Source: Chloroflexota bacterium
GTDB lineage: Bacteria; Chloroflexota; UBA11872
Length of the DNA: 64,000 nucleotides
Assembly (NCBI GenBank): GCA_022825895.1
Contig: JAJDVX010000027.1
Span: 59,528 to 123,527 of the forward strand
Direction of reading: 5' to 3'
Numbering within the stretch: the first letter of the stretch is position 1; each line of letters begins with the position of its first letter. The position numbers and the translations under genes are program-made. Shown here piece by piece: positions 1-64,000 of the stretch. The notes beneath the pieces are model-generated. The model saw only the letters and a program-made list of their open reading frames with translations, ran no database searches and had not been told where the DNA came from.

Positions 1-1
1 C

Positions 2-745
2 ATGGATCCCACCTACGCCGAGGCCCTGGGCGTGGACGTGGGGGAGTTGATCGTCTCGCAACCCAACGCTGGCGAAGAGGCCCTGGAGATCACTGACGTC
101 TTCGTCCGCAGCAATGCCGTGGATCTGGTGGTGGTCGACTCGGTGGCCGCGCTGGTTCCGCGGGCCGAGATCGACGGCGACATGGGCGACACGCAGGTGG
201 GCCTGCAGGCCCGGCTCATGTCGCAGGCCATGCGCAAGCTGACGGCCAACATCAGCCGTTCGCGCACCATCGTCATCTTCATCAACCAGTTGCGCGAGAA
301 GATCGGCGTCATGTTCGGCAACCCCGAAACCACGCCGGGCGGCCGTGCCCTCAAGTTCTACTCGTCGGTCCGCCTGGACATCCGGCGTATCGGGCAGATC
401 AAGAAGGGGACCGACGTCATCGGCGCTCGGACCCGCGTGCGGGTCGTCAAGAACAAGGTCGCCCCGCCCTTCCGCTTCTGCGAGTTCGACATGATGTTCG
501 GCCAGGGCATTTCCTGGGAGGGCGACCTGCTGACCCTGGGCGTGGACCACGGCGTGCTCACCAAGAGCGGCGCCCATTACAGCTACGACAGCACCCGGCT
601 GGGCATGGGGCGCGAGAACGCCAAGGCCTTCCTGCGCGAGCACGCGGACATTGCCCAGGAGATCAACGCCGAACTGCGCGAGATGCTGCTGGCGACGCCG
701 GCCGGCACCCAGGCAAACGGCGCCCAGGCGACCGCCGCGTCCTAA
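2..745 (+). CDS. recA: Recombinase RecA, C-terminal ~247 aa; 5' end lies outside the window
   Basis: Translation aligns along its length to the RecA core and C-terminal region (e.g. [35 protein letters not shown]). No N-terminal P-loop is present because the ORF opens at the window edge. Confidence 0.9.
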
Positions 746-760
746 CCGCGCGCCCACGGC

Positions 761-1195
761 ATGGCGTACCAGCCTGAACGCCCGGTAATTGCCGCGGTCA
801 GCGGCCAGCACATGGACGAGGCGGTGGTTACGACGGCGGCCCTGCTGGCGCGCGCGCACAACACTTCGGTTCTCCTGCTGCACGTGATCGAAGTCAGCCA
901 CCGGCTGCCCCTGAACGTGTCCAGCGACGAGATGCTTGGCCAGGCCGAAGCCGTGCTGGGTGACGCCCGTCGCCTGCTGCCGTCCAACGGCGCGCCGGTA
1001 CGTACGGAAGTCAAGCAGGCCCGCTCGGCGTTTAGCGCCATCGTCGAAACCAGCCTGGCGGAGGAGGCCGATACGATTGTCGTGGGTGCGCACCGCTTTC
1101 TGGGCGAGCACGACTGCGACCTCGGCCGCACCGCCACCCACGTGCTCCGCCACGCCGTGACGCCGGTCGTCGTCTGCTACGACCCGATACGCTAG
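761..1195 (+). CDS. Universal stress protein (UspA family)
   Basis: 144 aa. The pattern VLLLHV...IVVGAHRFLGEH...GRTATHVLRHAVTPVVV matches the UspA alpha/beta fold signature (GS.GxxxxxxxxGSV-like C-terminus). Confidence 0.65.
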   Translation: MAYQPERPVIAAVSGQHMDEAVVTTAALLARAHNTSVLLLHVIEVSHRLPLNVSSDEMLGQAEAVLGDARRLLPSNGAPVRTEVKQARSAFSAIVETSLAEEADTIVVGAHRFLGEHDCDLGRTATHVLRHAVTPVVVCYDPIR

Positions 1196-1225
1196 TCCGT
1201 GGCGCTGCGCGGGCGGGGGATCGGC

Positions 1226-2182
1226 ATGGCGGACGACGGGCTGATGGTTTTCGGGTGCCGAGGGCACCCCGTGCTGACCGACGGCATCTGCCGCGAACTG
1301 GGCTGTGAACCCGGCGAGATCGAGATTTTCGAGTACGGCAACGACAACACGTTCGTTCGCGTCATGGAAAACGTGCGCGAGGCCGACGTCTTTGTCGTGC
1401 AGACCTCGCAACGTCCGGTCAACCATTCGGTGATGGAACTCTTCATCACTATCGACGCCATGCGCCGGGCCTCGGCGGCTCGGGTGACGGCCGTGTTGCC
1501 GTACTTCCCCTACATGCGCTCCGACAAGAAGGATCAGCCGCGGGTACCGATTTCCGCCCGGCTGGTGGCGGACCTGCTGGCCACGGCCGGGGCCGACCGC
1601 GTGCTGACGCTGGACCTGCACGCCGACCAGATCGGCGGCTTCTTCAGCATGCCCAGCGATCACCTCACGGGCATGCCGCTGCTCACCGACTACTTTGCCG
1701 GGCTTGGCATCGAAGACCTGGTCGTGGTGGGCGATACCGGCCGCATCAAGGCCGCAAGCGAGTGTGCGCGGCGTTTGCGCACGCAGTTGGCGGTGCTGGA
1801 CAAGTTTCGCGATCCCATCACCTCGGACGTGACCATTCGCGGCCTGGCCGGCGACGTGCGCGGACGCACCGTGCTCTACGTGGAGGACGAGGTGGTGACC
1901 GGCCAGTCCATTCGCGAGGGTCTGCGCGAAGTCCTGCGCCACAACCCCAAGGCCATCTACGCCGCCTGTGTGCACCCCGTCTTCATCGACGAGGCCTACG
2001 AACTGATTGAGGACTCTCCCGTTGAGGAAATGGTCGTGACGGACAGCGTGCCGCTGGACCCCGATCGCCCCAGCGGCAAGATCCGCGTGATCTCGGTGGC
2101 GCGCATGCTGGCCGAAGCGATCCGGCGAATTCACACCGGCGAATCGGTGAGCGCTCTCTTTTCCGAAGCTGCGGTTCGCTGA
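1226..2182 (+). CDS. prs: Ribose-phosphate pyrophosphokinase (PRPP synthetase)
   Basis: Full-length similarity to Prs (FPYMRSDKKDQPRVPISARLVADLL, TLDLHADQIGGFF, PRPP-binding DEVVTGQS). The ORF opens at 1199, but the ATG at 1226 is preceded by a GGGGGA RBS. The stop overlaps the ggt start (TGATG). Confidence 0.85.
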   Translation: MADDGLMVFGCRGHPVLTDGICRELGCEPGEIEIFEYGNDNTFVRVMENVREADVFVVQTSQRPVNHSVMELFITIDAMRRASAARVTAVLPYFPYMRSDKKDQPRVPISARLVADLLATAGADRVLTLDLHADQIGGFFSMPSDHLTGMPLLTDYFAGLGIEDLVVVGDTGRIKAASECARRLRTQLAVLDKFRDPITSDVTIRGLAGDVRGRTVLYVEDEVVTGQSIREGLREVLRHNPKAIYAACVHPVFIDEAYELIEDSPVEEMVVTDSVPLDPDRPSGKIRVISVARMLAEAIRRIHTGESVSALFSEAAVR

Positions 2183-3870
2183 TGTCGGCTTCACGCACGC
2201 AACTCACCATTCAGAAGTCCGAGGCCCGAGGTCGGCGCGGCATGGTGGCCACCAAGCACGAGGCCGCCAGCGCCGTGGGCGTGGACGTGCTGGCCGCCGG
2301 CGGATCGGCCGTGGACGCGGCGGTGGCGGCCGCTCTTGCCGTCGGTGTGGTCGAACCCTGGAGCAGCGGCATCGGCGGCGGCGGATACGCCGTGGTTGCC
2401 GGACCCGAGCAGGCCGAGGTCGTGGCCTTTCCCATGCGCTCGGGATCTGGCGCAACCCCGGACCGCTATCCGCGCGACGGGCGCAGCAACGTCAGCACTT
2501 TCCTCTGGGACGGCGTGGTGGACGACGCCAACATCCACGGTTACCGGGCCATGGGCGTTCCCGGCGCTGTGGCCGGGCTGGGCCTGCTGCACGAGCGCCA
2601 CGGGCGCATGCCCTGGCGCGACCTGGTGCTCCCAGCGGCGACGTTGGCTCGCGATGGCTTCGAACTCGGCTGGTTCGACACGATGTACATGGAGGGCACC
2701 GCAGCCGCCGCCCGGCGTCACCCCGAACTGCAGCGCAACTTCTATCCCAACGGCGACCCGCCGCAGTCCGATCACATGGAGCGAATCCGCATCGCCCAAC
2801 CTGAACTCGCCGAAACGCTGGACGTGTTGGCCGAGGATGGTGTTGAGGCGTTCTACCGGGGCGACATCGCCGCGGCCATCGCGGCGGCCTGTGCCGAGAA
2901 CGATGGGGTCATCGAACGCGCCGACCTGGCCGCATACCGCGCCAGCGTCGCGCCGCCGCTCGCTACTACCTACCGCGGCGCCGAGGTCCTGACGCCGGGT
3001 CCCGGCTGCGCCGGACCCACCACCATCGAGACGCTCAACATCTACGAACGGGCCGCGTCCGCCGGTTTGGCGCACGACGACGTGGAGCGCCTGCACGCCT
3101 ACCTCTGGTCGTCACGCTTGGCCTTTGCCGACCGCTTTGAGTTCATGACCGATCCCGAGCGGGCCGATGCCCCCTGGGACGCGCTGGCCGCAAAGGGCTA
3201 CGCCGCCACGCGTGCCGCCCGGATTGACCCAAAGGCCCCGCCTCCGATTCCCGCCGCCGGCGACGCCTGGGCCTACCAGGATCCGGCCCGCGCGCTCGAA
3301 CGCCAGAAGTCGGAAACCTCGACCACCCACCTCTGCACCGCCGACGCCGACGGCACGTTGGTGTCGCTGACCAACACCCTCGGGGGTGCCTGGGGTTCGG
3401 AAGTCGTGGCGGGCGAGACCGGCATCGTCTGGAACAACGGCATGTTCTGGTTCGATCCCGTGCCCGGGCGCCCGAACTCCGTCGCTCCCAACCGCACCGG
3501 ACTGAATAACATGACGCCCACGATCGTGCGCGCGCCGGACGGCCGCACGCTGGCCGTTGGCGCCTCCGGCGGTCGGCGCATCACCAACTGCCTCACCCAG
3601 CTCATCGCGCACGTGTTCGACTTTGGCATGGGCGCCCAGGACGCCGTGGCCGCGCCGCGCCTGGACGCCAGCACACCCTGGGTGACGGTGGATCCGCGTT
3701 TCGGAGACGAGACCATCGCCGAGTTGCGGTCGCGGGGCTGGGATGTGCGCGTGCCCACGTACCCGGGCCGCACCGCCTTCGCGAGCCCCGCCATCATCCT
3801 GCGTGACGCCGACGGCGGCCTTGGCGCCGGCGTCGACGTGTTCCACAGCGCCTCCGCCCAGGGGCTCTGA
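2182..3870 (+). CDS. ggt: Gamma-glutamyltranspeptidase
   Basis: 562 aa. GGT family motifs are present (GGGGYAVV, nucleophile Thr in ...SETSTTHLC..., GGAWGSEVV, TGLNNMTPT...GASGG). Confidence 0.85.
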   Translation: MSASRTQLTIQKSEARGRRGMVATKHEAASAVGVDVLAAGGSAVDAAVAAALAVGVVEPWSSGIGGGGYAVVAGPEQAEVVAFPMRSGSGATPDRYPRDGRSNVSTFLWDGVVDDANIHGYRAMGVPGAVAGLGLLHERHGRMPWRDLVLPAATLARDGFELGWFDTMYMEGTAAAARRHPELQRNFYPNGDPPQSDHMERIRIAQPELAETLDVLAEDGVEAFYRGDIAAAIAAACAENDGVIERADLAAYRASVAPPLATTYRGAEVLTPGPGCAGPTTIETLNIYERAASAGLAHDDVERLHAYLWSSRLAFADRFEFMTDPERADAPWDALAAKGYAATRAARIDPKAPPPIPAAGDAWAYQDPARALERQKSETSTTHLCTADADGTLVSLTNTLGGAWGSEVVAGETGIVWNNGMFWFDPVPGRPNSVAPNRTGLNNMTPTIVRAPDGRTLAVGASGGRRITNCLTQLIAHVFDFGMGAQDAVAAPRLDASTPWVTVDPRFGDETIAELRSRGWDVRVPTYPGRTAFASPAIILRDADGGLGAGVDVFHSASAQGL

Positions 3871-3974
3871 GACCGCCTGGAACCGACACGGGCGCCGCCT
3901 GTGTTCGAATACTTCCTGATGAACCGGGTCGCTCGCCGTACTGTTAAGCCGTTGACTCCCTCAACCGATTTCGC

Positions 3975-5444
3975 ATGAAGAATTCAGTCCAAATGACACG
4001 TCGACGACTGCTCGCCGCGGCTTTGGGCGGCACCGCGCTTGCGGTTTTGGCCGCTTGCGGCGAGGACACGCCATCGCCGCCGGCCGAGCCGGAAGCCTCA
4101 TTGCCAGTTACACCGTCGACAACCTCGCCAGGGGCGCCGGCGGCGACTCCGGCCGCGGCCGCCGCTGCGCCTCCCTCCGGCCCGCCGGCTGGGACCCGGC
4201 TGCCGGACATCGCGGCCCGCGTGCGGCAAGCGCAAGGGGACGTCGGCATCCTGCCGCCCGCGCCGGCAAGCGCGTCCGACAGCCCGATCGAGGTGCCGGC
4301 CGACGTGCTGGCCGCCAGGGCCGAGCGGCTGATAACCCTCAGCGACCGCGACCAGCTGTCGGCGACCGCCTGGCGCAACATCGGCTGGAAGACCGACTTC
4401 GAGACGTCCCTGGTTAAGTTCGACGAGATCTTCTCCGGCGGCGTGCCGCGCGACGGCATCCCGCCCATCGACGAGCCAAAGTTCACCGACTTCGCGGAAG
4501 CCGTGCAGTTCATCGCTGGTCGCGAGCCGGTGATCGCGCTTCGCGTCAACGGCGAGGCCCGCGCCTATCCGCTGCAGATTCTGACCTTCCACGAGATCGT
4601 GAACGATGTCATCGGCGGCCGGCCGGTCGCCGTCACGTTCTGCCCGTTGTGCAACTCGTCCGTGGTGTTTGACCGCGAAGTATTCGGGTCGGCTCTTCGC
4701 TTCGGCGTTTCCGGCAACCTGCGCAACAGCGACCTCATCATGTGGGACGACGTTACCGAAACCTGGTGGCAGCAGCTGACGGGCGAGGGCCTGGTCGGCC
4801 ACCTGGCCGGAGTGACCCTGACGTTCCTGCCATCGCAGTTGATCGCGTTCGACGAGTTCAAGGCCGCGTTTCCCGACGGCCGGGTCCTATCCCGCGACAC
4901 GGGTTTCACCCGCCCCTATGGCCGCAATCCGTACGGTGGATACGACACCGTCGACGACCGGCCCTTCCAGTCCGATGGCCGTATTGAGGAACGACCCTTC
5001 CTGTTCCAGGGCCGCCTGGATACTCGGCTGCGGGCGACTGAGCGTGTCGTTGCGCTGGAGATCAACGGTGAAGCCGCGGCCTACCCGTTTACCGAGTTGC
5101 GCGGGCAGCGCGTCGTCAACGATGACGTTGGTGGTGAGAAGATCGTCGTGCTCTGGACGCCCAACACGGTGTCGGCGTTGGATAAGACTTCGATTGCCGA
5201 CTCCGGCGCGGTTGGGTCGGGCGTGGCCTACGGACGGGTGGTCGACGGACGCGAACTGACCTTTGCCGTTCAGGACAATGCGTTCAAGGATCAGGAGACA
5301 GGATCGACGTGGGACATCACAGGCCGCGCGCTGAGCGGAGAATTGGCCGGCAAGGAGCTGCCGCCGCTGGTCCACGCCAACCACTTCTGGTTCGCCTGGG
5401 CCGCGTTCAGGCCCGCGACGCGCGTATACGCCGCGAGCTCCTGA
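3975..5444 (+). CDS. DUF3179 family lipoprotein (paralog 1)
   Basis: 489 aa. N-terminal MTRRRLLAAALGGTALAVLAACG is a Tat-like signal with a lipobox. Central GVPRDGIPPIDEPKF...VTFCPLCNSSVVF...WWQQLTGE matches my recollection of the DUF3179 signature. Confidence 0.65.
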   Translation: MKNSVQMTRRRLLAAALGGTALAVLAACGEDTPSPPAEPEASLPVTPSTTSPGAPAATPAAAAAAPPSGPPAGTRLPDIAARVRQAQGDVGILPPAPASASDSPIEVPADVLAARAERLITLSDRDQLSATAWRNIGWKTDFETSLVKFDEIFSGGVPRDGIPPIDEPKFTDFAEAVQFIAGREPVIALRVNGEARAYPLQILTFHEIVNDVIGGRPVAVTFCPLCNSSVVFDREVFGSALRFGVSGNLRNSDLIMWDDVTETWWQQLTGEGLVGHLAGVTLTFLPSQLIAFDEFKAAFPDGRVLSRDTGFTRPYGRNPYGGYDTVDDRPFQSDGRIEERPFLFQGRLDTRLRATERVVALEINGEAAAYPFTELRGQRVVNDDVGGEKIVVLWTPNTVSALDKTSIADSGAVGSGVAYGRVVDGRELTFAVQDNAFKDQETGSTWDITGRALSGELAGKELPPLVHANHFWFAWAAFRPATRVYAASS

Positions 5445-5470
5445 ACACGCGGATCGGCCGCCGGCGGCTG

Positions 5471-6769
5471 ATGGCCCTGGCCTCGGTCGCCGGAATGGCC
5501 CTCGCTGCCTGCTGCGAACCGGCCTCCAGCGCACTGACCGACCAGCCGGAGCGCGTGCCAACCGAAGCGGATCAGCCGCCGTTCGCCGCCGTGGTTCCGC
5601 CCGACACGTCGATTGCCGGCGTCGCCAGCGGGATGCGCGTGCCGCCTGAAGTCATCACAGCTCGCGAGTCGACACTGGTAGCCGCCACTGCGGCCGACCT
5701 GGCGCGCGCCGAGGAATGGCGCCGCCGGGACTGGTCGACCAACTTCCAGATTTCCAGCGTTGCCCTCTCCGAGTTGCAGACCGACGATCTTGAGCGCTTT
5801 CGTGCCGACCCCATTGACACGCCAGACTTCGGGGACATCGACACCGCCAATGCCTTTCTCACGGCGCGCGACCCGGTCGTCGCAGTCGCCGTCGGCGCGG
5901 ACACCCGCGCCTATCCCCTGCGCGTCCTTGTCTGGCACGAGACGGTCAACGACGTGGTTGACGGGAATCCGGTTCTGATCACTTACGACCCCCGCACCAA
6001 TGCGTCGCGGGTCTATGAGCGCCGCCTGCTGGGCGCCGCCATGCGGTTTCGCACCGCTGACGTCCTACACCAGGGCGGGCGTCTGCTCTGGGACTCCTTG
6101 ACCCAAACGTGGTGGCGCCAGTTCACCGGGGAGGCCATCGTTGGCGACTACACCGGCCTTCGCCTTCGGCCGCGTCCCTCCCTGTTGCTGAGCTACGAGG
6201 AGTTTCGACAGTCGTTTCCCCACGGCCAGGTCCTTGGGCCCTCGAGCGGCCCCGATGGCGATGACAGGCCCGACTACGGCGCCACCCGGTATGCGGGCTA
6301 CGACGGCGGCAAGGGTCCGCCCCAGCACGTCGACGGTGTGCCGGATCCCCGATTGGATCCAGCCGCACGCGTGCTGGCGCTGGAGGTCAACGGTGAGCCT
6401 GGGGCCTTCGATTTCAGTCATCTGATCAGCCGGCGTGTCCTGAACGACCGGGTGGGCGGCGAACCGGTCGTGGCTGTTTGGTCGCCCGGCGCTTTGTCAG
6501 TGCTCGACACGCCCAGAATCGCCGACGCGCGCGACGTGGGCATGGCGGCCGCCCACGGCCGCGAGGTCGATGGGCGCTTGCTCACCTTCGAGTTTGCCGA
6601 AGATTCGTTCCGCGACCGCGATACTGGCAGTGTCTGGAATCTGAGCGGACGAGCCATATCAGGCCCGTTGGCGGGCGCGCAGTTGCCGTCGCTCGTCCAC
6701 ACCGCGCCCTACTGGTGGGCCTGGTCGGCTCACAATCCAGCGACGCGATTGGTGACGAACCCTACCTAG
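5471..6769 (+). CDS. DUF3179 family lipoprotein (paralog 2)
   Basis: Clearly paralogous to the upstream gene (ITYDPRTNASRVYE...WWRQFTGE; lipobox MALAACC). The first ATG is at 5471. In-frame upstream codons encode ...RIGRRRLM with no canonical start between the gene-1 stop (5442-5444) and 5471, so the true start is uncertain. Confidence 0.6.
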   Translation: MALASVAGMALAACCEPASSALTDQPERVPTEADQPPFAAVVPPDTSIAGVASGMRVPPEVITARESTLVAATAADLARAEEWRRRDWSTNFQISSVALSELQTDDLERFRADPIDTPDFGDIDTANAFLTARDPVVAVAVGADTRAYPLRVLVWHETVNDVVDGNPVLITYDPRTNASRVYERRLLGAAMRFRTADVLHQGGRLLWDSLTQTWWRQFTGEAIVGDYTGLRLRPRPSLLLSYEEFRQSFPHGQVLGPSSGPDGDDRPDYGATRYAGYDGGKGPPQHVDGVPDPRLDPAARVLALEVNGEPGAFDFSHLISRRVLNDRVGGEPVVAVWSPGALSVLDTPRIADARDVGMAAAHGREVDGRLLTFEFAEDSFRDRDTGSVWNLSGRAISGPLAGAQLPSLVHTAPYWWAWSAHNPATRLVTNPT

Positions 6770-6828
6770 GTCCGCGCCGGTCGGTTGCTAGCCTCTAGTC
6801 CTCGTTAGTTCCCCGGCCCTTAGTTCTC

Positions 6829-8685
6829 ATGGGTTTTCGCCACGGGCCTCCGTCGGGGCGGGCGGGATTTAGTCCCCGCGAGTACCTGCGCGCCCTCAGC
6901 ACGACCTTCGCCTACACGCCGCGCGTGCTGGGCATGGTCTGGCAGACCAGTCCCGGCCTCACGGCGGGCGTGGCCGCCATCACCGGCGTTCGCGCCCTCA
7001 TTCCCGCGGCCACGATCTGGCTGACCAAGCTGGTGATCGACGCGGTCGTCGAGGCCATCGCCAACGGCGGGACCGATGAGTCGGTCAACCGCGTGATAAC
7101 GCTGGTGGTGCTGCAATTGGCCCTTGCCCTGGCGTCCACCGCGCTCGACCACGGGGGCAGCGCGCTGCGGGCCATGCTGGGCGACCGCTTCTCCAACCGC
7201 ATCAACATCGTGATCCTGGAGAAGGCCGAGACCCTGGACCTGGCCTACTTCGAGGATTCGACCTTCTACGACATGCTGGAACGCGCCCGCCGCGAAGCCA
7301 ACATGCGCCCGACCGGCCTGGTCACCAACACTTTCTCGCTCGTTGGCAGCGTCATCCAGCTCATTTCGGTCGCGGCGCTGCTGGCCTCGCTGGCCTGGTG
7401 GATTCTGCTGGTCGTGGCGGCCACGTCCATCCCATACCTGGGCGCGGACATGTGGTTTGCCCGCCTCAACCACCGGATGCAGTGGCGGCGCGCCCCGGAC
7501 GCGCGCCGGCTCTGGTACCTCGGCTACGTGATGACCTCGGATGAGACGGTCAAGGAAGTCCGGCTATTCGACCTGGGCGGCCATCTGCTGGACCAGTACC
7601 GCCGCACCTTCGCCCGCTTCTACCGGGAGAACCGCAAGCTCACCATCTCGCGCGAGAGCGTCACGTTCGTGTTGGGCATCCTCTCGGCGGGCACCGCCTC
7701 CGGCCTTTACATCTTCGTGGCGCTGGCCACCATCGCCGGCCGGCTGACCCTGGGCGACCTGACGCTATACCACCAGGCGCTGGTCCAAACCCAGGACCGC
7801 CTGCGCATGATCTTTGCCAGCGTCAACTCGATGTACGAGGCCAACCTGTTCCTCACCAACCTCTTCGACTTCCTGGCCTTCGAACCGGACATTCGCCCCG
7901 ATCCCGGCCGCCGTACCGTGCCCCGGCCCATCAAGGACGGCATCGAACTGCGCGACGTCAACTTCGCCTATCCGGGCGTCCGCGAGCCGGTGTTGCGCGG
8001 CATCAATCTGAAAGTGAACGCCGGCGAGACCATCGCGCTGGTGGGGGCCAACGGCGCGGGCAAGACCACCATCGTCAAGCTGCTGACCCGGCTCTACGAC
8101 CCATCCGCGGGCCGCGTGCTGATCGACGGGCGCGACATGCGCGTGTACGACGTGGCCAGCATTCGCAGCCAGATCGGCGCGATATTCCAGGACTTCGTGC
8201 GCTACCACGCCACCGCCGGCGACAACATCGGCTACGGCAACCTGCCGCTGAAGGACACGCCCGGGCTGGTCGAGTCCGCCGCCCGCCGCAGCGGAGCCGC
8301 CGAGGCCATCGAAGGCCTCCCCCGCACCTACGACACCACCCTGGGCCGCTGGTGGGGCGACGGCACCGAGCTTTCAGGCGGCGAGTGGCAGAAGATCGCC
8401 CTGGCCCGCGGCTACATGCGCGACGCGCAGCTCCTGATCCTGGACGAGCCCACCTCGTCCCTGGATGCCCGCTCCGAGTATGAGGTCTTCCAGCGCTTCA
8501 AGGAACTCGTGGCCGGGCGCATGGCCGTGCTGATCTCGCACCGCTTCTCCACCGTGCGCATGGCCGACCGCATCTACGTGATCGAGGACGGCCGCGTCTC
8601 CGAGCACGGCACCCACGAGGAACTCATCGCCCTCGACGGCACCTACGCCACCTGGTTCGGCATGCAGGCATCGGCCTACCAATAG
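6829..8685 (+). CDS. ABC transporter, fused permease/ATP-binding protein (exporter type)
   Basis: 618 aa. An N-terminal 6-TM-like hydrophobic region is followed by Walker A (GANGAGKTT), the ABC signature (LSGGEWQKIALARG), Walker B (LLILDEPTSSLD) and an H-loop. Confidence 0.85.
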   Translation: MGFRHGPPSGRAGFSPREYLRALSTTFAYTPRVLGMVWQTSPGLTAGVAAITGVRALIPAATIWLTKLVIDAVVEAIANGGTDESVNRVITLVVLQLALALASTALDHGGSALRAMLGDRFSNRINIVILEKAETLDLAYFEDSTFYDMLERARREANMRPTGLVTNTFSLVGSVIQLISVAALLASLAWWILLVVAATSIPYLGADMWFARLNHRMQWRRAPDARRLWYLGYVMTSDETVKEVRLFDLGGHLLDQYRRTFARFYRENRKLTISRESVTFVLGILSAGTASGLYIFVALATIAGRLTLGDLTLYHQALVQTQDRLRMIFASVNSMYEANLFLTNLFDFLAFEPDIRPDPGRRTVPRPIKDGIELRDVNFAYPGVREPVLRGINLKVNAGETIALVGANGAGKTTIVKLLTRLYDPSAGRVLIDGRDMRVYDVASIRSQIGAIFQDFVRYHATAGDNIGYGNLPLKDTPGLVESAARRSGAAEAIEGLPRTYDTTLGRWWGDGTELSGGEWQKIALARGYMRDAQLLILDEPTSSLDARSEYEVFQRFKELVAGRMAVLISHRFSTVRMADRIYVIEDGRVSEHGTHEELIALDGTYATWFGMQASAYQ

Positions 8686-8738
8686 CCAGCCGGGGCCGCG
8701 GCCCGTACGATCGCGGCAGCAAATCCTGATGGAGGTGT

Positions 8739-9209
8739 GTGATGTCTGAAACAGCAACGCTGAAGGTTGGCGACGAGGCCCCCGACTTCGAGCTTCCGTC
8801 GAAGCCCAGGGGCGAGGAGCCGTTCAAGCTGAGCGACCATCGCGGCTCGACGGTGGTGATCAACTTCGTGCCGGCCGCATTCTCGCCAACGTGCAGCAAC
8901 CAACTCCCCATCATCGAGGAAAAGCTGGCCGGTCTCGAGGGCACGGTGACGGTCGCGATCTCGACGGACAACGGGTGGTCGCAACAGGCCTGGGCCGAGC
9001 AGACGGGCGTGAGCTATCCCGTGCTGAGCGATTTCAACCCGCTGGGGGCGACGGCCAGCGCCTACGGCGTGCTGCTGGAGGGCATGAACATCGCCAACCG
9101 CGTGGTCATCGTGATCGACCCGGATGGCAATGTCGCCCACATCGAGACCGCCCCAGACGTGCCGGAACTGCCTGACTACGACCCGGTCATGGCCTGTCTC
9201 GCCCACTGA
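8739..9209 (+). CDS. Peroxiredoxin (AhpC/TSA-redoxin family)
   Basis: 156 aa. Peroxidatic Cys context FVPAAFSPTCSNQLP on a thioredoxin fold. Confidence 0.75.
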   Translation: MMSETATLKVGDEAPDFELPSKPRGEEPFKLSDHRGSTVVINFVPAAFSPTCSNQLPIIEEKLAGLEGTVTVAISTDNGWSQQAWAEQTGVSYPVLSDFNPLGATASAYGVLLEGMNIANRVVIVIDPDGNVAHIETAPDVPELPDYDPVMACLAH

Positions 9210-9246
9210 CCTCCAGGGGCGTCATTTGCGGTAGCTAAGCCTCGCC

Positions 9247-9936
9247 CTATCTGGAACTCGGCTTCGGCAGGAACGGGATCAGCGAGTTGGCCAGCGCGGA
9301 GATGTTCCGGCTTTGCACCCACACGGTGCCCATGCCGCTGAACTTCATGACCAGGCCCTCGCCGCCGCCGATCAGCGAGCGGATGCCGCCCACCTTGCCG
9401 ATGCTGTAGTCCACGCCTTCGGTGAACGCCACCATGTGGCCGGTGTCCACCACCAGTTCGGAGCCGTGCGTGATCTCCAGCTCCTTGACCGCCCCGTAGG
9501 AGTCGAACCAGATCGTGCCGCCGCTGTCGGTGTGGGCGCGCAGGAGGAACAAGCCCTCGCCACTGAACAAGCCGCGCCCGCCCGAAAAGCTCGTGTCCAG
9601 TTCCACGCCGCCCGTCGAGGCCAGGAACGAGCCCGACTGGACGATCAGGCTCTCGCCCCCGCCCAACTCGTGACCCACGATGTCTCCGGGCACCGGCGGC
9701 GCGAGGCTCACCCAGCCGTTGCCGGGTCCCTCGCACGTGAAGGTGTTCACGAAGAAGGACTCGCCGCCCATCATGCGCTTCAGGCCGCCGAATACCCCGC
9801 CGCTGCCCATGCCGGTGGTCATCTCCACGTCCTGCTGGGCCACCATGGCCCCCGGCTCCGCCTTCACCGACTCGCCGCTGGACAGCTCCAGCGTCAGCAT
9901 CGTGTAAGCCGGGTTGTACTCGATCTCGGTCCGCAT
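9247..9936 (-). CDS. AIM24/DUF124 (TIGR00266) family protein
   Basis: The ORF runs from 10008. The ATG at 9936 (MRTEIEYNPAYTMLTLEL...) gives the typical ~230 aa length. The Gly-rich repeated beta-strand pattern matches the AIM24 family. Confidence 0.65.
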   Translation of the reverse strand: MRTEIEYNPAYTMLTLELSSGESVKAEPGAMVAQQDVEMTTGMGSGGVFGGLKRMMGGESFFVNTFTCEGPGNGWVSLAPPVPGDIVGHELGGGESLIVQSGSFLASTGGVELDTSFSGGRGLFSGEGLFLLRAHTDSGGTIWFDSYGAVKELEITHGSELVVDTGHMVAFTEGVDYSIGKVGGIRSLIGGGEGLVMKFSGMGTVWVQSRNISALANSLIPFLPKPSSR

Positions 9937-10029
9937 ACATGAATCTCCAGGATCACTCGCTACAGCCAGTGTAGGCGCGTCCGTTCCGGATGGTCGGGGG
10001 CCGGGCAATCCTGGGCGGGGCGCCTAGGG

Positions 10030-10281
10030 CTAGGCGCGGACGGTCTCCGAAAACACCTGCGCCGCGGGCAGATTCCAGGTGAAGGCACTCTGCACGACTG
10101 GCTCGCCACCGAGATCCTCGTTGGTCGCTTCCCAGGCCTGAATCGCGTCCAGCACGTTGCTCCGAAGGTCGTCGAGATCCTCGCCCTGCGCCACGCAGCC
10201 TGGAAGTTCATGAACCTCAGCCCAGAAGCCGATCTCGTCGGACTCGGCCTCGAAGACCGCGACGGTGTACGAATGCAGCAT
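10030..10281 (-). CDS. HicB-like antitoxin domain protein (orphan; no HicA found)
   Basis: 83 aa. YTVAVFEAESDEIGFWAEVHELPGCVAQGEDLDDLRSNVLDAIQAW matches the HicB/UPF0150 N-terminal domain (xYxAxxEpDGGYxAxVPxLPGCxxxGDTxEEAxxNxxEAIxxxLE). I hand-translated the flanks and found no HicA-like ORF. Confidence 0.55.
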   Translation of the reverse strand: MLHSYTVAVFEAESDEIGFWAEVHELPGCVAQGEDLDDLRSNVLDAIQAWEATNEDLGGEPVVQSAFTWNLPAAQVFSETVRA

Positions 10282-10510
10282 CAGAGCGCCTCCTCTGGAT
10301 TGTCCATCCAGACTCAGGCTAAACGAAGTAGCAGGAAAGCGAATGTGGCGGTCGTGGACTCGCGAATTATGACGAATTGTCTGCTGCGAGTCGGGGATCC
10401 GAGGCAGATCTGACTAGTCGAGACTAATAGTTACTCATGCCTGTGAGCCCTTTACGAGGACAACCAGCAGCAACCCTATTCACTGGGACTACTACAGTAT
10501 CCAGGGATGC

Positions 10511-10540
10511 TTGGCACCATAGTGTCTCAGGGTGTATAAT
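10511..10540 (+). promoter_or_regulatory. Sigma70-like promoter (TTGGCA-18 nt-TgTATAAT, extended -10)
   Basis: TTGGCA at 10511-10516 and TGTATAAT at 10533-10540 lie in an AT-richer stretch ~65 nt upstream of the 10606 ORF. Confidence 0.4.
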
Positions 10541-10605
10541 GAATCTGTAGCGGGATCGTGCTGCAGGTGATCCCAGTTCGATTTACTTGAGTTAGGAGAC
10601 TTTGG

Positions 10606-11127
10606 ATGCCTGGACAAGCCGAAGAGTTCTTTGAATTCGTCAGGAAAACACCCAACACGCCGGAAGGTGCCCAATGCATCGTGCAGGAAGGCCAGGCGAC
10701 GCTCAATGCGCTTGATTGGGAGATCACGCAGCAATTCGACCAGCGGCGTCGGGTGCGCAACCTTGTCATTCGATTCGCACAGATCGGACCGCTTCTGAAA
10801 GGCGAGTCGCTGCTAACCAAGGAAGAAATCAGGAAGGTTGCGGGACGACCTACGGCGTTGACGACAGGCGACAGCGTAAAGCAGGAGGTTTTGGATGTCG
10901 CCGCTGAAGCCGGAGACCCGGTAAGTGTGGCGGACATCGCTGAGGAGCTACGAAAACGCCTCTGGGGGCAGAGACTTCCGTGGTCCAACCCCCAGGCTGC
11001 CATCGGAACGATCCTCTACCAGTCTGGCGATTGGATACGCATGGAGCGTGGCGTTTTCACACGAAAGGTGGACGAGACTTCGCCGGATGACCTTCCGTTC
11101 CGAATGCGAAGCGGGACCCCTGGATAG
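10606..11127 (+). CDS. Hypothetical protein (lower-GC islet next to tRNA-Asn)
   Basis: 173 aa ORF with normal amino-acid composition, preceded by the promoter above. I recognise no family. Confidence 0.4.
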   Translation: MPGQAEEFFEFVRKTPNTPEGAQCIVQEGQATLNALDWEITQQFDQRRRVRNLVIRFAQIGPLLKGESLLTKEEIRKVAGRPTALTTGDSVKQEVLDVAAEAGDPVSVADIAEELRKRLWGQRLPWSNPQAAIGTILYQSGDWIRMERGVFTRKVDETSPDDLPFRMRSGTPG

Positions 11128-11161
11128 AAGCAACTGGCCAGGGGTCCCGCTGTGAATCCAT

Positions 11162-11235
11162 GCCCTCGTAGCTCAATGGTCCAGAGCAGGTGGCTGTTAA
11201 CCACCGCGTTGCGGGTTCGAATCCCGTCGAGGGCG
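11162..11235 (+). tRNA. tRNA-Asn (anticodon GTT)
   Basis: Cloverleaf: acceptor GCCCTCG/CGAGGGC, D-arm GCTCAATGGTCCAGAGC, anticodon loop CTGTTAA, T-arm GCGGGTTCGAATCCCGT. CCA is not encoded. Confidence 0.85.
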
Positions 11236-11468
11236 CTGAATCCGTCTGGCTGGTGGGGCGTAGCGGCCTCACCAGCCATAACGCCTGGAGTCGACGACTA
11301 CAGACGCGTACTCCGAGTATAGGGAGAAACATGTGGCCTCCGCAGAGTTCCCCTCGAGTACCAAATCTAGGGGCTCTGCCTGAGCAAGCAACATGACCGA
11401 CTGACAGCCCCCCATCCGTGCGTAACAATCGACCCAGCTTTGTGTCGCTTCACCAGGAGAGGTTTCCC

Positions 11469-12224
11469 TTGCAGTTCCCCAACCCCGTTCGGCAGAAAAT
11501 CCAGGCCGGCCAGCCTTCGTACGGTTCGTTCCTGAACCTGGTCTCGCCCATCGCCGCCGAGGCCCTCGTTGTGGCCGGCTACGAGTGGCTGGCCGTGGAC
11601 GTGGAGCACGCCCAGTGGGACATCGGCACCACCACCGAGGCCTTCCGCGCCATCGAGTCCCGCGGCGGCATTCCCATGGCCCGCGTGGAGTCGCACGACC
11701 CGGTCGTCCTGGCCCGCACGCTTGACGCCGGCGCCATGGGCGTAATCGTTCCGCACGTCAGCACGGTCGCGCAGGCCGAGGCCATCGCCGACGCCTGCCG
11801 CTATCCCCCGGTCGGCCACCGCTCCGCCGGCTCCGGCCGCGCCACCATCAACATGGCCGACCGCGACCGCATCAACGACGAGCTCCTGGTCTGCCCGCAG
11901 ATCGAGGACATGGAAGGCGTCAACAACATCGAGGCCATCATGGCCGTGGATGGCATCGACGTGGCCTTCATCGGGCCGAACGACCTGGCCATCTCCATGG
12001 GCCTCAACACGTCCGAGGCGTTTGTGGACGCCGACCACGTGGCCGCCATCGACGCGATCCTGGCCGGCGCCCAGGCCAACGGCAAGCCCGCCGGCACGCC
12101 GATTTCGGACGTGGCCAAGGCCCGTGAACTGGTCCAGCAGGGCTTCACCCTGATCGACTTCGGCAACGACCTGCGCATGCTCACCTCCGCCGCCAGCGAC
12201 GCCCTGGCCGGCATGAAGGCCTAA
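11469..12224 (+). CDS. HpcH/HpaI family aldolase (2-keto-3-deoxy-acid aldolase / citrate-lyase beta-like)
   Basis: Family-like N-terminus (VRQKIQAGQPSYGSFLNLVSP), catalytic region and PQIE. The TTG at 11469 is preceded by CAGGAGAGG at the right spacing. The ORF also opens at an ATG at 11418. Confidence 0.7.
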   Translation: MQFPNPVRQKIQAGQPSYGSFLNLVSPIAAEALVVAGYEWLAVDVEHAQWDIGTTTEAFRAIESRGGIPMARVESHDPVVLARTLDAGAMGVIVPHVSTVAQAEAIADACRYPPVGHRSAGSGRATINMADRDRINDELLVCPQIEDMEGVNNIEAIMAVDGIDVAFIGPNDLAISMGLNTSEAFVDADHVAAIDAILAGAQANGKPAGTPISDVAKARELVQQGFTLIDFGNDLRMLTSAASDALAGMKA

Positions 12225-12235
12225 CGCCGGCGGCC

Positions 12236-13255
12236 ATGAATTACGTCACCAACGACAAGGTCGCCGTAATGGGCGCGGCCGGCGCCGTGGGCTCCAACAT
12301 CGTGCAATCGCTGCTGGCCACCGGCGCCGCCAACCGCATTGCCATGTACGACCCCTTCGGCCCCGGCCTGGAGGGTGCGGCCGCTGAGATTCACCACTGC
12401 GGCTTCCCAGACGCCGAAGTCACCTGGACCACCGACGGGGCGGAAGCCCTGACCGACGCGGCCTATGTGCTCAGTTCGGGCGGCGCGCCGCGTCGCGAGG
12501 GCATGACCCGCGAAGACCTGCTGCGCGGCAACGCCGAAATCGCCGCCCAACTGGGTCGCGACATCGCCGCCAACGCGCCGGACGCCAAACTGGTCGTGAT
12601 CGTCTTCAACCCGGCCGACGTCACCGGGCTGGTCACCCTGGTGCACTCCGGCCTGCCCGCCTCCCGTGTCAGCACGCTGGCCGGCCTGGACAGCACCCGC
12701 CTGCAAACGAGACTGGCCGAGCATTTTGGTGTCTCCCAGTCCCGCGTCACCGGCTGCCGCACCTACGGCGGCCACGGCCAGGAAATGGCGCTGTTCAAGG
12801 GCGAGACACGCATTGACGGTGTTCACCTGAACGACGTCATCGCGGGCGCCGCAAACGTCAACGGCGTTGGCCTGGACGCCGATGGCTGGGCCGGCATCCG
12901 CCAGGATGTGCTGGACGGCGGCACGCGCATCATCAAGCTGCGCGGACGATCGTCTTTCCAGTCGCCCGGCCACCAGACGGCCATGATGGTTCACGCCGCC
13001 GCCGGCGGTTCGCCCTTCGAATGGCCCTGCGGCGCCTACCTGACCGGCGAGCCCTATTCGCACGTGATGATGGCCATGCCGGCGGAACTGGGGCCGGACG
13101 GCGTTGCCTGGTCCATGCCGCACGGCGACGATGCCGAGCTTGCGGAACTCGACGCCGCCTACGCTCACCTGCAGGCGCTGCGCGACGAGACCATCGAGAT
13201 GGGCATCATCCCGCCCGTTGCCGAATGGGCCTCCGTTAACCCCAACCTGGCCTGA
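12236..13255 (+). CDS. Malate/L-lactate dehydrogenase family (LDH/MDH-like)
   Basis: N-terminal Rossmann motif KVAVMGAAGAVGS. Catalytic-loop region GGHGQEMALF. Confidence 0.75.
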   Translation: MNYVTNDKVAVMGAAGAVGSNIVQSLLATGAANRIAMYDPFGPGLEGAAAEIHHCGFPDAEVTWTTDGAEALTDAAYVLSSGGAPRREGMTREDLLRGNAEIAAQLGRDIAANAPDAKLVVIVFNPADVTGLVTLVHSGLPASRVSTLAGLDSTRLQTRLAEHFGVSQSRVTGCRTYGGHGQEMALFKGETRIDGVHLNDVIAGAANVNGVGLDADGWAGIRQDVLDGGTRIIKLRGRSSFQSPGHQTAMMVHAAAGGSPFEWPCGAYLTGEPYSHVMMAMPAELGPDGVAWSMPHGDDAELAELDAAYAHLQALRDETIEMGIIPPVAEWASVNPNLA

Positions 13256-13261
13256 CCTCGG

Positions 13262-13720
13262 CTAGCTGAGGATCCGCAGCACCTCTTCGGGCATCAGCCG
13301 CCCGACGTTGGTGGCGCTGTACACGGCGTGCTCTACCCGGCGGTCCGCGTCCAGCACGAAGGCGCTGGCCTGGTGCGACTGCCGGTCTTCGTTGCGGTAG
13401 GCGCCCAGCGCGTCCACCGAGTCCGGGTAGGCAAGCTCGCCCACCAGCGGTACGTCCACCTGCAGGCGCTCGCGCGTTGCCGCGGCGTCCGCGGCCGAAT
13501 CGACCGACAGCCCCACCACCTGCACGCCCAGCGCGGCAAAGGCGTCCAGCACGTAGCTATAGGCGACCAACTGCCGCCGGCAATGCGATCACCAGTGGCC
13601 GCGGTAGAACAGCAGCACCGCCGGGCCGGCGTCCAGGTCGTCCGGAATGCGGGCCGGTCGGCCGTCGTCCCAGCGGCCCGTCAATTCGGGAAATGTGTCG
13701 CCCACGTTCAGTCGCGTCAT
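13262..13720 (-). CDS. Peroxiredoxin-like (Prx-like2 type) redoxin with in-frame TGA at the first Cys of the WCxxC motif; candidate selenoprotein, alternatively a pseudogene
   Basis: The ORF track splits this into two ORFs, 13589..13840 and 13262..13570. In one frame it reads MTRLNVGDTFPEL...LLFYRGHW-TGA-SHCRRQLVAYS...VYSATNVGRLMPEEVLRILS. Homologs of this subfamily carry FYRG.WCP.C, so the TGA at 13591-13589 sits exactly where the first Cys should be and the second Cys (HC) is kept, giving U-x-x-C. The ATG at 13720 is preceded by GGAGAGG. Confidence 0.5.
13562..13578 (-). promoter_or_regulatory. Candidate bacterial SECIS-like hairpin (GGCGGC-AGUUG-GUCGCC) starting 11 nt 3' of the in-frame UGA
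   Basis: mRNA (minus strand) reads UGA UCG CAU UGC C|GGCGGC AGUUG GUCGCC. This is a 6 bp stem (one G-U pair) with a 5 nt apical loop containing GU at +18/+19, inside the distance window usual for bSECIS. Confidence 0.3.
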
Positions 13721-13867
13721 GCCGGTCATCCTCTCCAGCGCGGCACCCGCAGCGTGGCGGCTCAGGAATCGTCGGTCAACTCTCGTCCGCCCGAGACGCT
13801 CCTCTTCCCGTCGCGGCTCCGGTCTGCCAGAATCGGACAATCCGTCAAGCCTCTGCGAGTGAACCCC

Positions 13868-14209
13868 ATGACGACTGACCAGCCCGCCATCACCGCCTAC
13901 CTCAAGCCCGTCTGCGGTTGGAGCGCCGGCGTCCGCGCCGTGTTCGACAAGTACAGCCTCGACTACGAGGACAAGGACATCATCAACGACGCGACCAACT
14001 ACTACGAGATGGTTGCCCGGAGCGGCCAGCCGCTCTCACCGTGCGTGGTCGTGGATGGGCGCATGCTGGCCGACGTCAGTGGCGAGGAAGTCGAAGCCTG
14101 GCTGGCCGACAAGGGCTACATCCAGCAAAACAACCTTCCCACCCCCGTCCCCATCGACCGCGCCTGCCCCGACGAACTCCACGCGGCGAGCGTCACCTTC
14201 GAGGGATAG
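13868..14209 (+). CDS. Glutaredoxin-like (thioredoxin-fold) small protein
   Basis: 113 aa. ITAYLKPVCGWSAGVRAVFDKYSLDYEDKDI is the typical glutaredoxin-family arrangement (Cys after beta1, then LDY..DI). It lies divergent from the Prx-like gene. Confidence 0.55.
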   Translation: MTTDQPAITAYLKPVCGWSAGVRAVFDKYSLDYEDKDIINDATNYYEMVARSGQPLSPCVVVDGRMLADVSGEEVEAWLADKGYIQQNNLPTPVPIDRACPDELHAASVTFEG

Positions 14210-14301
14210 TTCAAGGCGCCCGATAGGCGTCGTACGAAGCTCTTTGGATCGGGCTGCGGCCGTTCGTCCCGGGTTGGTGCGGCCGTGAAGCAGGTCTTGT
14301 C

Positions 14302-16824
14302 CTAGCCGCGCAGCTCCGCACCTAGTCGGTGCTGCAAGGCCCGCACTACCCGGTTGTGCGCTCGGTCGGCTTGCTTATCCGTCAGTGTCCGGTCCGGTGC
14401 GGCGTAGCTGAGGGCGTAGGCGAGGCTGCGTTTGCCGGGGGGGATTTGTTCGCCGCGATATTCGTCGAAAAGGCGGGCCGACTGAAGGAGTGGGCGGCCG
14501 GCGCGCACGATGGCGTCGGACACGTCCGCCTGCGTCACGTCGCCGTCAACCACGATCGCCAGGTCGCGCAGGGCTGAGGGGTACTCCGACCAGGCGCTGA
14601 ACCTGGGAGGGCCTGCGGAGGCTTCGCGAACGGCCGGCATGTCTACGAGCAGCGCCCAGGACCGCTCGTCCAGGTCGAAAGCCTCCGCCACCTCGGCGTC
14701 CACCTCGCCATAGGCGGCCAGGAGGCGGCCCCGGTAGGCAACGGCGGCAGAGGCACCGGACGCGAAAGTCGGGTGCTGAAGGTCGTCGTGGCTCGTCGCT
14801 TCTGCAGGCACGCCTGAACGAGACAGCAGCTCATCCACCACACCGCGCACGAACGGCAGTTCCACGGTGACGGTTTCGTTCCACCGGTCGGCGCTGACGC
14901 GTTCGCCGATCACGGCGGTCAGGAAGTTCGGTTCCTCGGGCAGGTCGCCGTCGCGTGCCAGGAACGAGGGCTGGTAGTCGAAGAGCAGCAGGTCGCGGTC
15001 AGCGTGCCGGCGGTTTGCGCGCAGGGTTTCCAGCATGGTGCCCAGGCCGGTCAGCCGCAGAACGTTCTCGTCCATCGAGAGCGGGTTGCGCAGGCGCAGC
15101 GGCTCGCGGTCCAGCGGCAGCAGCCGGTCGGTCAGGGAGCGTCCGGCGTCGTTCATGGCCGTCTCGCGAACCTCGGCCCATGCGTCGGCATCGCCGAGCG
15201 GCGAGTCCGGCGGAGCGTCCAGCAGGTCCGGCGGCACCAGCCGGGCCATGCGCGCTTCGCTGGTCAGCGCGTAGGTCACGCACTCGGCAAAGCCCAGGCC
15301 CGCCATGATGTCTCGTGCCTCGTCGTCGCGTTCGTCGATCTCTCCCGGCGCCAGGTCCATCACTTGTCCGGTCGGAAGCGTGTCCGGAATGCGCTCGTAG
15401 CCGACCAGGCGGGCCACTTCTTCCACCACATCCGCCGGCGCGGTCATGTCGCGACGCCAGAACGGCGGGGTCACGCGCAGCTCGTCGCCGTCCTCATCCA
15501 ACCCAAACTCCAGCGAACTGAGCGCCTGCCGTACCTCGCCACGGTCGTAAGCCACGCCCATCAGCCGCTCGATGCGGTCAAACTCCAGCGACACTGGTGT
15601 CGGATCCGATGGCTCGGGGTAGGCGTCGGCCGTCAGGAACTCGCCCCGGCCGGCGCCGATCTCCTCGATCAGTTGCACACAGCGCCGCAGTGCCAGCACC
15701 GTCAATTCGGGTGGCAGGCCTTTCTCGAAACGTCGCGAAGCCTCGCTCCGCAGGTTCAGGCGATGCGCCGTGCGGCGAATGCTGACCGGATCGAAGGTGG
15801 CCGATTCCAGCAGGACGGTCGCCGTCGTGTCGGTGACCTCGGTATCAAGGCCGCCCATCACGCCGGCCAGCGCCACCGGCCCCTCGGCGTCCACGATGCA
15901 CAGGGTCTCAGGCGTCAGCTCGCGGTCCTGGCCGTCCAGGGTTACCAGGCGCTCGCCCGGCCGCGGTGTGCGAACCCCGATGAAGCCGCCGCGCACCGTG
16001 TCCCAGTCAAACGCATGCAGCGGCTGCCCCAGTTCCAGCATCACGTAGTTGGTCGCATCCACGATCGTGCTGATCGGACGCACCCCCGCCTGTTCCAGCC
16101 GGTCTCTTATCCAGGCCGGCGACTCGCCGACCTTCACGTCATGCACGAGGGCGGCCGAATACCGCGCGCAGAGCGACGGATCGTCGATCTGCAGTTGAAC
16201 CGGCTGGCTCGGTCCATGCTCCCCCGCGCGGTCGTCAGGAATCGGCGAGCGCACCGGTGTCCCGTACAGCGCCGCCGCCTCGCGGGCGATGCCCAGCACC
16301 GAAAGCGCGTCGGGGCGATTGGCCTTGAGCTCGAACTCCAGCACTTCGCCGCCCAGCGCCTCCGCCAGCGGCCGGCCCAGTGGCGCGTCGGGATCCAGGA
16401 CCAGGATTCCCTCGTGGTCGTCGCTGATGCCCAGCTCCTTGGTGGAGCACAACATGCCGCGCGAGACCACGCCACGGATGCGCGTCGGCTTCAGCTCCTT
16501 CAGCACCGGCTCGTCGGCGTAGGGGTCCCAGAGCCGTGCGCCTGCGGGCGCGAAGGCAATCCGGTCGCCCGCCTCGAAGTTCCAGGCGCCGCAGACCACC
16601 TGGACTTCCTCGCTGCCCGTGTTCACGGTCGGCAGGTTCAGGCGGTCGGCGTTGGGGTGCGGGTCGATACGTACGACTTCGCCAACCACGATGCGGTCCC
16701 AGTGTTCACCGGCGCGGTGGATTGCGCCGACCTCGAAACCCGCATTGGTCAGCCGCGTGGCCACGTCGTCGACGGACGCCTCGATCCCCGTCAGCTCGCA
16801 CAGCCACTCGAAGGGAACGCGCAT
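14302..16824 (-). CDS. pheT: Phenylalanine--tRNA ligase beta subunit
   Basis: 840 aa. N-terminal MRVPFEWLCELTGIE...tRNA-binding domain, then B3/4 and B5 domains and a C-terminal FDV-like domain. Sits directly downstream of pheS. Confidence 0.92.
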   Translation of the reverse strand: MRVPFEWLCELTGIEASVDDVATRLTNAGFEVGAIHRAGEHWDRIVVGEVVRIDPHPNADRLNLPTVNTGSEEVQVVCGAWNFEAGDRIAFAPAGARLWDPYADEPVLKELKPTRIRGVVSRGMLCSTKELGISDDHEGILVLDPDAPLGRPLAEALGGEVLEFELKANRPDALSVLGIAREAAALYGTPVRSPIPDDRAGEHGPSQPVQLQIDDPSLCARYSAALVHDVKVGESPAWIRDRLEQAGVRPISTIVDATNYVMLELGQPLHAFDWDTVRGGFIGVRTPRPGERLVTLDGQDRELTPETLCIVDAEGPVALAGVMGGLDTEVTDTTATVLLESATFDPVSIRRTAHRLNLRSEASRRFEKGLPPELTVLALRRCVQLIEEIGAGRGEFLTADAYPEPSDPTPVSLEFDRIERLMGVAYDRGEVRQALSSLEFGLDEDGDELRVTPPFWRRDMTAPADVVEEVARLVGYERIPDTLPTGQVMDLAPGEIDERDDEARDIMAGLGFAECVTYALTSEARMARLVPPDLLDAPPDSPLGDADAWAEVRETAMNDAGRSLTDRLLPLDREPLRLRNPLSMDENVLRLTGLGTMLETLRANRRHADRDLLLFDYQPSFLARDGDLPEEPNFLTAVIGERVSADRWNETVTVELPFVRGVVDELLSRSGVPAEATSHDDLQHPTFASGASAAVAYRGRLLAAYGEVDAEVAEAFDLDERSWALLVDMPAVREASAGPPRFSAWSEYPSALRDLAIVVDGDVTQADVSDAIVRAGRPLLQSARLFDEYRGEQIPPGKRSLAYALSYAAPDRTLTDKQADRAHNRVVRALQHRLGAELRG

Positions 16825-16827
16825 GGC

Positions 16828-17850
16828 TCAGCGCAACTGCCGGAGGAACCGCAGGTCGTTGCGGTAGAAGGACCGGATGTCGGTTACGCCGTACTTGAGC
16901 ATGGCAATGCGCTCCACCCCCATGCCGAAGGCGAAGCCCTGGTACACGTCCGGGTCGTAGCCCACGTCGGCCAGCACCTTCGGATGCACCATGCCGGAAC
17001 CCAGGATTTCGATCCAGCCGGTCCCGCCGCACACCGGGCAGCCGTCGCCGTTGCAGGCGTGGCAGGACATCTCGGCCTCGGCGCTTGGTTCCGTGAACGG
17101 GAAGTAGCTGGCGCGAATCCGCAGCTCGCGGTCGGGTCCGAACATGGCCCGCACGAAGTAGGTCAGCGTCCCGCGCAGGTCGGCCATCGTGATGTGCTTG
17201 TCGATGGCAAGGCCCTCCACCTGCATGAACTCCGCTTCGTGCGAGGCGTCGCGGTCCTCGTAGCGGTAGACCTTGCCGGGCACGATCACCCGAACCGGCG
17301 GCCGGATCTGCTCCATCACCCGCGCCTGGACCGGCGACGTGTGGGTGCGCAGCAACAGCTCCCCCGGCCGGGCCTTGTCGTCGATGTGGAACGTGTCCCA
17401 CATGTCCCGCGCCGGGTGGTCCGCCGGGATGTTCAGCAACTCGAAGTTGTAGCGATCCCACTCCACCTCGGGGCCGCTGACGGCCCGAAAGCCCAGCGGC
17501 GCCAGCACGCGGCGAATCTCCCGCAGGGTTCGCGTCAGCGGGTGCAGGCTGCCCAGTCGCACTGGATACCCGGGCATGGTCACGTCCACTTGCGCGCCGT
17601 CAGCGCCGCGACGCAGTTCGGTCTGGCGGGCCTCCAGGGCCTCTTCCAGCTCGCGCCGCGCCGCGTTGGCCGCCTGGCCGGCTTCGCGACGCTCTTCGCG
17701 CGGCAGGCTGCCGACCGAACGCAGCAACCCGGTCAGTACGCTGCGCCGCCCCAGGTGGGTGACGCGCCACTGCTCCAGCGCCGCGTCGTCCGCGGCGGCT
17801 GCAAGCTCGGCGCGTGCGGAGGTCAGCAGGGCGTCAAGTCGCTCTTGCAC
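16828..17850 (-). CDS. pheS: Phenylalanine--tRNA ligase alpha subunit
   Basis: 340 aa. Class II aaRS motifs are present (HPARDMWDTF, FRPSYFPFTEPSAE, GFAFGMGVERIAML). Confidence 0.92.
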   Translation of the reverse strand: MQERLDALLTSARAELAAAADDAALEQWRVTHLGRRSVLTGLLRSVGSLPREERREAGQAANAARRELEEALEARQTELRRGADGAQVDVTMPGYPVRLGSLHPLTRTLREIRRVLAPLGFRAVSGPEVEWDRYNFELLNIPADHPARDMWDTFHIDDKARPGELLLRTHTSPVQARVMEQIRPPVRVIVPGKVYRYEDRDASHEAEFMQVEGLAIDKHITMADLRGTLTYFVRAMFGPDRELRIRASYFPFTEPSAEAEMSCHACNGDGCPVCGGTGWIEILGSGMVHPKVLADVGYDPDVYQGFAFGMGVERIAMLKYGVTDIRSFYRNDLRFLRQLR

Positions 17851-17857
17851 CGGTGGG

Positions 17858-18637
17858 TCAACTCTGGGGGATTGCCGCGCGCTGCCGCGCGGCCTCGAAC
17901 AGGATAACGGCGGCCGCGGCCCCCGCGTTCAGCGACTCGACGCCGCGGAGCATCGGTACGCCCACGGCTTCCCGGCAGGCGGCGCGCCAGGCGTCGGATA
18001 CGCCGCGCGTCTCCGCGCCCACCACCAGTCCGCAAGGGCCGGTCCAGTCAATACCGTGATAGCCACGCTCGGCGTCGGCCGCCGCGGTGTAGAAGGCAAT
18101 GTCTTCCGCCAGCGGCTCCAGGTCCGCAGGGGTGGCCGCGTCTCGAATTGGTACTCGGAAGTGTGCGCCCACCCCAGCCCGCAGAGCCTTGGGTCCGAAG
18201 GGGTCGGTGCTCCCCCGCGTGCGAACGATCAGCGTCGCTCCGGCGGCCGCGCCCGATCTGACCAGCGTTCCCACGTTCCCCGGGTCCTGCACGCCGTCGA
18301 TCACCAGGACCAGCGGCGTGCCTTCAAGCTCGGCGACCTGCGGTCGGTGTCCAACCGCCACGATGGCCTGTCGCGACGCACTGTCGGCGGCCGCGGTCAG
18401 CACGTGCGGCGCGGCCGTTAGTACCCGCGCCCCGGCCTCCGCCGCCGCGTCTGCTGCCAGCTTGATGTCGGGCTTGGGGTAGTCCGCAACCAGGACGGTC
18501 TGGAGAACGCCGGCTTGGGCGGCTTCCATCACCAGGCGCGGACCTTCCAGCAGAATCAGCCCGTCGCGCTGCCGAACCGACGCTCGATGCAAGCGGCGCG
18601 CCAGCGCCACCTGGGGATTCCGAACGCTGGTAATCAT
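17858..18637 (-). CDS. TrmH/SpoU family RNA 2'-O-methyltransferase
   Basis: 259 aa. SPOUT motifs: LVLVIDGVQDPGNVGTLVRSG and MLRGVESLNAGAAAAVILFE. Confidence 0.8.
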   Translation of the reverse strand: MITSVRNPQVALARRLHRASVRQRDGLILLEGPRLVMEAAQAGVLQTVLVADYPKPDIKLAADAAAEAGARVLTAAPHVLTAAADSASRQAIVAVGHRPQVAELEGTPLVLVIDGVQDPGNVGTLVRSGAAAGATLIVRTRGSTDPFGPKALRAGVGAHFRVPIRDAATPADLEPLAEDIAFYTAAADAERGYHGIDWTGPCGLVVGAETRGVSDAWRAACREAVGVPMLRGVESLNAGAAAAVILFEAARQRAAIPQS

Positions 18638-18671
18638 GGCGGGAGTGGCCCCGCGCCGGGACTACGCCGCC

Positions 18672-19025
18672 CTAGGCCGCGGCCCGGGCAGTGTCGGCCA
18701 GAGCTTCGAAGGCCGCCGGCTCGTTGGCCGCCAGGTCCGCCAGTGCCTTCCGGTCCAGCGTGACGTTCGCGGCCTGCAAGCCACGGATGAACGTGCTGTA
18801 GGTCAGCCCGTGCAGGCGGGCGCCGGCGTTGATGCGCATGATCCAGAGGCGCCGCATCTGCCGCTTCCGAGCCCGCCGGTCGCGGTAGGCGTACTGCCGC
18901 GCGTGCATGAGTTCCTCATGCGCGGCACGGAAGTGCCGGCTGCGCGCGCCGCGGTGGCCGCGCACGGCCTTCAGCACCTTGCGGTGTCGGCGGCGCTTGG
19001 TTACACCGCGCTTAACACGAGCCAT
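18672..19025 (-). CDS. rplT: 50S ribosomal protein L20
   Basis: 117 aa. [19 protein letters not shown]...[13 protein letters not shown] matches L20 throughout. Confidence 0.92.
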
Positions 19026-19034
19026 TGGTCTGCC

Positions 19035-19232
19035 TCAGTTCGACGCCAGCAGGCGTTCCGCCTGCCGTCGCTGCCCCGGCGGCAGCGAATGTTCGTGATT
19101 CTTTGCCCGGCGGGCGCGACGGCTCTTGCGCCGCCGATAGGGACCGGCCCACGACTTGGACGACGTGATTTTGCCGCGCCGCGTGCGGCGCAGACGCTTG
19201 ATGGCTGCCTTACGGGTTTTAAGTTTGGGCAT
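19035..19232 (-). CDS. rpmI: 50S ribosomal protein L35
   Basis: 65 aa, very basic. MPKLKTRKAAIKRLRRTRRGK... ends ...RLL, which is L35-like. It lies immediately upstream of rplT. Confidence 0.85.
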   Translation of the reverse strand: MPKLKTRKAAIKRLRRTRRGKITSSKSWAGPYRRRKSRRARRAKNHEHSLPPGQRRQAERLLASN

Positions 19233-19428
19233 CGGGGGACAAAAAGGACGCGACGCACGGAAACGGCGTCGCGCTTACGCAGAGCTTAACACAGGTTACT
19301 GGGGGACTGTTCGCCCGGGTTGAATCTGTTGCCAGCCCCGGTGCGCGCTGCTTAGGCTGAACGAGCCCTTTTCCGCTTGCCGCCCCGTCGAGGAGCCGGC
19401 GCGGAACTAGTCACCCCTCGGCCGCTGC

Positions 19429-20157
19429 ATGCGAATCGCGGTTCTCACGGACGTACATGCCAACCTGACGGCCTTGCGCGCGGTAATGGACGACATCCAC
19501 GCGCAGGGTCCATTCCAGCTCGTCGTCTCCGCCGGCGATCAGCTCCTTGGCGGCCCGCGCCCGCTGGAGGTGTGGGACACGTTGGAAGCTGCTGGCGTCA
19601 CGCTGCTGATGGGCGACACCGAACGCGATCTGGCGCTTGGATCGTTCAAGGCCGTGCCCGGTCGTGGACTGCGCCGCGACCTGATCCTGGCGGTCTTCGA
19701 CTGGACGGTGAAACTGCTCCCGGCCGACCTGCGCGAGCGCGCGGCTGCCCTGCCAAAGCACCTGCGCCTGCAGATTGACGACGGACCGGAACTGCTGCTG
19801 GCTCACGCTAATGGCGTCAATTTGCAGGACTTCATCTGGGCCGACACGCCCGCGTCCGAACTGGATCGCCTTCTCGGACCCAATCCCCCCGCCTTGATGG
19901 TCGTCGGGCACATCCACGCGCCTCTGGAGCTTGAATACAAGACCACCACCATCCTTCGACCCGGAAGCGTAGGCCTGAAGTACGAACCGCACTGGGCCAG
20001 CGTCGCCCACTGGGCCGAGGTCTGGTGGGATACCACGCGCGCCGCCTGGGCCTATCGCGTACACCAGGTCGAATGGGACCACCGCCTCGAAATCGAGGCC
20101 GGGCGCGCCGTCAACTATCCAGGCGTTCGAATCCTCCCAGGCTACGAAGCTGGCTGA
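19429..20157 (+). CDS. Metallophosphoesterase (calcineurin-like, YfcE/MJ0936-like)
   Basis: 242 aa. Metal-ligand motifs IAVLTDVHAN, SAGDQL and MVVGHIHAP. Confidence 0.75.
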   Translation: MRIAVLTDVHANLTALRAVMDDIHAQGPFQLVVSAGDQLLGGPRPLEVWDTLEAAGVTLLMGDTERDLALGSFKAVPGRGLRRDLILAVFDWTVKLLPADLRERAAALPKHLRLQIDDGPELLLAHANGVNLQDFIWADTPASELDRLLGPNPPALMVVGHIHAPLELEYKTTTILRPGSVGLKYEPHWASVAHWAEVWWDTTRAAWAYRVHQVEWDHRLEIEAGRAVNYPGVRILPGYEAG

Positions 20158-20366
20158 ACGAGGCAGGCCACGCCCGACGTTCGGTTTGGGGGTGTCAGCA
20201 ACCCTTGCTTTTCCGAGAAAATCATCGTCCACCTTCGACACCGATCGCGCACTCTCGGACCGAGGTCCTTAGGATTCGCTGATGTACGCTCAACGATGAG
20301 AGCGATCCTGTTGATGCCGACGCCAGGTGAGTTGAAGCTGCGCGTCTGGCATCCGAGAGTTGAGTT

Positions 20367-20561
20367 GTGACGCTGACCTATGGAGACAAGCGGGCGAAGA
20401 CCCGGGACCCGCACGTCGACCGGGTAGCGCTCGACGTGCGACTGGACGATCTCAGCCGGCGAGGCGCCCTCGTTCCTGCCTCTGCGCCAGGGCGCCGTCT
20501 ACAGGCTGCAGAATCGCGGCCTGGCGTCCTTGAGCGCTTTCTCGCCGAGAGAGGCCGCTGA
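20367..20561 (+). CDS. Small ORF, possibly a VapB-like antitoxin (weak)
   Basis: 64 aa. ...RVALDVRLDDLSRRGAL...VLERFLAE loosely resembles the xRLDDxLxxRA...IExALRE antitoxin pattern. Its stop TGA (20559-20561) overlaps the first in-frame codon (CTG) of the downstream PIN gene. Confidence 0.3.
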   Translation: MTLTYGDKRAKTRDPHVDRVALDVRLDDLSRRGALVPASAPGRRLQAAESRPGVLERFLAERGR

Positions 20562-20938
20562 GCACCGCCTACGTCGACACATCCGCTCTGGTCGCGGTGG
20601 CCTTCGACGAATCCGAAGGCGCGGCGGTTGCCAGCCGGCTGCATGGCTATTCGCGCTTGCTGTCCGCGAATCTGCCGGAAGCCGAGTTGCGAGCGGTCTT
20701 TGCCAGGGAGGGGCTTGGCTTTCGGCCCGATCTGGTAGCACCGATTGAGTGGGTGCTGCCGGACCGGCCGCTGGCGACGGAACTGACCACCATTCTCGAG
20801 ACCGGATATCTCCGCGGAGCCGACCTCTGGCACGTCGCCACAGCCTTGTACGTTGCTCCGCATTCGGACCAGCTCGTGTTCGTGACCCTGGACGATCGTC
20901 AGCGAAGGGTCGCGGCAGATGTCGGATTCCAGACGTAG
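20558..20938 (+). CDS. PIN-domain (VapC-like) protein with no canonical start codon upstream of the PIN N-terminal motif; possibly degenerate
   Basis: The frame reads LSTAYVDTSALVAVAFDESEGAAV...LWHVATALYVAPHSDQLVFVTLDDRQ. The PIN N-terminal motif (AYVDTSALVA) lies between the in-frame stop at 20531 and the first GTG (20597). No ATG, GTG or TTG is available; only a CTG at 20558. Confidence 0.5.
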   Translation: MSTAYVDTSALVAVAFDESEGAAVASRLHGYSRLLSANLPEAELRAVFAREGLGFRPDLVAPIEWVLPDRPLATELTTILETGYLRGADLWHVATALYVAPHSDQLVFVTLDDRQRRVAADVGFQT

Positions 20939-21071
20939 CGACTACGTTGCGACGAAGGGAAAGGCGTTCCGCGGTGAGAGGGCCAGTCAGAGTCATTGCC
21001 CGCGAGTCATACGTCGGTGCCCAGTAGCCTGTGCCCACTACACTTGATGGCCTGCAACAACGAGGCTCCCC

Positions 21072-21416
21072 GTGGCAACCACAACCCCCGACCAGGTCCG
21101 AGATCAGTTGCGTTCCGTCATCGACCCGGAAATCGGCATCAACATCGTCGACCTTGGCCTCATCTATGAGGTCGACGTCGTTCCCTACGTTGCCGGCGAA
21201 GGCGAACCCGAAGCCGCCGACGGCGACGAGCGCGCCACGGTCACCATGACGCTCACCACCCCCGGCTGTCCGGCCGGGCCCTACATCCTGCAGCAGGTCA
21301 AGCAGGAAGCCGAGTCGCTGGACCACGTCCGCAAGGCCGAGATCGATCTCACCTTCAACCCTATGTGGAACGAAGAGATGATGAGCGAGGACGTGCGCTG
21401 GATCCTGGGCCGCTAG
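21072..21416 (+). CDS. DUF59/MIP18-family Fe-S cluster assembly protein (SufT/PaaD-like)
   Basis: 114 aa. VRDQLRSVIDPEIGINIVDLGLIYEV...MTLTTPGCPAGPYI is the hallmark of the family. Confidence 0.8.
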   Translation: MATTTPDQVRDQLRSVIDPEIGINIVDLGLIYEVDVVPYVAGEGEPEAADGDERATVTMTLTTPGCPAGPYILQQVKQEAESLDHVRKAEIDLTFNPMWNEEMMSEDVRWILGR

Positions 21417-21440
21417 CTCCCGCTGCCCGATTCACTCCTG

Positions 21441-22547
21441 ATGCGCCAGCCGGCAAGAATCCGGCGCCGGTCGCTCCTGGCCGTCGCGGCGCTCGCCCCC
21501 GCTAGCGCCGCCCTCGCCGCTTGCGGCTTTGCCGGCGTCAGCCGACGCGATCCCACCGGCGCGCCCTTCATGCACGGCCTGACCCTAGTCGGCCTGTCCC
21601 AGACCGACTTCGCCGAGCAACGAGCTGCGCGGCTGGTTCAGTCATCCGTGGCAATCGGCGCGGACTGGGTGTCGATTGCTCCCGGCTGGTACCAGGCAAC
21701 GAGCGACGCATCCCGGATCCGCCCTGACTCCGTGCGAACACCCCCGGACGGCGACATCCGACGGCTGATCGATCGGGCGCACGCCGCTGGCCTCCGCGTC
21801 ATGCTCAAGCCATTCGTCGTCAGCGACGACCGGGTATGGCGCGGCGATATCCGGCCGGCCGACCCGTCCGCGTGGTTTGCCGACTACGCCGCGATGGCCT
21901 ACCGCTACGCTGAACTCGGGGAGAGTTCGGGTGCCGACCTTTTCTGCCTCGGCACCGACCTGGGGTTCTCCGAGGCCGCGCTGGCCGACGACTGGCGCCG
22001 GCTGATCGTGGGCGTCAGAGAGCGCTTCAGCGGGCCACTGACCTACGCGGCCAGCCACGCGCCCTCGGCGGGTCTCGGTGGTTATGCCAACGTGCCCTTC
22101 TGGGATGACCTGGACTTCATCGGCATCAACGCCTACTTCCCGCTGGCCGACCGACTCATCAGCCATGCCCAGCTCGCCGACGCCTGGAACGTCTGGCTGG
22201 AGGAAATCGAGACCTGGCGCGCGGACCAGAGGCTTGACCGTCCGGTCATCTTCACAGAACTGGGCTACCGCAGCGCCGCCACCGCCGCCACCCAGCCGCG
22301 GGCGGCCGACCCGGTCAAGCCGCATGAGGTCGATCCCGATCTCCAGGCCAATCTCTACACGGCCTTCTTCGGTCTGCCCTACCGGCTCGAGTCGCTCCAG
22401 GGCGTCTTCTGGTGGCGCTGGAATCCCGAGGCAACCGGCGCCCACGACTCCACCTTCGCCCCCAACGGCAAACCCGCCGAGTCCGTGCTCCGCCGCGCCT
22501 ACACCGCGGCCGCCCGCCGACCGTCCCACCGGGCCTCGAATCCATGA
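21441..22547 (+). CDS. Putative glycoside hydrolase, clan GH-A TIM barrel (GH113/GH26/GH5-like), lipoprotein
   Basis: 368 aa. RRRSLLAVAALAPASAALAACG is a Tat-like signal with a lipobox. The (beta/alpha)8 pattern has candidate acid/base and nucleophile glutamates (..VIFTELGYRS..). Confidence 0.55.
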   Translation: MRQPARIRRRSLLAVAALAPASAALAACGFAGVSRRDPTGAPFMHGLTLVGLSQTDFAEQRAARLVQSSVAIGADWVSIAPGWYQATSDASRIRPDSVRTPPDGDIRRLIDRAHAAGLRVMLKPFVVSDDRVWRGDIRPADPSAWFADYAAMAYRYAELGESSGADLFCLGTDLGFSEAALADDWRRLIVGVRERFSGPLTYAASHAPSAGLGGYANVPFWDDLDFIGINAYFPLADRLISHAQLADAWNVWLEEIETWRADQRLDRPVIFTELGYRSAATAATQPRAADPVKPHEVDPDLQANLYTAFFGLPYRLESLQGVFWWRWNPEATGAHDSTFAPNGKPAESVLRRAYTAAARRPSHRASNP

Positions 22548-22587
22548 CCAACGCCCGCGCAGACCATCGCCACGACTGGTCCCTGCC

Positions 22588-23346
22588 GTGCGCCTGAGCT
22601 ACACCAAGCTTTCCCTCTACGAGTTCTGCCCCTACGCCTACCGCTTCCGCTACGTCGAGCGCATCCCAATTCCGTTCTCCCCCCGGCTCACCGTGGGCGC
22701 CATCGTTCATTCGGTCCTTCATCGGGCCTTCGAGCGACTGCGCGACGGCGTCCGCCTCACCCGCGCCGACCTGCACGAACTCCACGCCGCCTACTGGCGC
22801 GACGCCCCACGCCTGAACCGCGACCGCTTCCCCGACATCTGGGACCGCGGCCACGAACTCCTGGACGGCTTCTGGTCCGCCCGCGGCCACGCGCCCGGCC
22901 GCCCCGTGATGCTGGAACGCCGATTCCGCCTCCGCCTGCGCCCCGACGACGCCCACACCGTCGAAGGCGTCATCGACCGGGTCGACGAGCGGCCAGACGG
23001 CCTGGAAGTCATCGACTACAAGAGCGGCAGCCGCCGGTCCGAACTACCGGGCCGCTTGCGCACCCAGCTCCATACCTACGCGCTCGCGCTCGAACGCGGC
23101 TTTGACCGCGCCGTCTCCAGACTCACCGTCTATTACCTGACCGACAACCAGGGCATCTCCCAGTCGCCCGACCCCGCCACCGCGGACGACGTGCTCAACC
23201 GCTACCAGGCATTGGCCGAGCGCGTTGGCGCCGCCGACTTCAAGCCGACCCCGGGCCAACACTGCCGCTACTGCGACTACAACGATCGCTGTCAGTACCG
23301 CTGGACTGATGACTCAGATCGCGACGAACCGGCTAAAACGGCCTGA
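22588..23346 (+). CDS. PD-(D/E)XK nuclease family protein with Cas4/AddB-like Cys cluster
   Basis: GTG start. N-terminal SYTKLSLYEFCPYAYRFRYV and C-terminal CRYCDYNDRC form the 1+3 Cys arrangement of Cas4/RecB-family Fe-S nucleases. The central E/D...D/EIDYK-like motif is VIDYKSG. Confidence 0.7.
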   Translation: MRLSYTKLSLYEFCPYAYRFRYVERIPIPFSPRLTVGAIVHSVLHRAFERLRDGVRLTRADLHELHAAYWRDAPRLNRDRFPDIWDRGHELLDGFWSARGHAPGRPVMLERRFRLRLRPDDAHTVEGVIDRVDERPDGLEVIDYKSGSRRSELPGRLRTQLHTYALALERGFDRAVSRLTVYYLTDNQGISQSPDPATADDVLNRYQALAERVGAADFKPTPGQHCRYCDYNDRCQYRWTDDSDRDEPAKTA

Positions 23347-23409
23347 CGGCGCGGTTCCAAGAGACTTCGAACTGCCTGCCCCGCCTGCGAACCGAAGCCC
23401 GCGTTCCGC

Positions 23410-24705
23410 CTAGGCGAGCCGCCCGTTATTCGAGAACTGGCAGACACCCGCTTCGCAGTGGTGGTCGCGGATGTGCGCCTCAAACTCGTCGCGGAACGCC
23501 CGCACGGCCCCGCGCACCGGCTGGTGCGCAAACTGCCCCAGCCCGCAGAACGAGGCCATCATGCTCGCGCCCAGGTCTTCCAGCAGATCCAGGTCGTCCA
23601 GCGAGCCTTGCCCGTGCATGATCCGCTCGCAGATCTGCACCAGGTTCGGTGCGCCCTCGCGGCACGGAATGCAGAAGCCGCAGCTCTCTTCCTCGAAGAA
23701 GAGCGCGTCGCGGTACGCCGCATCCACCATGCAGACCGTGTCGTCGTAGACGACCACCCCGCCGGTGCCCATGATCGTGCCTAGCGCGGCCATGGAACCC
23801 GGTTCCAGCGCGGCGTCCAGGTGCTCCGGACCCAGCGCCGCCGATGACGCGCCGCCCGGCTTGAAGCCCTTCAGCGGCCGTCCGTCCAGCACCCCGCCGC
23901 CATAGTCGTAGATCAGCTCGCGCGCGGTGGTGCCCAGCGGCAACTCATGCACACCCGGCTTGGCCACCCGGCCGGACAGGCAGTACATCTTGGTGCCGGC
24001 CGCTTCGCCATGGCCCAGGTTCTGGAACCACTCGGCCCCGTTCTCGATAATCGCCGGCGCCGCGGACAGCGTCTCCACGTTGTTGATCGCCGTCGGCAAT
24101 CCCCACACGCCCACGTTGGTGGGGAACGGCGGCTTGTAGCGCGGGTTCCCGCGCTTGCCTTCCAGCGAATTGAAGAGCGCCGTTTCCTCGCCCACGATGT
24201 AGGCCCCGGCGCCGCGGCGGAACGTCACTTCGAAATCGAAGCCTTCCTTGCCCAGGATGTTCTGGCCCAGGTAGCCCGCCTCGTAGGCCTCGCGGATTGC
24301 CGCTTGTGTGCGCTCGTGTGCCAGCCCGTACTCGCCGCGGATGTACACGTACCCCAGCGTCGCGTTGCAGGAGTAGGCCGCGATCAGCATCCCCTCCAGC
24401 ATCAGGTGTGGGTCCAGTTCCAGCGAGTAGCGGTTCACGTAGGTGCCCGGCTCGCTCTCGTCGCCGTTGATCACCACGTAGCGCGGCGTCTTGGGATCGG
24501 AGCGAACGAACTGCCACTTCAGCCCGGTGGGGAAGAACGCCCCACCGCGCCCGCTCAGCCCAGACTCCTTCACCAACTCCGAGACGTCCTCCGGCGACAT
24601 CTCGTTCAGGACCCTTGCCAGGGCCTGGTACCCGCCCGCCGCACGGTAGCCGTCCAGCGTCCACGACTCCGGGTTACCGAAATTCTTGGTGACGACGAGT
24701 TCCAT
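23410..24705 (-). CDS. nuoF: NADH-quinone oxidoreductase subunit F-like (51 kDa flavoprotein)
   Basis: The ORF opens at 24822, but the ATG at 24705 (MELVVTKNFG...) gives a canonical ~431 aa NuoF. It carries the FMN/NADH-binding GxGGAGF-type region, the 4Fe-4S motif ESCGFCIPCREG and C-terminal CGLGQ. ATGA overlap with the nuoE stop. Confidence 0.88.
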   Translation of the reverse strand: MELVVTKNFGNPESWTLDGYRAAGGYQALARVLNEMSPEDVSELVKESGLSGRGGAFFPTGLKWQFVRSDPKTPRYVVINGDESEPGTYVNRYSLELDPHLMLEGMLIAAYSCNATLGYVYIRGEYGLAHERTQAAIREAYEAGYLGQNILGKEGFDFEVTFRRGAGAYIVGEETALFNSLEGKRGNPRYKPPFPTNVGVWGLPTAINNVETLSAAPAIIENGAEWFQNLGHGEAAGTKMYCLSGRVAKPGVHELPLGTTARELIYDYGGGVLDGRPLKGFKPGGASSAALGPEHLDAALEPGSMAALGTIMGTGGVVVYDDTVCMVDAAYRDALFFEEESCGFCIPCREGAPNLVQICERIMHGQGSLDDLDLLEDLGASMMASFCGLGQFAHQPVRGAVRAFRDEFEAHIRDHHCEAGVCQFSNNGRLA

Positions 24706-25223
24706 CAGTCGTCTCGCGCCCGCAACTGGGCCAGCAAATCGCGGGCTTTCTCCGCGTTCAATGGTCCGTGCTGCTCCAGGTTCACCATCACGGCCGGCTG
24801 CAGATCGCACAGCCCCAGGCACGAGACCGACTCGGTTTCGAACAGCCCGTCCTCGGTAACTTCACTCACCCGCGTGCCCAGCGCCTCGTTGAAGGCCTTC
24901 AGCACCGCTGGCGCGCCTGAGATGTGGCAACTGAGGTCCCGACACACCCGCAGGACGTACTTGGCCGAGGGCTTGCGGTGGAACATCGTGTAGAACGTCA
25001 GCACGCCAAAGACCTCGCTCTCCGGCAGGCTGAGTTCCTCGGCGATCATCGTCACGGCCTCGGGCGGCACGTACGAGAAGACGGCCTGCGCGGCATAAAG
25101 CGCTTCCAGCGTGGCGCCCGGCTCGTCCTTCAGGTCGGCCAGGCGCGCTCGCAGGTCGTCCAGCTTGGCGTGGTCCCCGGGCGCAAGCGTCGAGCGACGC
25201 GGCGCGCCAGCATGAATCGCCAT
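24705..25223 (-). CDS. nuoE: NADH-quinone oxidoreductase subunit E-like (24 kDa, 2Fe-2S)
   Basis: 172 aa. Thioredoxin-like [2Fe-2S] Cys ligands: RVCRDLSCHISG...SVSCLGLCDLQP. Confidence 0.85.
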   Translation of the reverse strand: MAIHAGAPRRSTLAPGDHAKLDDLRARLADLKDEPGATLEALYAAQAVFSYVPPEAVTMIAEELSLPESEVFGVLTFYTMFHRKPSAKYVLRVCRDLSCHISGAPAVLKAFNEALGTRVSEVTEDGLFETESVSCLGLCDLQPAVMVNLEQHGPLNAEKARDLLAQLRARDD

Positions 25224-25392
25224 TGGGCCTCCCGCGGCTAAGGGGCGAGCGGCGGCAACGCCTTAACCTCTGGGCGCCGCACGCCGGCAACAGGAAGCGG
25301 AGTCTACCACCGGCCCATTTCCGCCACCGTCGCGTGCATTGCCTGACTCGGTCAGCCGATGGCAACGCGCCTCTCGCAGACAACTAACCGGA

Positions 25393-26133
25393 TCATCGTT
25401 CGCCCGGTACGGGTGGTTCAGGTGGCGGAATCCTCCTTGACGTCTCGGCAAAGACATTCCGAACCACCTCGGCCTCCAGCTCGCCGATGTAGTTCGAGTC
25501 TCGTTCGATGCGTTGGCACTCCTGCTCGCCAAGCAAATGCACGCCCTCGGCCGTGACCTGTCCGAGGCTGATCGGAAAGGCCAGACCGTGCGCCGATGTC
25601 CGAATGATGTCAGCCATGGCGCGGTAAAGAAGCACGCTGGCCAGATCCAAGTCGGTGTTCGGTAAGTCGTAGTGCGCCAAGCTCGCTCGAGCGAGATAGG
25701 CAAATGCCTCACCCGAACCAATCGCCGAGAAGTCGTCCGGAGAGTGAATGGTCGATTCGCCCATGAGGTTGATCCTGAAGATCCAGGCATGTCCGGCCGT
25801 GTGGCCGGCGAAGAGGAACGAGCTTCGCAGGGGATTTGTCGCCGACGACCCGAGCCATCGGCCCAATGCCTCACGCTGAACCGGATTCACCACGTCCAGC
25901 AGCTTGTGCCGCAGATCGTGAATCGAAGCGTCCTCAACACCGCTTCCAAGGTGCTTCTGCAACTCGTGCTCGATGACCTGAGTCGTGCCCACATCCCCGG
26001 CCGAGCCCCAAATGACCCGTGGGCCCAACCGGCGCAATTTCGGCGTTGTGAACCTCACCGATCCCATAGTTACTTGGCTGTCGGCCGCCACAACGATGCC
26101 CCCCTTGCACGCTGCCGCGACGATGAGGGTCAC
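25393..26133 (-). CDS. Proteasome-beta/HslV-like N-terminal-nucleophile threonine peptidase homolog with ~55 aa C-terminal extension
   Basis: 246 aa. It starts MTLIVAAACKGGIVVAADSQVTMGSVRFTTPKLRRL, with Thr at +1 after Met, Asp at +17 and Lys at +31. This aligns to HslV [37 protein letters not shown], and IWGSAGDVGT / SAIGSGEAF correspond to HslV GFAGGTAD / AIGSGG. Lower GC (~58-60%) than the flanks (~70%). Confidence 0.6.
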   Translation of the reverse strand: MTLIVAAACKGGIVVAADSQVTMGSVRFTTPKLRRLGPRVIWGSAGDVGTTQVIEHELQKHLGSGVEDASIHDLRHKLLDVVNPVQREALGRWLGSSATNPLRSSFLFAGHTAGHAWIFRINLMGESTIHSPDDFSAIGSGEAFAYLARASLAHYDLPNTDLDLASVLLYRAMADIIRTSAHGLAFPISLGQVTAEGVHLLGEQECQRIERDSNYIGELEAEVVRNVFAETSRRIPPPEPPVPGER

Positions 26134-26140
26134 GCTCTAG

Positions 26141-26641
26141 TCAGACTCGAGCAAGGCTGTTTGTGGCGTAGTCGGGCCACTGCTTGTAGACCGAGTACAA
26201 CAAGTCTCGGAACGACATCGACATTGCCCAGTCGCGCACGTCGAACAGATGATTTCCCATCCATCCGGCGTTTGATTCCAAGGTAGAGGCCGCGTCGGCT
26301 CCCAGGGCGGTGAGCCGGTACCGTGGCCAGGTTCGGCCAGGATTCGCTACCGGCTCGATGAGCCCCTCGTACTCAAGCTGGTCCAAATCTGGATATATCT
26401 CGCGAGCGAAGGGGCCGTATCTGTAGGGCTCGAACGCATAAAAGTCCGGCGCGTCTAGGTGAGCGCCAAGCTGCTGGTGGAATACGAAGAGAGTCTTCAT
26501 GAGCCGCATCGGGTCGATAGGCGCCGCAACACTCCCCTCGCGCCCGGCAACGGCCAACAGGAGCCAGTTTTTTCTCGTCACTCGGCGGTTCCCTTCCTCG
26601 CCGAAGACTGGCAACCTGATCGTAGCAGCGGCCAAGGGCAC
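26141..26641 (-). CDS. Panacea-domain (DUF4065; SocA/PanA antitoxin-like) protein
   Basis: 166 aa. PIDPMRLMKTLFVFHQQ...DFYAFEPYRYGPFAREIYPDL aligns with SocA PMTPMKLQKLLYYAQAW...LFPEEFEAWAHGPVVPEVYQ. It is 7 nt upstream of the HslV-like gene on the same strand. Lower GC than the surroundings. Confidence 0.65.
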   Translation of the reverse strand: MPLAAATIRLPVFGEEGNRRVTRKNWLLLAVAGREGSVAAPIDPMRLMKTLFVFHQQLGAHLDAPDFYAFEPYRYGPFAREIYPDLDQLEYEGLIEPVANPGRTWPRYRLTALGADAASTLESNAGWMGNHLFDVRDWAMSMSFRDLLYSVYKQWPDYATNSLARV

Positions 26642-26731
26642 CGTAGTATCGGTCGAGGTGATTGATCAGGCACAGCGCGCCCTAGATCAGACGCGCTACC
26701 CTCGCCCACTTACCTTGCTGGAGAGCCGCTC

Positions 26732-26938
26732 ATGGCGCTCACGCGGCCACAGGCCCGCGAACTCCGCAGCCTCATGCACGGCTGGACCCGGGCCTCAAAC
26801 GACGTGGCCGAGCACCTGCGCGGCGTGTCGGTAAGCAGCGACGGTTTGGACATGAAGGCCCTGCGTGCGGCCGTGGACCGCCGCTCCGAAATGGAGGAAC
26901 TGCTGATGTCGTTCTGGTCTCGAACAACGGCGGCCTGA
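26732..26938 (+). CDS. Hypothetical small protein
   Basis: 68 aa ORF divergent from the Panacea gene. Its stop lies 1 nt before the start of the isomerase gene. I recognise no family. Confidence 0.3.
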   Translation: MALTRPQARELRSLMHGWTRASNDVAEHLRGVSVSSDGLDMKALRAAVDRRSEMEELLMSFWSRTTAA

Positions 26939-26939
26939 C

Positions 26940-27872
26940 ATGTCAACCCGTGTAGACACAAACCTTCCGTTCTCGGTGGGCGTGGTCAATAGCGAGATCT
27001 CCTCGGACGTCGACGTTGGCGTGGCCGTCGCCGCCGACCTCGGGATGTCCCAGATTGAAATCGAGGACTTCTGGGGCCGCGCGGCCTTTGAGTGTGACGA
27101 CGCTCTCATCGAACGCACTCGAGTCGCGGTTGAGCGCGGCGGCCTCTACGTATCCGCCGTCGGCACGCAGGCCTTCAAGGTCCTCATCCTGCCGCCCGGC
27201 GACATCGGCGACCTGGCCTCCATCGACGGCTGGGACCAGCACCGCATTGAGCTCGAAGGCGGCATCCGCGTGGCGCAGGCCCTCGGATCGCCCTACGTTC
27301 GAATCTTCTCCTGCCGCCGTGACGACATGATCGGCATGGGCAATCCCAGCCCGCGCCTGCCCGACGGCGGACCGCTGCCCGACGACAGATTGGCCGGAAT
27401 CGTGGCCGTGCTGCGCGACGCCGGCGACCGCGCCGCCGCCGCCGGCGTAACCCTCCTGGTTGAGAACGTCCGCAGTTGCTGGGGCAACACCGCCGTCAAC
27501 ACCGTGCGCATCCTGGAAGCCACCGACCACCCCTGCGTCAGGCTGAACTGGGACCCATCCAACGGTTTCGTCTCCGGCGGCAACCCGTTCCCACACGGCT
27601 ACCAGCTCGCCCGCCGCTGGACAGAGCACGTCCACATCAAGGACGCCCGCGTGGTCGACCACGCGACCGGTCTCATCGCCTGGGAGTGCATTGGCCGCGG
27701 CGAAGTGGATTTTGTCGGTCAATTCCGGGCCCTTATTGATGACGGCTTCGCTGGGGCGGTGAACCTGGAAACCCACTGGCATCCCGAGCACCGCAGCCGG
27801 GAAGCCAACTCCCGCGAGTCTTTCGCCGGAATGCTCAAGGCCCTCGAACTCGCCCAACGCGCCGGTGCCTGA
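26940..27872 (+). CDS. Sugar phosphate isomerase/epimerase (xylose-isomerase-like TIM barrel)
   Basis: 310 aa. Family motifs LLVENVRS, WDPSNG and HVHIKD. Confidence 0.7.
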   Translation: MSTRVDTNLPFSVGVVNSEISSDVDVGVAVAADLGMSQIEIEDFWGRAAFECDDALIERTRVAVERGGLYVSAVGTQAFKVLILPPGDIGDLASIDGWDQHRIELEGGIRVAQALGSPYVRIFSCRRDDMIGMGNPSPRLPDGGPLPDDRLAGIVAVLRDAGDRAAAAGVTLLVENVRSCWGNTAVNTVRILEATDHPCVRLNWDPSNGFVSGGNPFPHGYQLARRWTEHVHIKDARVVDHATGLIAWECIGRGEVDFVGQFRALIDDGFAGAVNLETHWHPEHRSREANSRESFAGMLKALELAQRAGA

Positions 27873-29268
27873 GGCGTCGGTCCTGGCCCGCGACGACGCG
27901 CCGGTCACCGATGACGAGATCGCCGCTGGCCACGCAGCCGTCGGCTACGTTAACGGCCTGATCCAGGGCGCGGCCGGCCCGACCACCCAGCGCACGCTCG
28001 AGCAGTCCATCCAGGCGGGTGAACGCCGCCTGGCCCGCTTCCGCCGTTTCCTCGACAGCCTCGGCAACCCGCAGGACGGTCTCCGCTGCGTCCACGTCGG
28101 CGGCACGTCCGGCAAGGGGTCCGTCGCCGCCAAGCTCGCGGCCGGACTGTCCGCCTCCGGTCTGCGCACCGGCCTGCACTGCACGCCCTACCTGCAAACC
28201 GCCCTGGAAAAATTCGTCTGCGACGGCCAACTGGCCCGGCCCTCGGAACTGGTCGACCTGGTCGACTGGATCCGCCCGTATGTGGACCGATTCGCCGCCA
28301 CCGATCCCGACGGCCAGCCCACCTACGGCATGGTCTGGGTGGCGCTCACGTTGGAGTACTTCACCCGCGCCCGGGTCGACATCGCCGTTATGGAGGTTGG
28401 CGCCGGCGGGCGCTTCGACCTGTCCAACGTCATCAACCCCGACCTGGCGATCATTACCAGCGTGGGCCGCGACCACCTCAAGAGCCTCGGCGGCACGCTC
28501 GAGACCGTGGCGTGGCACAAGGCCGGCATCTTCAAGCCCGATGCAATCGCAATGTGCGGCCCGCTCCCACCCGAGGCCCAGCCGCCCGTGCGCCAAGCCG
28601 CCGCTGCCATCGGCCAGCCGCTGGTCGAGGTTCCGCTGGACGGCGCCGACTTTCGTTCGCGCAACACCCGCCTCGCCGAGGCCGCCCTTGAAGTTCTGGG
28701 CGCTTCGAGCTCCACACTCTCGCCCGAGGTCAGGCAGGCGGTTGCCCGGTGCCGCTTGGCCGGCCGCTTCGAACGCATGCCCGGCCGAACCGCCGTGTAC
28801 CTGGACGGCGCCCACAACCGCGACAAGGCCCGTGCCCTTGGCCAGGTGATTGACGGCGCGGGCCTCCCCCGTCCACGCGTCGGGCTGATTGGCATGGTCG
28901 GCTACCGTGCCGCCGCGGAGGTGCTGCCGCAGTTGCTGCCTCACCTCGACGTCTGGGTGGCCACCGAGCCGCAGGTCTACCGCAAGCCCGCGCTCCCCGT
29001 GGGCCAGCTTGCTGAGGCAGGCGACAAGCTCGGACAGGCCCCCATTGCCCAGGCCACCGACCCGCACGATGCCCTCCAGGCCGCGCTCGCACTGGCCGGC
29101 AACCACGGCTCTGTCGTCGCCGGCGGCTCCGTGTACCTGGCCGGCAACCTGCGCGCCGCCTGGTATCCCACCCTGCAGGTCGTGCGCGCACGCACCATGT
29201 GGCCGGCGATCGGCGCTGCCGGGCCGCACGGCCGCGCCGCGCTGGCCGATACTTACCTACCGACCTGA
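27865..29268 (+). CDS. folC: Folylpolyglutamate synthase / dihydrofolate synthase (Mur ligase family)
   Basis: P-loop VHVGGTSGKGSVAAKL. Mur-ligase middle domain (DIAVMEVGAGGRFD, AIITSVGRDH). C-terminal domain (YLDGAHN). Confidence 0.8.
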   Translation: MPEASVLARDDAPVTDDEIAAGHAAVGYVNGLIQGAAGPTTQRTLEQSIQAGERRLARFRRFLDSLGNPQDGLRCVHVGGTSGKGSVAAKLAAGLSASGLRTGLHCTPYLQTALEKFVCDGQLARPSELVDLVDWIRPYVDRFAATDPDGQPTYGMVWVALTLEYFTRARVDIAVMEVGAGGRFDLSNVINPDLAIITSVGRDHLKSLGGTLETVAWHKAGIFKPDAIAMCGPLPPEAQPPVRQAAAAIGQPLVEVPLDGADFRSRNTRLAEAALEVLGASSSTLSPEVRQAVARCRLAGRFERMPGRTAVYLDGAHNRDKARALGQVIDGAGLPRPRVGLIGMVGYRAAAEVLPQLLPHLDVWVATEPQVYRKPALPVGQLAEAGDKLGQAPIAQATDPHDALQAALALAGNHGSVVAGGSVYLAGNLRAAWYPTLQVVRARTMWPAIGAAGPHGRAALADTYLPT

Positions 29269-29284
29269 GGCGAGGCCGCGACCC

Positions 29285-29695
29285 ATGGACGAGCACGACG
29301 AGGAGGGCCTGACCTACACGCTGGAGGAAGCCACCGAACTCCTGCCCGAGGTCCGCCGCATCGTCGGCAGCCTGCAGCGCGTCTGGATGGAGGCCGGTTC
29401 CGAGCGACAGGCGTTCGAGGTCGCCCAAACCTCCAGTCGCCGCACCCCCGTTGAAGTGAGCCTGGCCCACCAGGCGCTCGTCGCCGCCCTCTGGGACGTC
29501 CAGCCGCTGGTCGCCTGGCTCAGGTCGCGCAACATCGTGCTGCGCGACCCCTCCACCGGGCTGATCGACTTTCCGTCGGAACTTGACGGCGACGAGGTCT
29601 TCCTCTGCTGGCGTCTCGGCGAAGACTCGATCGACTACTGGCACGGCCGCGACGAAGGCTTCGACAACCGCAAACCCCTGCCCCCCGACGCCTGA
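29285..29695 (+). CDS. DUF2203-like conserved hypothetical protein
   Basis: 136 aa. Start ATG (MDEHDEEGLTYTLEEATELLPEVRRIV...) lies within a longer ORF (28889..29695) that continues the previous reading region. The assignment to DUF2203 is from memory. Confidence 0.5.
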   Translation: MDEHDEEGLTYTLEEATELLPEVRRIVGSLQRVWMEAGSERQAFEVAQTSSRRTPVEVSLAHQALVAALWDVQPLVAWLRSRNIVLRDPSTGLIDFPSELDGDEVFLCWRLGEDSIDYWHGRDEGFDNRKPLPPDA

Positions 29696-29757
29696 GCAGA
29701 CGACGACCGGAAGCTGGACAAGTCCCCTCGCTGGGCCTATCAAGATTGTGAAGGTAA

Positions 29758-30885
29758 TTGGACGTGAGCGTCATGGTTGATCGGCATTCCATCCCTCGTA
29801 TCGCATTGGGAATGGCTTCACTATTGGTGGCCCTGGCCGTCGCGATGGCCTGCGACTCGCCTGCCTCCGCGCCCACCGATGCCTCCGCCGACGATCCACA
29901 CCGCATCTTTGTCGTGCACTCGTACAGCGCCGAGTTCTCATGGACCAGGCAACTCCACGAGGGGATCATCCAGGGCCTGGCCCAAAAAGGTCTGATCCGC
30001 GATCGCGACTACCAGGTGCAGACCTTCGAAATGGACACGCGGATCACCTTCACAAGCCCCCAGCAGATCGAACAGCGCGCCACCGAGGCTCTTGACGCCC
30101 TGCGAGCATTCGGGCCCGACCTCCTTTTTGTCACCGACGATGTCGCGCTCGAGCACGTGGCCGTCAGGTACACCCAGGAGAGTCCCGACGCTCCGCTCCC
30201 CACGGTTTTCGCCGGCGCCAATATCGACCCGACGATCTACGCCCCCATCGACAGTCTCGACGAGCCTGGCGGAACCATCACCGGAGCCTTGGAACGCATC
30301 CCGCACACCCAGGCCTTCGCAACCGCTGAGCGGCTATTCCCCGATGCGGCCAGGGTCGTCATCCTCGCCGATGCCGGCCCGGGCGCCGCGGCCGTTCGTA
30401 CCGCCTTCCAGCGCGACGACCAGGCCGCCGCCGTCAGGCCGTTCGAGGTCCTTGACTTTCTCCTGTTGGAAACGTTCGAGGAGTGGAAACGCGCCGTCGT
30501 CGACTATCAGGACACGGCCGACCTCATTGCCGTCGTGAATTTCCATCAGCTCCGCGATGCAAGCGGCGCCATCGTCCCGCCAGCCGACGTGATCGACTGG
30601 ATGGTGGCCGAGAACACCCTGCCCGAGCTCGGCCTCGTGGCCGACTGGGCACGTGACGGCATTCTGGTCGCGGTGGGCAACTCGGGGCTCAAGACCGGAA
30701 CCTACGTCGGCGCACTGGGCGCGGACATTCTCAATGGAGCCGACCCCGCCACCATGCCCATCGTCGATCCGAAACAGACCGACACGAACTTCAACCTGGC
30801 ACGGGCCCGCAGCCTCGGAATCGACTTCGCCGCCAGCGAACTGGCCGAGGCCGATGCTGTCTTCGAGACCATCGGCGGCCGATAG
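29758..30885 (+). CDS. ABC-transporter-type periplasmic substrate-binding lipoprotein (ABC_sub_bind / BMP-like)
   Basis: 375 aa with lipobox AMAC. FVVHSYSAEFSWTRQLHEGI matches the N-terminus of PF04392-type binding proteins. No permease or ATPase is adjacent. Confidence 0.6.
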   Translation: MDVSVMVDRHSIPRIALGMASLLVALAVAMACDSPASAPTDASADDPHRIFVVHSYSAEFSWTRQLHEGIIQGLAQKGLIRDRDYQVQTFEMDTRITFTSPQQIEQRATEALDALRAFGPDLLFVTDDVALEHVAVRYTQESPDAPLPTVFAGANIDPTIYAPIDSLDEPGGTITGALERIPHTQAFATAERLFPDAARVVILADAGPGAAAVRTAFQRDDQAAAVRPFEVLDFLLLETFEEWKRAVVDYQDTADLIAVVNFHQLRDASGAIVPPADVIDWMVAENTLPELGLVADWARDGILVAVGNSGLKTGTYVGALGADILNGADPATMPIVDPKQTDTNFNLARARSLGIDFAASELAEADAVFETIGGR

Positions 30886-30984
30886 GCGCCGAAAACTCCG
30901 GCGGCCGACTGTGCACCTATCCTCGTCCCGGAGCCGAAGCTCCGGGGATCGAGGCGCCGCACCCGTGAGTGCGGGTGGTCTGGA

Positions 30985-31257
30985 CTAGCCTCCCGCCACC
31001 GACGGCACAATCGACACTTCGTCGCCCGGGCCGACTTCGGTGTCGAAGCCCTCGCGGTAACGGATGTCCTCGCCGTCCACGTAGATGTTGACGAAGCGTC
31101 GAAGTTCGCCGTCGTCGTCCAGGATACGTTCGGAGAATCCGGGGTGGGCGGCGTTCAGCTTCTCCACCAGGTCGCCGACGTTCGCGGCGTCGATGTCCAC
31201 GCTGTTCTTGCCGTCCGTCAGGCTGCGGAGCGGGGTAGGGATTCGGACACGGGGCAT
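30985..31257 (-). CDS. MoaD/ThiS/CysO-family sulfur-carrier protein (C-terminal GG)
   Basis: 90 aa beta-grasp protein ending ...SIVPSVAGG. It is 20 nt downstream of the ThrC-like gene on the same strand. Confidence 0.7.
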   Translation of the reverse strand: MPRVRIPTPLRSLTDGKNSVDIDAANVGDLVEKLNAAHPGFSERILDDDGELRRFVNIYVDGEDIRYREGFDTEVGPGDEVSIVPSVAGG

Positions 31258-31277
31258 AAGGGCGTCTCCTGCGCAAT

Positions 31278-32525
31278 CTAGGCTGGCGTCAGCACGCCGC
31301 GGTCGGCCAGCGTCTGCTCAAACGATGTGATGCTCGGTCGGATGTCATAGCGGGCGTCCACACGGCCGTCGATAGCCTCCTGCGTTTTGAGTCCGTTGCC
31401 GGTCACCAGCGCCACCGTCAGGTCGTCCCGAGCGATCACGCCGCGCTCCGCAAGCTTGGCCAATACCGCAATTGTCACGCCGCCCGCCGTCTCCGCAAAA
31501 ATGCCTTCGGTGGAAGCCAGCAGGCGCATGGCGTCCACGATCTCGTCGTCGGTGACGGCTTCGATCACGCCGTCCACTTCCTGTGCCAGCTTCAGCGAAT
31601 AGAACCCATCGGCCGGGTTGCCGATCGCCAGCGACTTGGCCACCGTGTCCGGCTGGCGAACCGGCCGGTACGTGGTCTGGCCGCGGGCGAACGCCTCGGC
31701 CACCGGCGCGCAGCCGTCCGCCTGGGCCCCGTGGATGCGGGTGGACTGGCTGTCCAGCAGCCCCACCTCCACCAACTCCTTCATCGCCTTGCCCATCTTC
31801 GTGTACAGCGAACCGGAGGCGATCGGCGCAACGATGTGGTCCGGCGCCACCCAGCCCAACTGTTCCACCGACTCGAAGGCCAGCGTCTTGGATCCTTCGG
31901 CGTAGTACGGCCGGATGTTGATGTTGCAAAAGGCCCAGTTGTAGAGGTCGGCGATTTCGCTGCACAGCCGGTTCAGTTCGTCGTAGGTGCCTTCCACCGC
32001 CACGATGCCCGCGCCATACACCGCCGCCCCGCGGATCTTGCCCACTTCAAGGTCGGCGGGCATGAATACGTAAGTGGGCATGCCGTGACGCGCCCCGGCG
32101 GCCGACACGGCCCCGGCCAGGTTGCCGGTGGACGCGCAGGCGAAGGTCTCGAACCCGAACTCGCGGGCCTTGGTGATCGCCACCGCCACCACCCGGTCCT
32201 TGAAGGAGTACGTGGGGTTTACGGTGTCGTTCTTGATGTGCAGGTTGGTCAGGCCCAGCCGTTCGCCCAGGTTGTCGGCGCGTTGCAGCGGCGTGAACCC
32301 GACCGGCCATGTCTCGTCCCAGCCCCCCTCCACCGGCAGCAACTCGTGGTAGCGCCACAGCGTGGGCGGCCGGCTGGCGATGGCATCGCGCGAGATGGTC
32401 TCGCGGATGGCCGCGTAGTCGAACTGCGCTTCCAGCGGCCCGAAGTCGAACTCGCAGATGTGCGTGGCTTGCAGCGGATACGCACGGCTGCACTCGCGAC
32501 AGCGAAGCGTCTGAGTCGTGGACAT
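31278..32525 (-). CDS. Threonine-synthase-family PLP enzyme with N-terminal Zn-ribbon (ThrC-like; possibly a carrier-dependent homocysteine synthase)
   Basis: 415 aa. LRCRECSRAY...HICEF is a Cys4-type ribbon. PLP-lysine motif YSFKDRVVA. Fold-type II Gly-rich loop. Confidence 0.75.
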   Translation of the reverse strand: MSTTQTLRCRECSRAYPLQATHICEFDFGPLEAQFDYAAIRETISRDAIASRPPTLWRYHELLPVEGGWDETWPVGFTPLQRADNLGERLGLTNLHIKNDTVNPTYSFKDRVVAVAITKAREFGFETFACASTGNLAGAVSAAGARHGMPTYVFMPADLEVGKIRGAAVYGAGIVAVEGTYDELNRLCSEIADLYNWAFCNINIRPYYAEGSKTLAFESVEQLGWVAPDHIVAPIASGSLYTKMGKAMKELVEVGLLDSQSTRIHGAQADGCAPVAEAFARGQTTYRPVRQPDTVAKSLAIGNPADGFYSLKLAQEVDGVIEAVTDDEIVDAMRLLASTEGIFAETAGGVTIAVLAKLAERGVIARDDLTVALVTGNGLKTQEAIDGRVDARYDIRPSITSFEQTLADRGVLTPA

Positions 32526-33228
32526 GCGGATGATCCTTGGCAGAGGCGCCGACGAAGATGTCAGCGGATGGCGAAGTCCCGAATCGCCGGGTAACCCGGC
32601 TCGCCCGCGTCACGCGCGGGCCCGGCCATCGCCATCGGCCGCTGAGCAGCGTGGGAGAGTTTGCCTCTCACTCCGTCGCAAACCCCTTGGCGCTCCGCGC
32701 CCCGCCCGGGGCGCTGCCTCGCGCCGGTGACCCTCGCATCTCGCAGCTTCCGCTACCGGAATTGGCACCCTCTCGAGCATTCGCTCGAAGGTTGCCCGGC
32801 TTCGTTGGGCCGACTCCCTCCACCAATCTTGATACGAGGTGTGTCACGTCAACCTTGGTGTTCGCGCATCCTAGCACCCGAAACGGCGTCCAGGCGGACG
32901 GCATGGGCCCGTCGAGCGGGAAAAACGCCTCGGACACCCCTCCCAGACGTGCTACGATGGGCGACTGCCTGAAAAGGCATCCGCGCAGTTCGGCGGCGCT
33001 TGATTCATCAGCCGCCCCGGTGGCGCACCGGCCATTATCAGCCGGTCGCGGGCGCGACGGCACCTTAACAGGGGAAGAGTGAGTGCGAGTACTCGCGTCA
33101 TTCCAATGTGTCTGGCGCGACAGTAATCCACGTGATTCGAGGATGACTCGGTGGCTCAGGGCTCCGGTACACCCGGCGCTCTGAAGTAATTGCGATCTGT
33201 ATCACGCCCGCCAGGGCGTGTGTTGAGA

Positions 33229-34752
<1,524 letters not shown>

Positions 34753-34974
34753 TAGGGATGACACCTCCCGGCCTCGGCCGAGAGGTCACCCAGGTTGAGC
34801 GATCACGCGGATCGCCGTTCACCAACGGCAGCCGCGCCAGACCCAAACCCATCGAGTCGACCGGAATGGCCCGACCTCGCACTCACTCTTGCCCTGCTAA
34901 GGAGCCCCACTCTTTCCTACGCGTCTCCGCGCTCGGTTCCCTGTGCACCTGTTGCCAACTGCTAGGCGCGGTCC

Positions 34975-35330
34975 TGTGCCACCATGTACGGGAGCGTCGG
35001 GCCGGTCAGGCGGCCGCTCCGGCTCACGCCGGAGAGGAAAGTCCGCACTTCACAGAGCGCGGTAGCGGGTAACACCCGTCGCCCGAATCGGCTTACGCCG
35101 GCAAGGGCCGGAACAGGGGCACAGTGACGATGCCCGCGCTCCCACCTCGGGAGCGCGGGAGTGAAACGGCTAACCTCTACCGGAAGCAAGGCCAAGTCGG
35201 GACGCCACCAGGCTGCTCGCCCAGTCCCAGGTAGGCTGCACGAGGCCGGCGGCAACGCCGGTCCCAGATAGATGGCCGCCCACGACAGAATGCGGCTTAT
35301 CGACCGGTCCGACGCTCACCGGTCATCGGG
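34975..35330 (+). ncRNA. rnpB: RNase P RNA (bacterial type A); boundaries approximate
   Basis: P4 5' strand GGAGAGGAAAGTCCGC and 3' strand ACAGAATGCGGCTTATCG (compensatory CCGC/GCGG). GGGTAACACCC and GTGAAACGGC conserved regions are present. P2 pairs GAGCGTCGG (34991-) with CCGACGCTC (-35317). I did not resolve P1. Confidence 0.8.
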
Positions 35331-35440
35331 ATCGCTCTCATCCCGTTTCCCCGGCGCCTTCTCGGTTCAGTACGCCTGGCCCGGTCCCCACCTGCCCACA
35401 GGTCATGCCGTCCCGCCCCCGCCGATTCGCTACAATAGCG

Positions 35441-35515
<75 letters not shown>

Positions 35516-35858
35516 CGAAGACCCATTGATTCTGATCTTCTCTACGGGCGGCCGTTTGTTCACGCACTGACTCTGGTCGCTGGCAGAGGAGTCGCAATGA
35601 CGGATCGCCGAGAGCAATCAAGCAGAGGCGCGGTCGCGTTCGGCGAACCCGGAGGCGAACTCGGCGCCTACCAGGATCTCGCGAACGATCACCAAGGCGA
35701 CACCGCCGCCCCCCACCAAATGCAGACAGCCTGCACGAAGGCTTGGAAGGCGGATTCAGCGACAAGGCGCAAAGGAGAGTCGGGACGCAAGCGCAGTGCC
35801 TGCACCAAACCGGATCCAATCTCGGCAAAGCTAGCCTCGCAACTCGTGATGCACGCTA

Positions 35859-36266
35859 ATGCAGTTTCCAATCGTGATACATAAAGACGCGACTAGCAGC
35901 TACGGAGTCACGGTACCCGATCTACCCGGGTGCTTCTCTGGCGGTGAATCGTTTGAGGAGGCCATAACGTCGGCCCACGAAGCTGTTGCTTGTCATATTG
36001 AAGGCTTGCTCATGGATGGCGAGCCTATCCCGGAACGAAAGCCGATTGATCTACATCAAGGCAATCAGGACTACGATAACGGTGTCTGGGCGCTGATTGA
36101 TGTCGATATTTCCAGACTCTCCAGTAAGACCGTGCGCGTCAATATCACGATGCCTTCACGCGTGCTGTCCATCATTGATGAAGCGGCGGCTCGGGAAAGA
36201 GAAACCCGGTCGGGGTTACTCACTCGCGCCGCTCTTCAATTCGTTGACAGACAATCAACTGCATAG
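35859..36266 (+). CDS. hicB: HicB-family antitoxin with C-terminal ribbon-helix-helix (orphan)
   Basis: 135 aa. YGVTVPDLPGCFSGGESFEEAITSAHEAVACHIEGL is the classic HicB N-domain. C-terminal VRVNITMPSRVLSIIDEAAARE is an RHH. I hand-translated 35520-35860 and found no HicA-like ORF. Confidence 0.75.
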   Translation: MQFPIVIHKDATSSYGVTVPDLPGCFSGGESFEEAITSAHEAVACHIEGLLMDGEPIPERKPIDLHQGNQDYDNGVWALIDVDISRLSSKTVRVNITMPSRVLSIIDEAAARERETRSGLLTRAALQFVDRQSTA

Positions 36267-36357
36267 GTATCCGTGATTTAGTCTTGTCGTCTACAGGGAC
36301 AATCCAAGAGCGTCAATATACACACGCGGCGAATCACATTTGGTGGCGTGCGAGCTG

Positions 36358-37347
36358 CTAGGTCGCTGCCGTTAACTCAACTGGATAAATCGGCGTGTCT
36401 TTACCGTAGTGCAATCGCAGCGCCCAGTCCCAGATGCTGAAGTACGGCACCGGCGTCAGCGTCTCGCTGGCCAGCGATCCGGATATCGCCTTTCCGCTCA
36501 ACCCGTCCCAGCGGCTGCCGGTTTCCCGGTCGATGAGGTCGGTTCCGTCGGCGTGGAAGGTGAGGCGACGTCCGTCGACCCGCGCTTGGTAGGTGCGCAC
36601 CAGCCGGCTCTCGGCGTCCGCAAAGGCCACCACCGGCGTGTTGCCAACCACCGCCTGCTGTACGCCGAGTCGCGCCGTCTCGTCGAAGTAGAACCCGGCC
36701 CCCGCGCCTTCGATGTCGACTCCGATGACCCAGATGTCTCTGGGCTGGCTCTGAATGTGAAAGGCGCTGTTGGGCGCGCCAACGGACAGGCGCTGCTTCA
36801 GGACGAGCGTGGTCGGATGCTGCTCGAGCCAGGAGCCCCAGGGCGTCAGTGAAGCGACAATCGGCCTGAGCCGCGCGCCGTCGAGTGGGCCGTCCAGCGC
36901 CTCGCCGAATACCTGGCTCCAGATGCTGCCGGTCTCGTGGTCCCACCAGGTCTGGGCGCCCTTGTAGAGCGCGCCTTGCACGCCCAGGGTCAGGGTTTGC
37001 CCCTCCCACACCCGTTCAAAGACCAGCCCGCTGTAGCACAGCGGGCACCAGGTAATCGCCACCGGCACGCCGCCCACCACGTCGTTCACGATCTCGTAGC
37101 TCACCAGCGGCTCGATGGGATAGGCGCGGGCGTCGCCGTTGATCTCCACCGCCAGCACCATCTCGTGCGGCTTCAGGCTGATGTTGTCAGGCGTGGTCAG
37201 ACTCGGGTTGTAGATCGGCTGGATGGCGTCCCGCAATATCCGCACGTCCCAGCGCAACTCGTACGCCGTCGACCGCTGCGGCAGGAACAGCAGCGCTCCA
37301 ATCACCGCTGCCATGGCCAGTACGCCAAGCACATGCTGTCGTCTCAT
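36358..37347 (-). CDS. DUF3179 family protein (paralog 3; signal-anchored)
   Basis: 329 aa. Shares VAITWCPLCYSGLVF...TWWDHETGS with the two paralogs at 3975-6769. N-terminal hydrophobic anchor. Confidence 0.65.
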   Translation of the reverse strand: MRRQHVLGVLAMAAVIGALLFLPQRSTAYELRWDVRILRDAIQPIYNPSLTTPDNISLKPHEMVLAVEINGDARAYPIEPLVSYEIVNDVVGGVPVAITWCPLCYSGLVFERVWEGQTLTLGVQGALYKGAQTWWDHETGSIWSQVFGEALDGPLDGARLRPIVASLTPWGSWLEQHPTTLVLKQRLSVGAPNSAFHIQSQPRDIWVIGVDIEGAGAGFYFDETARLGVQQAVVGNTPVVAFADAESRLVRTYQARVDGRRLTFHADGTDLIDRETGSRWDGLSGKAISGSLASETLTPVPYFSIWDWALRLHYGKDTPIYPVELTAAT

Positions 37348-37394
37348 GCCACGATCGTAGACGGAAGAAATTCAAGCGGGCCTGACGCGAGCTC

Positions 37395-38870
37395 ATGGAA
37401 TGGTGTGAAGGTGGATGCGTTCGACGTGAGACGGCTCGCCGTGGACGAGCGTCCCTGAAGCCAAGGCGAATCTCCCGTCGCCGTCTGCTGGCTCTAGCTG
37501 CCGTCGCACCTGTGCTGTCGGCCTGCGGCGAGACGGTCGCGCCCAGCCGCCTGTCCCAGCTCTGGCCCGAACCCACGCCGGACCGCGCCGCCGCCCTGGT
37601 CACCGCCGGCTGGCAGGGCTACTGGTATGCCCGCTACGTCGGGAGCCTCATTGCCACTCAGCCCGGCCTCGGCCTGCCGGCCAGCACGGTCGAAGCCAAT
37701 CACCATGCGGCCCTCGCCGCCACGCGGCCGGAGGCGATCCCGATTGCCCTCCCCTTTGCCACCGCCACCGTGGGCGTCCCTGCAACCCCCGGGGAATCGC
37801 CAACGGTGCGGCAGACCGACGGCATCGTCCGCGTCCGCACCGCAGCCCTGTATATGCGGCTCCTCCAGGCCCTGGCCCGCGCCCACACGCTGCGTGCACC
37901 TGAGGCGCCTGCCGCCGCCCGAACGCACGAACTCCGGCTCGCGGCGGCCTACACCGCCCTTGCGGTCGAAACATCCGACCGCATCCAGGCCGACCTGTTC
38001 CGGCCCAGGCTTGGCGTCCTCTTCGACTCCGACGACACCTACGACCCGCTCGGCAACATCGACCTCATCTGGGCCACCGCCGATGCGGCAGGGCTGGCGC
38101 TCGCGTCCGGCAAGAAGGAGACCGCCGCCAGGCTGCGATCCGCGGCCGACCAGCTATATGCCTTCTACCGGAAGAGCCTCCCCGACACCGTCGACGAGGC
38201 TTACCGCACGGTCAGAGCGCAGGCCCGGCTTGGCCCGGTGTCGGCCCGCGACGACTTCCGCGCCTTCATCCCCGTCCAGCAGCGGCGCCTCGCCTACAGG
38301 CTCCGCGACCAGGAACCCGCGGACATCTTCCAAGCCGCCAACGCCCTGTCCGCCCTGATTCGGCTGACCCCGCTGATGCCGCCCGACAGCGGCGTCGGCG
38401 AGCGCGCCGGCGACCTGTTCCTGGACCTGGCCACCTCGTTCGACAGGGAGGATGGCTGGCTGCGGGACCGACTTACGTATACGGCCGACGAAGTCGCGTC
38501 GCTCCTGCGCGCGCTCCGGCTGGCCGCATTCCACGGCCGGCCGCCCATCGAACGCCGCTACGCGCGCGACCTCCTGGTGACGGCCTGGGACGCCCTGGTC
38601 AACCGCAGCGGCCTGATGCGAGGCGCGCCCCCGGGCCGCGCCGACGGGGTCGCCGAATCCTGGGAGCAGCACCTGGAAGACTCGGCCTACCGCCACCCCG
38701 CTGTCCCCGCCAACACCGCCCCGCTCTTCGCGCGATCCGTAACCCGCGATGCCTCCGGCTGGACCTCCGTCGACCCCGCGCTCGACACCGCTTCCGCCCT
38801 CGAACTGGCCCTCGAATCCCTCTGGCTTCACGCCACCTTCGAAGCCTTGAGCGCCGAGTCCGCCGCCTGA
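37395..38870 (+). CDS. Hypothetical lipoprotein (Tat/Sec signal, lipobox LSACG)
   Basis: 491 aa. RRISRRRLLALAAVAPVLSACG. I recognise no catalytic motifs. Confidence 0.45.
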   Translation: MEWCEGGCVRRETARRGRASLKPRRISRRRLLALAAVAPVLSACGETVAPSRLSQLWPEPTPDRAAALVTAGWQGYWYARYVGSLIATQPGLGLPASTVEANHHAALAATRPEAIPIALPFATATVGVPATPGESPTVRQTDGIVRVRTAALYMRLLQALARAHTLRAPEAPAAARTHELRLAAAYTALAVETSDRIQADLFRPRLGVLFDSDDTYDPLGNIDLIWATADAAGLALASGKKETAARLRSAADQLYAFYRKSLPDTVDEAYRTVRAQARLGPVSARDDFRAFIPVQQRRLAYRLRDQEPADIFQAANALSALIRLTPLMPPDSGVGERAGDLFLDLATSFDREDGWLRDRLTYTADEVASLLRALRLAAFHGRPPIERRYARDLLVTAWDALVNRSGLMRGAPPGRADGVAESWEQHLEDSAYRHPAVPANTAPLFARSVTRDASGWTSVDPALDTASALELALESLWLHATFEALSAESAA

Positions 38871-38872
38871 CG

Positions 38873-39679
38873 CTAGCCCGAATGTTTCACGTGAAACATT
38901 CGGCCAGGCCAGCGCCGCAGCGCGAGTGCCCCAATCCCAAAAGTCGCAATACCCGCGCTCACGATCATCGCCAGCCGCAGTCCTTCGCCCACGATGATCG
39001 GATCGGCCCGTATCGACTCGATCCAGAACCGCCCCACCGAATACGCCGCCAACACCCCCAACGCCAGGTCACCCCGCCGCAATACCAGCCCGCGTCTAGC
39101 CACCGCCAGCGCGCCCAGAAAGACCACGAGCGCCCACAGCGACTCATACAAGAACGTCGGGTGGAAGCCGTTCTGTTCCAGGTACAGCAGCGGCCGGTAC
39201 TGCTCATCCACCGACAGCGCCCACGGCAGGTGTGTCGGCACGCCGAACGACTGCTGGTTGAAGTAATCGCCCCAGCGGGCGATCACCAGGCCAAGCGGAA
39301 ACCCAAGCGCTGCGGCATCAAGCCTGCCCAGCAGATCCAGCCGCGCCAGCCGCGCGTAGATCGCCAAGGCCAGCAAGCCACCCGCCATCGCCCCGTGCAG
39401 GGCCACCCCGCCTTCCCAGATCTGCCAGGCAAGCTCCGGCTCATCCGCGAAGCGCCGTTCCCACTCGAAGACCAGGTAGTAGACCCGCGCGCCCAGGATT
39501 CCCGCCGGTACCGTGACCACTAGCAGCGGCAGCGCCTGCCTTGGATCCAGTCCTGTCCGTTCTGCCTGCCACCGCGCCACTCGCGCTCCCGCAAGAACCC
39601 CCACCACCAGCAAAACGCTCCACCAGCGCAACAGACCCCACGCCGGAACGATGAACTCGGAGTAGGGCTCAGGTATCAA
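38873..39679 (-). CDS. lgt: Prolipoprotein diacylglyceryl transferase
   Basis: 268 aa polytopic membrane protein carrying the Lgt signature region. Typical Lgt length. Confidence 0.85.
   Translation of the reverse strand: MIPEPYSEFIVPAWGLLRWWSVLLVVGVLAGARVARWQAERTGLDPRQALPLLVVTVPAGILGARVYYLVFEWERRFADEPELAWQIWEGGVALHGAMAGGLLALAIYARLARLDLLGRLDAAALGFPLGLVIARWGDYFNQQSFGVPTHLPWALSVDEQYRPLLYLEQNGFHPTFLYESLWALVVFLGALAVARRGLVLRRGDLALGVLAAYSVGRFWIESIRADPIIVGEGLRLAMIVSAGIATFGIGALALRRWPGRMFHVKHSG
38878..38903. repeat. Perfect 26 bp palindrome CCGAATGTTTCACGTGAAACATTCGG at the convergent junction, overlapping the last 9 codons of lgt
   Basis: The reverse complement is identical to the forward sequence. 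It is AT-rich relative to the genome and lies 8 nt past the stop of the 37395 gene and inside the 3' end of lgt (encoding ...RMFHVKHSG*). Confidence 0.45.
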
Positions 39680-39688
39680 GGGTTGGAG

Positions 39689-40669
39689 CTAGTCGTCGTC
39701 CCAGGTGATCAGCACCCCTAACGCCGTCTCCGGATGGTCGTGGAGGAAGTGGAAGGCCTCGGGGGCCTGCCGGTAGGGGAAGCGGTGGGTGACCATGCGG
39801 TCGGTCGCGATGCGGCCCTGGGTGAGCAGTTCGAGGGAACGCTTGGAAGCCGCGACCCGGTCGCTATCGGGCAGGGCGCCGCCGATCAGGCGCTTGCGCT
39901 GGATCTCGCTGGACGAGAGCGGCAGCGGGTCGTCCTCATAGAGTCCGACCACCTGCAGCAGGCCGCCGGACGCGGTCATGCGTTGGGCCTGGTCGAAGGC
40001 CCGCAGGCCGGCGCGTCCGCCCACGGCGTAGATCACCACGTCGGCGCCCTTGCCTCCGGTCAGCTCCCGCACCCGCGCCACCGGGTCTTCGTCGGCCGCG
40101 TTGATCACCTCGTCGGCTTCCACCTCGGCCGCCAGCGCGCAGCGGTTGGGCAGGGCGTCAACCGCCACCAGCCGCCCTTGGCCGTTGGCCCGGGCGACTT
40201 GGAGCATCAGGCTGCCCACCAGGCCCTGTCCCACGATCACCACCGTTTCGTCCGGCTGGATGTTGTCGTTCTCGATCCAGAGGACGGCGCTGGTGGTCAG
40301 CGGCCAGAAGGTGGCCTGCTCGAAATCCAGCGCAGCCGGAATCCGCACGACTCGCGGACCGTCCGAAGCCGACGCAATCCTGCTGTCCTGCACCACGAAC
40401 TGCGCGTGCGGCCCGGACACGCCGACCCGGTCACCCGGCGCGAACCCCACGACCTCGGCGCCCACGGCGTCCACCACGCCCGCCACCGAATAGCCCATGA
40501 TCTGCGGGTCCACGGCTTCCGGCCGGATGTAGCGCCGCCAGAGTTCGGAGCCTCGGCTGATCAGGCTGCGCACGTTGCGTACTCGCACGTCGTGCGGCCC
40601 GACGGCCGGCACGGGCGCGTCTTCCAACACCACGTTGAACTTGCCCTCGGGCTTCGCTACCCGCTTCAT
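39689..40669 (-). CDS. Zinc-dependent alcohol/polyol dehydrogenase (MDR family)
   Basis: ATG at 40669 with GAGGAGG RBS. Catalytic-Zn region and GxGxxG-like IVGQGLVGSLM. Confidence 0.8.
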   Translation of the reverse strand: MKRVAKPEGKFNVVLEDAPVPAVGPHDVRVRNVRSLISRGSELWRRYIRPEAVDPQIMGYSVAGVVDAVGAEVVGFAPGDRVGVSGPHAQFVVQDSRIASASDGPRVVRIPAALDFEQATFWPLTTSAVLWIENDNIQPDETVVIVGQGLVGSLMLQVARANGQGRLVAVDALPNRCALAAEVEADEVINAADEDPVARVRELTGGKGADVVIYAVGGRAGLRAFDQAQRMTASGGLLQVVGLYEDDPLPLSSSEIQRKRLIGGALPDSDRVAASKRSLELLTQGRIATDRMVTHRFPYRQAPEAFHFLHDHPETALGVLITWDDD

Positions 40670-40695
40670 GGCGTCCTCCTCGCGGCCGTGAGGTT

Positions 40696-41697
40696 CTACT
40701 CGCTGAGCGCGACCCACTCGCCGCTACGCGCACTCGCGCGCACGGCGTCCAGCACCCGCATCTGGCGGATGGCCTCGTCGCCGTCCACCAGCGGGGCCGC
40801 CTCGCCGCGGATCGCGTCGCCCAGATTCTCGACCTCGGCCTGGTAGGTGTCGAACGGCGGAAACAGCTCCGTCACCATTCCGCGCAGCGTATGAATCTCG
40901 ATGCTCGTCGATTCACCCGGCGCCAGCACGTGGCGCTCGACCCGTAGGGTTCCCTCGGTTCCGACCAACTCCAGGAAGTGCCGACGGGAGGACAGAAAGC
41001 TGAACGCCACCATCGCGGTTCGACCATCGTCGAACTCCAGGAGCGCGTTTCCGTCAAAGTCCACGCCAAACTCCGGGTCGTCGGTCATTCGCGCCGCCAG
41101 ACGTCTCGGCTCTTCGCCCATGTGCAGGCGGCTGACGCTCACGCAGTAGGTCCCGAGGTCGCCCAGCGCTCCGCCGGCCAATTCGGTCGAGAGACGCACG
41201 TTGGCCGGATCGCGGGTGATAGGAAAGCAGAACGCCGTATTGATCTGCCGCAGGTCGCCGATCGCGCCTTCGGCGACTAGCTGGCGCAGCCGGGCGTGCC
41301 GCGGGTCGTAGCGGTACATGAAGCCCTCGAGCAGTTGCACGCCGGCCGCCCGACAGGCGTGCACCATCTCCACCGCCTCGGCGGCGTCCACCGCAAACGG
41401 CTTGTCCACCAGCACGTGCTTCCCGGCCCGCGCCGCCGCAATCACCCAGTGGTGATGCAGCGACGTTGGCAACGGGATGTACACCGCATCGATCTCCGGA
41501 TCCGCCAACAGATCCTCGTACGACCCATAAGCCGTCGGAATCTCGAGTTCCGCCGCGAACCCCCGCGCCTGTTCCAGCGAACGGCTCGCCACCGCCCGCA
41601 GCACCCCGTTCCGAGCCTTCAGAATTCCCGGCCCCACCGAACGCCGCGCAATCCGCGCCGTCGACAAGATTCCCCAGCGGATGGGGTCCGCGCTCAC
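40696..41697 (-). CDS. Gfo/Idh/MocA family oxidoreductase
   Basis: GTG at 41697 overlaps the upstream stop (GTGA). Rossmann IRWGILSTARIARR. GFMYRYDP. Confidence 0.8.
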   Translation of the reverse strand: MSADPIRWGILSTARIARRSVGPGILKARNGVLRAVASRSLEQARGFAAELEIPTAYGSYEDLLADPEIDAVYIPLPTSLHHHWVIAAARAGKHVLVDKPFAVDAAEAVEMVHACRAAGVQLLEGFMYRYDPRHARLRQLVAEGAIGDLRQINTAFCFPITRDPANVRLSTELAGGALGDLGTYCVSVSRLHMGEEPRRLAARMTDDPEFGVDFDGNALLEFDDGRTAMVAFSFLSSRRHFLELVGTEGTLRVERHVLAPGESTSIEIHTLRGMVTELFPPFDTYQAEVENLGDAIRGEAAPLVDGDEAIRQMRVLDAVRASARSGEWVALSE

Positions 41698-42728
41698 GAC
41701 CGCTCCGGATACCCTCGGCGGCGGAGGGGTTGGCGGGGCTCCACCTCGGGGTTGACGGTGTCGCGGGGCCAATAGCCCTGGGCGATCCAGGCCATTTGTT
41801 CGGCGGAGCCCTGGCCGACGCGGTGGACGCTGACGGAGGTTGAGCCGCCGATGTGGGGGGTCCAGATGACGTTGGGCAGATTGATGAGGGGTGTGTCGGG
41901 CGTTGGGGGTTCCGATTCGAAGACATCGACGCCGGCGGCGGCTATTGCGCCGGATTCCAAGGCGTCAACCAGTGCCGCTTCGTCGACGATGGGGCCGCGC
42001 GAGACGTTGATCAGCGCGGCAGTGGATTTCATGCGGGCCAGCAGGCCGGCATCCACGAAGTGATGGGTGCGCGGCGTGTAGGGCAAATGCACCGAAACGA
42101 TGTCTCCCTGTTCGAACGCCTCGTGCAGGTCCACCAGCTCCACGCCCAGGCCCTGCGCTTCCCAGGGCGAGACGGTAGGTGCATAGGCGATGCAGCGAGT
42201 GCCGAAGGCCTGGGCGCGCGCGGCCACGGCACGGCCGATCCGACCCAGGCCGATCAAGGCCAGGGTGCTGGCGCGCATGTCGCCGATGTGGTCGACGCGG
42301 CGTTCCCACTCCGCGATGTTGCGGTGCCCCGCCTCCCACTCGTTGAGGATTCGCGGGATGCGACGCACCGCTCCCAGGATCAGATACAGCGCGGTGTCCG
42401 CCGTCTGCTCGGTGGCGAAGGTGGGGATGTTGCCCACCACCACGCCGGCCGCCGTTGCCGCCTCAATGTCGACGTGGTCCACGCCCACGGTCGGCGCGAT
42501 GACGCCCAGCAGGTCGGGCAACTCGTCGAACGTGTGCAGGCGGTAGTGCCCATGCGAGTAGATCACGCCCTGGTAGCCGGACAGGCGCTCCACGGCTTCC
42601 TCGTCGCTGGTCGGCGCCGGCACCACGTCCAGCGTGGCGCCAATGGCGTCCAGCGGCTGGCGGTGTTCAACGACCCGCTCGTGGCGCAGGCCGTCGGTCA
42701 GGGCAACGCGGAACGAATCCTCGGACAT
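41694..42728 (-). CDS. D-isomer-specific 2-hydroxyacid dehydrogenase (PGDH-like)
   Basis: NAD motif LALIGLGRIGRAVA. Catalytic His in ...WTPHIGG. ATG at 42728. Confidence 0.8.
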   Translation of the reverse strand: MSEDSFRVALTDGLRHERVVEHRQPLDAIGATLDVVPAPTSDEEAVERLSGYQGVIYSHGHYRLHTFDELPDLLGVIAPTVGVDHVDIEAATAAGVVVGNIPTFATEQTADTALYLILGAVRRIPRILNEWEAGHRNIAEWERRVDHIGDMRASTLALIGLGRIGRAVAARAQAFGTRCIAYAPTVSPWEAQGLGVELVDLHEAFEQGDIVSVHLPYTPRTHHFVDAGLLARMKSTAALINVSRGPIVDEAALVDALESGAIAAAGVDVFESEPPTPDTPLINLPNVIWTPHIGGSTSVSVHRVGQGSAEQMAWIAQGYWPRDTVNPEVEPRQPLRRRGYPERS

Positions 42729-42806
42729 TGAAGAGCGGCCTCGCACGGTCCGGTCGCCGAACCGTAACGCATCAGCCGGCCGATGGCGCAGCAACCCTCA
42801 GTTCAG

Positions 42807-43229
42807 CTACCCGCCGGCCTCATTCCAGAGATGACGTCCGGTGGCCAGGGCCAGCACCACGAAGAGCGCGTTGACCAGCGGGAAGTAGATCAGGTGGGCC
42901 GTCACCGCATCGCCGGTCTCGCTGGACGGGTTCAGCGTCCAGTACCACTCCCACAGCATCAGCATGACCAGCACGATGGCCCCGTAGTAGGCGAAGCTGC
43001 CCCGCAGGTATTCCACGGGGGTGACGTCCGAGCGTTCCGGGTCGCGTCGCCGCTGGAACCCCACCACCAGGATCACCAACGAGGCCGCGACCATGAACCA
43101 GTTCAGGATGCGCCAGATGGGGTAGTCGGTGGTTCCGTCGTTGTAGACCGGCGTCAGGATGAAGTTCACGGCCACGGCGACGCCGATAGCCACCAGGAAG
43201 AACGCCAGCAGCCGCTTCGCTACCGCCAT
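42807..43229 (-). CDS. Hypothetical membrane protein (4 predicted TM segments)
   Basis: 140 aa. Hydrophobic segments alternate with short loops. I recognise no family. Confidence 0.45.
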   Translation of the reverse strand: MAVAKRLLAFFLVAIGVAVAVNFILTPVYNDGTTDYPIWRILNWFMVAASLVILVVGFQRRRDPERSDVTPVEYLRGSFAYYGAIVLVMLMLWEWYWTLNPSSETGDAVTAHLIYFPLVNALFVVLALATGRHLWNEAGG

Positions 43230-43417
43230 GATCGACAGCCCTCATGACACTCGATACCAGCCGACGCGGCCAAGCCGCCGCCCGCTGATCGCCGCCCGCG
43301 CCAAGTCTATGCTCTTGCCTGATCGACTTCCGTGCCCCCCACGCTCACCGTCCCGGCACTCGCAACGGCCACAGCGCCAGGACGAGCGATAGACACCATG
43401 TGGTGTATAGTGGCGTC

Positions 43418-43678
43418 ATGAGTCGAACACAGGTCTATCTCGGCGACGAAGAGCTCGCGCTCCTGGATCGCGCCGTCCGAGCCACCGGCGCGTCGCGGTC
43501 CGAGTTGATCCGGCGCGCGGTCAGGCGCACCTTTGGCACAGTCTCGACGGCGGACAAGCTGCTGGCGATTAAAGCCACCGCAGGTCTGTGGTCCGACCGT
43601 CCATTCACCGGCGCCGAATACGTAGACGCCATCCGCGGTGACCTCAATGAACGGTTGCGCAAACTCGGTCTTGAATGA
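43418..43678 (+). CDS. vapB: Ribbon-helix-helix antitoxin (VapB/CopG-like)
   Basis: [35 protein letters not shown] is an RHH fold. It overlaps the downstream PIN gene by ATGA. Confidence 0.7.
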
Positions 43679-44052
43679 AGCTACTGGACTCTTCGGTAGC
43701 CATCGACCATCTGCGTGGAGTCGAGGCTTCCAGCACGCTCCTGCTTAGCCTGATCACCACGGGCGAAACGGTGGCCGCCAGCGAAGTCGTACGTTTTGAG
43801 TTGCTGGCGGGCGTGCGCAATCACGAACGGGACTGCCTGGAGCGCTTCTTCGCAGCGCTCACGTGGGTACCGGTCGATGAGCCTATAGTTCGCGCGGCCG
43901 GGTCTTTGGCGCGGAAATATCGTCGGGCCTACCAGGGCATCGATGACGTTGACTATCTCATCGCCGGCACGGCGCTTCTCTTTGATGCCGATCTCCTGAC
44001 CACCAACGTCAGGCACTTCCCAATGTTCGACGATCTGAAGTCGCCCTACTGA
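43675..44052 (+). CDS. vapC: PIN-domain toxin VapC
   Basis: 125 aa. LLDSSVAID...E..L...V...[28 protein letters not shown] carries the PIN acidic residues. Confidence 0.8.
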
Positions 44053-44105
44053 TCCCGCAAACTGTCCAAGCCACACCCCTGGCGGCGCGATCGAGCGAGC
44101 CCCGG

Positions 44106-44957
44106 ATGTCAGCGCACCAACGTCCACAGGCCATTCCCCCACCCCTGGTCGTCGTCGACGGCATGAACCTGCTCTGGCGGGCCGCCTACGGGTTCCCGGC
44201 GCGAATCCGGGACAGCGAAGGCGAGGACGTGACACCCGCGTTCGGGTTCTTCGCGCTGCTTCGGAAGGCCATCCACGGCCTGATGCCGTGCGAGGCGGTG
44301 GTGGTCTTCGACGGGGAGGGCTCAACGGAAGCTCGCGTGGCGATGGCGCCGGACTACAAGGCGAACCGAGCCGGCGCGGACTATTCCCACCTGGCGTGGC
44401 TGCCGACGATCTACGAGGGACTGCGGACCGTTGGCCTCGAGCATGAGGAGACGTCCGGCGCCGAGGCCGACGATGTGATCGCGGAGCTTGTCCGCCGGGT
44501 TGGAGCAAGCCGGCCCAGTGTCATCGTGTCGACGGATCGTGACTTCTACCAGCTACTCAGCGATCAAGTGGCGATTGCAAACACGATGCGCAAGAGCACC
44601 GACCAGATTGTGGACGGCGATGAGATCCGCACACGCTTCGGCATTGAACCCTGGCAGTGGTGTGACTACATGGCCCTGACCGGGGACACGTCCGACAACA
44701 TCCCGGGCGTGCGCGGCATCGGTCCCAAGCGCGCCGCGGCCGCGCTGGCCGGCGGGCGCTCGCTGGAGCGCCTGAACGGAGTCGTCGAGCAGGCGTGGTG
44801 GGGACGCTACTTCGACGGACGTACAGAAGCAGCGCTCAAGGCTCGCGATCTGATCCGCTTCGTCCCCGACGTCCAGACGTCGATCCGAATCACCGGCCGC
44901 GAGTCCCGGCCCCTTCCTCTCGCGGCCGACCTTCTCACGATCATTGGCGTCTGGTAG
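44106..44957 (+). CDS. Stand-alone 5'-3' exonuclease (FEN/Pol I N-domain family)
   Basis: 283 aa. LLVVDGMNLLWRAAYGF. ...VVVFDGEG...YKANR. H3TH region GDTSDNIPGVRGIGPKRA. Confidence 0.75.
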   Translation: MSAHQRPQAIPPPLVVVDGMNLLWRAAYGFPARIRDSEGEDVTPAFGFFALLRKAIHGLMPCEAVVVFDGEGSTEARVAMAPDYKANRAGADYSHLAWLPTIYEGLRTVGLEHEETSGAEADDVIAELVRRVGASRPSVIVSTDRDFYQLLSDQVAIANTMRKSTDQIVDGDEIRTRFGIEPWQWCDYMALTGDTSDNIPGVRGIGPKRAAAALAGGRSLERLNGVVEQAWWGRYFDGRTEAALKARDLIRFVPDVQTSIRITGRESRPLPLAADLLTIIGVW

Positions 44958-45079
44958 CCGGCGGTCAGGGCCGCAGAACCAACGCCGGCTTGCCTGACAG
45001 GACGTGCCTGGCACCGTGATCCCGCGCGCAGCGTCGACGCAGGGGCTGTCAATGAAACTGGCGGACCGGCCCGTAGACC

Positions 45080-45922
45080 GTGGGGCATGCGGCGGGGGCG
45101 CTACGCTCGCTCCCGTGCCTGATTCCACCTCCGGTGCGCCGTGTGCGGTTCTGCCTGATTGGGGACACTCACGGCTTTGTGCCCGGGCTGGAGGCGGGGC
45201 TGGCGGCGTGCCGGCGGCATGCGCCCGACCTGATCGTGCACTGCGGCGACTTCCTGACGTCGCCGTTTTCGCCCGATCCGCCGGCCGAGACGATCGAGTT
45301 GCTGCGTTCGCAGAACGTGGAGGTCATCTACGGCAACAACGAGGTGTATTTGCGCGACTGGGAGACGCCGCGTTGGGAGGCGACGGTGGCGGAACGGCGG
45401 CGGCGGCCTGACTCGCCCGAGTATTTCCTGTCGCTGATCGAGCAGGGGCAGGCGAATCTCAGTGCCGCGGACCTTGCGTGGCTTCGAGCGTTGCCTCCCG
45501 AGCTTTCCCTGGATGGGGCGCGCCAAGGCGATGTCTATGTCTGCCACGGCATGCCCGGCAACCCGTTCGCCACCACCTGGGACACGGACCCGGCGTTCAC
45601 ACCCGAATTCACCGCCGAGGAAATTGACGCGGCGCTCTCCCACCCCGCCGTCGCCTCGGCCGACCTGATTCTTTGCGGCCACACCCCGGGGCCAACTTTG
45701 CTCCGCACCGCGCTGCCCAGCGGCCGAGCGGCGCTGGTCGTTCGGAGCTCCGGCCACCTGCCGGGCGAGGGACCCGGCCCGTGGTACCAGGGCATCTGCG
45801 TGCTGACCGACCGCGGGGGTCCGCTCTCCGGGTTCGCGCGCTGGAGCATCGAGTTCGAATGGGCGCCGTTCGAGCCCCGCGATCCGAATTGGTCGGGCCT
45901 GGCAACGAGCCCCACGATCTGA
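45080..45922 (+). CDS. Metallophosphoesterase (paralog of 19429..20157); start uncertain
   Basis: FCLIGDTHG, HCGDF and LCGHTPGP motifs. In-frame GTGs at 45080, 45134 and 45143. The last gives the typical M-R-F-x-L-I-G-D-T-H-G N-terminus. Confidence 0.65.
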   Translation: MGHAAGALRSLPCLIPPPVRRVRFCLIGDTHGFVPGLEAGLAACRRHAPDLIVHCGDFLTSPFSPDPPAETIELLRSQNVEVIYGNNEVYLRDWETPRWEATVAERRRRPDSPEYFLSLIEQGQANLSAADLAWLRALPPELSLDGARQGDVYVCHGMPGNPFATTWDTDPAFTPEFTAEEIDAALSHPAVASADLILCGHTPGPTLLRTALPSGRAALVVRSSGHLPGEGPGPWYQGICVLTDRGGPLSGFARWSIEFEWAPFEPRDPNWSGLATSPTI

Positions 45923-46614
45923 TGTCCGCCTACGACCCGATTGCCGACTGGTACGCGGCGCAAACCCGGTCGGGTTCGCTGCGACGGTTCCTCGATCACC
46001 TGGCTCGTGGCCTCCTCGATATGGCAGGGGACGTGTCCGGCACGAGAGTGCTGGACGCCGGCTGCGGGGAAGGTCATGTGGCGCGGCTGTTTGCGAGCCA
46101 CGGGGCCAGCGTCGTGGGCGTGGACATCTCGCCGAGGCTCCTGGAGCACGCACGGGAACTCGAGACGCGGGAACCGCACGGGATCGAGTTCGTGGAGAGG
46201 GACCTGGGCAAGGGGCTGCCTTCCCACAGAGGCGCGTTCGACCTGGCGACGGCGAACATGATGCTCGACGACTGCGAGGACCTGGCAGGTGTCCTGGGTG
46301 GGATTGCCGACGCCCTCAAGCCCGGCGGTCGTCTCCTGCTGTCGATGCCCAATCCCTACGCGCTCGCCGCGCGCGGCAAGGTGGACGACTACTTCGCATC
46401 GGGAACGCTCTCCCAGACGTTCGGCACGGATCAAGCGGAGTACAGAGTCCCGTTTTACTACCGAACCTTCGAGGAGTGGGTGGCGGCGTTTCGCCAGGCC
46501 GGGTTCCTGCTGCGCAGCCTGGTGGACGTTCCGCCCGACCCAGGCGACCCGCATCTGCCGGACGGCCCGGTGCCCAAGATCATGCTGGTCGAGCTGATTC
46601 GTCGCGCGACTTAA
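45922..46614 (+). CDS. Class I SAM-dependent methyltransferase
   Basis: 230 aa. Motif I VLDAGCGEG. Motif post-I VVGVDIS. The start overlaps the previous stop (TGATG). Confidence 0.75.
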   Translation: MSAYDPIADWYAAQTRSGSLRRFLDHLARGLLDMAGDVSGTRVLDAGCGEGHVARLFASHGASVVGVDISPRLLEHARELETREPHGIEFVERDLGKGLPSHRGAFDLATANMMLDDCEDLAGVLGGIADALKPGGRLLLSMPNPYALAARGKVDDYFASGTLSQTFGTDQAEYRVPFYYRTFEEWVAAFRQAGFLLRSLVDVPPDPGDPHLPDGPVPKIMLVELIRRAT

Positions 46615-46707
46615 GCGTTGCTGACCGACCACGTTCGGGCTCATCCACTAACTCGCGGTCGAGGCGATCAGCACTCATCTCGCCGCAATACGGCGACGGA
46701 CCTGGGC

Positions 46708-47133
46708 CTAACCCGCCGCCGAGTCTGCCCGCCCTGCAACCCCGACGGGACCGCGCTTTCCTGGAACCAGCGCCACCGGCCTGGGAATCAGCCACTCCGC
46801 TCCAATCTTCGTCGCTCCCTGGATCCGGCCGTCTCCGGCCAGCTGCCGCACCCGCCGCTCCGAAACGCCCAAGTCAACGGCCGCCTGTCGCACCGTGACG
46901 TTCGCCACGTCATTGGCGGGGGACTCGGATACGAGATCGAACTCGACCGGGCTCGGCTGCTTCAGCGTGCTGATCTCGTGAATCAGGAACCCGATCACCT
47001 CGCCGTCGTCGTCCAGCCGCTTGAGAATTCGGTCGTCGTCGGTGGGGGTGAAATACCCCTCCCTGAACGCCCACAGGACTTCCAGCATGTCGCCTTCGTG
47101 GTCGTACCAGACGGACACTTTTCTGTTGCTCAT
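46708..47133 (-). CDS. DUF2283 domain fused to HTH (excisionase/MerR-like) DNA-binding domain
   Basis: N-terminal VWYDHEGDMLEVLW...DDDGEVIGFLIHEIS resembles DUF2283. C-terminal VTVRQAAVDLGVSERRVRQLAGDGRIQGATKIGAEWLIP is an HTH_17-like helix-turn-helix. Confidence 0.55.
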   Translation of the reverse strand: MSNRKVSVWYDHEGDMLEVLWAFREGYFTPTDDDRILKRLDDDGEVIGFLIHEISTLKQPSPVEFDLVSESPANDVANVTVRQAAVDLGVSERRVRQLAGDGRIQGATKIGAEWLIPRPVALVPGKRGPVGVAGRADSAAG

Positions 47134-47400
47134 GCTCCCTTGATGCTGCGCGCCAGATAGCCGGTGAGAATGAAGCCGTATGTCCTTTGCCGCTTCACAA
47201 CCAGGCAGACGTAGGGGCTTCTGCCCGAAGTACGGTTAGGCAAGCGTCCGTCGCAGTTCGGCCGTGAGCGGTGCAGAGGCCACGAGCTCGAGAGAGCCGT
47301 ATCTCCACGCGTCGAGGATAAGCGCTGCCGGGCTTGCCTCAGCGTGGTAGGCGGCAAGGCCCGACGCCAGGACGTTTGTGTCCGCGACGACGCGAATCAC
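47130..47400 (-). pseudogene. Disrupted PIN-domain toxin gene downstream of phd (premature TAA plus frame change)
   Basis: The GTG at 47400 overlaps the phd stop (GTGA). It opens V IRVVADTNVLASGL...LILDAWRYGSLELVASAPLTAELRRTLA, then reaches TAA at 47238-47236 after 54 aa. The remainder continues in another frame (ORF 47130..47357). Confidence 0.5.
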
Positions 47401-47729
47401 TCAGGCGCAAGTTGACGCTCCGCCCTGCGTCGATTTTCGGCTCGCACTTCGGCGACCGCTTGAGCTACGGCTTCTTCGATCTGCTCGACAGTCTGGTCTC
47501 GAAATGCTCTTCCGAATCGAGTGAAGATTTCGTCTCCGCGCGCCCACTCGGCGTCCAGGTCAGCCAGCCGCTCAATGTCATTGGCGGAGACGATGCCGGC
47601 AACGGGCGTCCCGTGCTTCTCCACCACGAACCGAACCTCGCCGCTGAACGCCCGGTTGATGACCTTGCTCCAGTTCCGCTTTGCCTCTGATGCGGCCACG
47701 GTCTGCGTCACGGCTTCATGCCCGCGCAT
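47397..47729 (-). CDS. Phd/YefM-family antitoxin
   Basis: VAASEAKRNWSKVINRAFSGEVRFVVEKHGTPVAGIVSANDIERL is the canonical Phd/YefM N-domain. ATG at 47729. Confidence 0.7.
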   Translation of the reverse strand: MRGHEAVTQTVAASEAKRNWSKVINRAFSGEVRFVVEKHGTPVAGIVSANDIERLADLDAEWARGDEIFTRFGRAFRDQTVEQIEEAVAQAVAEVRAENRRRAERQLAPE

Positions 47730-47939
47730 ATCAATCCTCTCCAACTTATTTAGACCAATATAGCCCAAACCAGGCCAAAACTCCCATTCTTCCAGCTTGT
47801 TTCAGCCCTGTATGTGTAAACCATGTCTCCGAACGGGTGTCAGCTGGGTCCCCGGTCAGCACATTCTGCCCGCGGAAGGGTCTTCCGACCGCCGCGCCGT
47901 AGGCTTGGCGCGTGGTTGCGGGACGGTGGGGAGGATTGC

Positions 47940-49034
47940 GTGCCTGCGGACGTAACGGTGCTGGGGGCCGGCAATACCGGGTTTGCGGTGGCGGCGAACC
48001 TGTCGCTGGCTGGGCATTCGGTGACCCTGGGCGAGCTGCCGGCGTTTCCGGAAGCCATCGAGCCGGTGCGCGCGTCGCGCAGGATCGAGCTGCTGGGCGT
48101 TGCGCACACGGGCGCGGCCCGGATTGCCGAGATCACGGACGACGTGGCGTCGGCCGCGGCGGCCTCGGATACGCTGTTGGTCATCGTGCCGGCATACGGT
48201 CACGCGCCGTGGGCCGAGGCGCTGGCGCCGCACCTGCGCGACGATCAGACCCTGACCCTGATGCCCGGCACGCTGGGCGCGCTGGAAGTGGCGCGCATCC
48301 TGCGTGAAGCCGGTGCGCCGCCGATTCCCGTGGCTGAGACGGACACGGCGCCCTACGTCTGCCGCAAGACCGGTCCCGCGGAGGCGACGATCTGGGGCGT
48401 GGTTCCGCACATGGGATTGGGCGCGTTTCCGGCCTCGGCCACCGGGCGCGTGCATGCCGGGCTTGAGCGCTTCTTTCCCGGAATCGTGGCCCTGCCGGAT
48501 GTGTTTGCCTGCGGCCTGGGCGCCATGAACCCGGTGGTGCATCCGCCGGGCGTGCTGCTCAATGCGGGACGCATCGAGCGCTCGTGCGGCGAGTTCTACT
48601 TCTACGACGAAGGCGTAACCCCCCGGGTAGTGGACGCCATCATTGCGCTGGACTCGGAGCGCCGGGCGGTGGCCGCCGCCCTCGGCCACCAGTTGCCCGA
48701 CGCCGCCCAAGCATTCCACGCGGCCGGATTCGGTCCGCAGGCCGATCCGCCCGACCTCTGGGCCACCATCAATGGCAGCCAAATGCTCACGGCCCTGAAG
48801 GCGCCGGGCCAGCTGGATACCCGCTGGCTCTCGGAGGACGTCCCCTACGGCCTCCAGGCCTGGTCCGGCCTGGGCGACGCCCTGGAGGTGCCCACGCCGG
48901 TAATTGACGCGGTTATCACCCTGGGCCTCACCGTTCTGCACGAGCCGCTGGATACCAACCGCCGCACGTTGGCGGATCTGGGGCTGGAGGGGATGGACCG
49001 AGACGGGATGCTGGAGTACGCGCGCGAAGGCTGA
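47940..49034 (+). CDS. NAD(P)-dependent opine dehydrogenase family protein
   Basis: Rossmann VTVLGAGNTGFAVAANLSLAGHSVTL. C-terminal octopine-DH-like helical domain. A GTG start is inferred at 47940; the ORF opens at 47823 with a low-complexity extension. Confidence 0.65.
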   Translation: MPADVTVLGAGNTGFAVAANLSLAGHSVTLGELPAFPEAIEPVRASRRIELLGVAHTGAARIAEITDDVASAAAASDTLLVIVPAYGHAPWAEALAPHLRDDQTLTLMPGTLGALEVARILREAGAPPIPVAETDTAPYVCRKTGPAEATIWGVVPHMGLGAFPASATGRVHAGLERFFPGIVALPDVFACGLGAMNPVVHPPGVLLNAGRIERSCGEFYFYDEGVTPRVVDAIIALDSERRAVAAALGHQLPDAAQAFHAAGFGPQADPPDLWATINGSQMLTALKAPGQLDTRWLSEDVPYGLQAWSGLGDALEVPTPVIDAVITLGLTVLHEPLDTNRRTLADLGLEGMDRDGMLEYAREG

Positions 49035-49064
49035 AGCTCCGGCGCCGACGAGAGGAACCGGGAG

Positions 49065-50201
49065 ATGCCGGCGGACATGGACGGCTTAGCGGATCGGAGC
49101 GACCAGTCGCCCCTGATCACGCAGGCCGATGGCCTGCACAATCCGCCGCGCTGGCTGCGGGACCAGGTCGTTGGCTACGTGGCGAGTGTTGAAGCGCCGC
49201 CGGGTGATCAGCTGCCGTTCCGCGAGAATCCGCAGGCGGGCGCCTCGGCCGATATCGAAACCACTGTTTGGGCGCTGGTGGCCCTGCGGCAGGTCGGCGC
49301 GGAGGATGCGATTGAGCGCGTCCGAATGCGGGCGCTAGAGGCGCTGCAGGCCGCGTACAACCCCGAGTTGGGCATCTACCAGCCGACCGCCACCCAGGTC
49401 GGCGGCGGACCGGGCACGTGGCGGATGCACTTTGACGCGGTCGTCCGAATTGGATTCGAGCTGCTGAACGAGCCTGCGCGGCCGTTTCCGCGTGGATTGG
49501 ATCGCCTGTCTGACTTGCCGTGGGCGCCGGTGGGCGAGGAGGCGTGGCGGCCGTGGCTCGACCAGGCCTGGGCCGAGGATCCACGCTCGGCCGCCAAAGC
49601 GGCGTTTCAGTACCTGTGGTTCTACACACGCTTCGCGGGCTGCGACCACGTTGACGACTTGGACGATTCGGGGCGGCAGGTGCTGGCCTATATGGAGGCG
49701 CGCCGCGACCCGGCTACCGGGTTCATCGGGATGGGCCCGGAGGTGGAGCTGGGCTGGGCGATGCGGGGGCACCGCAATCTGGCCCTGAACCTGCTGTGGC
49801 CGCTAGGGGTGGACGAGCCGGAAATTGAGCGCATGATCGACGCCACCCTGGCTTGCCGGCGGCGTGACGGGCTGTTCCATGACGGCAGCATGTGCGCCAA
49901 CATGGACGCCGTTCACCTGCTGGCCGAGTACGGGCGGCGGACCGAGCACCGACGCGCCGAGGCCATCGACTCCACCTGCCGCTGCATCGGGGCGATGTTT
50001 CGTCGCCTGGCCTCGCCGGATGGCGGCTTCAGGTACGAGTTGGCCGAACGCGACGCCACCGATCCGGCCGAGATTCACACGACCAACGGCCTGGCGTTTG
50101 CGCTCTTCAGCCTCCACTACTGGCAGGCGCTGGATGCTGACGCTCGTGAGCATTTGGAGGAGGCGCTGGCGGGGATAGGGTGGGTTCAGTATGACATCTA
50201 G
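49065..50201 (+). CDS. Hypothetical protein (possible alpha/alpha-toroid, prenyltransferase-repeat-like)
   Basis: 378 aa. Recurrent aromatic-rich helices (TTVWALVALRQVG, YLWFYTRF) are suggestive only. Confidence 0.4.
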   Translation: MPADMDGLADRSDQSPLITQADGLHNPPRWLRDQVVGYVASVEAPPGDQLPFRENPQAGASADIETTVWALVALRQVGAEDAIERVRMRALEALQAAYNPELGIYQPTATQVGGGPGTWRMHFDAVVRIGFELLNEPARPFPRGLDRLSDLPWAPVGEEAWRPWLDQAWAEDPRSAAKAAFQYLWFYTRFAGCDHVDDLDDSGRQVLAYMEARRDPATGFIGMGPEVELGWAMRGHRNLALNLLWPLGVDEPEIERMIDATLACRRRDGLFHDGSMCANMDAVHLLAEYGRRTEHRRAEAIDSTCRCIGAMFRRLASPDGGFRYELAERDATDPAEIHTTNGLAFALFSLHYWQALDADAREHLEEALAGIGWVQYDI

Positions 50202-50204
50202 GAC

Positions 50205-50320
50205 GACAGTGACGATGACATTGACGCAAATAATGTCGCGCGATACCGTGTGATCAACAGGTTTGTCTTATCGTTCAACTGTACGATGACGGATGCGACA
50301 ATGTCGCGCTTTATGTCGTG
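50205..50320 (+). promoter_or_regulatory. AT-richer intergenic region with operator-like palindromes upstream of fic
   Basis: GCGACAATGTCGC is a 6-1-6 perfect palindrome. GACATT-N9-AATGTC. A related repeat is AATGTCGCGCG / AATGTCGCGCT. Confidence 0.35.
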
Positions 50321-50321
50321 A

Positions 50322-51476
50322 ATGCTGCAGGAATCGATGCCTCAGTGGGATATCCATTTCAATGTCCGGGTTCGCGCCGGAGATCCGCGGCTGGTGCGGG
50401 CGGTCGAGCGCTCGCGCGCCATCGCCGAGACGATTCGCGGCATTCCGGTCACCGCTGGCGTGCGAAGGCGTCTCAACGCGCTCAACCTCGCGCGCGCCGT
50501 GCGGGGCACGACTGCCATCGAGGGCACGCGCATCTCCGAGGACGAGGCGCTGGCGGTGCTGGCGGCGGCCCCGGACCGGCCAGTGCTACCGACCAGCCGG
50601 GCGCGCGATGAGCGTGAAGCCCGCAACGCCCGAGCCGCATTGGAGTTCGTACAGCGGACCGTGAGGACCGATCTGGGGCGGCCGCTCGACGAAGCGCTGA
50701 TCAGGGAAATCCACCGACTGACGACGGACGGCCTCCGCTACCCGGGAAACGTGCCGGGCGAGTACCGCAGCCATGCCGTGACCGTCGGGAACTACCGCCC
50801 GCCGGCTACCGGCGAGGAAGTCCGCCGCCTGATGGCCGAGTTCGTACGCTGGTTCAACCAGGGTGAGGCGCTGCACTGGGACCCCATCGCCCGTGCGGCG
50901 CTCGCCCACTTTTGCGTCGTGAGCATCCACCCGTTCGGCGATGGCAACGGGCGCACCTCGCGCGCGGTCGAGAGCTTCATGCTTTGCCGTGCCGGTATCC
51001 ACGCCTTCGGCTTCTACTCGCTGGCCAACTTCTACTACGAGCACCACCACGAATACATTGACGCGCTGACGGCGGCGATGTTTCAGTCCGGCGGCGACCT
51101 GACGAACTTCGTGCTGTTCGCCGTGGAGGGACTGGCGGACGAACTGGCGACGGTCCGCAGCGAACTGTTGGCGAAGGTTCGCGTTTTGGCGTTCCGCGAC
51201 TATGCGCAGGAACGGCTCGAAGCGGTTCCCCGACTTGGCCAGCAACGGCGGGCACGAATGCTGGACCTCATCCGGCGACTGACGGAGCAGTCGCTGCGCG
51301 GCGTGCCTGACCACCAGATGGCGACCGACGTATTGGTGGCCCTGGCGTATGGACGGACCGGTCGGCGCACGGTGCAGCGTGACCTGCGCCTGCTGCTCGA
51401 TCAGCAATTGCTGATCGAGCGCGACGGCCATCTGGTCCCCAATGTCGAGCTCATGTCCGAACTCGCTGAGGCATAG
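50322..51476 (+). CDS. fic: Fic family protein (Fic/DOC AMPylator-type) with N-terminal inhibitory-helix motif
   Basis: Core motif HPFGDGNGRTSR. TAIEG fits (S/T)xxxE(G/N). C-terminal wHTH-like region. Confidence 0.8.
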   Translation: MLQESMPQWDIHFNVRVRAGDPRLVRAVERSRAIAETIRGIPVTAGVRRRLNALNLARAVRGTTAIEGTRISEDEALAVLAAAPDRPVLPTSRARDEREARNARAALEFVQRTVRTDLGRPLDEALIREIHRLTTDGLRYPGNVPGEYRSHAVTVGNYRPPATGEEVRRLMAEFVRWFNQGEALHWDPIARAALAHFCVVSIHPFGDGNGRTSRAVESFMLCRAGIHAFGFYSLANFYYEHHHEYIDALTAAMFQSGGDLTNFVLFAVEGLADELATVRSELLAKVRVLAFRDYAQERLEAVPRLGQQRRARMLDLIRRLTEQSLRGVPDHQMATDVLVALAYGRTGRRTVQRDLRLLLDQQLLIERDGHLVPNVELMSELAEA

Positions 51477-51498
51477 GGCGGCCGCCGGGTACCGCTGT

Positions 51499-52836
<1,338 letters not shown>

Positions 52837-52944
52837 GCGGCGTCATTGTCGTGTGGAGGTCAGCTTCGATTGTACGGAGCGCCGGCGGCGGGCCAGGGCG
52901 CGGTTAAGTTTCGTAGCATAGGCAGCGTCGGACTTCGGTCCGTG

Positions 52945-53021
52945 TGGGGCATTCGTCTAGCGGCCTAGGACACCGCCCTCTCAAGGCGGAGATCGCGGGT
53001 TCGAATCCCGCATGCCCTACC
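52945..53021 (+). tRNA. tRNA-Glu (anticodon CTC)
   Basis: GGGGCATTCGTCTAGCGGCCTAGGACACCGCCCTCTCAAGGCGGAGATCGCGGGTTCGAATCCCGCATGCCCTACCA. Closely matches the tRNA-Glu architecture, anticodon loop CTCTCAA. CCA is encoded. Confidence 0.85.
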
Positions 53022-53254
53022 AGTTCATCGCTGCGGGTTGCGGGGACTCGAACTCCTCGGCCGCGGCCTACGGCTGCGCCTGCCGAGGGCAGTGGCGGCT
53101 CTCGTCGGGCTCAGCTCGCGACCTGTCCAGGTCCGGGGCTTTCCCACCAGTTGGGCCACACGGGGCCAGCCTAGAGATCAACGAGTCAGACGTGGAGTGA
53201 CAGGAGCCGTATCGCCTCCACGACTTGCGAGGGGCGCCAATTGGGACTACGACG

Positions 53255-53656
53255 TCACTCCTCGGCGTACCCCATGATCAGGTCGCGCAGAGTCACCCTG
53301 CCGAGTGGATTGCGCTGCCGGTCGACTACCACGGCACGTGAGCGCTCAAAGCGTACGAGCAGGCGGACCGCGTACTTGGCGAGCATGTCATCCGGCACAG
53401 TCAACAGCGGTTTGGACATGATCTCGTAGACGTTAACTCGCTTTGGGGCACGGTTGTTCGCGATCACTTCGCGCGCGATGTCACCGACCGTTATTACTCC
53501 CAACTCGTCGTCACTGTTACGTCGATTGACAACGAGATAGTCGACCTGGTGCCGCTTCATCAACGCCATCGCCTGGGTCACGGTCGCGAGCCCGTCAATA
53601 GTGTGCATCTCCGTGACCATGAGATCCCTTACACGTATGGAGATATCCTCGGTCAT
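53255..53656 (-). CDS. CBS-pair domain protein
   Basis: 133 aa with two CBS repeats (VTEMHTIDGLATVTQAMALMKRHQVDYLVV; IMSKPLLTVPDDMLAKYAVRLLVRFERSRAVVV). Confidence 0.7.
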   Translation of the reverse strand: MTEDISIRVRDLMVTEMHTIDGLATVTQAMALMKRHQVDYLVVNRRNSDDELGVITVGDIAREVIANNRAPKRVNVYEIMSKPLLTVPDDMLAKYAVRLLVRFERSRAVVVDRQRNPLGRVTLRDLIMGYAEE

Positions 53657-54003
53657 ATCTCGGGTTCCACCTCCTCCAGGATCGTGGGTAACTGCGTCGC
53701 CAGGCCCACAGCATCCTCAATCGGCATCTGGAAGGCAATCCCGGCGCCCGGTTCGGTGTCAAGACCTCCTGCATCGCGGATCCGCTCCAGGATTTCGCGC
53801 GCCCGCGTATCGGCTACCAGGAACAGCGCGACGTCGCGCTTGGCTGAAAGGTCAAGGCCGAAGAACGTCTTTTCGGGCCTGAGGCCGCCGCCCCGTACGC
53901 TGGTAATGACCGTGTCGCCGGTTGCGCCGGCTGACCGCGCCGCGTCCACGACTACGTCAGTCTTGTCGTCGCTCACCAGGGCGACAATTAACTTCAGCTT
54001 CAC
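53653..54003 (-). CDS. P-II-like (nitrogen-regulatory-protein fold) protein
   Basis: 116 aa. MKLKLIVALVSDDKTDVVVDAARSAGATGDTV...RGGG fits the ferredoxin-like PII fold. Overlaps the CBS gene start. Confidence 0.55.
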   Translation of the reverse strand: MKLKLIVALVSDDKTDVVVDAARSAGATGDTVITSVRGGGLRPEKTFFGLDLSAKRDVALFLVADTRAREILERIRDAGGLDTEPGAGIAFQMPIEDAVGLATQLPTILEEVEPEI

Positions 54004-54006
54004 GGC

Positions 54007-54795
54007 TCAAGCCTCCTCACGAAATTTCGACATTCGCCTGCGGCTCAGCCAGGACGCCACCATAGCGTATCCCAGCACGGACATGATTGGGAAGACGCTG
54101 GCGAAAGCGATGAGTCCAAATCCATCTATCAGCGGGCTTCGACCAGGGACACTCGAGGCAAGACCCAGCCCGAGGGCGGCAACCACAGGCACGGTGACGG
54201 TCGATGTGGTGACGCCGCCGGAGTCGTAGGCAAGCGGGACGATTGTCTTGCTGGACCGGAACGTCTGGAGTATCACGACGACGTAGGCCGCAATGATGTA
54301 CCAGGGCAAGGGTGTGCCGGTGACAATGCGAAAGCAGCCCAGCGCCACGCCCACAGCCACGCCGATGGCCACGGCTATCCTCAATCCCCAGGCGTTAACC
54401 GCGCCGCCTGACACCTCGCGGGCCTTCAGCGCCACCGCAACGAGCGAGGGCTCGGCCACTGTCGTCGCGAAGCCGATCGCGGCGGCAAATGCGTAGATCG
54501 GCAGGTAGTCCTGCCAGTCCACCCCGTCGCTCAAGCTCTCCGCCCCTATGGTCGCTGACGCGGTGAGTTGCCGCGCCATGGTGTTGCCTATCGGAAACAG
54601 CGCATTCTCCAGACCTATGAGAAACAGGCTAAGTCCCAGCAGTACCAAGATGGAACCGGTTGCTATCTGCCGCAGGTTGGCCGGCTTGCGGCGCAGAACT
54701 ACGACCTGGAACAGAACGAGGATCACGACGATGGGCGCAACGTCGAGAACCGTTGACAGCATCGCGTCGGCGAAGGCGCGCGGGAAGTCGCTCAT
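54007..54795 (-). CDS. DUF1538-family membrane protein
   Basis: 262 aa polytopic, with a conserved [14 protein letters not shown]-type segment. This family typically neighbours PII-like and CBS genes. Confidence 0.55.
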
Positions 54796-55517
54796 GACGC
54801 CACCATCCCGTAGCCGAGCACGCCGACCATGGGGGTCAGGCTGGCGAACGCTATGAGACCGAATCCATCGACCATCGGGTTTCGTCCTCGGATGGTCGTG
54901 GCCAGCCCAACGCCCAGCGCCGTCACGAGCGGCACCGTGACGGTGCTGGTGGTCACGCCGCCTGAGTCGTAGGCCACGCCGACGATCTCGGCGGGTGCGA
55001 AGAACGTCATGGTCGCGACCATCAGATATCCGCCGATAATCAACCTGTGTATCGGCCAGCCCTTCAGGATGCGCAGGACACCCACCAGGAGCGCCACTCC
55101 CACCGATACGGCAACGACCATCCGAAGCTGGAAGGCATAGGAGTCGCGCGCCTGATCGTCATCGATGATGGCGCCGGCTTCGGCGGCAACGTCGGCGGCC
55201 TCGGCGGCTACGGCGATCAGGGCGGGTTCGGCCACGGTCGTACCGAAGCCCAGGCAGAAGGCGAAGACAAGCACGGCAGCTGCGCTGCCCTTTTGGCCGA
55301 AGCTCTGAGCGATCCCCTCCCCAAGGGGGAAGAGACCGCTTTGCAGTCCCTGTATGAAGAGCGTCAACCCGGCGATGACACAGAGCAACCCCACGACGAC
55401 GCCCAGCAGGTCGGGAAAGGGTTGCCGCAACACCACGATCTGGAAGAACGCGATCACGACGATGATGGGAGCCAAGTCGCGCAGTGCGCCGACCATCAGT
55501 GCAGCGAAACGGGTCAC
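54792..55517 (-). CDS. DUF1538-family membrane protein (paralog)
   Basis: 241 aa, paralogous to the previous gene ([17 protein letters not shown]). 4 nt overlap. Confidence 0.55.
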
Positions 55518-56065
55518 GCCTTTTGAGCGCTCCTTGGGATTCGTGAGGAACCGATGGGGTCGATAAGCGGCACCATGGGGCCGGTCAAGATGTCCGGCCG
55601 GGCCAACGAATAGTCAAGCCTTCCGACAGGAGGGACGCTTGCGGCAAGGGTAGCACGACATGACTTGCAGGGGAAAATCCCATCGTAAAGTTCGCAGTTC
55701 AGGGCAAGCTATACTGGCAGAAAGATTCACTGTGCCCCTTCGCGCTGATGGAACATGCGCTAGAGGAATGCGCAAATGAAAGCCTTCATACGCGATCGTT
55801 GAATGGCAATCGATAAGGGCCATCGCTTCCAGGATTTGGATTGGGGTGCACGGAGCACTAGCGAAGAGATATTCAACAGAATACGTCACTGTACTTTTCT
55901 GAAACGATTTAGGTTACGATGGCCCCAACCTTCACAGATCATGACGTGTTGAAAGCGAAACTGTCCAAGGGTCTGCAGCCAGAGCCAACTTAGGACTTGG
56001 GATGCGGCTCGGGCGCCAACGCCGTATGGTTGGCAGGTGACTTCGGTGGCCGAGCATATCTCCCG

Positions 56066-56105
56066 GTCAAGGCGAAGATCGCCTGTTCGAATTCGGTCGT
56101 GACCG
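56066..56105 (+). other. Degenerate partial copy of the tRNA-Glu 3' half (tRNA-like remnant)
   Basis: GTCAAGGCGAAGATCGCCTGTTCGAAT matches the anticodon-stem to T-loop part of the tRNA-Glu at 52945-53021 at 23 of 27 positions. The acceptor and T-stem 3' side have diverged. Confidence 0.35.
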
Positions 56106-56695
56106 CCGGCTTCCACTTTCCCTTGCATCACATTTGGAAGGGCCGACTCCTACTAATGCAAATGGCGCAGCAAGGCTCCCGGCCAACCAAGAGGCGTGGC
56201 TCTCGTCCCGGTGCGCCGCACTTTTTTGGTGGACCGCCGTCGCCGGCGTGCGCGACAACGCGGAACTCATAGCCCGTGTCCGAGGTCTTCGCGGCCGAGT
56301 CTCACCAGGAATGCCGAACACTGCCCTCTCCCCTGACGGGGAAAGTCTGGCCCCTCACCGGATGAGAGGGCGCAGACAAGGACGCCTGCGCCCTTTCCGT
56401 CAACCGAATCCGCGAGGAGACCTCCCACCGGAAGGTTCGCAGTAAAGCCCCCATGGCCTACCTAAGACAGCCTGCGATTGCTCGCACCCGTGTTTTCGCG
56501 GGTCAGAGCCGCAGTTTGCAGCCAGCAGAGGCGAACGGAATTCGGGCGGGCAGATTCCGTGAGTTGTCGATCGGGGAATCGGAAAGCCAGTTGCGACCGT
56601 CGTTCGGGCATTTCCGGCGCACCCCGTCAACACGAGGTTCTTCTGATACGCTCGACCGAAGCACGCGTGATAGAGGCCAGTCCTAGATCAGTTCG

Positions 56696-57721
56696 ATGTC
56701 CGTCAAGCTTTCCGATGTTCTGAAGGACGCGGATAAATCTTCCGGAGTCGATTCCTCCCTCAGCGAATACAAAGCGCACTTCAGGAACGCCGAGCGCGGT
56801 GAATCGGACGACGAGAAGAGCGAGCACCAGACGGTCAACAATCTCTACTACGACCTGGTTACCGACTTTTTCGAGTACGGATGGGGCAAGTCGTTTCACT
56901 TTGCCCCGCGGGTCCCTGGCGAGAGCTTCAAGGCTTCGCTGGCGCGCCACGAGCACTACATGGCGCACACCCTGGGGCTCAGGCCCGGGATGGTGGTGGC
57001 CGACATCGGGTGTGGCGTGGGCGGACCGCTCATGGAGATTGCCCGGTTTTCCGGCGCAAAGATCGTTGGCGTCAACAGCAATGCCTATCAGCTCGAACGC
57101 GCCCGGAAACTGACACGCGAGGCGAAGCTAGCGGACCTTGCGGACTTTATTCACTGCGACTTTCTGAGTGTTGAGGCTCCGGATGAATCGTTCGACGCGG
57201 CCTACTCCATCGAGGCATCGTGCTGTGCACCGGACAAAGTCAGCATCTACCGCGAGATTTACCGGCTGCTAAAGCCTGGCGCCTGCTTTGGCGCGTATGA
57301 GTACTGCATGACTGAGCGATTCGACGCAAGCAATCCCCACCACCTCAGGATTAAGGCCGACATTCAGTTGGGCGGTGGGCTGCTCATCATCGACGACTAC
57401 CAGACCGTGGATGACGCGCTTCGAACCGTTGGCTTCGAAGTGTTGGAGACACGGGATCTGACGCTGCAGGCAGGTCCGTCAATCCCCTGGTATCAGCCGC
57501 TGGCCGGCTCGGGTATCTCGTTCGCCAGCTTTCGCAGTTCGCGGATCGGGCGCTCGGTGACGCACGGCACGCTGCGAGTGCTCGAAGCGCTGCGCATCGT
57601 GCCGCAGGGATCGGTTCGCGTGGCGGACACCCTGAATCTCTGCGCGGCAGCCATGGCCGAGGCGGGCCGGCTGGAGATCTTTACGCCGATGTATTTCGTC
57701 CACGCCCGAAAGCCCGCGTAG
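56696..57721 (+). CDS. Sterol 24-C-methyltransferase (ERG6/SMT)-like SAM-dependent methyltransferase
   Basis: 341 aa. YYDLVTDFFEYGWGKSFHFAP is SMT region I (YEYGWGxSFHF). SAM motif I VADIGCGVGGP. Post-I IVGVNSN. GC ~56% versus ~70% genome background. Confidence 0.7.
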   Translation: MSVKLSDVLKDADKSSGVDSSLSEYKAHFRNAERGESDDEKSEHQTVNNLYYDLVTDFFEYGWGKSFHFAPRVPGESFKASLARHEHYMAHTLGLRPGMVVADIGCGVGGPLMEIARFSGAKIVGVNSNAYQLERARKLTREAKLADLADFIHCDFLSVEAPDESFDAAYSIEASCCAPDKVSIYREIYRLLKPGACFGAYEYCMTERFDASNPHHLRIKADIQLGGGLLIIDDYQTVDDALRTVGFEVLETRDLTLQAGPSIPWYQPLAGSGISFASFRSSRIGRSVTHGTLRVLEALRIVPQGSVRVADTLNLCAAAMAEAGRLEIFTPMYFVHARKPA

Positions 57722-57778
57722 CGCTCAGCTTTCGAGTTGTCGAATCTTCCGAGTGCGGCGTGTGCCGGTAGGAATGCG

Positions 57779-58273
57779 CTACGTCTGTCCCGGGTCGAAG
57801 TTGACGCAGGCTTCGCAGACCGATTGCGGGATCAGGCCCCAGCGCATCAGGTAGTTGAAGACGAAGCAGCCGGCGCAGAAGCCGAGGAATGACTCGAGCG
57901 CGGCGAAGACGGTGAGCATGGCCAGGACGGCGCCGGCCGCCAGCGAGAGTCCCGCGACGAAGTGAAGTGCGAGGGCCGTGAGCGAGCAGGCAAGTCCGAC
58001 CGTTTGCGCGAAGCGCTTGGGCGGCCCCGGCACGAGCTTCGGTTGTGCTATTCGCGGTGCGATCAGCCTGGTCGACAACTGGCCCATCGGGCTCAGCGTA
58101 GGTCCGGTGGCGACGCGGGCCAGGAATCCGTAGGCGAGAAGGAATGCCAGCCACCACTGGCCGGTCAGCAATATCGCAAGAGACAGGACCACGACCATGC
58201 CGGCCACGACTCGAGCCGCAACTTCATTGACCGGATTGGGGAAGCTGAAGACTTGGCGAAGCCGGGAAGACAT
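57779..58273 (-). CDS. DUF4395-like membrane protein with C-terminal Cys cluster
   Basis: 164 aa. MSSRLRQVFSFPNPVNEVAARVVAG... with 3-4 TM segments. C-terminus FLGFCAGCFVFNYL...SVCEAC. Confidence 0.5.
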   Translation of the reverse strand: MSSRLRQVFSFPNPVNEVAARVVAGMVVVLSLAILLTGQWWLAFLLAYGFLARVATGPTLSPMGQLSTRLIAPRIAQPKLVPGPPKRFAQTVGLACSLTALALHFVAGLSLAAGAVLAMLTVFAALESFLGFCAGCFVFNYLMRWGLIPQSVCEACVNFDPGQT

Positions 58274-58290
58274 CGATCAACGCTCGCTGA

Positions 58291-60672
58291 CTAGGGCTTG
58301 CTAAGGCGCACCCAGATGGGTGAGGCGTAGGCCACGGCGGGGGTCGACTGTGGAAGCGCCGGCTGCGCCGCCACGCGCACGTAGTAGTAGTTGCGGGTGC
58401 GCGGGTTGCCGCGGTCGGTCCAGGTCCAGTCCAGGGTGGGGGCGTCCAGGGACTCGCAGTGGGCCAGCCTGCCGTTGCGGTAGACCTCAATCTCGCGGAG
58501 CGGTTGGGCAGACTCGGCTACGACCCGAAGCTGAGGGTCGCCCGAGACCTCGCCTTCGGCGCCCATCGGGATCCCGGACACCTCGGTGTGCAGCAGGATC
58601 TTGGCTGAGGCGGCGATGGTTCGCCGCTTCCAGATGGCGTCGAAGATGGCCTCGCGGGTCGGTTCGGTGGCCCAGACGCCGGTCATGCAGTAGGCGAAGT
58701 GCCAGTGGCGGGCGTGGTCGCTTGCGCCCAGAAACCCGATCTTGGCGCCTTCGAGAAGAAAGGTCTCGATCCACTCGCGCTGGTCGCCGCGCGTCTGGAT
58801 GATCTCCATGGACGGCTCCCAGGCGGCCCGGTAGCCCTCGAAGACGTCGGGCTGCCGGTGGCCCTGGAAGTGGCGGGCGGCCAGCACTTCGCCGGCGGGC
58901 ATGCGGGCGTCCCAGCGCTCCATCAGGTCTTCGAGGCTGGGCGACATCAGGGTAAGGGCGCGTAGTTCCTCACCGAGCTGCTGGTCGCGGTAGAAGATAT
59001 TGGTGTGGCCGGGGTTGTTGCCCCATTCGAAGCCGAACAGCGGCTCAAAACGCCCGTCGCTGGTGAAGGCGGCCACGGTTTCCTCGACTCGCCGCCACTC
59101 GTTGTAGCTCATGTATTCCAAGTGCTCGGTCAGCGCCCACCAGTCCATGCGGTTGTGGTCGACGGCCCAGCGGAAGTGCTGCAGCGGCGTCCCGTCGTTG
59201 GGCGACATGCACTTGGAAAGGTGCGAGTGCCGGTGCATATCGCCCCAGAGGAGCTGGTAGGTCCGGTCGCCGACGGTGACGGTGCGGCCGTCGCGGCGAG
59301 ACTGCGGGGTGTCCCTGCGATCGCCTTCGTAGCGCGCGGATTCCACCCGCAGCGGCGGATCCTCGGCCGGAGGCGGTGGGTCGACTGTCAGAATCTCGAT
59401 GCGCTCGCGGGAAACGGGGGCGCTCCCGGCGCGCAGTTTCGGCAGGCCGGCCGACGCGCGCTCAACCGTCTGCATGGGGATGTAGCCGGTGGCGTTGTGC
59501 GCGACTATGCGCCGCTCATCCGGCAGCGCCGCCACGCCGTATCGGGTGTCCGGCATGCCCTGGAACTGACTGACGGTCTCCGGTTCGGACCACGACGATC
59601 CGGCGTAAACGATGCGGTCGAGTTGCCAGCCGAAGTCTTTCTGGTGCCGGCTGCGGAAGCGTCGGAAATACAGCTCAATGCCGTTACGCCCCACGACCAG
59701 GCGCGGCGAGACGGGGACGATGTACTCGGCGCAGATGCTCTGCATGAAGCTCTCGATTGGGATCGGGGCCTGACCGGCGCCCCACGGGCTTTGGGCCAGG
59801 GAGACCTCGCCGCGGGCGTCAATCGCGGCCAGGACGAGATGCCGGGTCTTGTTGAAACGGTGATCCTCGCCCCAGGCCGGCGATTGCTCCCAGGTCACCC
59901 AGGCCGTGTCGTCCGCATCCACCGCGATGTCGGCGTCCATGGCCAGCATCGGCAGGTCGCTGACCTGAATCGCCGCGCCGAGCGTTCCGTCGGGAGCGAT
60001 GCGCCGGGCGAAGACATGGAAGTGGTGCCCGATCCAGGCGTCCCAGGCCAGCCACAGGCCCTGGCCGTTTGAAGCGCGAAGGACCGGCTGCCAGGCCGAA
60101 TGGCCGGCAACGGACGCCACTGCCGGCTGCGTCCAACCATCCGACTCCCGGCGGCTCACGACGACCACGCAGACGTCACCGTCAAAGGCCTGCCAGGCGA
60201 CCCAGGGCTGGCCGTCGCTGTCGATCGCCGCGGCCGGACGGGTCAGGGAGGCGGGCGTTGAGGCCACGGTTTCGACTTCGGCGCCGGTCCAGGCCCGCAC
60301 GACGAAGCGGTCGTCAATGCGCTCACCCCAGGCCACGAGGCGCCGATCGCCATGTGCGGCCACGGCGGGATCCTGGATCGCGGTACGGCTTTCCGTGAGC
60401 AGGACCGGATCCAGGTCCTCTCCGGCCACTTGGCCCGCGTAGACCCGGAAGCGACCCTTGCCCAGGCGCGCCATGAAGTCGCGCTCGTCATACCCCGGCG
60501 CGAACTGCCAGTGCCCGCCCGGGTGAGAGGTACGCAGACCGAAGAGCGACTCTTCGGCCCAATCACTCCCGGCCCAGGCGCCAAAGGCGCCGCCGTCGGG
60601 GTCGGGCGCCACGTCGCAGGCGTAGGCGCCCTGCAGAACCGTGGGCGGTTCCGGCCTGGTTTCCGTCGCCAT
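58291..60672 (-). CDS. Large DUF3604/PHP-like putative metal-dependent hydrolase (paralog A)
   Basis: 793 aa. N-terminal region with repeated W/D-rich beta-strand units. C-terminal YQLLWGDMHRHSHLSKC...ALTEHLEY resembles PHP/DUF3604 metal-binding motifs. The DUF assignment is from memory. Confidence 0.45.
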   Translation of the reverse strand: MATETRPEPPTVLQGAYACDVAPDPDGGAFGAWAGSDWAEESLFGLRTSHPGGHWQFAPGYDERDFMARLGKGRFRVYAGQVAGEDLDPVLLTESRTAIQDPAVAAHGDRRLVAWGERIDDRFVVRAWTGAEVETVASTPASLTRPAAAIDSDGQPWVAWQAFDGDVCVVVVSRRESDGWTQPAVASVAGHSAWQPVLRASNGQGLWLAWDAWIGHHFHVFARRIAPDGTLGAAIQVSDLPMLAMDADIAVDADDTAWVTWEQSPAWGEDHRFNKTRHLVLAAIDARGEVSLAQSPWGAGQAPIPIESFMQSICAEYIVPVSPRLVVGRNGIELYFRRFRSRHQKDFGWQLDRIVYAGSSWSEPETVSQFQGMPDTRYGVAALPDERRIVAHNATGYIPMQTVERASAGLPKLRAGSAPVSRERIEILTVDPPPPAEDPPLRVESARYEGDRRDTPQSRRDGRTVTVGDRTYQLLWGDMHRHSHLSKCMSPNDGTPLQHFRWAVDHNRMDWWALTEHLEYMSYNEWRRVEETVAAFTSDGRFEPLFGFEWGNNPGHTNIFYRDQQLGEELRALTLMSPSLEDLMERWDARMPAGEVLAARHFQGHRQPDVFEGYRAAWEPSMEIIQTRGDQREWIETFLLEGAKIGFLGASDHARHWHFAYCMTGVWATEPTREAIFDAIWKRRTIAASAKILLHTEVSGIPMGAEGEVSGDPQLRVVAESAQPLREIEVYRNGRLAHCESLDAPTLDWTWTDRGNPRTRNYYYVRVAAQPALPQSTPAVAYASPIWVRLSKP

Positions 60673-60780
60673 CGCGCCTTCTCCCTGGCGCCGACCGGCG
60701 CTGGAGGATCGCCGCTGTCAGCCTAGCGCGTAGGACTCTTCAGGACATTCGGTGTGGAAGGACGCGGGTTAGGCTTGGCG

Positions 60781-61749
60781 ATGAGCAGACTGGAACTACG
60801 CCCCCTTGGGCGTACCGGCGACCAGGTGACCACCCTCAGCCTGGGGGGCTGCGGGCTGCCGCGCGTGTCGTTCGCCGAGGGCGTGGCGACGGTACAGCGG
60901 GCGCTGGAACTCGGGGTCAATTGCTTCGACACTGCGCCGTCGTATAGCAGCGGGTTGTCGCAGGCGATTCTCGGCGTCGCCCTGGAGGGGCGGCCGGAGC
61001 CGCACCTGGTCTCGACCAAGGTGGGCAACCTGGCGCAGCGCAGCCGCTTTCGCTCGCCTGACGCCCTGCACGCGCAGCTCGAAGAAAACCTGCGGCTTCT
61101 ACGGCGCGACTGCGCGGACATCGTCCTGATTCACGAGGCCGACCATCACTACTGGTGGACGGACGAGCCGAGCGACGACCTATTCGTGGACCTGGAATCC
61201 GAGCCCGACGTGGCCAACGCGCCGGTGATGCAGGTGCTACAAGAGGCCCGGGCTGCGGGCCGCTGCCGTTACGTCGGCATCAGCGGCAACAGTCCGGACC
61301 ACCTGGCGCACGTTTTGCGCGCGGCGGGCGACGCCGAAGTGGATGTTTGCCTGAGCGCCCTGGCCTACGGCCTGATCGACCGCGGCATCCGTCACCAACT
61401 ACTGCCCGTGGCCAGTGAGCGCGGTACCGCGATTGCGTTGGGCGGAGTCTTCCGTCGTGGTCGCCTCGCGGCGATCCGCCCGGAGAGTCTTCAGACACCG
61501 CCAATCTGGTCGAGCGAGATGACGCCTGAAGAACAACAACGGGTCCCGCGTCTCGTCGAGTTGCAACAGGAGAGCCAACTGTCGCTGGTCACGCTGACGC
61601 TCCGCTACCTGGTGGCAGACCGAAGCATCGCCACCATCCTGGTCGGAGCGGCAACGCCGGCCGAAATCGAGGAAAGCGTGGCGGCCGTTGAGGCCGGACC
61701 GTTGCCGACCGACTTGCACCAGGCCGTGGAGGCCCTAGGCCTGCCCTGA
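60781..61749 (+). CDS. Aldo/keto reductase
   Basis: The ATG at 60781 gives MSRLELRPLGRTGDQVTTLSLGG. FDTAPSYS. AKR catalytic tetrad context. Confidence 0.8.
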   Translation: MSRLELRPLGRTGDQVTTLSLGGCGLPRVSFAEGVATVQRALELGVNCFDTAPSYSSGLSQAILGVALEGRPEPHLVSTKVGNLAQRSRFRSPDALHAQLEENLRLLRRDCADIVLIHEADHHYWWTDEPSDDLFVDLESEPDVANAPVMQVLQEARAAGRCRYVGISGNSPDHLAHVLRAAGDAEVDVCLSALAYGLIDRGIRHQLLPVASERGTAIALGGVFRRGRLAAIRPESLQTPPIWSSEMTPEEQQRVPRLVELQQESQLSLVTLTLRYLVADRSIATILVGAATPAEIEESVAAVEAGPLPTDLHQAVEALGLP

Positions 61750-61772
61750 CCGTACGCAGCCGCTGGTTCGAC

Positions 61773-62159
61773 CTAGCGCGCCTCGTCGTGGGTTTCGAAT
61801 TCGGCGGGCATGGTGATCTCTAGGACCTGCCAGTCGTCGGAGTACTCCAGCACCTCATGTCTGACCCCCGGCGCCTGGTACCAGGCGTCGCCCGCCTCGA
61901 CCCGGATCTCGCCGATGTCTTCGAAATAGAGCCGCGCCCAGCCGCTGATGAGGTAGACCATCTGGAAGTCAAGATCGTGCGAGTGGTAGCCCATGGGGCC
62001 GTCACAGGGCTGTTCGGCGCGAATGATGTGCGCCAGCACCTTGCCCTCGGTCGCGTCCTTGATTCCCAGGTCGCGGTAGGCGAAGTAGGGCCGCAGGTCC
62101 TTGCCCCAGCGGGCGTCCCTGGCGTGGGCTGCGAATGACCCGGTCGTCTTCTCGGTCAT
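61773..62159 (-). CDS. Cupin-domain protein
   Basis: 128 aa. G(X)5HXH-like motif MGYHSHDLDFQMVYLISGW plus a second motif PGVRHEV. Confidence 0.6.
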   Translation of the reverse strand: MTEKTTGSFAAHARDARWGKDLRPYFAYRDLGIKDATEGKVLAHIIRAEQPCDGPMGYHSHDLDFQMVYLISGWARLYFEDIGEIRVEAGDAWYQAPGVRHEVLEYSDDWQVLEITMPAEFETHDEAR

Positions 62160-62272
62160 GCTGGACCTCCTTGCTTAGGTCGGCAGCGAATCGGGCAGCT
62201 ATCAATCACCGGCCCGGTCCAGCTTGGCGGCGTGCCCAGCGGGCGGCAAGCGGGTGTCGAACCCGACGCCGT

Positions 62273-64000
62273 CTAGGACTCGCTGGCGTTCACCCACACC
62301 GGCGAGGCGTAGGCCACGGCGGGGGTGGCGAGCGGATGGACGGTCTCGGCCGTGAGCTTGACGTAGTAGTAGTTCTGGCTGCGGGGGTTGCCGCGGTCGG
62401 TCCAGGTCCAGTCCAGGCTGGACCCGTCCACGGACTCCCGGTGAACTGGCGCGCCGTTGCGGAAGACCTGGATTTCACGCAGGCGCTGCGCGGACTCGGC
62501 CATTACTCGCAGCCTGGGATCTCCTGAGACCTCGCCCTCGCCGCCCATCGGAATCCCGGACACCTCGGTGTGCACAAGAATCTTTGCGGACGTGGCGATG
62601 GTGCGGCGGTTCCAGATGGCGTCGAAGATCGCCTCGCGCGTCGGCTCGGTGGCCCAGACGCCGGTCATGCAGAAGGCGAAGTGCCAATAGCGCGCGTGGT
62701 CGGTGGCGCCGATGAAGCCGATGCGGGCGCCTTCGCGCAGAAAGGTCTCGATCCATTCCCGCTGGTCGCCGCGGGCCTGCATGATCTCCATGGCGGGCTC
62801 CCAGGTGGGACGGAAGCCCTCGAACACGTCCGGCTGCCGGTGGCCGTGGTAGTGACGGGCCGCCATGACCGCGCCGGCCGGCATGCGGGAATCCCAGCGT
62901 TCCATCAGGTCCTCGAGGCTGGGTGACATCAGCGTCAGCGCGCGCAGCTCTTCGCCCAGCTGCTGGTCGCGGTAGAAGATGTTGGTGTGACCGGGATTGA
63001 GGCCCCACTCGAAGCCGAAGAGCGGCTCGAAGCGGCCGTCGTTGGTGAAGGCGGCGACTGTTTCCTCAACCCGCCGCCACTCGTTGTAGCTCAGGTATTC
63101 CAGGTGCTCGGTGAGCGCCCAGAAGTCCATGCGGTTGTGGTCGATCGCCCAGCGGAAGTTGTGCACGGGCGACCCGTCGTTGGCGGCAATGCACTTGGAG
63201 AGGTGCGAATGCCGGTGCATGTCGCCCCAGTAGAGGTGGTAGGTCTGGTCGCCCACGGTGATGGTGCGGCCGTCGCGGTGCACCAGTGGCGAATCGTCGC
63301 GCAGACCCTCGTAGCGGACGAAGTCGACCTTGAGCGGCGGCTCGATGGCGGCGGCCGGGGGATCCAGGGTCAGGACTTCGATGCGCTCCCGATCCACGGG
63401 CCCGGCGCCCCCGCACAGGAACGGCAGGCCCGCCTGCCATCGGTCCAGCGTCTGCATGGGCGCGAAGCCCATGGCGTTGTGCGCCACCACGCGCCGCTCG
63501 TCCGGCAGCGCGGCCACGCCGTAGCGCGTGTCGGGCGTGCCGTGGAAGGGGCTGACCGTCTCCGGGTCGGACCAGGTGGCGCCGGAATAGACCATGCGTT
63601 CCAGCCGCCAGCCGAAGTCCACGTAATCCGAGCTGCGGAAGCGTTGGAAGAACAGCTCGATGCCGCGAGGTCCCGCGATCAGGCGCGGTGAGACGGGCAC
63701 GATGTACTCGGCCGACTGGACGTGCGTAAAGGTCTCGATGGGAATCGGGGCCTGGCCGGCGCCCCAATGGCTATTGGCCAGAAAGGTGGTCCCACGGTGG
63801 TCGACCGCGGCCAGCACGACCTGGCGCGTCTCGTTGAACCGATGGTTCGAGCCCCAGGGCGGCGACTGCTCCCAGGCCAGCCACGCCGTGTCGTCCGCGT
63901 CCACCGCGACATCCACGTCCATGGCCAGCAGCGGCAGGTCGCTGACCTGCACCGCCGGGCCGTGTGCGCCGTCCGGCGTGATACGGCGCGCGAATACGTG
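62273..64000 (-). CDS. Large DUF3604/PHP-like putative hydrolase (paralog B); 5' end beyond window
   Basis: Co-linear with the middle-to-C-terminus of paralog A (YHLYWGDMHRHSHLSKC...TEHLEYLSYNEWRRVEETVAAFT...). The first ATG in the window (63952) aligns to around residue 235 of paralog A, so the gene continues past 64000. Confidence 0.45.
   Translation of the reverse strand, partial: HVFARRITPDGAHGPAVQVSDLPLLAMDVDVAVDADDTAWLAWEQSPPWGSNHRFNETRQVVLAAVDHRGTTFLANSHWGAGQAPIPIETFTHVQSAEYIVPVSPRLIAGPRGIELFFQRFRSSDYVDFGWRLERMVYSGATWSDPETVSPFHGTPDTRYGVAALPDERRVVAHNAMGFAPMQTLDRWQAGLPFLCGGAGPVDRERIEVLTLDPPAAAIEPPLKVDFVRYEGLRDDSPLVHRDGRTITVGDQTYHLYWGDMHRHSHLSKCIAANDGSPVHNFRWAIDHNRMDFWALTEHLEYLSYNEWRRVEETVAAFTNDGRFEPLFGFEWGLNPGHTNIFYRDQQLGEELRALTLMSPSLEDLMERWDSRMPAGAVMAARHYHGHRQPDVFEGFRPTWEPAMEIMQARGDQREWIETFLREGARIGFIGATDHARYWHFAFCMTGVWATEPTREAIFDAIWNRRTIATSAKILVHTEVSGIPMGGEGEVSGDPRLRVMAESAQRLREIQVFRNGAPVHRESVDGSSLDWTWTDRGNPRSQNYYYVKLTAETVHPLATPAVAYASPVWVNASES

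Follow-up and report, generated by a model that had tools for sequence, protein, structure and literature searches.

The first predictions of Prx-like 1 selenoproteins (Prx-like thiol:disulfide oxidoreductases) were made in Geobacter and deltaproteobacteria; these proteins are abundant in the Sargasso Sea and GOS metagenomes (PMC1088965, PMC2398784, PMC9312934, PMC13188914), and exchange of Cys and Sec at the first residue of the redox motif is an established pattern in the family (PMC1088965, PMC2398784). Membership can be defined by a domain plus a motif, namely pfam00578 together with UxxC or UxxU (PMC9312934). By this definition, a gene that we describe here from a sponge-associated Chloroflexota bacterium is predicted to belong to the same Prx-like 1/Prx-like thiol:disulfide oxidoreductase selenoproteins already known from marine metagenomes. 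We put the probability that the gene is intact and encodes a 152-residue Prx-like UxxC selenoprotein with an AhpC/TSA fold at about 0.9. Its features within the window, i.e., the whole 64-kb stretch of DNA that was analyzed, are given in Table 1.

The locus resembles Prx-like 1 in its AhpC/TSA domain (pfam00578), in a UxxC motif of the thioredoxin type where peroxiredoxins have TxxC/TxxU, in having Cys homologs, in a SECIS-type hairpin after the UGA, in its marine habitat, and in a function that is likewise only predicted. It differs in its host, a sponge-associated Chloroflexota bacterium, and in that a divergent glutaredoxin-like gene with a CGWS motif invariably accompanies it throughout the clade. 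The redox motif reads W-U-S-H-C here, W-U-(P/A)-Y-C in distant Sec-form relatives, and mostly W-C-P-x-C in Cys forms. The preliminary description had named the family Prx-like2; the label is loose, because the best Pfam matches are PF00578 and PF08534, which correspond to Prx-like 1 in the literature.

PrxU (TxxU, NCBIfam NF040737) is likewise a selenoprotein with an AhpC/TSA fold and a retained catalytic Arg, but Sec replaces the peroxidatic Cys in PrxU, whereas here the Cys is kept and Sec takes the Thr position three residues before it. Identity with PrxU was rejected on this ground and on its score (20.3 bits; cutoff, 270). The SelL-related redox protein model (NF040769) was also rejected, with a partial match over residues 9-92 (26.3 bits; cutoff, 120).

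Table 1. Features of the predicted selenoprotein locus (positions are those of the window)
Feature	Position	Strand	Details and basis
Complete selenoprotein gene (predicted)	13262..13720	minus	153 codons = 152 aa + TAG; ATG at 13720-13718, TAG at 13264-13262
Shine-Dalgarno-like GGAGAGG	13730..13736	minus	9 nt 5' of ATG; direct reading
In-frame TGA (codon 44), predicted to encode selenocysteine	13589..13591	minus	ortholog conservation and Cys in homologs
Cys47 codon TGC, second UxxC residue	13580..13582	minus	aligned with peroxidatic Cys of peroxiredoxins
SECIS-like hairpin, 17 nt	13562..13578	minus	5' arm GGCGGC 13578-13573, loop AGUUG 13572-13568, 3' arm GUCGCC 13567-13562; overlaps codons R48-A53; RNAalifold consensus, covariation
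Arg141 codon, NVGRLMPEEV motif	13298..13300	minus	aligned with catalytic Arg of peroxiredoxins (GRL..E.LR)
Glutaredoxin-like gene, 113 aa, C-G-W-S motif	13868..14209	plus	PF00462, 2.9e-9

One reading frame across the in-frame TGA

Direct reading of the minus-strand frame between the ATG and the TAG reveals a single internal stop, the TGA at codon 44 (AVLLFYRGHW-[TGA]-SHCRRQLVAY). Without exception, the 42 distinct orthologous sequences carry this TGA (amino acid identity, 53-99%). They derive from Chloroflexota MAGs of 35 GTDB species and from metagenome contigs, and the TGA turns up in over 45 independent assemblies, closed long-read chromosomes among them. Closed chromosomes with an ortholog include OZ244802.1 (98% identity over the part after the TGA), OZ242271.1, OY764080.1, OZ253587.1, OY282448.1, and OZ244806.1. 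The full-length orthologs (41/41) all have 153 codons, the identical ATG start, and zero indels. Furthermore, dN/dS values of 0.16-0.46 before the TGA and 0.10-0.65 after it, with dS saturated or nearly so, indicate purifying selection on both halves in one frame. The preliminary description had read the two ORFs flanking the TGA as one frame with both halves conserved and with a good ribosome binding site and start, and our data bear this out on every point.

With respect to the residue encoded at codon 44, we observe Cys at exactly this position in full-length homologs (P0020, P0026, P0027, P0029, P0033, P0043, and P0045), which share the motif FYRG.WC(P/S/R).C..QL. The DNA of one homolog, L062, has TGC at the codon aligned to the Sec UGA. 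TGC or TGT occurs at codon 44 in none of the orthologs within the clade, and four distant, unrelated family members (35-42% identity) carry TGA there as well. The earlier proposal that the TGA takes the place of the first redox Cys thus agrees with the homologs, and Cys and Sec forms alternate at this site, with Cys in the full-length homologs and TGA in the clade orthologs and the four distant relatives.

TGA also serves as an ordinary stop in the window, where it ends 14 of 29 confident genes. Ordinary gene junctions aside, the codon-44 TGA is the only one in the 64 kb with coding-like sequence on both sides, and beyond such junctions a search of the window and of all fetched flanks gave no other in-frame TGA candidates. 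Judged from these comparisons, the codon-44 TGA very probably encodes selenocysteine.

A SECIS-like hairpin downstream of the TGA

Bacterial SECIS elements feature a small apical loop with a conserved G at a short fixed distance from the UGA (PMC1088965), and a stem-loop of this kind, with a small loop and a conserved G, directly follows the UGA here. It starts at the 11th nucleotide after the TGA and places the loop G at position 21 and the loop U at position 22, numbering from the U of UGA. The hairpin is the one that had been pointed out beforehand, with GU in its loop, and we find it to be both conserved and covarying. The region was aligned for 34 clade sequences (A2) and four distant relatives (A3), 38 distinct sequences in total. 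Among the clade sequences, 97% of cells are paired, and the observed covariation was matched by 0 of 500 shuffles, a control that is not to be read as a probability. Once the distant relatives are added, four of the six pairs show two-sided changes (G-C/A-U; G-C/C-G/U-A; G-C/A-U; G-C/G-U/A-U), a level reached by 3 of 500 shuffles, and covariation scores 0.289 versus 0.137. Slid registers of the hairpin all collapse. Part of the covariation is inherited within the clade, the 11 C-G cases probably amounting to one or two events, and two orthologs (L039 and L047) accommodate the hairpin only imperfectly or after a register shift.

The loop reads AGUU(G/A) in all 38 sequences except that of one metagenome contig, L043. 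Codon usage follows suit: Gln50 is encoded by CAG in 41/41 sequences and Leu51 by UUR in 41/41, versus 8.4% of Leu codons in the genes of the window, and synonymous divergence is 0-0.14 over the hairpin versus 0.32-0.87 in the flanks in the same comparisons. Since Gln-Leu is kept in the Cys-form proteins too, conservation of the loop is partly a protein constraint. The hairpin is absent from L062, the sole Cys-codon homolog with DNA and therefore a single-sequence control.

Taken alone, the hairpin is weak evidence and its significance is comparative only: shuffled versions of the 71-nt region fold just as well (z = -0.06), and in the window, which has 66% GC, 3.9% of ordinary codons are followed by a comparable hairpin. 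In the minimum free energy fold of the window sequence, a rival hairpin forms instead, AUUGCC-GGC-GGCAGU, whose lower stem takes in the UGA. We rejected this fold as a functional element: none of its pairs shows two-sided changes in either alignment, and it is broken by L007-type G-to-A changes and by A33 variants, which preserve the SECIS-like hairpin (hairpin B). Its conservation is due to the Cys, Gln, and Leu codons. No Rfam family recognizes the hairpin, and a permissive scan of the recoding region returned chance matches only.

Compared with the fdhF-type SECIS of Escherichia coli, the hairpin is similar in being a 17-nt stem-loop within the coding sequence after the UGA with G and U in a small loop, and different in its perfect, G+C-rich 6-bp stem without a bulged U and in its AGUUG loop. 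An 11-nt spacing from the UGA and loop contacts through G23/U24 in fdhF-type SECIS were reportedly described by Liu et al. in 1998 and by Huttenhofer and Bock. Our literature check on the 11-nt rule found only a statement on size, namely that the minimal SelB-binding upper stem-loop has 17 nt (PMC11431864), the same length as the hairpin here.

Proposed decoding of UGA-44 and alternative readings

We propose that a ribosome arriving at UGA-44 would meet the stem-loop with its AGUUG loop presented, and that the stem-loop would recruit SelB and Sec-tRNA(Sec), so that Sec is inserted instead of termination taking place. Both the SelB dependence and the incorporation of selenium at UGA-44 are what we infer from the sequence comparisons. 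Genes for Sec decoding were not found near the locus: ARAGORN detected no tRNA-Sec in the window and 31 loci, the Rfam search at gathering threshold returned nothing for Sec machinery, Pfam identified none among about 30 genes of the window, and tblastn searches of the window and 49 loci with the E. coli proteins SelA, SelB, and SelD gave no selA, selB, or selD. Records with near-identical proteins led to unrelated ENA metagenome scaffolds and to none of the published bins known to have SelA, SelB, and SelD.

This lack of Sec machinery in the window and fetched flanks favors a reading in which the UGA is read through without Sec, a near-cognate or suppressor tRNA inserting Trp, Cys, or Gly with stimulation by the hairpin and independently of SelB. 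Downstream structures do stimulate read-through in other systems. We nevertheless regard such decoding as improbable. The residue concerned is the nucleophilic first position of CxxC, where Cys/Sec exchange is established in this family, and the hairpin matches bacterial SECIS elements in size, spacing, and G/U loop (PMC1088965, PMC11431864). If Cys were wanted, TGC would be simpler, yet TGA has been kept across deep divergence. Moreover, SelA, SelB, and SelD were reported in every mapped Aplysina Chloroflexi bin (Slaby et al. 2017, PMC5649159, Table S4), and BSepDB (PMC13326102) includes Chloroflexota/Dehalococcoidia MAGs for which 46-49 selenoproteins are recorded.

Less probable still is that the TGA is a real stop, giving a 43-aa peptide and a separate 102-aa piece initiated at TTG-51, with the hairpin in a coupling or regulatory role. 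Codon 51 is indeed kept as TTG or TTA, and gene callers choose it as a start in many lineages. However, there is no Shine-Dalgarno sequence ahead of TTG-51, and 7 of the 41 orthologs have TTA, which does not belong to the start codons of table 11. A stop at the TGA would also cut the thioredoxin fold inside its active site, with loss of the first redox residue. The homologs are one chain with Cys at the position of codon 44, and the 43 upstream codons, which are conserved, supply the N-terminal beta-strands.

That the locus is a pseudogene or a sequencing or assembly error, i.e., a CxxC Prx-like gene with a nonsense change from TGC or TGT to TGA, is next to negligible and was effectively refuted as an alternative of the preliminary description by the comparative data, since the same TGA stands in so many independent assemblies and in orthologs that are not neutral and lack frameshifts, even if gene callers everywhere give two ORFs and decayed copies or errors do occur, as in L043, which has a second stop besides the TGA (a premature TAG at Leu51) and is probably a decayed copy.

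Active site and the glutaredoxin-like neighbor

Read through codon 44 with Sec, the joined protein matches PF00578 (AhpC-TSA) over residues 6-131 (7.5e-18; 65 bits versus a cutoff of 26) as well as PF08534 (Redoxin), and is a full-length AhpC/TSA fold. The solved structures most similar by sequence are of the Prx6 type (phmmer). In agreement with this, the nearest structures to an AF2 model of a Cys homolog (pLDDT, 94.7) are Bcp4, AhpC2, and Prx6 (TM, 0.85-0.88), and ResA and a Bacillus thiol-disulfide oxidoreductase are also significant neighbors (TM, 0.73-0.76). The W-[C/U]-x-x-C motif caps the N terminus of the first helix in this model. Such a motif at this cap is what the protein has in common with thioredoxin (WCGPC) and ResA/TlpA; it differs from them in being closer to peroxiredoxins in sequence and structure and in retaining the peroxiredoxin Arg and GRLxxExLR.

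In alignments with solved peroxiredoxin structures (phmmer), U44 of the redox motif W-U44-S-H-C47 falls on the Thr of TxxC, and Cys47, which is nearly invariant in the Cys-form family alignment, on the peroxidatic position, consistent with the kept second Cys and the U-x-x-C motif proposed at the outset. Arg141 lies in the invariant motif NVGRLMPEEV and does not vary in alignment A1 or among the Cys forms (R140 of P0020), and its GRL aligns with the GR(L/N) Arg of peroxiredoxins. The canonical peroxiredoxin motif PxxxT/SxxC itself is not present, with Sec in place of Thr and Arg in place of Pro (R-G-H-W-U-S-H-C), and only C47 kept.

The glutaredoxin-like gene lies divergently adjacent, as had been noted before. 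It adjoins the predicted selenoprotein gene and encodes CGWS in every clade member checked, the most divergent (L039 and L048) included, and was absent beside the distant relatives. The redox center would be the thioredoxin-like W-U-x-x-C at the N terminus of the first helix. As likely chemistry, a Sec44-Cys47 selenenylsulfide/selenol-thiol couple would reduce a peroxide or disulfide substrate and would then be re-reduced by a thiol partner, for which the CGWS neighbor is the obvious candidate.

A more specific reading, which we find rather doubtful, is that of a hybrid peroxidase in which Sec stands in for the activating Thr, Cys and Arg are kept, and the intramolecular Se-S switch is recycled by the CGWS monothiol-type glutaredoxin-like protein as a dedicated partner inherited along with it, in a two-gene module specific to sponge-symbiotic Chloroflexota. 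If true, this would make the pair a selenium-dependent antioxidant module rather than a generic thiol-disulfide oxidoreductase, and in such a reading the CAG-UUG (Gln-Leu) of the SECIS loop would be fixed across the whole family.

Our understanding of selenocysteine decoding itself is unchanged by this gene. What it does reveal is a recurrent annotation error, in which dozens of Chloroflexota MAGs, and closed chromosomes too, record a 43-aa ORF and a 102-aa "AhpC" fragment. Because a predicted 152-aa selenoprotein is entered as two pieces, it is undercounted when redox genes or selenium use in sponge symbionts are catalogued. For a phylum in which early surveys saw few such genes, this is a further well-supported selenoprotein, one whose SECIS is backed by covariation, and it fits the published enrichment of SelA and SelB in sponge symbionts. 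Finally, the function of the family has been "predicted" since 2004, and both the pairing with the CGWS gene and the putative Sec at the peroxiredoxin Thr position provide testable hypotheses on what these proteins may do.

A peroxiredoxin-like frame and its internal TGA

As the preliminary description had it, the minus-strand gene reads as a single peroxiredoxin-like frame split by one TGA, with a divergent glutaredoxin-like (Grx-like) neighbour. With Cys placed at codon 44, the joined protein carries a full-length AhpC/TSA domain (PF00578, 7.5e-18, residues 6-131) and a second domain match to PF08534 (3.2e-9). TGA terminates 14 of the 29 confident genes of the window (66.5% G+C), indicating that the genetic code is standard. 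Scanning the window for TGA codons with at least 35 stop-free codons on each side and coding-type GC3/GC2 returned three sites: TGA-44 and two ordinary gene junctions, at the pheS stop/pheT start and at the end of an octopine-dehydrogenase-like gene.

Features of the candidate selenoprotein locus
Feature	Position	Strand	Remark
Peroxiredoxin-like ORF, 153 codons	ATG 13720-13718 to TAG 13264-13262	-	sequence reading
GGAGAGG	9 nt upstream of ATG 13720-13718	-	sequence reading
TGA, codon 44, sole internal stop	13591-13589	-	context LLFYRGHW-[TGA]-SHCRRQL
Hairpin B, GGCGGC-AGUUG-GUCGCC	13578-13562	-	begins at 11th nt past TGA
Hairpin A, AUUGCC-GGC-GGCAGU		-	MFE fold; extendable to take in UGA
Glutaredoxin-family gene, divergent	13868-14209	+	PF00462, 2.9e-9

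Protein searches yielded almost only 102-aa proteins corresponding to the post-TGA part and 83-aa N-terminal pieces, indicating that gene callers split this gene everywhere. Ortholog DNA was taken from the encoding contigs, from metagenome contigs and from a scan that covered each GTDB species with one genome. The species-level scan gave 35 loci, labelled Chloroflexota MAGs with a single exception; many are of sponge-study origin and several lie on closed 3.0-3.8 Mb chromosomes. Gene order is conserved, with pheS-pheT, the Grx-like gene (opposite strand) and the selenoprotein gene followed by Ldh and HpcH (opposite strand).

The orthologs exclude both a pseudogene and a sequencing error as explanations of TGA-44. 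In each of the 42 distinct orthologous sequences, the most divergent at 53% amino-acid identity, TGA occupies the identical codon, and all 41 full-length copies have exactly 153 codons, the same ATG and no indels. Furthermore, Nei-Gojobori dN/dS ranges from 0.16 to 0.46 upstream of the TGA (codons 2-43) and from 0.10 to 0.65 downstream of it (codons 54-152), dS being saturated or close to it, which indicates that both halves are translated in one frame, as had been proposed from their joint conservation. In one metagenome contig (L043, PVBE010156445.1), Leu51 has changed from TTG to TAG, a second stop within the hairpin loop that may reflect a decayed copy or a sequencing error.

An 89%-identical ortholog with the same synteny (JAKZSW010000072.1) is filed under a 'Candidatus Tectimicrobiota' MAG, all other carriers being Chloroflexota, and this contig is probably mis-binned. 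Between pheT and the Grx-like gene, two orthologous loci carry a GmrSD-type (type IV restriction) gene (L002, 7116-9224; L003, 7211-8923) that is absent from the corresponding spot in the window (14210-14301) and in the orthologous locus L001; this gap is a small variable defence islet in some relatives.

Cysteine and selenocysteine across the family

With the post-TGA segment as query, an exhaustive HMMER search across 1.84 billion representatives returned 80 relatives. Those beyond the clade of orthologs (30-44% identity) fall into a full-length class (~150-175 aa) with the motif FYRG.WC(P/S/R).C..QL and a short class (~100-114 aa) whose first residue is the Leu of the QL dipeptide. All four short relatives with fetched DNA (L057, L058, L059 and L060/L061) have TGA at the same codon, within W-U-(A/P)-Y-C. 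With Cys in the full-length homologs and TGA in the clade and these distant relatives, Sec and Cys alternate at this exact position family-wide, which is the pattern anticipated by the preliminary description.

Across the aligned Cys forms there is little or no variation at the second Cys, at the Gln and at the Arg of the C-terminal GRL motif; the first motif position is mostly C, with S in two members. These two full-length homologs (P0052 and P0034) read W-S-x-x-C, with a Ser that mimics the Ser/Thr of true peroxiredoxins; C, U and S are thus all tolerated at this position, and the second Cys and the Arg are fixed. The distant Sec-form gene in L058 (1-6330 of ERZ25039483 contig_4927; W-U-P-Y-C) lies between VKOR and two pyridine-nucleotide disulfide oxidoreductase genes, with a CsoR-type repressor, a MerT-like gene and a second AhpC/TSA gene nearby, a different, metal/redox-flavoured setting for the same family.

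Best phmmer matches among PDB sequences are Prx6-type peroxiredoxins (5xbs, 3.7e-9). Here F-YRGHW[U]SHCRRQLV lies opposite FSHPADFTPVCTTEFV, which places Sec44 on the conserved Thr of the peroxiredoxin TxxC and Cys47 on the peroxidatic Cys, and NVGRLMPEEVLRIL lies opposite ELGRLV-DEILRIV, so that the catalytic Arg is kept (Arg141, invariant). In an AlphaFold2 model (pLDDT 94.7) of P0020, a Cys homolog, the first Cys caps the first long helix at its N-terminus. Among solved folds, those closest to the model are peroxiredoxins (Bcp4, TM 0.88; AhpC2; Prx6); ResA and other CxxC thiol-disulfide oxidoreductases are somewhat more distant (TM 0.73-0.76).

The window protein is neither a TxxU Sec-peroxiredoxin nor a canonical peroxiredoxin, and no NCBIfam model reached its cutoff for the joined protein (PrxU, 20 vs 270; SelL-related, 26 vs 120). 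Prx-like 1 (pfam00578, UxxC) accounted for 225 selenoprotein sequences in GOS (PMC2398784), and a 'Prx-like thiol:disulfide oxidoreductase' is defined by pfam00578 with UxxC/UxxU (reviews PMC9312934, PMC13188914). The window gene shows all tested features of this definition and is placed in the family by domain and motif.

The hairpin downstream of the UGA

The SECIS-type hairpin was correctly located by the preliminary description (hairpin B) and is mutually exclusive with the competing hairpin A. Alone it is unremarkable: dinucleotide shuffles of the 71-nt region fold just as well (z = -0.06), and 3.9% of ordinary codons in window genes have a hairpin of similar quality and position after them; the argument must therefore rest on comparative evidence.

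Over 34 distinct clade sequences, the RNAalifold consensus is hairpin B, 97% paired, with C-G in place of G-C at one pair in 11 sequences and a G-C/G-U/A-U mix at a second pair; its covariation score is reached by 0 of 500 column shuffles, and none of the slid registers holds up. Stem sequences differ in the four distant relatives (GUCGGC/GCCGAC, GUCAGC/GCUGAC, UUCGGC/GCCGAU and AUCGGC/GCCGAU), which retain the 10-nt spacer, the 6-bp stem length and the AGUUG loop. In a 17-sequence alignment, both sides change at 4 of 6 pairs (matched by 3 of 500 shuffles), with a covariation score of 0.289, compared with 0.137 +/- 0.026 for the shuffles (0 of 500 reach it); part of the covariation is inherited within clades. 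Hairpin A has no pair with changes on both sides in either set. The proposed hairpin is thus conserved, with covariation that includes the distant relatives.

Codon use follows the same stretch: Gln50 is CAG and Leu51 is UUG/UUA in 41 of 41 sequences, against 8.4% UUR among Leu codons of window genes, Gln-Leu being also conserved at the protein level. Synonymous divergence is 0-0.14 over codons 45-53 versus 0.32-0.87 in the flanks (several comparisons). The sole Cys-codon homolog with DNA (L062, TGC; n = 1) lacks both the helix and the AGUUG loop. Two loci (L039 and L047) have hairpin B only in shifted or imperfect register, and no Rfam family matches the element. The minimal E. coli SECIS element must lie 11 nt from the UGA, a spacing equal to that of hairpin B; at such a distance, a ribosome pausing on the UGA would unwind hairpin A. 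At 17 nt, hairpin B has the length of the minimal SelB-binding upper stem-loop (PMC11431864).

Predicted recoding and genomic setting

SelB-dependent recoding of UGA-44, directed by the 17-nt hairpin, is a well-supported prediction from these comparisons. We infer that the W-U-x-x-C redox centre would cycle between selenol/thiol and a Sec44-Cys47 selenenylsulfide, reducing a peroxide or a disulfide, with the divergent CGWS Grx-like protein as plausible reductant. The Grx-like gene adjoins the selenoprotein gene in every clade member examined, and its product (62-90% identity) is more conserved than the selenoprotein itself; in the distant relatives examined it is not adjacent, the neighbours being instead VKOR, pyridine-nucleotide disulfide oxidoreductases, nitroreductase or MoeA. 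Besides CGWS, the Grx-like protein has two more conserved Cys (in SPCVV and D.xC.DE) and a conserved C-terminal extension of ~35 aa; it matches the 'Uxx-star glutaredoxin-like (seleno)protein' model weakly (23.8 bits vs cutoff 66).

No tRNA-Sec, selA, selB or selD was found within the 64-kb window or fetched flanks. Indirect support for such machinery comes from published genomes: SelA and SelB are reported in most sponge-symbiont bins (Slaby et al. 2017, PMC5649159), with SelA, SelB and SelD in SAR202 bins 16, 22, 87, 90 and 127, Chloroflexia bins 20 and 125 and Caldilineae bins 5 and 34 (Table S4 therein); one such SAR202 bin (3.7 Mb, 65.6% G+C) resembles the window. BSepDB holds Chloroflexota/Dehalococcoidia MAGs with 46-49 selenoproteins (PMC13326102).

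Elsewhere in the window, a complete copy of the 16S rRNA gene (33231-34751, +) has RNase P RNA (34998-35315) and tRNA-Met (35441-35515) downstream of it in place of 23S/5S, and there is no 23S anywhere in the 64 kb, so that the rRNA genes are seemingly unlinked. A SAM riboswitch (32733-32838, -; 70 bits) upstream of a PLP-dependent PALP enzyme gene (31278-32609) and a ThiS-family small protein gene (30985-31317, -) together look like a sulfur-carrier type Cys/Met biosynthesis operon (30985-32838, -). Three DUF3179 paralogs are present, one alone (36358-37371, -) and two in tandem (3948-6769, +) beside an ABC transporter and gamma-glutamyltranspeptidase, the pair being conserved in relatives. 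A methyltransferase gene (56687-57721, +) with Sterol_MT_C (PF08498, 4e-23) and SAM-methyltransferase domains is sterol-methyltransferase-like; it probably belongs to a sponge symbiont and may be relevant to the sponge sterol biomarker debate.

Ortholog TGA conservation, Cys/Sec alternation and the covarying hairpin support the original reading of a genuine selenoprotein, and from these sequences we put the probability that UGA-44 encodes Sec at about 0.9. The window gene is a genuine, unannotated member of a known, function-unproven selenoprotein family in sponge-associated Chloroflexota, a finding that is no surprise to the specialist and is useful for annotation and for the selenium biology of sponge symbionts.

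Follow-up and report, generated by a model that had tools for sequence, protein, structure and literature searches.

A two-gene module of a Panacea/DarG-like small protein and a proteasome-type threonine peptidase, apparently undescribed, in Chloroflexota and other bacteria

The stretch of DNA analysed here (the window) comprises 64,000 nucleotides of contig JAJDVX010000027.1 from a Chloroflexota bacterium and carries on its minus strand the two genes that are the subject of this contribution. The gene at 25393..26133 starts with GTG and encodes a threonine peptidase of the proteasome family (T1) with 246 aa. Its upstream neighbour at 26141..26581, the stop codon of which occupies 26141-26143, encodes a small partner protein of 146 aa (GTG start included) with a predicted winged helix and a four-helix C-terminal extension. 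A spacer of 7 nt (26134..26140, minus strand) lies between this stop codon and the GTG of the peptidase gene, and both minus-strand ORFs, 25393-26133 and 26141-26641, are arranged as an earlier interpretation of this DNA (the sequence-only reading) had described them. The 166 aa that this reading assigned to the upstream protein correspond only to the longest ORF. This ORF begins with a GTG at 26641 and includes a 5' extension of 20 codons (26582..26641, minus strand) that is absent from all homologs. The homologs are uniformly 136-146 aa long, with the N-terminus MTRK or MTR(K/R)(N/D)WLL, and a Shine-Dalgarno-like stretch, GAGGAAGGG (26591-26599, minus strand), is located inside the extension 9 nt upstream of the GTG at 26581. 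For these reasons the GTG at 26581 is most likely the true start, giving a product of 146 aa, and 26582-26641 is probably an untranslated leader. The small gene is missing from the ENA gene calls on the same contig; the closest match in the protein collection is 88% identical and the exact protein is absent there. From the spacer of only 7 nt we infer that the pair is co-transcribed, probably with coupled translation. Homologs of NuoE and NuoF are encoded directly downstream of the pair, which agrees with the nuoEF pair noted previously.

The composition of the pair is mildly atypical. Its GC content is 60.7% compared with 66.5% (sd 3%) for the window, a value that is equally low in 6.4% of windows of the same size, and its GC3 is 72-73% compared with 82-89% in the flanking genes. 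The locus had been described as a low-GC islet; the direction of this difference is correct for GC and GC3, but the contrast is smaller than claimed. Some other low-GC DNA of the window belongs to RNA genes at 32.7-35.5 kb (a 16S rRNA, an RNase P RNA, a tRNA and a SAM riboswitch).

The 246 aa protein matches Pfam PF00227 at residues 4-161 with 41.8 bits (cut-off 22.4) and has the Ntn-hydrolase alpha-beta-beta-alpha fold of proteasome subunits. It begins with M-T-L-I-V, so that removal of the methionine would expose Thr1 without the need to process a propeptide. The catalytic residues and the GSG motif (T2, D18, K32, G46 and G139-S140-G141) are all present in the window peptidase, and in 147 cluster representatives of the family they are conserved to 88% (T2), 95% (D18), 98% (K32), 99% (G46), 100% (G139), 84% (S140) and 87% (G141), in accordance with the intact Ntn-hydrolase apparatus recognised earlier. 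The C-terminal extension, which had also been pointed out, is predicted to form a helix (residues 203-232) that is followed by a Pro-rich tail and contains W216 and E220, conserved to 86-89% in the same 147 representatives. As judged from these residues, the peptidase is a proteasome-type enzyme with an intact active site.

The proposed likeness to HslV needs correction: the peptidase is nearer to archaeal beta subunits and to Anbu than to HslV. A profile of the peptidase family finds archaeal beta subunits over the full length (E 1e-10) and Anbu chains over the N-terminal half (E 1.9e-5), and HslV is aligned only across the N-terminal 50-60 residues. The peptidase scores far under the cut-offs of all three NCBIfam equivalogs, for the archaeal beta subunit, for HslV and for the bacterial beta subunit. 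Assignment to HslV was rejected on the basis of TIGR03692 (26.8 bits, cut-off 157.75), NF003964 (26.5 bits, cut-off 137) and the lack of an adjacent hslU. Assignment to Anbu was rejected on the basis of the restricted alignment and of the neighbouring genes, since ATP-grasp, alpha-E and transglutaminase genes are not among the conserved or frequent neighbours. The family is large: a search of 1.84 billion representatives yielded at least 127 clusters (50% identity) at E<=1e-30, 554 at 1e-10 and 1763 at 1e-3, and among the 150 matches listed nearly all are 190-310 aa long and most start at profile position 1. A tblastn search with the peptidase against 72,556 plasmids gave no match, and no PADLOC model matches the peptidase.

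For the small protein the sequence-only reading had proposed a clear Panacea domain of the SocA/PanA type. The word 'clear' was an overstatement. PF13274 (SocA_Panacea) has no match in the window protein at E<=1, where PadR is the only Pfam hit (E 0.04), and the SocA_antitoxin equivalog reaches 13.9 bits (cut-off 190), by which membership in SocA was rejected. The situation is similar in the family: of 101 members, only five show a weak match to PF13274 (best E 0.034), nine match the NCBIfam model SocA_antitoxin and 42 match antitoxin_DarG weakly (best E 2.3e-6). What stands of the earlier proposal is the superfamily. A tblastn search of plasmids with the small protein found haloarchaeal relatives, one of which, QIO25564.1, is 32% identical to the window protein (E 7e-7) and itself passes PF13274 with 29.8 bits (cut-off 25.7). 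When compared with the family profile by hhalign, QIO25564.1 is related with a probability of 99.5% (E 1.3e-22, 119 columns), and the aligned region includes the C-terminal motif VYxxYPxYAxNS. The Panacea homology is visible only by such a profile comparison through this intermediate.

Structural comparison points to the same superfamily. An AF2 model of the small protein (pLDDT 94.8) shows the winged helix and the four-helix extension, and its top structural match is DarG's C-terminal domain (PDB 7yk3), which aligns with 125 of 146 residues, whereas regulators align over 75-90 residues only. When BFVD was searched by structure, a phage protein named Panacea came no higher than 7th place (TM ~0.5). 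DarG is also the best match when the family profile is run against the PDB sequences (E 0.012), with alignment of the motifs IQK..YF and F.P.YGP.S; phmmer with the single sequence against the PDB gave nothing but noise. Across the 101 sequences K29, F32, G56 and P57 are invariant, and the residue after Gly-Pro is Phe. The resulting YGPF compares with the GPV signature of Panacea, which is critical for neutralisation (PMC8832971), and with YGPY in DarG's C-terminal domain; in our alignments the invariant Gly-Pro residues of the small protein are probably the counterpart of the Panacea Gly-Pro signature. By profile and model, the small protein represents a diverged lineage within the Panacea / DarG-C-terminal-domain superfamily that lies below the PF13274 threshold. 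Among characterised domains it is closest to that at the C-terminus of DarG, with some resemblance to winged-helix proteins of the PadR type as well. Membership in DarG proper was rejected, as that protein combines an N-terminal macrodomain with a C-terminal DarT-binding domain and is encoded beside darT. PADLOC matches to the small protein comprise only a C-terminal appendage of type I specificity subunits, the candidate system PDC-M19A and DarG, and no defence system of PADLOC as such is matched by either protein of the pair. Neither net charge nor pI was informative for the small proteins.

The two genes are linked far beyond the window. When 185,579 species genomes were scanned with the small-protein profile, 63 loci were found, in 56 of which a peptidase gene follows immediately downstream on the same strand; they belong to Solirubrobacterales and other Actinomycetota, Dehalococcoidia and other Chloroflexota, Terriglobia, Gemmatimonadota, Kryptoniota and others. 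The reciprocal scan of metagenomes with the peptidase profile gave 18 loci, and wherever the DNA extends far enough the small gene is located upstream, except at L016/L017, L026 and L027. Altogether, when a larger peptidase HMM is applied, both genes, the small one leading, are present in 80 of 95 related loci, and the phyla with the linked pair include Chloroflexota, Actinomycetota, Acidobacteriota, Gemmatimonadota, Kryptoniota and Patescibacteria. Of 74 pairs, 35 have frames that overlap by 4 nt, and in the others the gap is mostly 2-41 nt; a Thr codon follows directly after the peptidase start codon in 71 of the 74. The matrices of pairwise identity for small protein and peptidase are correlated (Mantel r 0.69, a value reached in 0 of 2000 permutations), a signal of co-inheritance that is mixed with organismal phylogeny. 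Clustering of the neighbouring ORFs over 83 loci revealed no third conserved gene, only antisense shadow ORFs and lineage-local synteny. The pair therefore is a real and widespread two-gene module that is inherited as a unit across phyla, and the synteny together with the frequent 4-nt overlap bears out the suggestion that the two genes form a functional cassette.

Exceptions to this linkage occur in both directions. Intact peptidases of a neighbouring subclade lack the small gene (L016, L026 and L027), and the small gene is found without the peptidase at five loci (L032, L048, L076, L090 and L095). Among these five, L095, a viral contig on which a Mu-F-like gene is the neighbour, is plausibly the sole partner swap. 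At the high-GC loci without a peptidase the next ORFs are mutually unrelated and look like wrong-frame ORFs, with only marginal matches to Matrixin and Clp_N, and they were therefore not counted as alternative partners. A scan of viral contigs with the small-protein profile found one locus only and thus gave no sign of a phage origin.

In the lineage of the window the pair is flanked on one side by a 68-aa gene and an AP_endonuc_2 gene and on the other by nuoE/nuoF, and this site is shared by relatives with 90% and 63% peptidase identity. In a relative with 57% identity it is located at a different chromosomal site, convergent with the gene for a TIR_2 protein. The idea of a laterally acquired islet is only partly borne out, the change of site in the 57% relative speaking for it and the shared site in the 90% and 63% relatives and the mild composition against it. 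Compared with the 90% relative, dN/dS is 0.08-0.09 for both genes, similar to the flanks, which indicates purifying selection on both; in this comparison the rates (dN/dS ~0.09) are ordinary and show no accelerated evolution. Compared with the 63% relative, the module proteins are 63.5-63.7% identical and the flanking proteins 78-95%, a discordance that fits better to an exchange of cassettes or to old alleles than to steady fast evolution.

At other loci the surroundings are diverse. One pair is flanked by a type I restriction-modification system on one side and by BrxC/BrxD-like genes and a helicase gene on the other (L092), others have as neighbours a type IIG restriction-modification system (L003), HicB and a transposase (L093) or DDE transposases (L007 and L016), and at L091 the neighbours are plain metabolic genes. 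L092, like L100, is located in a defence island. The Pfam families N6_Mtase, ResIII, DDE_Tnp_1 and Eco57I, with 3 members each, top the list for 136 neighbouring proteins from 37 loci, followed by many families with 2 members, among them N6_N4_Mtase, HSDR_N_2 and Phage_integrase, and by a diverse and mostly metabolic remainder. As these tallies are raw counts with no background rate, the association of the module with defence and mobile genes is suggestive only.

We tentatively assume that the pair constitutes a self-contained module, either toxin-antitoxin-like or for defence, whose peptidase is bound and restrained by the small protein, and we regard this, the most likely reading, as almost an even call. 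In the resting cell the bound small protein would keep the peptidase inactive, or would block its assembly or the access of substrates. A trigger such as phage infection, or the loss of a labile partner, would free the peptidase, which would then cleave one or more proteins of the cell or of the invader so that growth stops. This assumption is built on the analogy with DarG and PanA, on a Thr1 enzyme without latency and on the gene order and coupling of a type II system. DarG's C-terminal domain sequesters the toxin DarT (Lawaree et al., PMC7003065), and some PanA antitoxins neutralise via the Panacea core (Ernits et al. 2023, PMC10440598). As a propeptide is absent, the peptidase should be competent as soon as the initiator methionine is removed, with no built-in latency. 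The architecture, finally, is that of type II toxin-antitoxin systems: adjacent co-directional genes with overlapping or abutting frames that are inherited as a unit in variable, often mobile or defence-related, contexts. Several observations count against such a module. Several pairs, that of the window included, lie among housekeeping genes (e.g. L091), only 1 locus occurs on viral contigs and the peptidase has no match in the 72,556 plasmids, intact peptidases of a neighbouring subclade exist without the small gene, no PADLOC defence system as such is matched by either protein, and the small proteins also bear a weak resemblance to PadR regulators (56 of 101 members). Peptidases that are proteasome-like and self-compartmentalising do not normally harm folded proteins, and toxicity is therefore not a given. 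That a proteasome-fold threonine peptidase acts as a growth-arresting or abortive-infection effector under the control of a Panacea/DarG-like sensor-inhibitor is a possibility to which we give somewhat less than an even chance.

The best of the alternatives is a non-toxic regulated proteolysis, in which the small protein would be an adaptor, an assembly factor or a gate and the peptidase would serve physiological turnover instead of conflict. A stoichiometric complex would agree with the strict pairing and with coupled translation, and there is precedent in SocA, a Panacea protein that acts as a proteolytic adaptor and delivers SocB to ClpXP (PMC8832971). Gating would have its model in the alpha subunits that gate beta subunits. 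As an AAA+ partner is not conserved, some other control of access would be needed (PMC8665760). The stable position in the lineage of the window, the strong purifying selection and the housekeeping neighbourhoods at several loci point in the same direction. On the other hand, the neighbourhoods are variable and contain no conserved candidate substrate gene, neighbours of the restriction-modification, BREX-like, TIR and transposase types recur, the pair is of atypical composition, and a C-terminal docking motif of the HbYX or GQYL type is absent from the small protein in the family alignment. Taken together, we consider physiological turnover rather unlikely.

Quite improbable, in our view, is that the small protein is a PadR-like autorepressor and nothing else, the peptidase acting alone and without protein contact. 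Weak PadR matches do occur in 56 of the 101 family members (best E 4e-6) and RTP matches in 32, the segment of recognition helix and wing, IYPDLDQLEYEGLI...GRTWPRYRLT, resembles the PadR signature, and the JGI annotation names some members PadR regulators. The PadR model, however, reaches only 14.4-14.6 bits in the window protein (cut-off 27), although a few relatives attain the threshold. The most conserved residues (K29, F32, YGPF and VYxxYPxYAxNS) are located outside the DNA-reading elements of PadR proteins, which together with the full-length DarG match makes a pure repressor less likely, and where the PadR recognition helix has basic positions the small protein has Asp. No promoter-like site emerged from a sigma-70 scan of 25200-27000, and a scan for inverted repeats upstream (26540-26780) detected a single weak palindrome. 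Besides, autoregulation is compatible with a role as antitoxin, so that this alternative mostly overlaps with restraint of the peptidase by the small protein. A fortuitous or lineage-specific adjacency of functionally unrelated genes is excluded by the synteny, with order and strand kept in 80 of 95 loci from several phyla and frames that overlap or nearly abut while the surroundings change.

We therefore describe the pair, the function of which is putative, as a variant of the Panacea/DarG-type toxin-antitoxin-like architecture with a candidate effector of the proteasome fold. A partner of the proteasome type is mentioned neither in the text and text supplementary files of the Panacea paper (PMC8832971) nor in the main text of the NetFlax paper (PMC10440598), the survey of proteasome homologs (PMC8665760) does not describe a pairing of Panacea and peptidase, and within these texts the earlier statement that no module with a proteasome-family partner has been described is confirmed. 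Searches of the literature for YwgA and for proteasome-like anti-phage systems yielded nothing of relevance. Apparently, the two-gene module has been undescribed until now.

We know of no function for bacterial proteasome homologs besides HslV and the 20S core. With the small protein one large clade of such orphan relatives gains a first consistent and near-obligate partner, by which its function becomes testable. If our assumption is true, the module would represent the first role of the proteasome fold in a bacterial conflict system and would offer a first functional access to the orphan homologs, and it would place a new effector chemistry, that of a protease with N-terminal threonine, under domains of the Panacea/DarG type. 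It would also show that the Panacea/DarG superfamily extends well past what the Pfam model detects. Should the target of the peptidase be narrow, as with connectase, the protein might be of use as a tool enzyme.

Among known peptidases, HslV shares with the window protein the N-terminal TT/TL-IV-A..D motif, the Ntn catalytic apparatus and the lack of a long propeptide, but it is shorter (~175 aa versus 246 aa), aligns with the N-terminal 60 residues only and is accompanied by hslU, which has no adjacent counterpart here. Anbu, BPH and the 22 families of Fuchs, Alva and Lupas 2021 (PMC8665760) have in common with it the beta-like fold and Thr1, Asp17, Lys33 and Gly47, and the orphan homologs of that survey likewise lack a propeptide and a nearby AAA+ unfoldase. 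The H5 coiled coil of Anbu and WPH can be likened to the long C-terminal helix of the window peptidase; the operon partners of Anbu (ATP-grasp, alpha-E and transglutaminase) are absent from the present module. By its description (PMC8665760), WPH (representative WP_040339656.1) comes closest: its members are widely distributed, carry a coiled-coil helix at the C-terminus and resemble alpha as well as beta subunits. The taxon range described for WPH includes Actinobacteria and other bacteria, as does that of the peptidase family here. For the 22 new families the survey reported no genomic context or co-occurrence suggestive of a function (PMC8665760), whereas the present peptidase is nearly always found with its partner gene.

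On the side of the small protein, DarG's C-terminal domain (PDB 7yk3; PMC7003065) aligns in the motifs IQK..YF and F.P.rYGPyS. Different from DarTG, the module has neither a macrodomain nor the ADP-ribosyltransferase DarT, and the domain stands alone with a peptidase as its partner. PanA-PanT systems (Kurata et al. 2022, PMC8832971; Ernits et al. 2023, PMC10440598) also consist of a small Panacea-superfamily protein and a co-directional, unrelated effector neighbour, and they have a comparable Gly-Pro motif (GPF here, GPV there) and likewise a compact domain of 7 helices and beta hairpins. Partner swapping, typical of PanA, is seen in the wider family too, with a TrmB-HTH neighbour on haloarchaeal plasmids and the Mu-F-like one on the viral contig. 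In contrast to PanA, the small protein of the window fails the PF13274 threshold and its branch is almost monogamous, ~85-90% of the members having one partner family; that partner is a proteasome-fold threonine peptidase, a candidate toxin. The type VI system SocAB, finally, resembles the present pair in the functional tie between a protein of the Panacea superfamily and a compartmentalised protease. In SocAB, however, the toxin is handed to the housekeeping ClpXP that is encoded elsewhere, whereas here the protease-like gene itself is the operon partner.

The small gene of the module, which encodes the divergent Panacea-like protein (26141-26581, minus strand; 5553-5993 in locus L001, the coordinates of each L-numbered locus being local to it), is missing from the genes that ENA annotates on the window's own contig. 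Its exact product was not found in the protein collection either, the best match there being 88% identical, and protein-level surveys would therefore overlook the small gene in this genome. Divergent from the module and immediately upstream of the AP_endonuc_2 gene lies a conserved 68-aa gene (26732-26938, plus strand) without a Pfam match. In relatives its identity is 88-93%, and it was not found adjoining the module in other lineages.

The low-GC stretches of the window at 33-35 kb are explained by RNA genes. The 16S rRNA gene (33231-34751, plus strand) is followed by the RNase P RNA (34998-35315, plus strand) and then by tRNA-Met (35441-35515, plus strand), and a SAM riboswitch (32733-32838, minus strand) is located upstream of a 415-aa ORF (31278-32525). 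No 23S gene was found within 2 kb past the 16S rRNA gene, which suggests that the rRNA genes are arranged in an unlinked manner.

In four loci from Solirubrobacterales MAGs (L031, L036, L040 and L049) the peptidase frame is split or shortened and the small gene is whole. This could be decay of a toxin with retention of its antitoxin, or it could reflect assembly frameshifts; the direction of the asymmetry, with the peptidase broken and the small gene intact, is uninterpretable because these loci were seeded on the small gene. The peptidase also has a sister subclade (L026, 5454-9153; L027, 2655-3425) in which GSARPYG replaces the GSG motif and Thr1, Asp and Lys are intact. Both of these loci lack the small gene. 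In L026 the peptidase is accompanied on one side by an ORF with an AHJR-like restriction-endonuclease fold and on the other by an 87-aa ORF and a 725-aa AAA_23/SMC_N ATPase. The sister subclade may represent a system with a different partner.

Relatives of the small protein also occur next to other genes. The sole relative on a viral contig (L095, 2140-3650; IMG/VR UViG_3300031669_000673) is followed, with a 1-nt overlap and in the place of the peptidase, by a gene whose 353-aa product contains a Phage_Mu_F-like domain; this may be a partner swap. On three haloarchaeal plasmids (L096, 2690-3875, CP050019.1; L097, 2593-3938, NZ_CP019286.1; L098, 714-1903, NZ_CP104004.1) relatives with 28-37% identity to the small protein belong to another gene pair, in which they are encoded in second place. 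The protein encoded ahead of them comprises about 250 aa and carries an N-terminal TrmB HTH domain in two of the three. A dGTP triphosphohydrolase gene is present near the pair in L098, and the pair in L097 is flanked by an AbrB/PIN toxin-antitoxin pair and an IS66 transposase.

The module itself was found beside a TIR_2-domain gene convergent with it in two assemblies (L099, 5895-6900; L100, 5895-6728). This gene is whole (277 aa) in one of them and present as fragments of 107 aa and 37 aa in the other, which could stem from decay or from faulty assembly. In L092 (2312-14792; GCA_038915215.1, JBCLDD010000004.1) the module is located in a clear defence island, with a type I R-M system (HsdR, HsdM/S) on one side and two BrxC/BrxD-like proteins together with a DEAD/Cas3-like helicase on the other.

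Follow-up and report, generated by a model that had tools for sequence, protein, structure and literature searches.

Two adjacent genes on the minus strand of a 64,000-nucleotide stretch of DNA from a bacterium of the Chloroflexota (the whole of this stretch being referred to below as the window) probably make up an operon for methionine biosynthesis by the MetM/MetO route that is repressed by SAM via a SAM-I riboswitch; we assign this reading a probability of about 0.8, the catalytic activity being predicted by homology. The two proteins belong to the ThrC family of PLP enzymes and to the ThiS/MoaD family of sulfur carriers, genes of these two kinds are paired across phyla, and a SAM-I aptamer lies upstream of the pair in the window.

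The MetM/MetO/MoeZ/Mec pathway was described in Streptomyces albulus by Hasebe et al. 2024 (Appl Environ Microbiol 90:e01247-24), as cited in 10.1101/2024.10.14.618325; according to the latter source, O-phosphohomoserine and the thiocarboxylate of MetO yield homocysteine, and in GapMind MetM is considered to be “often misannotated” as threonine synthase. A second source (PMC12172450) places a SAM riboswitch upstream of S. albulus metM and mentions a cyanobacterial homologue 51.6% identical to MetM; it also reports that a family member from cyanobacteria acted in vitro as a threonine synthase/deaminase and failed to raise methionine in vivo, which speaks against the MetM reading. The ThrC of B. 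subtilis is presented, in 10.64898/2026.09.15.751699, as a distant homologue of MetM with only 33% identity.

Gene pair and protein families

The arrangement proposed in the earlier note on this DNA, a ThrC-like PLP gene and a gene for a GG-terminal MoaD-like carrier 20 nt apart, agrees with the ORFs and with the Pfam and NCBIfam matches (Table 1); the intergenic gap is exactly 20 nt long and contains AGGAG. The 415-aa enzyme matches Pfam PALP (3e-69) and passes the equivalog cutoff of the NCBIfam thrC model TIGR00260 (255.6 bits vs 167.1), a result that counts against the MetM reading and is also a known source of the “threonine synthase” misannotation; all the database entries encountered call the enzyme and its homologues “threonine synthase”. 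The score with PRK08197 is slightly below the cutoff (284 vs 303 bits), and the cysKM model yields 43 bits compared with 256 for thrC. The PLP-lysine motif SFKDR aligns with that of solved ThrCs, and the best Foldseek matches are the ThrC structures 6cgq, 2zsj and 2d1f (34-36% identity). The N-terminal zinc ribbon assumed in the earlier note is present in degenerate form: C9, C12, H22 and C24 of the family motif C-x2-C...H-x-C-x2-C are found, whereas the fourth Cys is replaced by Asp27, and the AlphaFold confidence is <50 at residues 24-27.

The 90-aa carrier matches Pfam ThiS (8e-15) and scores above the cutoffs of the NCBIfam models SAMP1 and MoaD-arch (moaD_arch). Its closest solved relatives are CysO of M. 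tuberculosis (3dwg, 70 bits) and the BexX-partner CysO (4n6e, 66 bits). The protein ends with ...SVAGG*, so that Gly-Gly are the last residues and there is no tail.

Table 1. Genes and RNA elements of the putative methionine operon (window coordinates)
Feature	Position	Strand	Basis
MetO-like sulfur carrier, ThiS/MoaD beta-grasp family, 90 aa	30985-31257	minus	ORF, Pfam/NCBIfam
ThrC-family PLP enzyme, MetM-like, 415 aa	31278-32525	minus	ORF, Pfam/NCBIfam, neighbour-joining tree
Shine-Dalgarno-like AAGGA, 8 nt 5' of the PLP-enzyme ATG	32534-32538	minus	Direct sequence reading
Hairpin B, CCGGGUUACCCGG (32599-32587), with UCGCCAUC (32574-32567)	32567-32599	minus	Single-sequence folds
9-mer AUGGCGAUG (32635-32627) with GC hairpin A (GCCCGCG-CGUGA-CGCGGGC, 32621-32603)	32598-32637	minus	Model R2
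GC-rich hairpin directly 3' of P1 (GGCGC..GCGCCCC-GGGC-GGGGCGC..GCGCC), followed by AAGGGGUUUG	32689-32725	minus	Alignment with the L089 terminator; folds
SAM-I riboswitch aptamer (S-box), full length, P1-P4	32733-32838	minus	Rfam RF00162

Phylogeny and gene context of the enzyme

A phylogeny of the enzyme had been suggested in the earlier note, and in the resulting neighbour-joining tree the enzyme belongs to a clade separated by a long branch from bona fide ThrC, for which P. megaterium (hom-thrC-thrB operon), B. subtilis and Aquifex served as references. This clade consists of the 415-aa enzyme, 85 homologues and a protein from Nonomuraea, with 52-61% identity to the 415-aa enzyme, and includes Chloroflexota, Nitrospirota, Verrucomicrobiota, Cyanobacteria, Actinomycetota and others. 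Identity to the three reference ThrCs is 36-39%, to the haloarchaeal and Chlorohelix “thrC” 34-35%, and to a ThrC-family paralogue from Chloroflexota 29%. MetM membership is judged from gene context and literature-reported identities; the proxies for a comparison with S. albulus MetM are the identity to the Nonomuraea orthologue, the presence in the clade of cyanobacterial homologues, one of them reportedly 51.6% identical to MetM, and the lower identity to ThrC. A homology search that started from the Nonomuraea orthologue yielded Streptosporangiales only, with no Streptomyces entry. The enzyme groups apart from ThrC on a separate long branch, and threonine-pathway context in the form of hom or thrB is missing from the window.

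Downstream of the clade gene, on the same strand, a MetO-like ORF is found in 73 of the 80 genome loci, and this pairing spans at least six phyla; the MetM-MetO pair is widespread, occurring in the five phyla named above as well as in Planctomycetota, Aquificota and others. At some loci the carrier is fused to AhpD-like or other domains. An E1 similar to MoeB, ThiF or MoeZ is encoded within ~4.5 kb in 13 of the 80 genome loci, and a JAMM/desampylase-like protein within the same distance in 10. In the cultured actinomycete Nonomuraea gerenzanensis, a SAM-I aptamer, a MetM-like gene and a gene for a 91-aa GG protein follow one another in the same order, and this SAM-riboswitch-linked orthologue is 52.5% identical to the 415-aa enzyme. 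One relative (L087) carries an additional ThrC-family paralogue and another (L089) likewise, by inference; among the best 120 matches of a homology search with the L087 paralogue, none represented the closest relatives. The 64-kb window, with about 55 ORFs, contains no E1/MoeZ/ThiF/MoeB, JAMM, rhodanese, thrB, hom, metE/metH or second ThrC, absences that, within this window, count against the MetM reading. Within the same window, neither molybdopterin or thiamine genes nor a biosynthetic-cluster context were found around the pair.

SAM-I aptamer and expression platform

The earlier note had considered the leader to be possibly SAM-responsive and had suggested an Rfam search, which identified a full SAM-I aptamer well above the gathering score of RF00162 (70.2 vs 44.4 bits, E = 2e-14, model positions 1-108 of 108); our custom model R1 scores it at 78.5 bits. 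The GC hairpins that the note had listed as the riboswitch candidate do not include this aptamer, which is located directly upstream of the 32526-32730 leader and reaches only 28 nt inside the end coordinate 32760 given there. Permissive Rfam searches detected no other known RNA family in the window leader, nor any in the aptamer-less leaders of L087 and L023; T-box, SAM-II, -IV, -V, -VI and SAM-SAH elements were all missing from the matches.

SAM aptamers precede the clade gene in 24 of the 80 genome loci; of 10 close relatives examined, 8 have one ahead of the MetM-like gene, and among the 28 metagenome loci searched the aptamer is full in 18 and truncated in one. At these loci their sole position is immediately 5' of the MetM-like gene, at a distance of 11-404 nt from its start. 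This control is lineage-dependent: it occurs in Chloroflexota, Verrucomicrobiota and Actinomycetota and is missing from the cyanobacterial and Nitrospirota loci.

The spacer between the aptamer and the start codon of the window gene is 207 nt long with a GC content of 72%; the actinobacterial members have only 11-13 nt between the end of the aptamer and the start codon. The hairpin directly 3' of P1 aligns with the hairpin and U-run terminator of L089 and thus holds the position of the intrinsic terminators of relatives, with a degenerate U-tract; canonical terminators occur at the same place in L006, L038, L083, L047, L013, L035, L033, L041, L010 and L024. A consensus scan of the window leader did not reveal a U-run intrinsic terminator, nor is a classical antiterminator obvious in it, which speaks against the reading given at the outset. 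In constrained folds, the 3' strand of P1 pairs with 32655-32641 and not with the 5' strand of the terminator-like hairpin. No convincing common fold of the whole spacer emerged from RNAalifold with five relatives (the covariation term was positive, i.e. unfavourable), and anti-SD pairing conserved throughout the clade was not detected either.

Conserved 9-mer/hairpin module

The earlier note had described the leader as highly structured on account of three GC hairpins, GGCCGAUGGCGAUGGCC (32640-32624), GCCCGCGCGUGACGCGGGC (32621-32603) and CCGGGUUACCCGG. These sequences exist, and the 78-nt segment 32563-32640 folds better than expected (z = -2.67; 2 of 200 shuffles as good), whereas the 205-nt leader as a whole is no more stable than its composition predicts (z = -1.30; 20 of 200 shuffles), and the first of the hairpins quoted in the note (GGCC...GGCC) is missing from the minimum-free-energy fold. 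The three hairpins are not parts of the aptamer and belong to a separate conserved module on its 3' side.

The core of this module is the 9-mer, ~110 nt before the start codon of the window gene, with the terminator-like hairpin on its 5' side and the ribosome-binding site on its 3' side. The R2 model, which scores the window module at 54.3 bits, has 13 instances, all in Chloroflexota and all 59-118 nt upstream of MetM-like starts, and no other match below E = 0.5 was obtained in about 1 Mb. Two of these leaders, those of L087 and L023, carry the module but lack a SAM aptamer; it is conserved, specific to the MetM leader and independent of the SAM aptamer. The segment UCGCCAUC is predicted to pair with GAUGGCGA (32636-32629), closing a two-hairpin junction; this closing helix is a prediction only, because RNAalifold across eight relatives recovers only hairpin A for the module. 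Covariation in hairpin A is weak, with double changes at one pair and the observed score reached by 21 of 500 shuffles; a metagenome scan for close relatives aimed at raising covariation found three (L090-L092). In four relatives (L006, L023, L038 and L083) the predicted partner of the 9-mer is the SD-spacer or start region, and in the window its predicted partner is located ~40 nt upstream of the start, off the ribosome-binding site.

Two other interpretations of the 9-mer were rejected. In the case of a conserved peptide encoded by an upstream ORF, conservation is limited to M-A-M, the substitutions that separate the window from L085 are distributed across codon positions as 4/2/3, a consistent SD is lacking, and ORFs of 14-25 codons are not unusual at the local GC content. 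For a promoter or leaderless start, direct reading of the sequences revealed no consistent -10 element upstream.

Proposed pathway and regulation

The suggestion of the earlier note that the PLP enzyme is a carrier-dependent homocysteine synthase rather than a threonine synthase gains support, at the level of sequence comparison, from its clade, the pairing in 73/80 loci, the SAM riboswitches and the MetM/MetO literature. By homology to S. albulus, the C-terminal Gly-Gly of the MetO-like protein would be adenylated and converted into a thiocarboxylate by a MoeZ/ThiF-type E1 whose gene presumably lies elsewhere in the genome. As Gly-Gly are the very last residues of the carrier, its C-terminal maturation would not require a JAMM protease. 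The MetM-like enzyme would then catalyze a gamma-replacement on O-phospho-L-homoserine, in which phosphate departs, the MetO thiocarboxylate attacks a vinylglycine-type PLP intermediate, and an S-to-N acyl shift followed by hydrolysis releases L-homocysteine, the direct precursor of methionine.

High SAM is expected to stabilize P1 of the aptamer and thereby to switch the operon off, in the lower-GC relatives clearly by the intrinsic terminator just 3' of the aptamer. The homologous hairpin of the window has no U-run, so that termination there may be inefficient, factor-assisted or replaced by translational control.

It is conceivable, although we consider it rather unlikely, that the 9-mer and the GC hairpin represent a second, previously undescribed cis-regulatory module of Chloroflexota MetM operons acting after riboswitch read-through. 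One model is that the 9-mer opens a tiny upstream ORF (Met-Ala-Met...) and also forms, in several lineages, a helix sequestering the MetM ribosome-binding site; under a shortage of Met-tRNA, a ribosome stalling at the third codon (AUG) would cover the 9-mer and keep the MetM start open, so that the SAM sensor would be joined in tandem by a translational attenuator that senses methionine. Alternatively, a new RNA that binds a ligand or a protein could have this module as its core.

Alternative explanations

The TIGR00260 and PRK08197 scores, the uniform database names and the failure to find a second ThrC in the 64-kb window would all suit a genuine threonine synthase, with the small GG protein being an unrelated adjacent MoaD/ThiS for molybdopterin or thiamine. 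We regard this as highly improbable, since the SAM riboswitch directly upstream signals methionine or SAM rather than threonine, the pairing with the GG protein is kept across phyla, the hom/thrB context of P. megaterium thrC is absent, the clade is apart from bona fide ThrC, L087 and apparently L089 have an extra ThrC-family paralogue, and no molybdopterin or thiamine genes were found nearby. Nor do we consider it at all likely that the enzyme is thiocarboxylate-dependent and makes another product, either cysteine from O-phosphoserine, as CysM/CysO do, or a sulfur-containing secondary metabolite: the CysO-like carrier and its fusions at some loci would fit such an activity, but the fold and family of the enzyme are those of the O-phosphohomoserine-using ThrC and not of CysM/CysK, SAM-riboswitch control indicates the methionine branch, a biosynthetic cluster was not found in the window, and the characterized family member produces homocysteine, according to 10.1101/2024.10.14.618325.

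A further alternative concerns regulation only, namely that SAM control in the window operates through translation or Rho instead of intrinsic termination, with the long structured spacer as a translational platform. To this we give somewhat less than an even chance. The absence of a hairpin with a U-run from the window leader and the length and GC content of the spacer are in its favor, as are the distance from aptamer to start codon in the actinobacterial members, too short for anything but control at the ribosome-binding site, and the pairing predicted for the 9-mer in L006, L023, L038 and L083. However, the hairpin that follows P1 corresponds in position to genuine terminators of relatives, the predicted partner of the window 9-mer is not on the ribosome-binding site, and conserved anti-SD pairing was not found across the clade.

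Discussion

The gene pair is very probably a new example of the recently described MetM/MetO route rather than a new system, and the conceptual gain is modest because the hypothesized system has already been published; the only thread with some novelty that stays open is the conserved 9-mer/hairpin module of the leader. The survey nevertheless extends a pathway so far characterized in one Streptomyces. Given the “threonine synthase” naming, metabolic reconstructions of uncultured Chloroflexota would miss this homocysteine route and, if the enzyme is the sole ThrC homologue, would also wrongly credit threonine synthesis.

Comparison with known systems

Canonical ThrC (PDB 6cgq, 2zsj, 1uim, 2d1f) shares with the window enzyme the fold, the SFKDR motif and, presumably, the substrate O-phosphohomoserine, and differs from it in sequence (36-39% identity), in forming a separate clade, in gene context (hom-thrC-thrB in P. 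megaterium, a GG carrier here) and at the N-terminus, the solved bacterial enzymes having no zinc-ribbon segment, so that alignments start at query residue 52-58. The CysM-CysO-Mec-MoeZ system of M. tuberculosis (PDB 3dwg) works in a similar way, with the thiocarboxylate of a GG carrier supplying sulfide to a PLP enzyme whose substrate is an O-phospho amino acid. In that system, however, the enzyme is of the CysK/CysM family and converts O-phosphoserine to cysteine, whereas the window enzyme is of the ThrC family. In the HcyS/MetY system of Wolinella succinogenes, reportedly described by Krishnamoorthy and Begley as protein-thiocarboxylate-dependent methionine biosynthesis, the thiocarboxylate of a GG carrier is likewise said to deliver the sulfur of homocysteine; the partner there is reportedly an O-acetylhomoserine sulfhydrylase of fold type I (MetY) using O-acetylhomoserine, whereas ThrC-family enzymes are of fold type II.

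The window riboswitch resembles other SAM-I (RF00162) members in its full-length P1-P4 architecture, conserved core and downstream methionine-pathway gene, and differs from them in the unusually long 207-nt platform without a recognizable U-tract terminator/antiterminator pair. With S. albulus MetM/MetO, the window operon has in common a ThrC-homologous PLP enzyme followed by a ThiS/MoaD GG carrier, a SAM riboswitch upstream, genes for MoeZ-type E1 and Mec-type JAMM proteins that need not adjoin the pair, and the “threonine synthase” annotation; it is distinguished by its origin in Chloroflexota instead of Actinomycetota, a carrier that ends exactly at Gly-Gly and needs no C-terminal processing, Asp in place of the fourth zinc-ribbon Cys, and a leader combining the 207-nt spacer and degenerate terminator with the additional 9-mer/hairpin module.

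A ThrC-family enzyme paired with a sulfur carrier

We put at roughly 0.8 the probability that the system described here, from an uncultured Chloroflexota bacterium, belongs to the already published MetM/MetO homocysteine pathway and is controlled by a SAM-I riboswitch, a reading based on gene context and clade membership. The earlier note had described a ThrC-like enzyme and a MoaD-like carrier with a terminal Gly-Gly encoded 20 nt apart, and ORF calls, Pfam and NCBIfam bear this out: the gap between the two genes is exactly 20 nt and holds AGGAG. The 415-aa protein belongs to the fold type II PLP enzymes (Pfam PALP, 3e-69), and its best family models are all named "threonine synthase"; TIGR00260 gives 256 bits versus a cutoff of 167, and PRK08197 gives 284 bits, slightly below its cutoff of 303. 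Among solved structures it lies nearest to the threonine synthases of Aquifex, B. subtilis, Thermus and M. tuberculosis, with alignments that start only at residue ~52-58, and Foldseek retrieves the same structures (34-37% identity) from an AlphaFold model of pLDDT 83. The 90-aa protein belongs to the ThiS/MoaD beta-grasp proteins (Pfam ThiS, 8e-15; above cutoff for NCBIfam SAMP1 and moaD_arch), and its closest solved relative is CysO of the M. tuberculosis CysM-CysO complex. A protein identical to the window's is present in GCA_022819765.1 and several metagenome contigs.

The Zn ribbon proposed for the enzyme stands in part. A family-wide N-terminal extension carries the motif C-x2-C...H-x-C-x2-C, of which C-x2-C...H-x-C is recognisable here, but Asp takes the place of the last Cys (HICEFDF; codon 27, 32445-32447) in the window protein and those closely related to it, at the least confident spot of the AlphaFold model (pLDDT < 50 at residues 24-27). 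His22 is invariant across an alignment of 15 sequences (A1), and the same replacement arises independently in Verrucomicrobiota members (loci L015, L033, L036 and L064; such handles number the loci of related genomes and metagenomes that carry a MetM-like gene). A Zn ribbon is plausible for the window protein, in degenerate form, and the metal site of the Asp-bearing lineages may be Cys3-His or Cys3-Asp.

Features of the window (positions within the window)
Feature	Position	Strand	Basis or remark
MetM-like PLP enzyme, 415 aa	31278-32525	-	ORF call
MetO-like carrier, 90 aa, ends ...IVPSVAGG	30985-31257	-	ORF call
SAM-I (S-box) aptamer, full length	32733-32838	-	Rfam RF00162
Strong terminator-position hairpin directly after P1, then AAGGGGUUUG	32725-32689	-	comparison with relatives
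9-mer AUGGCGAUG, ~110 nt before ATG	32635-32627	-	conserved in relatives
Hairpin A, GCCCGCG-CGUGA-CGCGGGC (quoted in the earlier note), then CCGGGUUACCCGG	32621-32603	-	next after 9-mer
16S rRNA gene	33231-34751	+	
RNase P RNA	34998-35315	+	
tRNA, anticodon CAT	35441-35515	+	
Proteasome-subunit-family protein	25393-26133	-	Pfam Proteasome, 1e-10
SAM-dependent methyltransferase	56696-57721	+	sterol methyltransferase C-terminal domain (PF08498, 4e-23)
DUF3179 paralogue	3975-5444	+	
DUF3179 paralogue	5309-6769	+	
DUF3179 paralogue	36358-37347	-	
Toxin-antitoxin-type genes	20597-20938, 35859-36266, 43400-44052, 50322-51476		
793- and 559-aa proteins	58291-60672, 62273-63952	-	short DUF3604 match only, otherwise unannotated
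Three further proteins	37395-38870, 49065-50201, 45535-46644		zero Pfam matches

Occurrence of the pair and of its partners

Scanning one genome per species gave 80 loci, whose proteins are 54-61% identical to the window's; they belong to Chloroflexota, Nitrospirota, Verrucomicrobiota, Cyanobacteria, Actinomycetota, Planctomycetota, Aquificota and other phyla. A MetO-like ORF follows on the same strand in 73 of the 80; it ends exactly at GG in 43 of those 73, has a tail of 1-7 residues after GG, for which a JAMM protease would be needed, in 23, is fused at its C-terminus to another domain in six and is cut by the contig end in one. The fusions lie at L083 (7307-8350), L030 (6331-6906), L041, L063, L068 and L070, and the additional domain in L083 is AhpD/alkylhydroperoxidase-like. 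On Gly-Gly cleavage or thiocarboxylation a fused MetO would lack a free C-terminus, so it must be processed or act differently; the window MetO, since it ends at Gly-Gly, needs no maturation protease. In the cultured actinomycete Nonomuraea gerenzanensis, a SAM-I aptamer (68.7 bits) precedes a MetM-like gene (protein identity to the window's, 52.5%) and then a gene for a 91-aa GG protein.

The earlier note had also suggested looking for a MoeB/ThiF-like activating enzyme (E1) and a JAMM protease. Neither ThiF/MoeB/MoeZ, rhodanese nor JAMM occurs among the ~55 ORFs of the 64-kb window annotated via Pfam or precomputed annotations. Of the 80 genome loci, 13 have a MoeB/ThiF/MoeZ-like E1 and 10 a JAMM/desampylase-like protein within ~4.5 kb. 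The activating enzyme of the window system must therefore be encoded elsewhere; in most other surveyed loci the E1 sits more than ~4.5 kb away. Homoserine kinase, homoserine dehydrogenase, methionine synthase and a second ThrC are likewise absent from the annotated window ORFs.

The SAM-I aptamer and its expression platform

The leader had been suspected of responding to SAM, and an Rfam search supports this with a match to RF00162 over model positions 1-108 of 108 (70.2 bits versus a gathering score of 44.4; E = 2e-14). The leader inspected earlier stops at 32730, 3 nt short of the aptamer, which is why SAM-I was not matched by eye. The 207 nt between aptamer and ATG comprise the expression platform and additional sequence. 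A survey covariance model was built from Rfam matches. Every SAM aptamer it found lies directly before the MetM-like gene and on its strand; 24/80 genome loci have one, and none was found in cyanobacterial or Nitrospirota loci; for the cyanobacteria this agrees with a remark on Microcystis in PMC12172450. Eight of ten close relatives examined have one, and 28 searched metagenome loci yielded 18 full aptamers and one truncated. The P4 hairpin is missing in the alignment from the aptamers of L021, L028, L051, L058 and L075 (SAM-I/IV-like), for which RF00162 is still the best Rfam model in the clan.

The hairpin that follows aptamer helix P1 aligns with a textbook intrinsic terminator (GGAACCCC...GGGGUUUUUCUUUUU) in L089, a relative with 67% protein identity, and hairpin-plus-U-run terminators occupy the matching place in L006, L038, L083, L047, L013, L035, L033, L041, L010 and L024. 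The riboswitch of the MetM family would therefore basically switch transcription OFF. The U-run is eroded in the high-GC window and its closest relatives, whose leaders hold no consensus terminator. Constrained folding of the window leader gave no classical antiterminator; the 3' strand of P1, when P1 is unformed, is predicted to pair with 32655-32641. Imperfect termination, Rho or the translation level may account for SAM control in the window. In actinobacterial members just 11-13 nt separate the aptamer from the start codon, so that only ribosome-binding-site control has room there; to judge from these layouts, the MetM family evidently has at least two types of platform. The distance is 11-13 nt in L021, L028, L051 and L168, and ~63 nt in L058 and L075.

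A conserved 9-mer module in the leader

The description of the leader as highly structured holds for a part of it: in stability the whole 205 nt do not exceed dinucleotide shuffles (z = -1.30) and the GC-rich hairpins are partly a composition effect, but a 78-nt sub-module reaches z = -2.67. In single-sequence folds the 9-mer forms the 5' strand of a predicted long-range helix, in the window GAUGGCGA (32636-32629) with UCGCCAUC (32574-32567). The 9-mer and GC hairpin recur in 13 Chloroflexota loci, at 59-118 nt before the MetM-like start, with protein identities to the window's down to 56-59%; two of the 13, L087 and L023, lack a SAM aptamer and match no other Rfam family. In ~1 Mb of sequence, a covariance model for the 9-mer/hairpin motif gave no further match below E = 0.5.

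The position of the pairing partner varies among loci, and in L006, L023, L038 and L083 it is predicted to overlap the SD-spacer or the MetM start codon. One compensatory change (n=1), UGGC/GCCA in L175 versus UAGC/GCUA in L086, supports the pairing; RNAalifold across relatives recovered the hairpin alone and not the long-range helix, and the covariation of the hairpin is statistically weak. In the nine loci whose 9-mer is exact or has one mismatch, it opens an ORF of 14-25 codons starting Met-Ala-Met, beyond which the peptide shows no conservation, no third-position bias of substitutions and no consistent SD. A methionine-sensing upstream ORF or a ribosome-binding-site-sequestering attenuator would be an attractive interpretation of the module.

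Genomic surroundings

The 16S rRNA gene is solitary, the 64-kb window having neither 23S nor 5S; RNase P RNA and the tRNA follow it on the same strand (stretch 33231-35515). The 16S gene and the MetM operon are divergently transcribed. This divergent arrangement is kept in L087 (16S confirmed via Rfam) and merely suggested in L085 by a gene-free gap and in L091 by upstream sequence common with L087. The proteasome-family gene is also found in the sibling contigs L003 and L004 and is absent at that spot in L001 and L002. The sterol methyltransferase C-terminal domain is clear and is unusual in a bacterium. The scattered toxin-antitoxin-type genes include a PIN match that is weak and below threshold (E 9e-4, 20 bits versus a cutoff of 24), a HicB-like antitoxin for which no HicA was recognised, an RHH and PIN pair and a Fic/DOC protein.

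Threonine synthase or MetM

Hasebe et al. (Appl Environ Microbiol 90:e01247-24) reportedly described in 2024 that in Streptomyces albulus the ThrC homologue MetM forms homocysteine from O-phospho-L-homoserine and the thiocarboxylate of MetO. The family-model names would make the window enzyme a threonine synthase, a name under which MetM "is often misannotated" according to a passage of GapMind 2026 (10.1101/2024.10.14.618325). In a neighbour-joining tree, the window protein and the surveyed homologues form one tight clade, separated by a long branch from the ThrC references and also from the ThrC-family paralogue of L087 described below. Identity to the window protein is 36% for the ThrC of P. 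megaterium (hom-thrC-thrB operon), 39% for those of B. subtilis and Aquifex, and 34-35% for the zinc-ribbon-bearing 'thrC' of haloarchaea and Chlorohelix. As described in parts of the literature, B. subtilis ThrC is a homologue of MetM at only 33% (2026 preprint, 10.64898/2026.09.15.751699), and a cyanobacterial ThrC adjoining a metO-like gene has 51.6% identity to MetM (PMC12172450). Doubt about the MetM/MetO assignment is larger because threonine synthase/deaminase activity is reported, in the same article, for a cyanobacterial family member (PMC12172450).

A 378-aa ThrC-family paralogue (P0311; 5567-6703, minus strand) lies convergent to the MetM-MetO pair in L087, a relative at 79% identity, and is 29% identical to the window protein; it scores 263 bits with PRK08197, is named 'PLP-dependent enzyme' or 'threonine synthase' in databases, and its family appears present in the L089 genome too. 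Paralogues of this type may be the true threonine synthases of these Chloroflexota.

From gene context and clade membership, rather than direct comparison with the characterised MetM, we conclude that the window pair is a putative member of the MetM/MetO family. As a predicted function, the homocysteine synthase proposed earlier by analogy is thus essentially correct, given the clade apart from ThrC, the match to the MetM/MetO literature and the conserved pairing. The pathway parts named in GapMind 2026 are MetO, Mec (a JAMM hydrolase), MoeZ (E1/sulfurtransferase) and MetM (10.1101/2024.10.14.618325), and a SAM riboswitch is mentioned upstream of S. albulus metM (PMC12172450). The MetM/MetO pathway itself being already published, the sole novel thread of the window system is the conserved 9-mer/hairpin module.

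Follow-up and report, generated by a model that had tools for sequence, protein, structure and literature searches.

The window analyzed here, the whole stretch of 64,000 nucleotides whose positions are used throughout, exactly matched a scaffold from an Ircinia sponge metagenome, and the nearest named MAG was jk18x40bins.16, a member of the Chloroflexota_B class UBA11872 from Ircinia strobilina. The window holds an intact open reading frame for a member of the SMT/ERG6 family of sterol C-24 methyltransferases (SMT), which is followed by two convergent genes and preceded by a tRNA-Glu gene, a small operon on the opposite strand, and a stretch of non-coding DNA (Table 1). From the start of the neighboring DUF1538 gene, at 55517 on the minus strand, a gap of 1178 nt extends to the SMT start.

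Table 1. Features between the tRNA-Glu gene and the right-hand backbone, in window coordinates
Feature	Position	Strand	Basis or remark
tRNA-Glu (anticodon CTC), left edge of variable segment	52946-53022	+	ARAGORN; Rfam tRNA 64.1 bits
3.55-kb segment absent from L087	53024-56570	.	blastn breakpoints
CBS-domain protein	53255-53656	-	Pfam
P-II-like protein	53653-54003	-	Pfam
DUF1538 membrane proteins (n=2)	54007-54795, 54792-55517	-	Pfam
Non-coding relic, distal part of insertion, about 1.05 kb	55518-56570	.	no ORF with coding signature
24-nt motif CCTCCCAnCnnnArGTTCGCAGTA, copy 1 (degenerate)	55676-55699	+	versus shuffles
Decayed ORF-like frame M..TFTDHDVL..GLQPE..DLGCGSG.NAVWLAG..	55919-56158	+	translation; in-frame TAG 55991-55993
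tRNA-Glu-derived fragment, tRNA positions 17-61	56048-56092	+	blastn 35/45, E 1.6e-4
Short hairpin GGTGCG/CGCACT, then six T	56210-56228	+	pattern scan; lineage-specific
9-bp GC-rich hairpin AGGGCGCAG/CTGCGCCCT	56367-56394	.	sequence; in conserved block 56320-56475
24-nt motif, copy 2	56421-56444	+	versus shuffles
SMT leader, common to all clade members	56571-56695	+	alignments of 8-10 loci
SMT/ERG6-family sterol C-24 methyltransferase	56696-57721	+	341 aa, intact; Pfam, motifs, residues
DUF4395, right-hand backbone, convergent with SMT	57779-58273	-	Pfam
DUF3604-like protein, right-hand backbone, convergent with SMT	58291-60672	-	Pfam

Identity of the SMT gene

The predicted protein was matched by the Pfam family Sterol_MT_C (PF08498) at 81.7 bits (E 4e-23; cut-off 21.7), with residues 276-340 covering profile positions 1-65 of 66, and its class I SAM-methyltransferase core was recognized by Methyltransf_11 at 1.1e-17. 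The sterol-binding Region I reads FEYGWGKSFHF (residues 59-69) and fits (Y/F)E(Y/F)GWGxxFHF, while Region II (DxGxGxxGP) reads DIGCGVGGP (residues 103-111), with D103, G105, G107, G110, and P111 corresponding to yeast 125-133. Residues were mapped via the Chlamydiae SMT of L067 and via ERG6, and all 25 that are conserved among functional SMTs (the set of Brown & Welander 2025) were found to be kept: Y52, T56, G62-W63-G64, F67-H68-F69, D103..P111, G125, Q132, D167, E173, G195, G246, W265, G305, L313, G324, F329, and P331. Non-SMT solved structures and NCBIfam models scored at most 75 bits against the protein, with matches confined to the methyltransferase core, and a search of solved structures returned no true SMT, the top matches being generic methyltransferases.

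Yeast (Saccharomyces cerevisiae) ERG6 aligned over the full length with ~41% identity across 340 aligned residues, in an alignment that takes in Regions I-IV and the C-terminal domain, but the window protein is shorter at the N-terminus and has no C-terminal tail. The ERG6 sequence used agrees with 28 of 28 numbered positions of the 2025 preprint. Differences between the window gene and those of relatives, counted by codon position (24/12/98 and 23/11/109), fall mostly in third positions, and the gene is under strong purifying selection. The domain, Region I motif, and residue tests agree with the earlier note on this DNA, which had proposed a eukaryote-type SMT here, and they indicate a genuine sterol C-24 methyltransferase homologue. 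Its enzymatic activity is predicted from the same sequence features; four SMT homologues with every conserved residue were inactive in published assays (Brown & Welander 2025 preprint).

The protein belongs to the sponge-symbiont SMTs, a family known from Kelly et al. 2022 (PMC9531527) and Brown et al. 2023 (PMC10070321). It shares with the SMTs of those studies and of Brown & Welander 2025 the pairing of Methyltransf_11 with Sterol_MT_C, the same conserved residue set, and the demosponge microbiome as habitat, in this case that of Ircinia, but differs in being solitary and outside any sterol gene cluster, and we found no link between it and any of the assayed sequences. A protein search with the SMT returned 3345 proteins at E <= 0.001, and 72 SMT loci were present in species-representative genomes; among the matches listed, 120 homologues scored 566-726 bits, and PF08498 was found in all of them. 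Together with the ERG6 alignment and the low scores of non-SMT models, this places the protein nearer to SMTs than to other small-molecule methyltransferases such as cyclopropane fatty-acid synthases, UbiE, and tocopherol methyltransferase. The statement that bacterial SMT homologues are rare needs to be qualified in light of these numbers, as it does not hold in the sponge habitat, and the family is a published one.

The spacer between the tRNA-Glu and SMT genes

In L087, a relative from Petrosia, 233 nt lie between tRNA-Glu and the SMT start, and blastn of this locus against the window gave matches only at 52839-53023 and 56571-56721. The insertion in the window thus begins exactly at the 3' end of tRNA-Glu, with homology to L087 stopping at 53023 and resuming at 56571. 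The CBS/P-II/DUF1538 operon was also found in L001, L005, and L089, and other cargo occupies the same place in L007 and L008, the latter carrying genes for SBP_bac_5, two permeases, a WD40 protein, and CobW. The genes of the window operon (53255-55517) have a GC content of 58-64.5%, under the 66.5% of the window. To the right, synteny of the DUF4395 and DUF3604-like genes was seen in L001, L006-L011, L086, and L089. These comparisons show a clade backbone of ffh, tRNA-Glu, SMT, DUF4395, and DUF3604, in which the SMT is part of the conserved chromosome and the tRNA-Glu/SMT spacer a hotspot whose cargo segments differ by lineage. The lineage of the window carries there a 3.55-kb segment, of which about 1.05 kb is non-coding DNA in decay and the rest is taken up by the operon.

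The absence of a credible ORF upstream of the SMT, as claimed in the earlier note, was borne out. None of the 15 gap ORFs of at least 40 aa had the GC3-high/GC2-low pattern of the genome's real genes, and their GC3 was 48-73% versus 72-93% for likely genes. Between the window and L005 the relic has frame-breaking indels and no codon periodicity (mismatches by position 45/38/58). Homology to it was detected by tblastx and blastn in L001-L005 and L089 only, apart from a motif match of 52 nt in L009; segment identities to the relatives ranged from 75% to 94%, and the length is kept at 1178-1185 nt. The relic is conserved by the DUF1538 start (55518-55650), and its middle is near-neutral. The stretch would also contain the promoter region from which the DUF1538 operon is divergently transcribed. 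Six-frame stop-to-stop segments of the relic matched nothing in Pfam or PHROGs past a sub-threshold TehB/motif-I hit, and a plasmid search with the relic stretch gave no match.

The decayed frame within the relic resembles SAM-methyltransferase motif I only (Pfam TehB, E 0.034 and 0.0074, under the curated cut-off), and its codons show 3 synonymous and 17 non-synonymous changes between the window and L005. A search of 1.84 billion representatives with the 92-aa frame gave one real homologue only, the orthologous 80-aa ORF of L089 (P0121). The other four matches to this frame were repetitive junk proteins. We also considered a decayed tandem copy of the SMT and rejected it, as tblastn revealed only a motif-I-level match and nothing collinear.

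A tRNA-Glu-like remnant, previously placed at 56066-56105, was recovered by blastn at slightly different coordinates (Table 1). Its core, at 56067-56092, matched the tRNA at 23 of 26 positions by blastn-short (E 0.013) in the window and at 24 of 26 in L005. The fragment is well conserved in L001, L005, and L089; it is without both acceptor ends, has no tRNA fold, and was called by neither ARAGORN nor Rfam. Classical att repeats include the tRNA 3' end. A plausible origin for the fragment is the far-end repeat left by an old integration that targeted the tRNA.

The spacer resembles tRNA-linked islands in that variable cargo of lower GC begins exactly at the 3' end of the tRNA gene, part of this tRNA recurs in the same orientation about 3 kb away, and sister lineages hold different cargo at the same site. 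It differs in that no integrase was found in the window segment, the partial copy is missing the 3' acceptor end, and the far breakpoint, where L087 homology resumes, lies about 480 nt past the fragment (56093-56570), so that the fragment is off the breakpoint. By Pfam, the four cargo genes encode the CBS, P-II, and two DUF1538 proteins, none of them an integrase, and no frame of 55518-56695 had a Pfam or PHROG match to an integrase or transposase. Integration at tRNA-Glu is suggested by the sequence comparisons, and homologous recombination between the conserved flanks is an equally good mechanism of replacement.

The earlier note had offered two readings of the non-coding stretch, a long leader of the SMT and a decayed mobile-element scar. 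We found no support for the first: relatives keep only the last ~110-130 nt, and the stretch as a whole does not read as a leader that regulates the SMT. The scar is the better reading: the stretch is the distal part of an insertion that starts at a tRNA-Glu 3' end, and it contains a tRNA-Glu fragment, but no integrase or transposase remnant was found in 55518-56695. The leader that the SMT does have is the part in which L087 homology resumes, about 125-130 nt up to the gene. It carries a conserved TGnTACGMT at 56644-56652, an extended -10-like element that may serve as promoter, and its consensus structure is weak (-10 kcal/mol, covariation term -0.45). The SMT would be transcribed from this short leader of its own, about 125 nt in length.

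A different explanation is that the stretch harbors a functional non-coding RNA or cis element, whether an sRNA, a long leader of the DUF1538 operon on the minus strand, or a structured block at 56320-56475 with motif copy 2. Of the whole relic, that block has changed least among four lineages, the spacer has kept its length, and the 24-nt motif, with two copies in the window and zero in 100 shuffles, also lies upstream of SMTs in L009, L028, and L024. Folding of 16 windows gave z-scores from -2.37 to +1.04, the lowest for the 150-nt minus-strand window 56268-56417, which encloses the 9-bp hairpin. We nevertheless consider such an element unlikely. Fifteen of the 16 folded windows were unremarkable, and a lone z of -2.4 is marginal when 16 windows are tested; the entire stretch is missing in SMT relatives; and the sRNA proposed earlier found no counterpart when 55300-56900 was searched on both strands against Rfam at E <= 1, a region in which ARAGORN likewise called no tRNA. 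The 24-nt motif also occurs in sponge-symbiont loci and JGI sponge metagenomes, including places without an SMT nearby, and inspection of its copies by eye revealed no consistent pairing or spacing.

The two hairpins described earlier, both at chance level, bear on the same question. The GTGCG..CGCAC hairpin with its T-run is present as reported (~56210-56228), and L005 and L089 keep neither its stem nor its T-run intact. Terminator-like hairpins were at chance level (3 observed versus 2.7 +/- 1.7 in shuffles), as was a promoter consensus scan, and this hairpin is probably not functional. The 9-bp hairpin exists as well, but at 56367-56394 rather than at ~56347-56375. It is identical in L089 and has two arm substitutions in L005, an arm-breaking change, and compensatory changes were none, which argues against a conserved RNA structure.

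The account we favor, and consider probable, is a functional sterol SMT with its own short leader, next to a spacer that is a tRNA-linked hotspot insertion with a decaying tail. The non-coding stretch would then be almost wholly this tail, with a dead ORF fragment in it, and would represent ordinary genome wear at a tRNA-linked hotspot.

Possible substrate and products of the encoded enzyme

Delta-24 sterols are abundant in sponge tissue. Genes for their synthesis were sought around the SMT: by Pfam, none of the 38 window ORFs encodes an oxidosqualene cyclase, CYP51, or sterol reductase, and no cyclase motif was found within 10 kb of the SMT in any Chloroflexota locus. Among the relatives, a cyclase was found near the SMT in Myxococcota and Acidisphaera loci only. 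In Table S1 of Kelly et al. (PMC9531527), four UBA11872 MAG rows, jk18x40bins.16 included, are marked as having no sterol gene cluster (CSG), and UBA11872 is missing from the list of CSG-bearing classes, a second point on which the window SMT differs from the published symbiont SMTs. The CSG comprises ERG24-CYP51-LSS, with or without SMT, and the survey's definition requires three adjacent genes. The status of the gene as an orphan SMT rests on MAGs about 87-91% complete, and a lone cyclase elsewhere in the genome is possible.

Because the window is without sterol-ring genes and the published survey lists no sterol cluster in UBA11872, we infer that the sterols the enzyme acts on come from the host or from neighbors. 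Ircinia symbiont MAGs are enriched in SMT1/ERG6 (Kelly et al., PMC9531527), and sponge-symbiont SMTs methylated desmosterol in vitro (Brown et al. 2023, PMC10070321). A comparable case is Chl_SMT (L067), from a Chlamydiae drinking-water MAG without other recognizable sterol genes, which was fully active on sterols in vitro and was interpreted as modifying host-derived sterols (Brown et al. 2023, PMC10070321). It differs from the window SMT, with which it shares about 44% identity, in that the Chlamydiae locus has two tandem SMTs and the window locus one.

Since the lineage seems to be without sterol synthesis, judging by the same lack of sterol-ring genes in the window and of a reported cluster in UBA11872 MAGs, the enzyme might act on no sterol here, and might methylate another terminal-double-bond isoprenoid or triterpenoid or be inactive. 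This is improbable given the retention of all 25 functional-SMT residues, sterol-binding Region I included, the strong purifying selection on the gene, the activity of the orphan Chl_SMT on sterols, and the delta-24 sterols in which sponge tissue is rich.

As to the products, Phe at yeast position 81 and/or 83 together with Gly249 is reported to be necessary, and not sufficient, for 24-isopropyl sterol synthesis (Brown & Welander 2025). The window protein has both Phe81 and Gly249 in yeast numbering (F59 and G227, with Y61 at position 83) and in this respect, Phe in Region I and Gly249, is like the propylating symbiont SMTs. ERG6, which adds one carbon only, has Y81 and D249 at these positions, whereas Chl_SMT shares Gly249 (its G211) but has Y81/F83 in place of the F81/Y83 of the window protein. 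Of the tested SMTs with both residues, three gave only C28/C29 sterols and one was inactive (Brown & Welander 2025), and Phe81/Gly249 is therefore no predictor of C30 activity.

24-Isopropylcholestane and other side-chain-alkylated steranes serve as fossil evidence for early animals, and the bacterial SMTs of sponge symbionts complicate this sterane record, a topic that is already active and published. The present locus adds an SMT that is a fixed part of the core chromosome in a symbiont clade without a reported sterol-ring cluster, together with the swapping of SMT alleles between strains. It makes a reasonable candidate for enzyme assays and cautions that potential bacterial sterol modifiers may be undercounted by cluster-based surveys. 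A more speculative idea, about which we are doubtful, is that the whole UBA11872 lineage, itself unable to make sterols, keeps a single, strongly conserved Phe81/Gly249 SMT to alkylate host or community sterols, possibly to 24-isopropyl sterols, with strains exchanging alleles by precise homologous recombination. If true, allele exchange between co-occurring strains would indicate selection on the sterol product spectrum, and the "biomarker" sterols of sponges could be shaped by bacteria missed in searches for sterol gene clusters.

Base composition and history of the gene

The contrast in base composition drawn in the earlier note, a gene of ~56% GC in a genome of ~70%, was overstated, our values being 60.7% (SMT gene) and 66.5% (window). 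The gene lies near the 5th percentile of 1026-nt windows. The low-GC block is real but wider than described, spanning about 53.1-57.7 kb, with a minimum of 52.7% at 55518-55999. In every member of the window clade the GC of the SMT is 5-8 points under that of its flanks, while in most Dehalococcoidia loci it equals the flanks. As the deficit is common to the whole clade, any transfer would be older than the diversification of the clade.

At least 10 related genomes, recovered from different sponges, carry the same SMT in the same place of the backbone, and the SMT allele has been replaced by recombination between sister strains. A neighbor-joining tree of SMTs with ERG6 as outgroup intermixes phyla; for example, an Acidimicrobiia MAG falls within the Dehalococcoidia clade. 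A recent foreign acquisition of the gene, or its origin as a eukaryotic (sponge) or assembly contaminant, to which the lower GC and the mixed phyla of the tree could point, is highly improbable and was refuted by this clade-wide synteny, by the bacterial 16S rRNA, RNase P RNA, tRNAs, ffh, and recA in the window, by junctions reproduced in independent Logan assemblies, and by the shared GC deficit. The earlier hint of horizontal transfer thus holds in part, in that the SMT is below its flanks in GC throughout the clade and sits in a tree of mixed phyla, but a recent event is excluded from it. An ancient transfer of the SMT from a lower-GC, Dehalococcoidia-like donor is plausible and compatible with our favored account of a functional sterol SMT beside a tRNA-linked hotspot.

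Identity, host and sterol context of the SMT

The Pfam model Sterol_MT_C was matched at full length by the 341-residue SMT (4e-23, 81.7 bits, profile positions 1-65 of 66), the usual class-I methyltransferase models matched as well, and FEYGWGKSFHF and DIGCGVGGP were found in the translation at residues 59-69 and 103-111. NCBIfam returned no specific SMT model, only generic methyltransferases far under their cut-offs, and a PDB sequence search returned no true SMT structure, the best matches being generic methyltransferases at ≤75 bits. The protein is ~41% identical to yeast ERG6 over 340 aligned residues. The sequence used, which we take to be that of ERG6, agrees with 28 of 28 numbered positions in the 2025 preprint of Brown & Welander. 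All 25 residues conserved in functional SMTs according to that preprint, mapped through ERG6 and the preprint's Chlamydiae enzyme (in locus L067), are present in the window protein, which has Phe at 81, Tyr at 83 and Gly at 249 (yeast numbering). Every sequence criterion thus places the protein in the SMT family, and the earlier note had identified it rightly. Gly249 and a Region-I Phe are reported to be necessary, not sufficient, for 24-isopropyl sterol synthesis, and some homologues with all conserved residues are inactive (Brown & Welander 2025 preprint). SMTs of related sponge symbionts are active in vitro, and sponge-symbiont SMTs methylate, ethylate and in three cases propylate sterols (Brown et al. 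2023, PMC10070321).

A protein search retrieved 3345 homologues, the best 120 of which are 71-92% identical and all contain PF08498; the name "sterol 24-C-methyltransferase family protein" is given to a few of the homologues listed, whose sources are Bryobacterales or Chloroflexota MAGs. Among species-representative genomes, the closest SMTs (89-93% identity) belong to Chloroflexota MAGs from sponges, followed by those of Dehalococcoidia (65-78%), Alphaproteobacteria (~60%), Acidimicrobiia (~55%) and Myxococcota (~46%). SMT1/ERG6 is enriched in Ircinia symbiont MAGs (Kelly et al. 2022, PMC9531527), and given this report and that of Brown et al. (2023), the SMT is not the rarity that the earlier note supposed; the call itself is already known biology. 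The window exactly matches ENA scaffold KELL22-1_SAMN22237331_METAG-scaffold_72 and an independent Logan contig, and sample names suggest that it derives from the Kelly et al. 2022 dataset. The closest named MAG is jk18x40bins.16, whose row in Table S1 of that study gives Chloroflexota_B, class UBA11872, from Ircinia strobilina, 89% complete with a GC of 65.6%. A eukaryotic or contaminant origin of the SMT is excluded by the bacterial 16S rRNA, RNase P RNA, three tRNAs, recA, pheST and ffh also found in the window, together with the sponge Chloroflexota MAG relatives.

Of 38 window ORFs scanned, none encodes a cyclase, CYP51, a sterol reductase, squalene synthase or an epoxidase, and none of the Chloroflexota loci has a cyclase within 10 kb of the SMT. 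The ERG24-CYP51-LSS cluster was reported from eleven classes, UBA11872 not among them, and is marked absent in four UBA11872 MAG rows of Table S1, including jk18x40bins.16 (Kelly et al. 2022, PMC9531527). For these reasons the SMT looks like an orphan in these incomplete MAGs, like the one in Brown et al.'s Chlamydiae MAG, and its substrates may be sterols of the host or the community. Modestly new are this apparent orphan status in UBA11872, the Phe81/Gly249 signature, an insertion hotspot, an SMT allele swap and a recurrent 24-nt intergenic motif.

Possible transfer and allelic history of the SMT

The GC content of the SMT gene is 60.7% (GC3 77%) against 66.5% for the window, a smaller gap than the 56% versus 70% put forward earlier. 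The gene lies 5-8 GC points under its flanks in 7 of 7 UBA11872-type loci with enough measurable flank; in most Dehalococcoidia loci the two are equal. A neighbor-joining tree nests the UBA11872-type clade in a group made up mostly of Dehalococcoidia, with some members of other phyla. The GC deficit and the tree fit an old acquisition, predating the clade's diversification, from a donor of lower GC.

The window and L001, a related locus from a different Ircinia sample, are 99.7% identical at 51.9-56.7 kb and 57.71-58.31 kb. Inside the SMT ORF 134 of 1026 nt differ (13%; 28 aa), the breakpoints being the ORF ends and the diverged segment spanning window 56716-57689 and L001 10021-10994. The L001 allele shares 94% identity with that of L005, another related locus, and the window allele is nearer a different sub-clade (L006-L011, 89-90%); both forms recur in independent assemblies. 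This pattern is best read as allele replacement through homologous recombination. By codon position the differences number 24/12/98 relative to L001 and 23/11/109 relative to L005, and since they fall mostly at third positions, the gene is under purifying selection. The window and L001 also diverge over a second, small patch at 56013-56201, and by 10-25% in the DUF3604 gene (58321-60656).

The tRNA-Glu insertion and the non-coding stretch

Related genomes share a backbone of ffh, tRNA-Glu(CTC), SMT, DUF4395 and DUF3604. In L087, a Petrosia ficiformis contig, only 233 nt separate the tRNA-Glu from the SMT start, and by blastn this spacer matches window 52839-53023 and 56571-56721 only; relative to L087, then, window 53024-56570 (3.55 kb) is inserted DNA, with its left edge exactly at the tRNA-Glu 3' end. 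It contains a minus-strand operon (CBS, P-II-like and two DUF1538 genes by Pfam) followed by ~1.05 kb of gene-free DNA. L001, L005 and L089 have the same cargo and non-coding tail, and L007 and L008 hold ~7 kb of other cargo in this spacer (peptide-type ABC transporter, WD40 protein, CobW). A GC-rich spacer of 230 nt (53023-53254) separates tRNA-Glu from the CBS gene end and has tRNA-like strings on the minus strand (GCCCCGTGTGGCCCAACTGG…GAGTTCGAGTCCCC); ARAGORN called no tRNA there, and at E ≤ 1 Rfam gave nothing besides the genuine tRNA-Glu and weak hits that overlap that gene.

Immediately upstream of the SMT ATG, ~110-130 nt are common to all lineages, including those lacking the non-coding stretch, so the SMT can do without that stretch. 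What the earlier note called a "long non-coding leader" is the worn end of an insertion linked to the tRNA, in which no integrase or transposase remnant was detected (Pfam, PHROG). Within the shared leader, whose consensus RNA structure is weak, an invariant TGnTACGMT (56644-56652, 43 nt 5' of the SMT start) resembles an extended -10 element. A clear promoter-like TTGAC-N17/18-TAnnnT site precedes many Dehalococcoidia SMT genes (50-80 nt upstream in L016, L017, L020, L021, L024, L027, L029, L032 and L072), whereas the UBA11872-type clade has only the extended -10-like sequence.

GC is 58.4% over the 1178 nt upstream of the SMT, dropping to 52.7% at 55518-55999. As noted earlier, the stretch has no credible ORF: none shows the GC3/GC2 signature of this genome's genes. 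Compared with L005 it is 86% identical overall, with frame-breaking indels and no codon periodicity; identity is 93-94% at 55518-55650 (DUF1538 start), 75-77% at roughly 55651-55990 and about 92% at 56561-56695 by the SMT. A frame at 55919-56158 resembles a SAM-methyltransferase start (…GLQPEPT*DLGCGSGANAVWLAG…) with an in-frame stop; its L005 counterpart lacks the stop but has an upstream frameshift, and that of L089 is an 80-aa ORF. We reject it as a gene under selection, given that Pfam gave nothing for it beyond a sub-threshold TehB motif match, that 1.84 billion representative proteins yielded only the L089 orthologue, and that 3 synonymous and 17 non-synonymous codon changes separate it from L005; it is dead DNA or was never a gene.

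The reported tRNA-Glu-like remnant is real (23/26 in a short-word search; 35/45 over tRNA positions 17-61 by blastn, E 1.6e-4), with both acceptor ends missing, and is not recognised as a tRNA by ARAGORN or Rfam. The Rfam scan suggested for the stretch gave no match, and a plasmid search found no similar DNA. Both hairpins described previously exist, the 9-bp one at 56367-56394 rather than ~56347-56375. Terminator-like sites in a consensus scan are at shuffle level (3 versus 2.7). The stem and T-run of the 56210 hairpin are lost in L005 and L089. The 9-bp hairpin lies in the best-conserved block (56320-56475) and in the one notable 150-nt folding window of 16 (minus strand, z -2.37), a marginal score without covariation support. 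The hairpins are unremarkable.

Two direct copies of CCTCCCAnCnnnArGTTCGCAGTA, for which chance predicts none, lie at 55676-55699 and 56421-56444. This 24-nt motif also precedes SMTs of three further Chloroflexota lineages (L009 2204-2227; L028 9891-9914; L024 4208 and 8915) and recurs in eight JGI sponge-metagenome contigs (Aplysina, LXNJ01, MKWU01; L078-L085), always intergenic and in two contigs 40-50 nt past a same-strand ORF end. It is a candidate REP-like element or binding site.

Other features of the window

Coordinates of features in the window
Feature	Position	Strand	Remark
DUF3179-family genes (three)	3975-6769, 36358-37347		
PLP-dependent enzyme gene	31278-32525	-	preceded by SAM riboswitch
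SAM riboswitch	32733-32838	-	70 bits
16S rRNA gene	33231-34751		247 nt gap to RNase P RNA
RNase P RNA	34998-35315		between 16S rRNA and tRNA-Met
tRNA-Met	35441-35515		after RNase P RNA
Fic-domain gene	50322-51476		
SMT ORF	56696-57721	+	341 aa
DUF3604-like gene	58291-60672		
Aldo-keto reductase	60754-61749		
Small ORF	61773-62159		
DUF3604-like gene	62273-63952		

The 16S rRNA, RNase P RNA and tRNA-Met genes account for a low-GC block at 33.4-36 kb. With no 23S rRNA detected across the whole window, the rRNA arrangement is unlinked. Further Fic-domain genes lie beyond the window in L003, an identical locus. The paralogous DUF3604-like genes (74-79% nt identity) flank the aldo-keto reductase and the small ORF, which in L003 scored a weak Pfam Cupin_2 match, and this gene order is kept in relatives.
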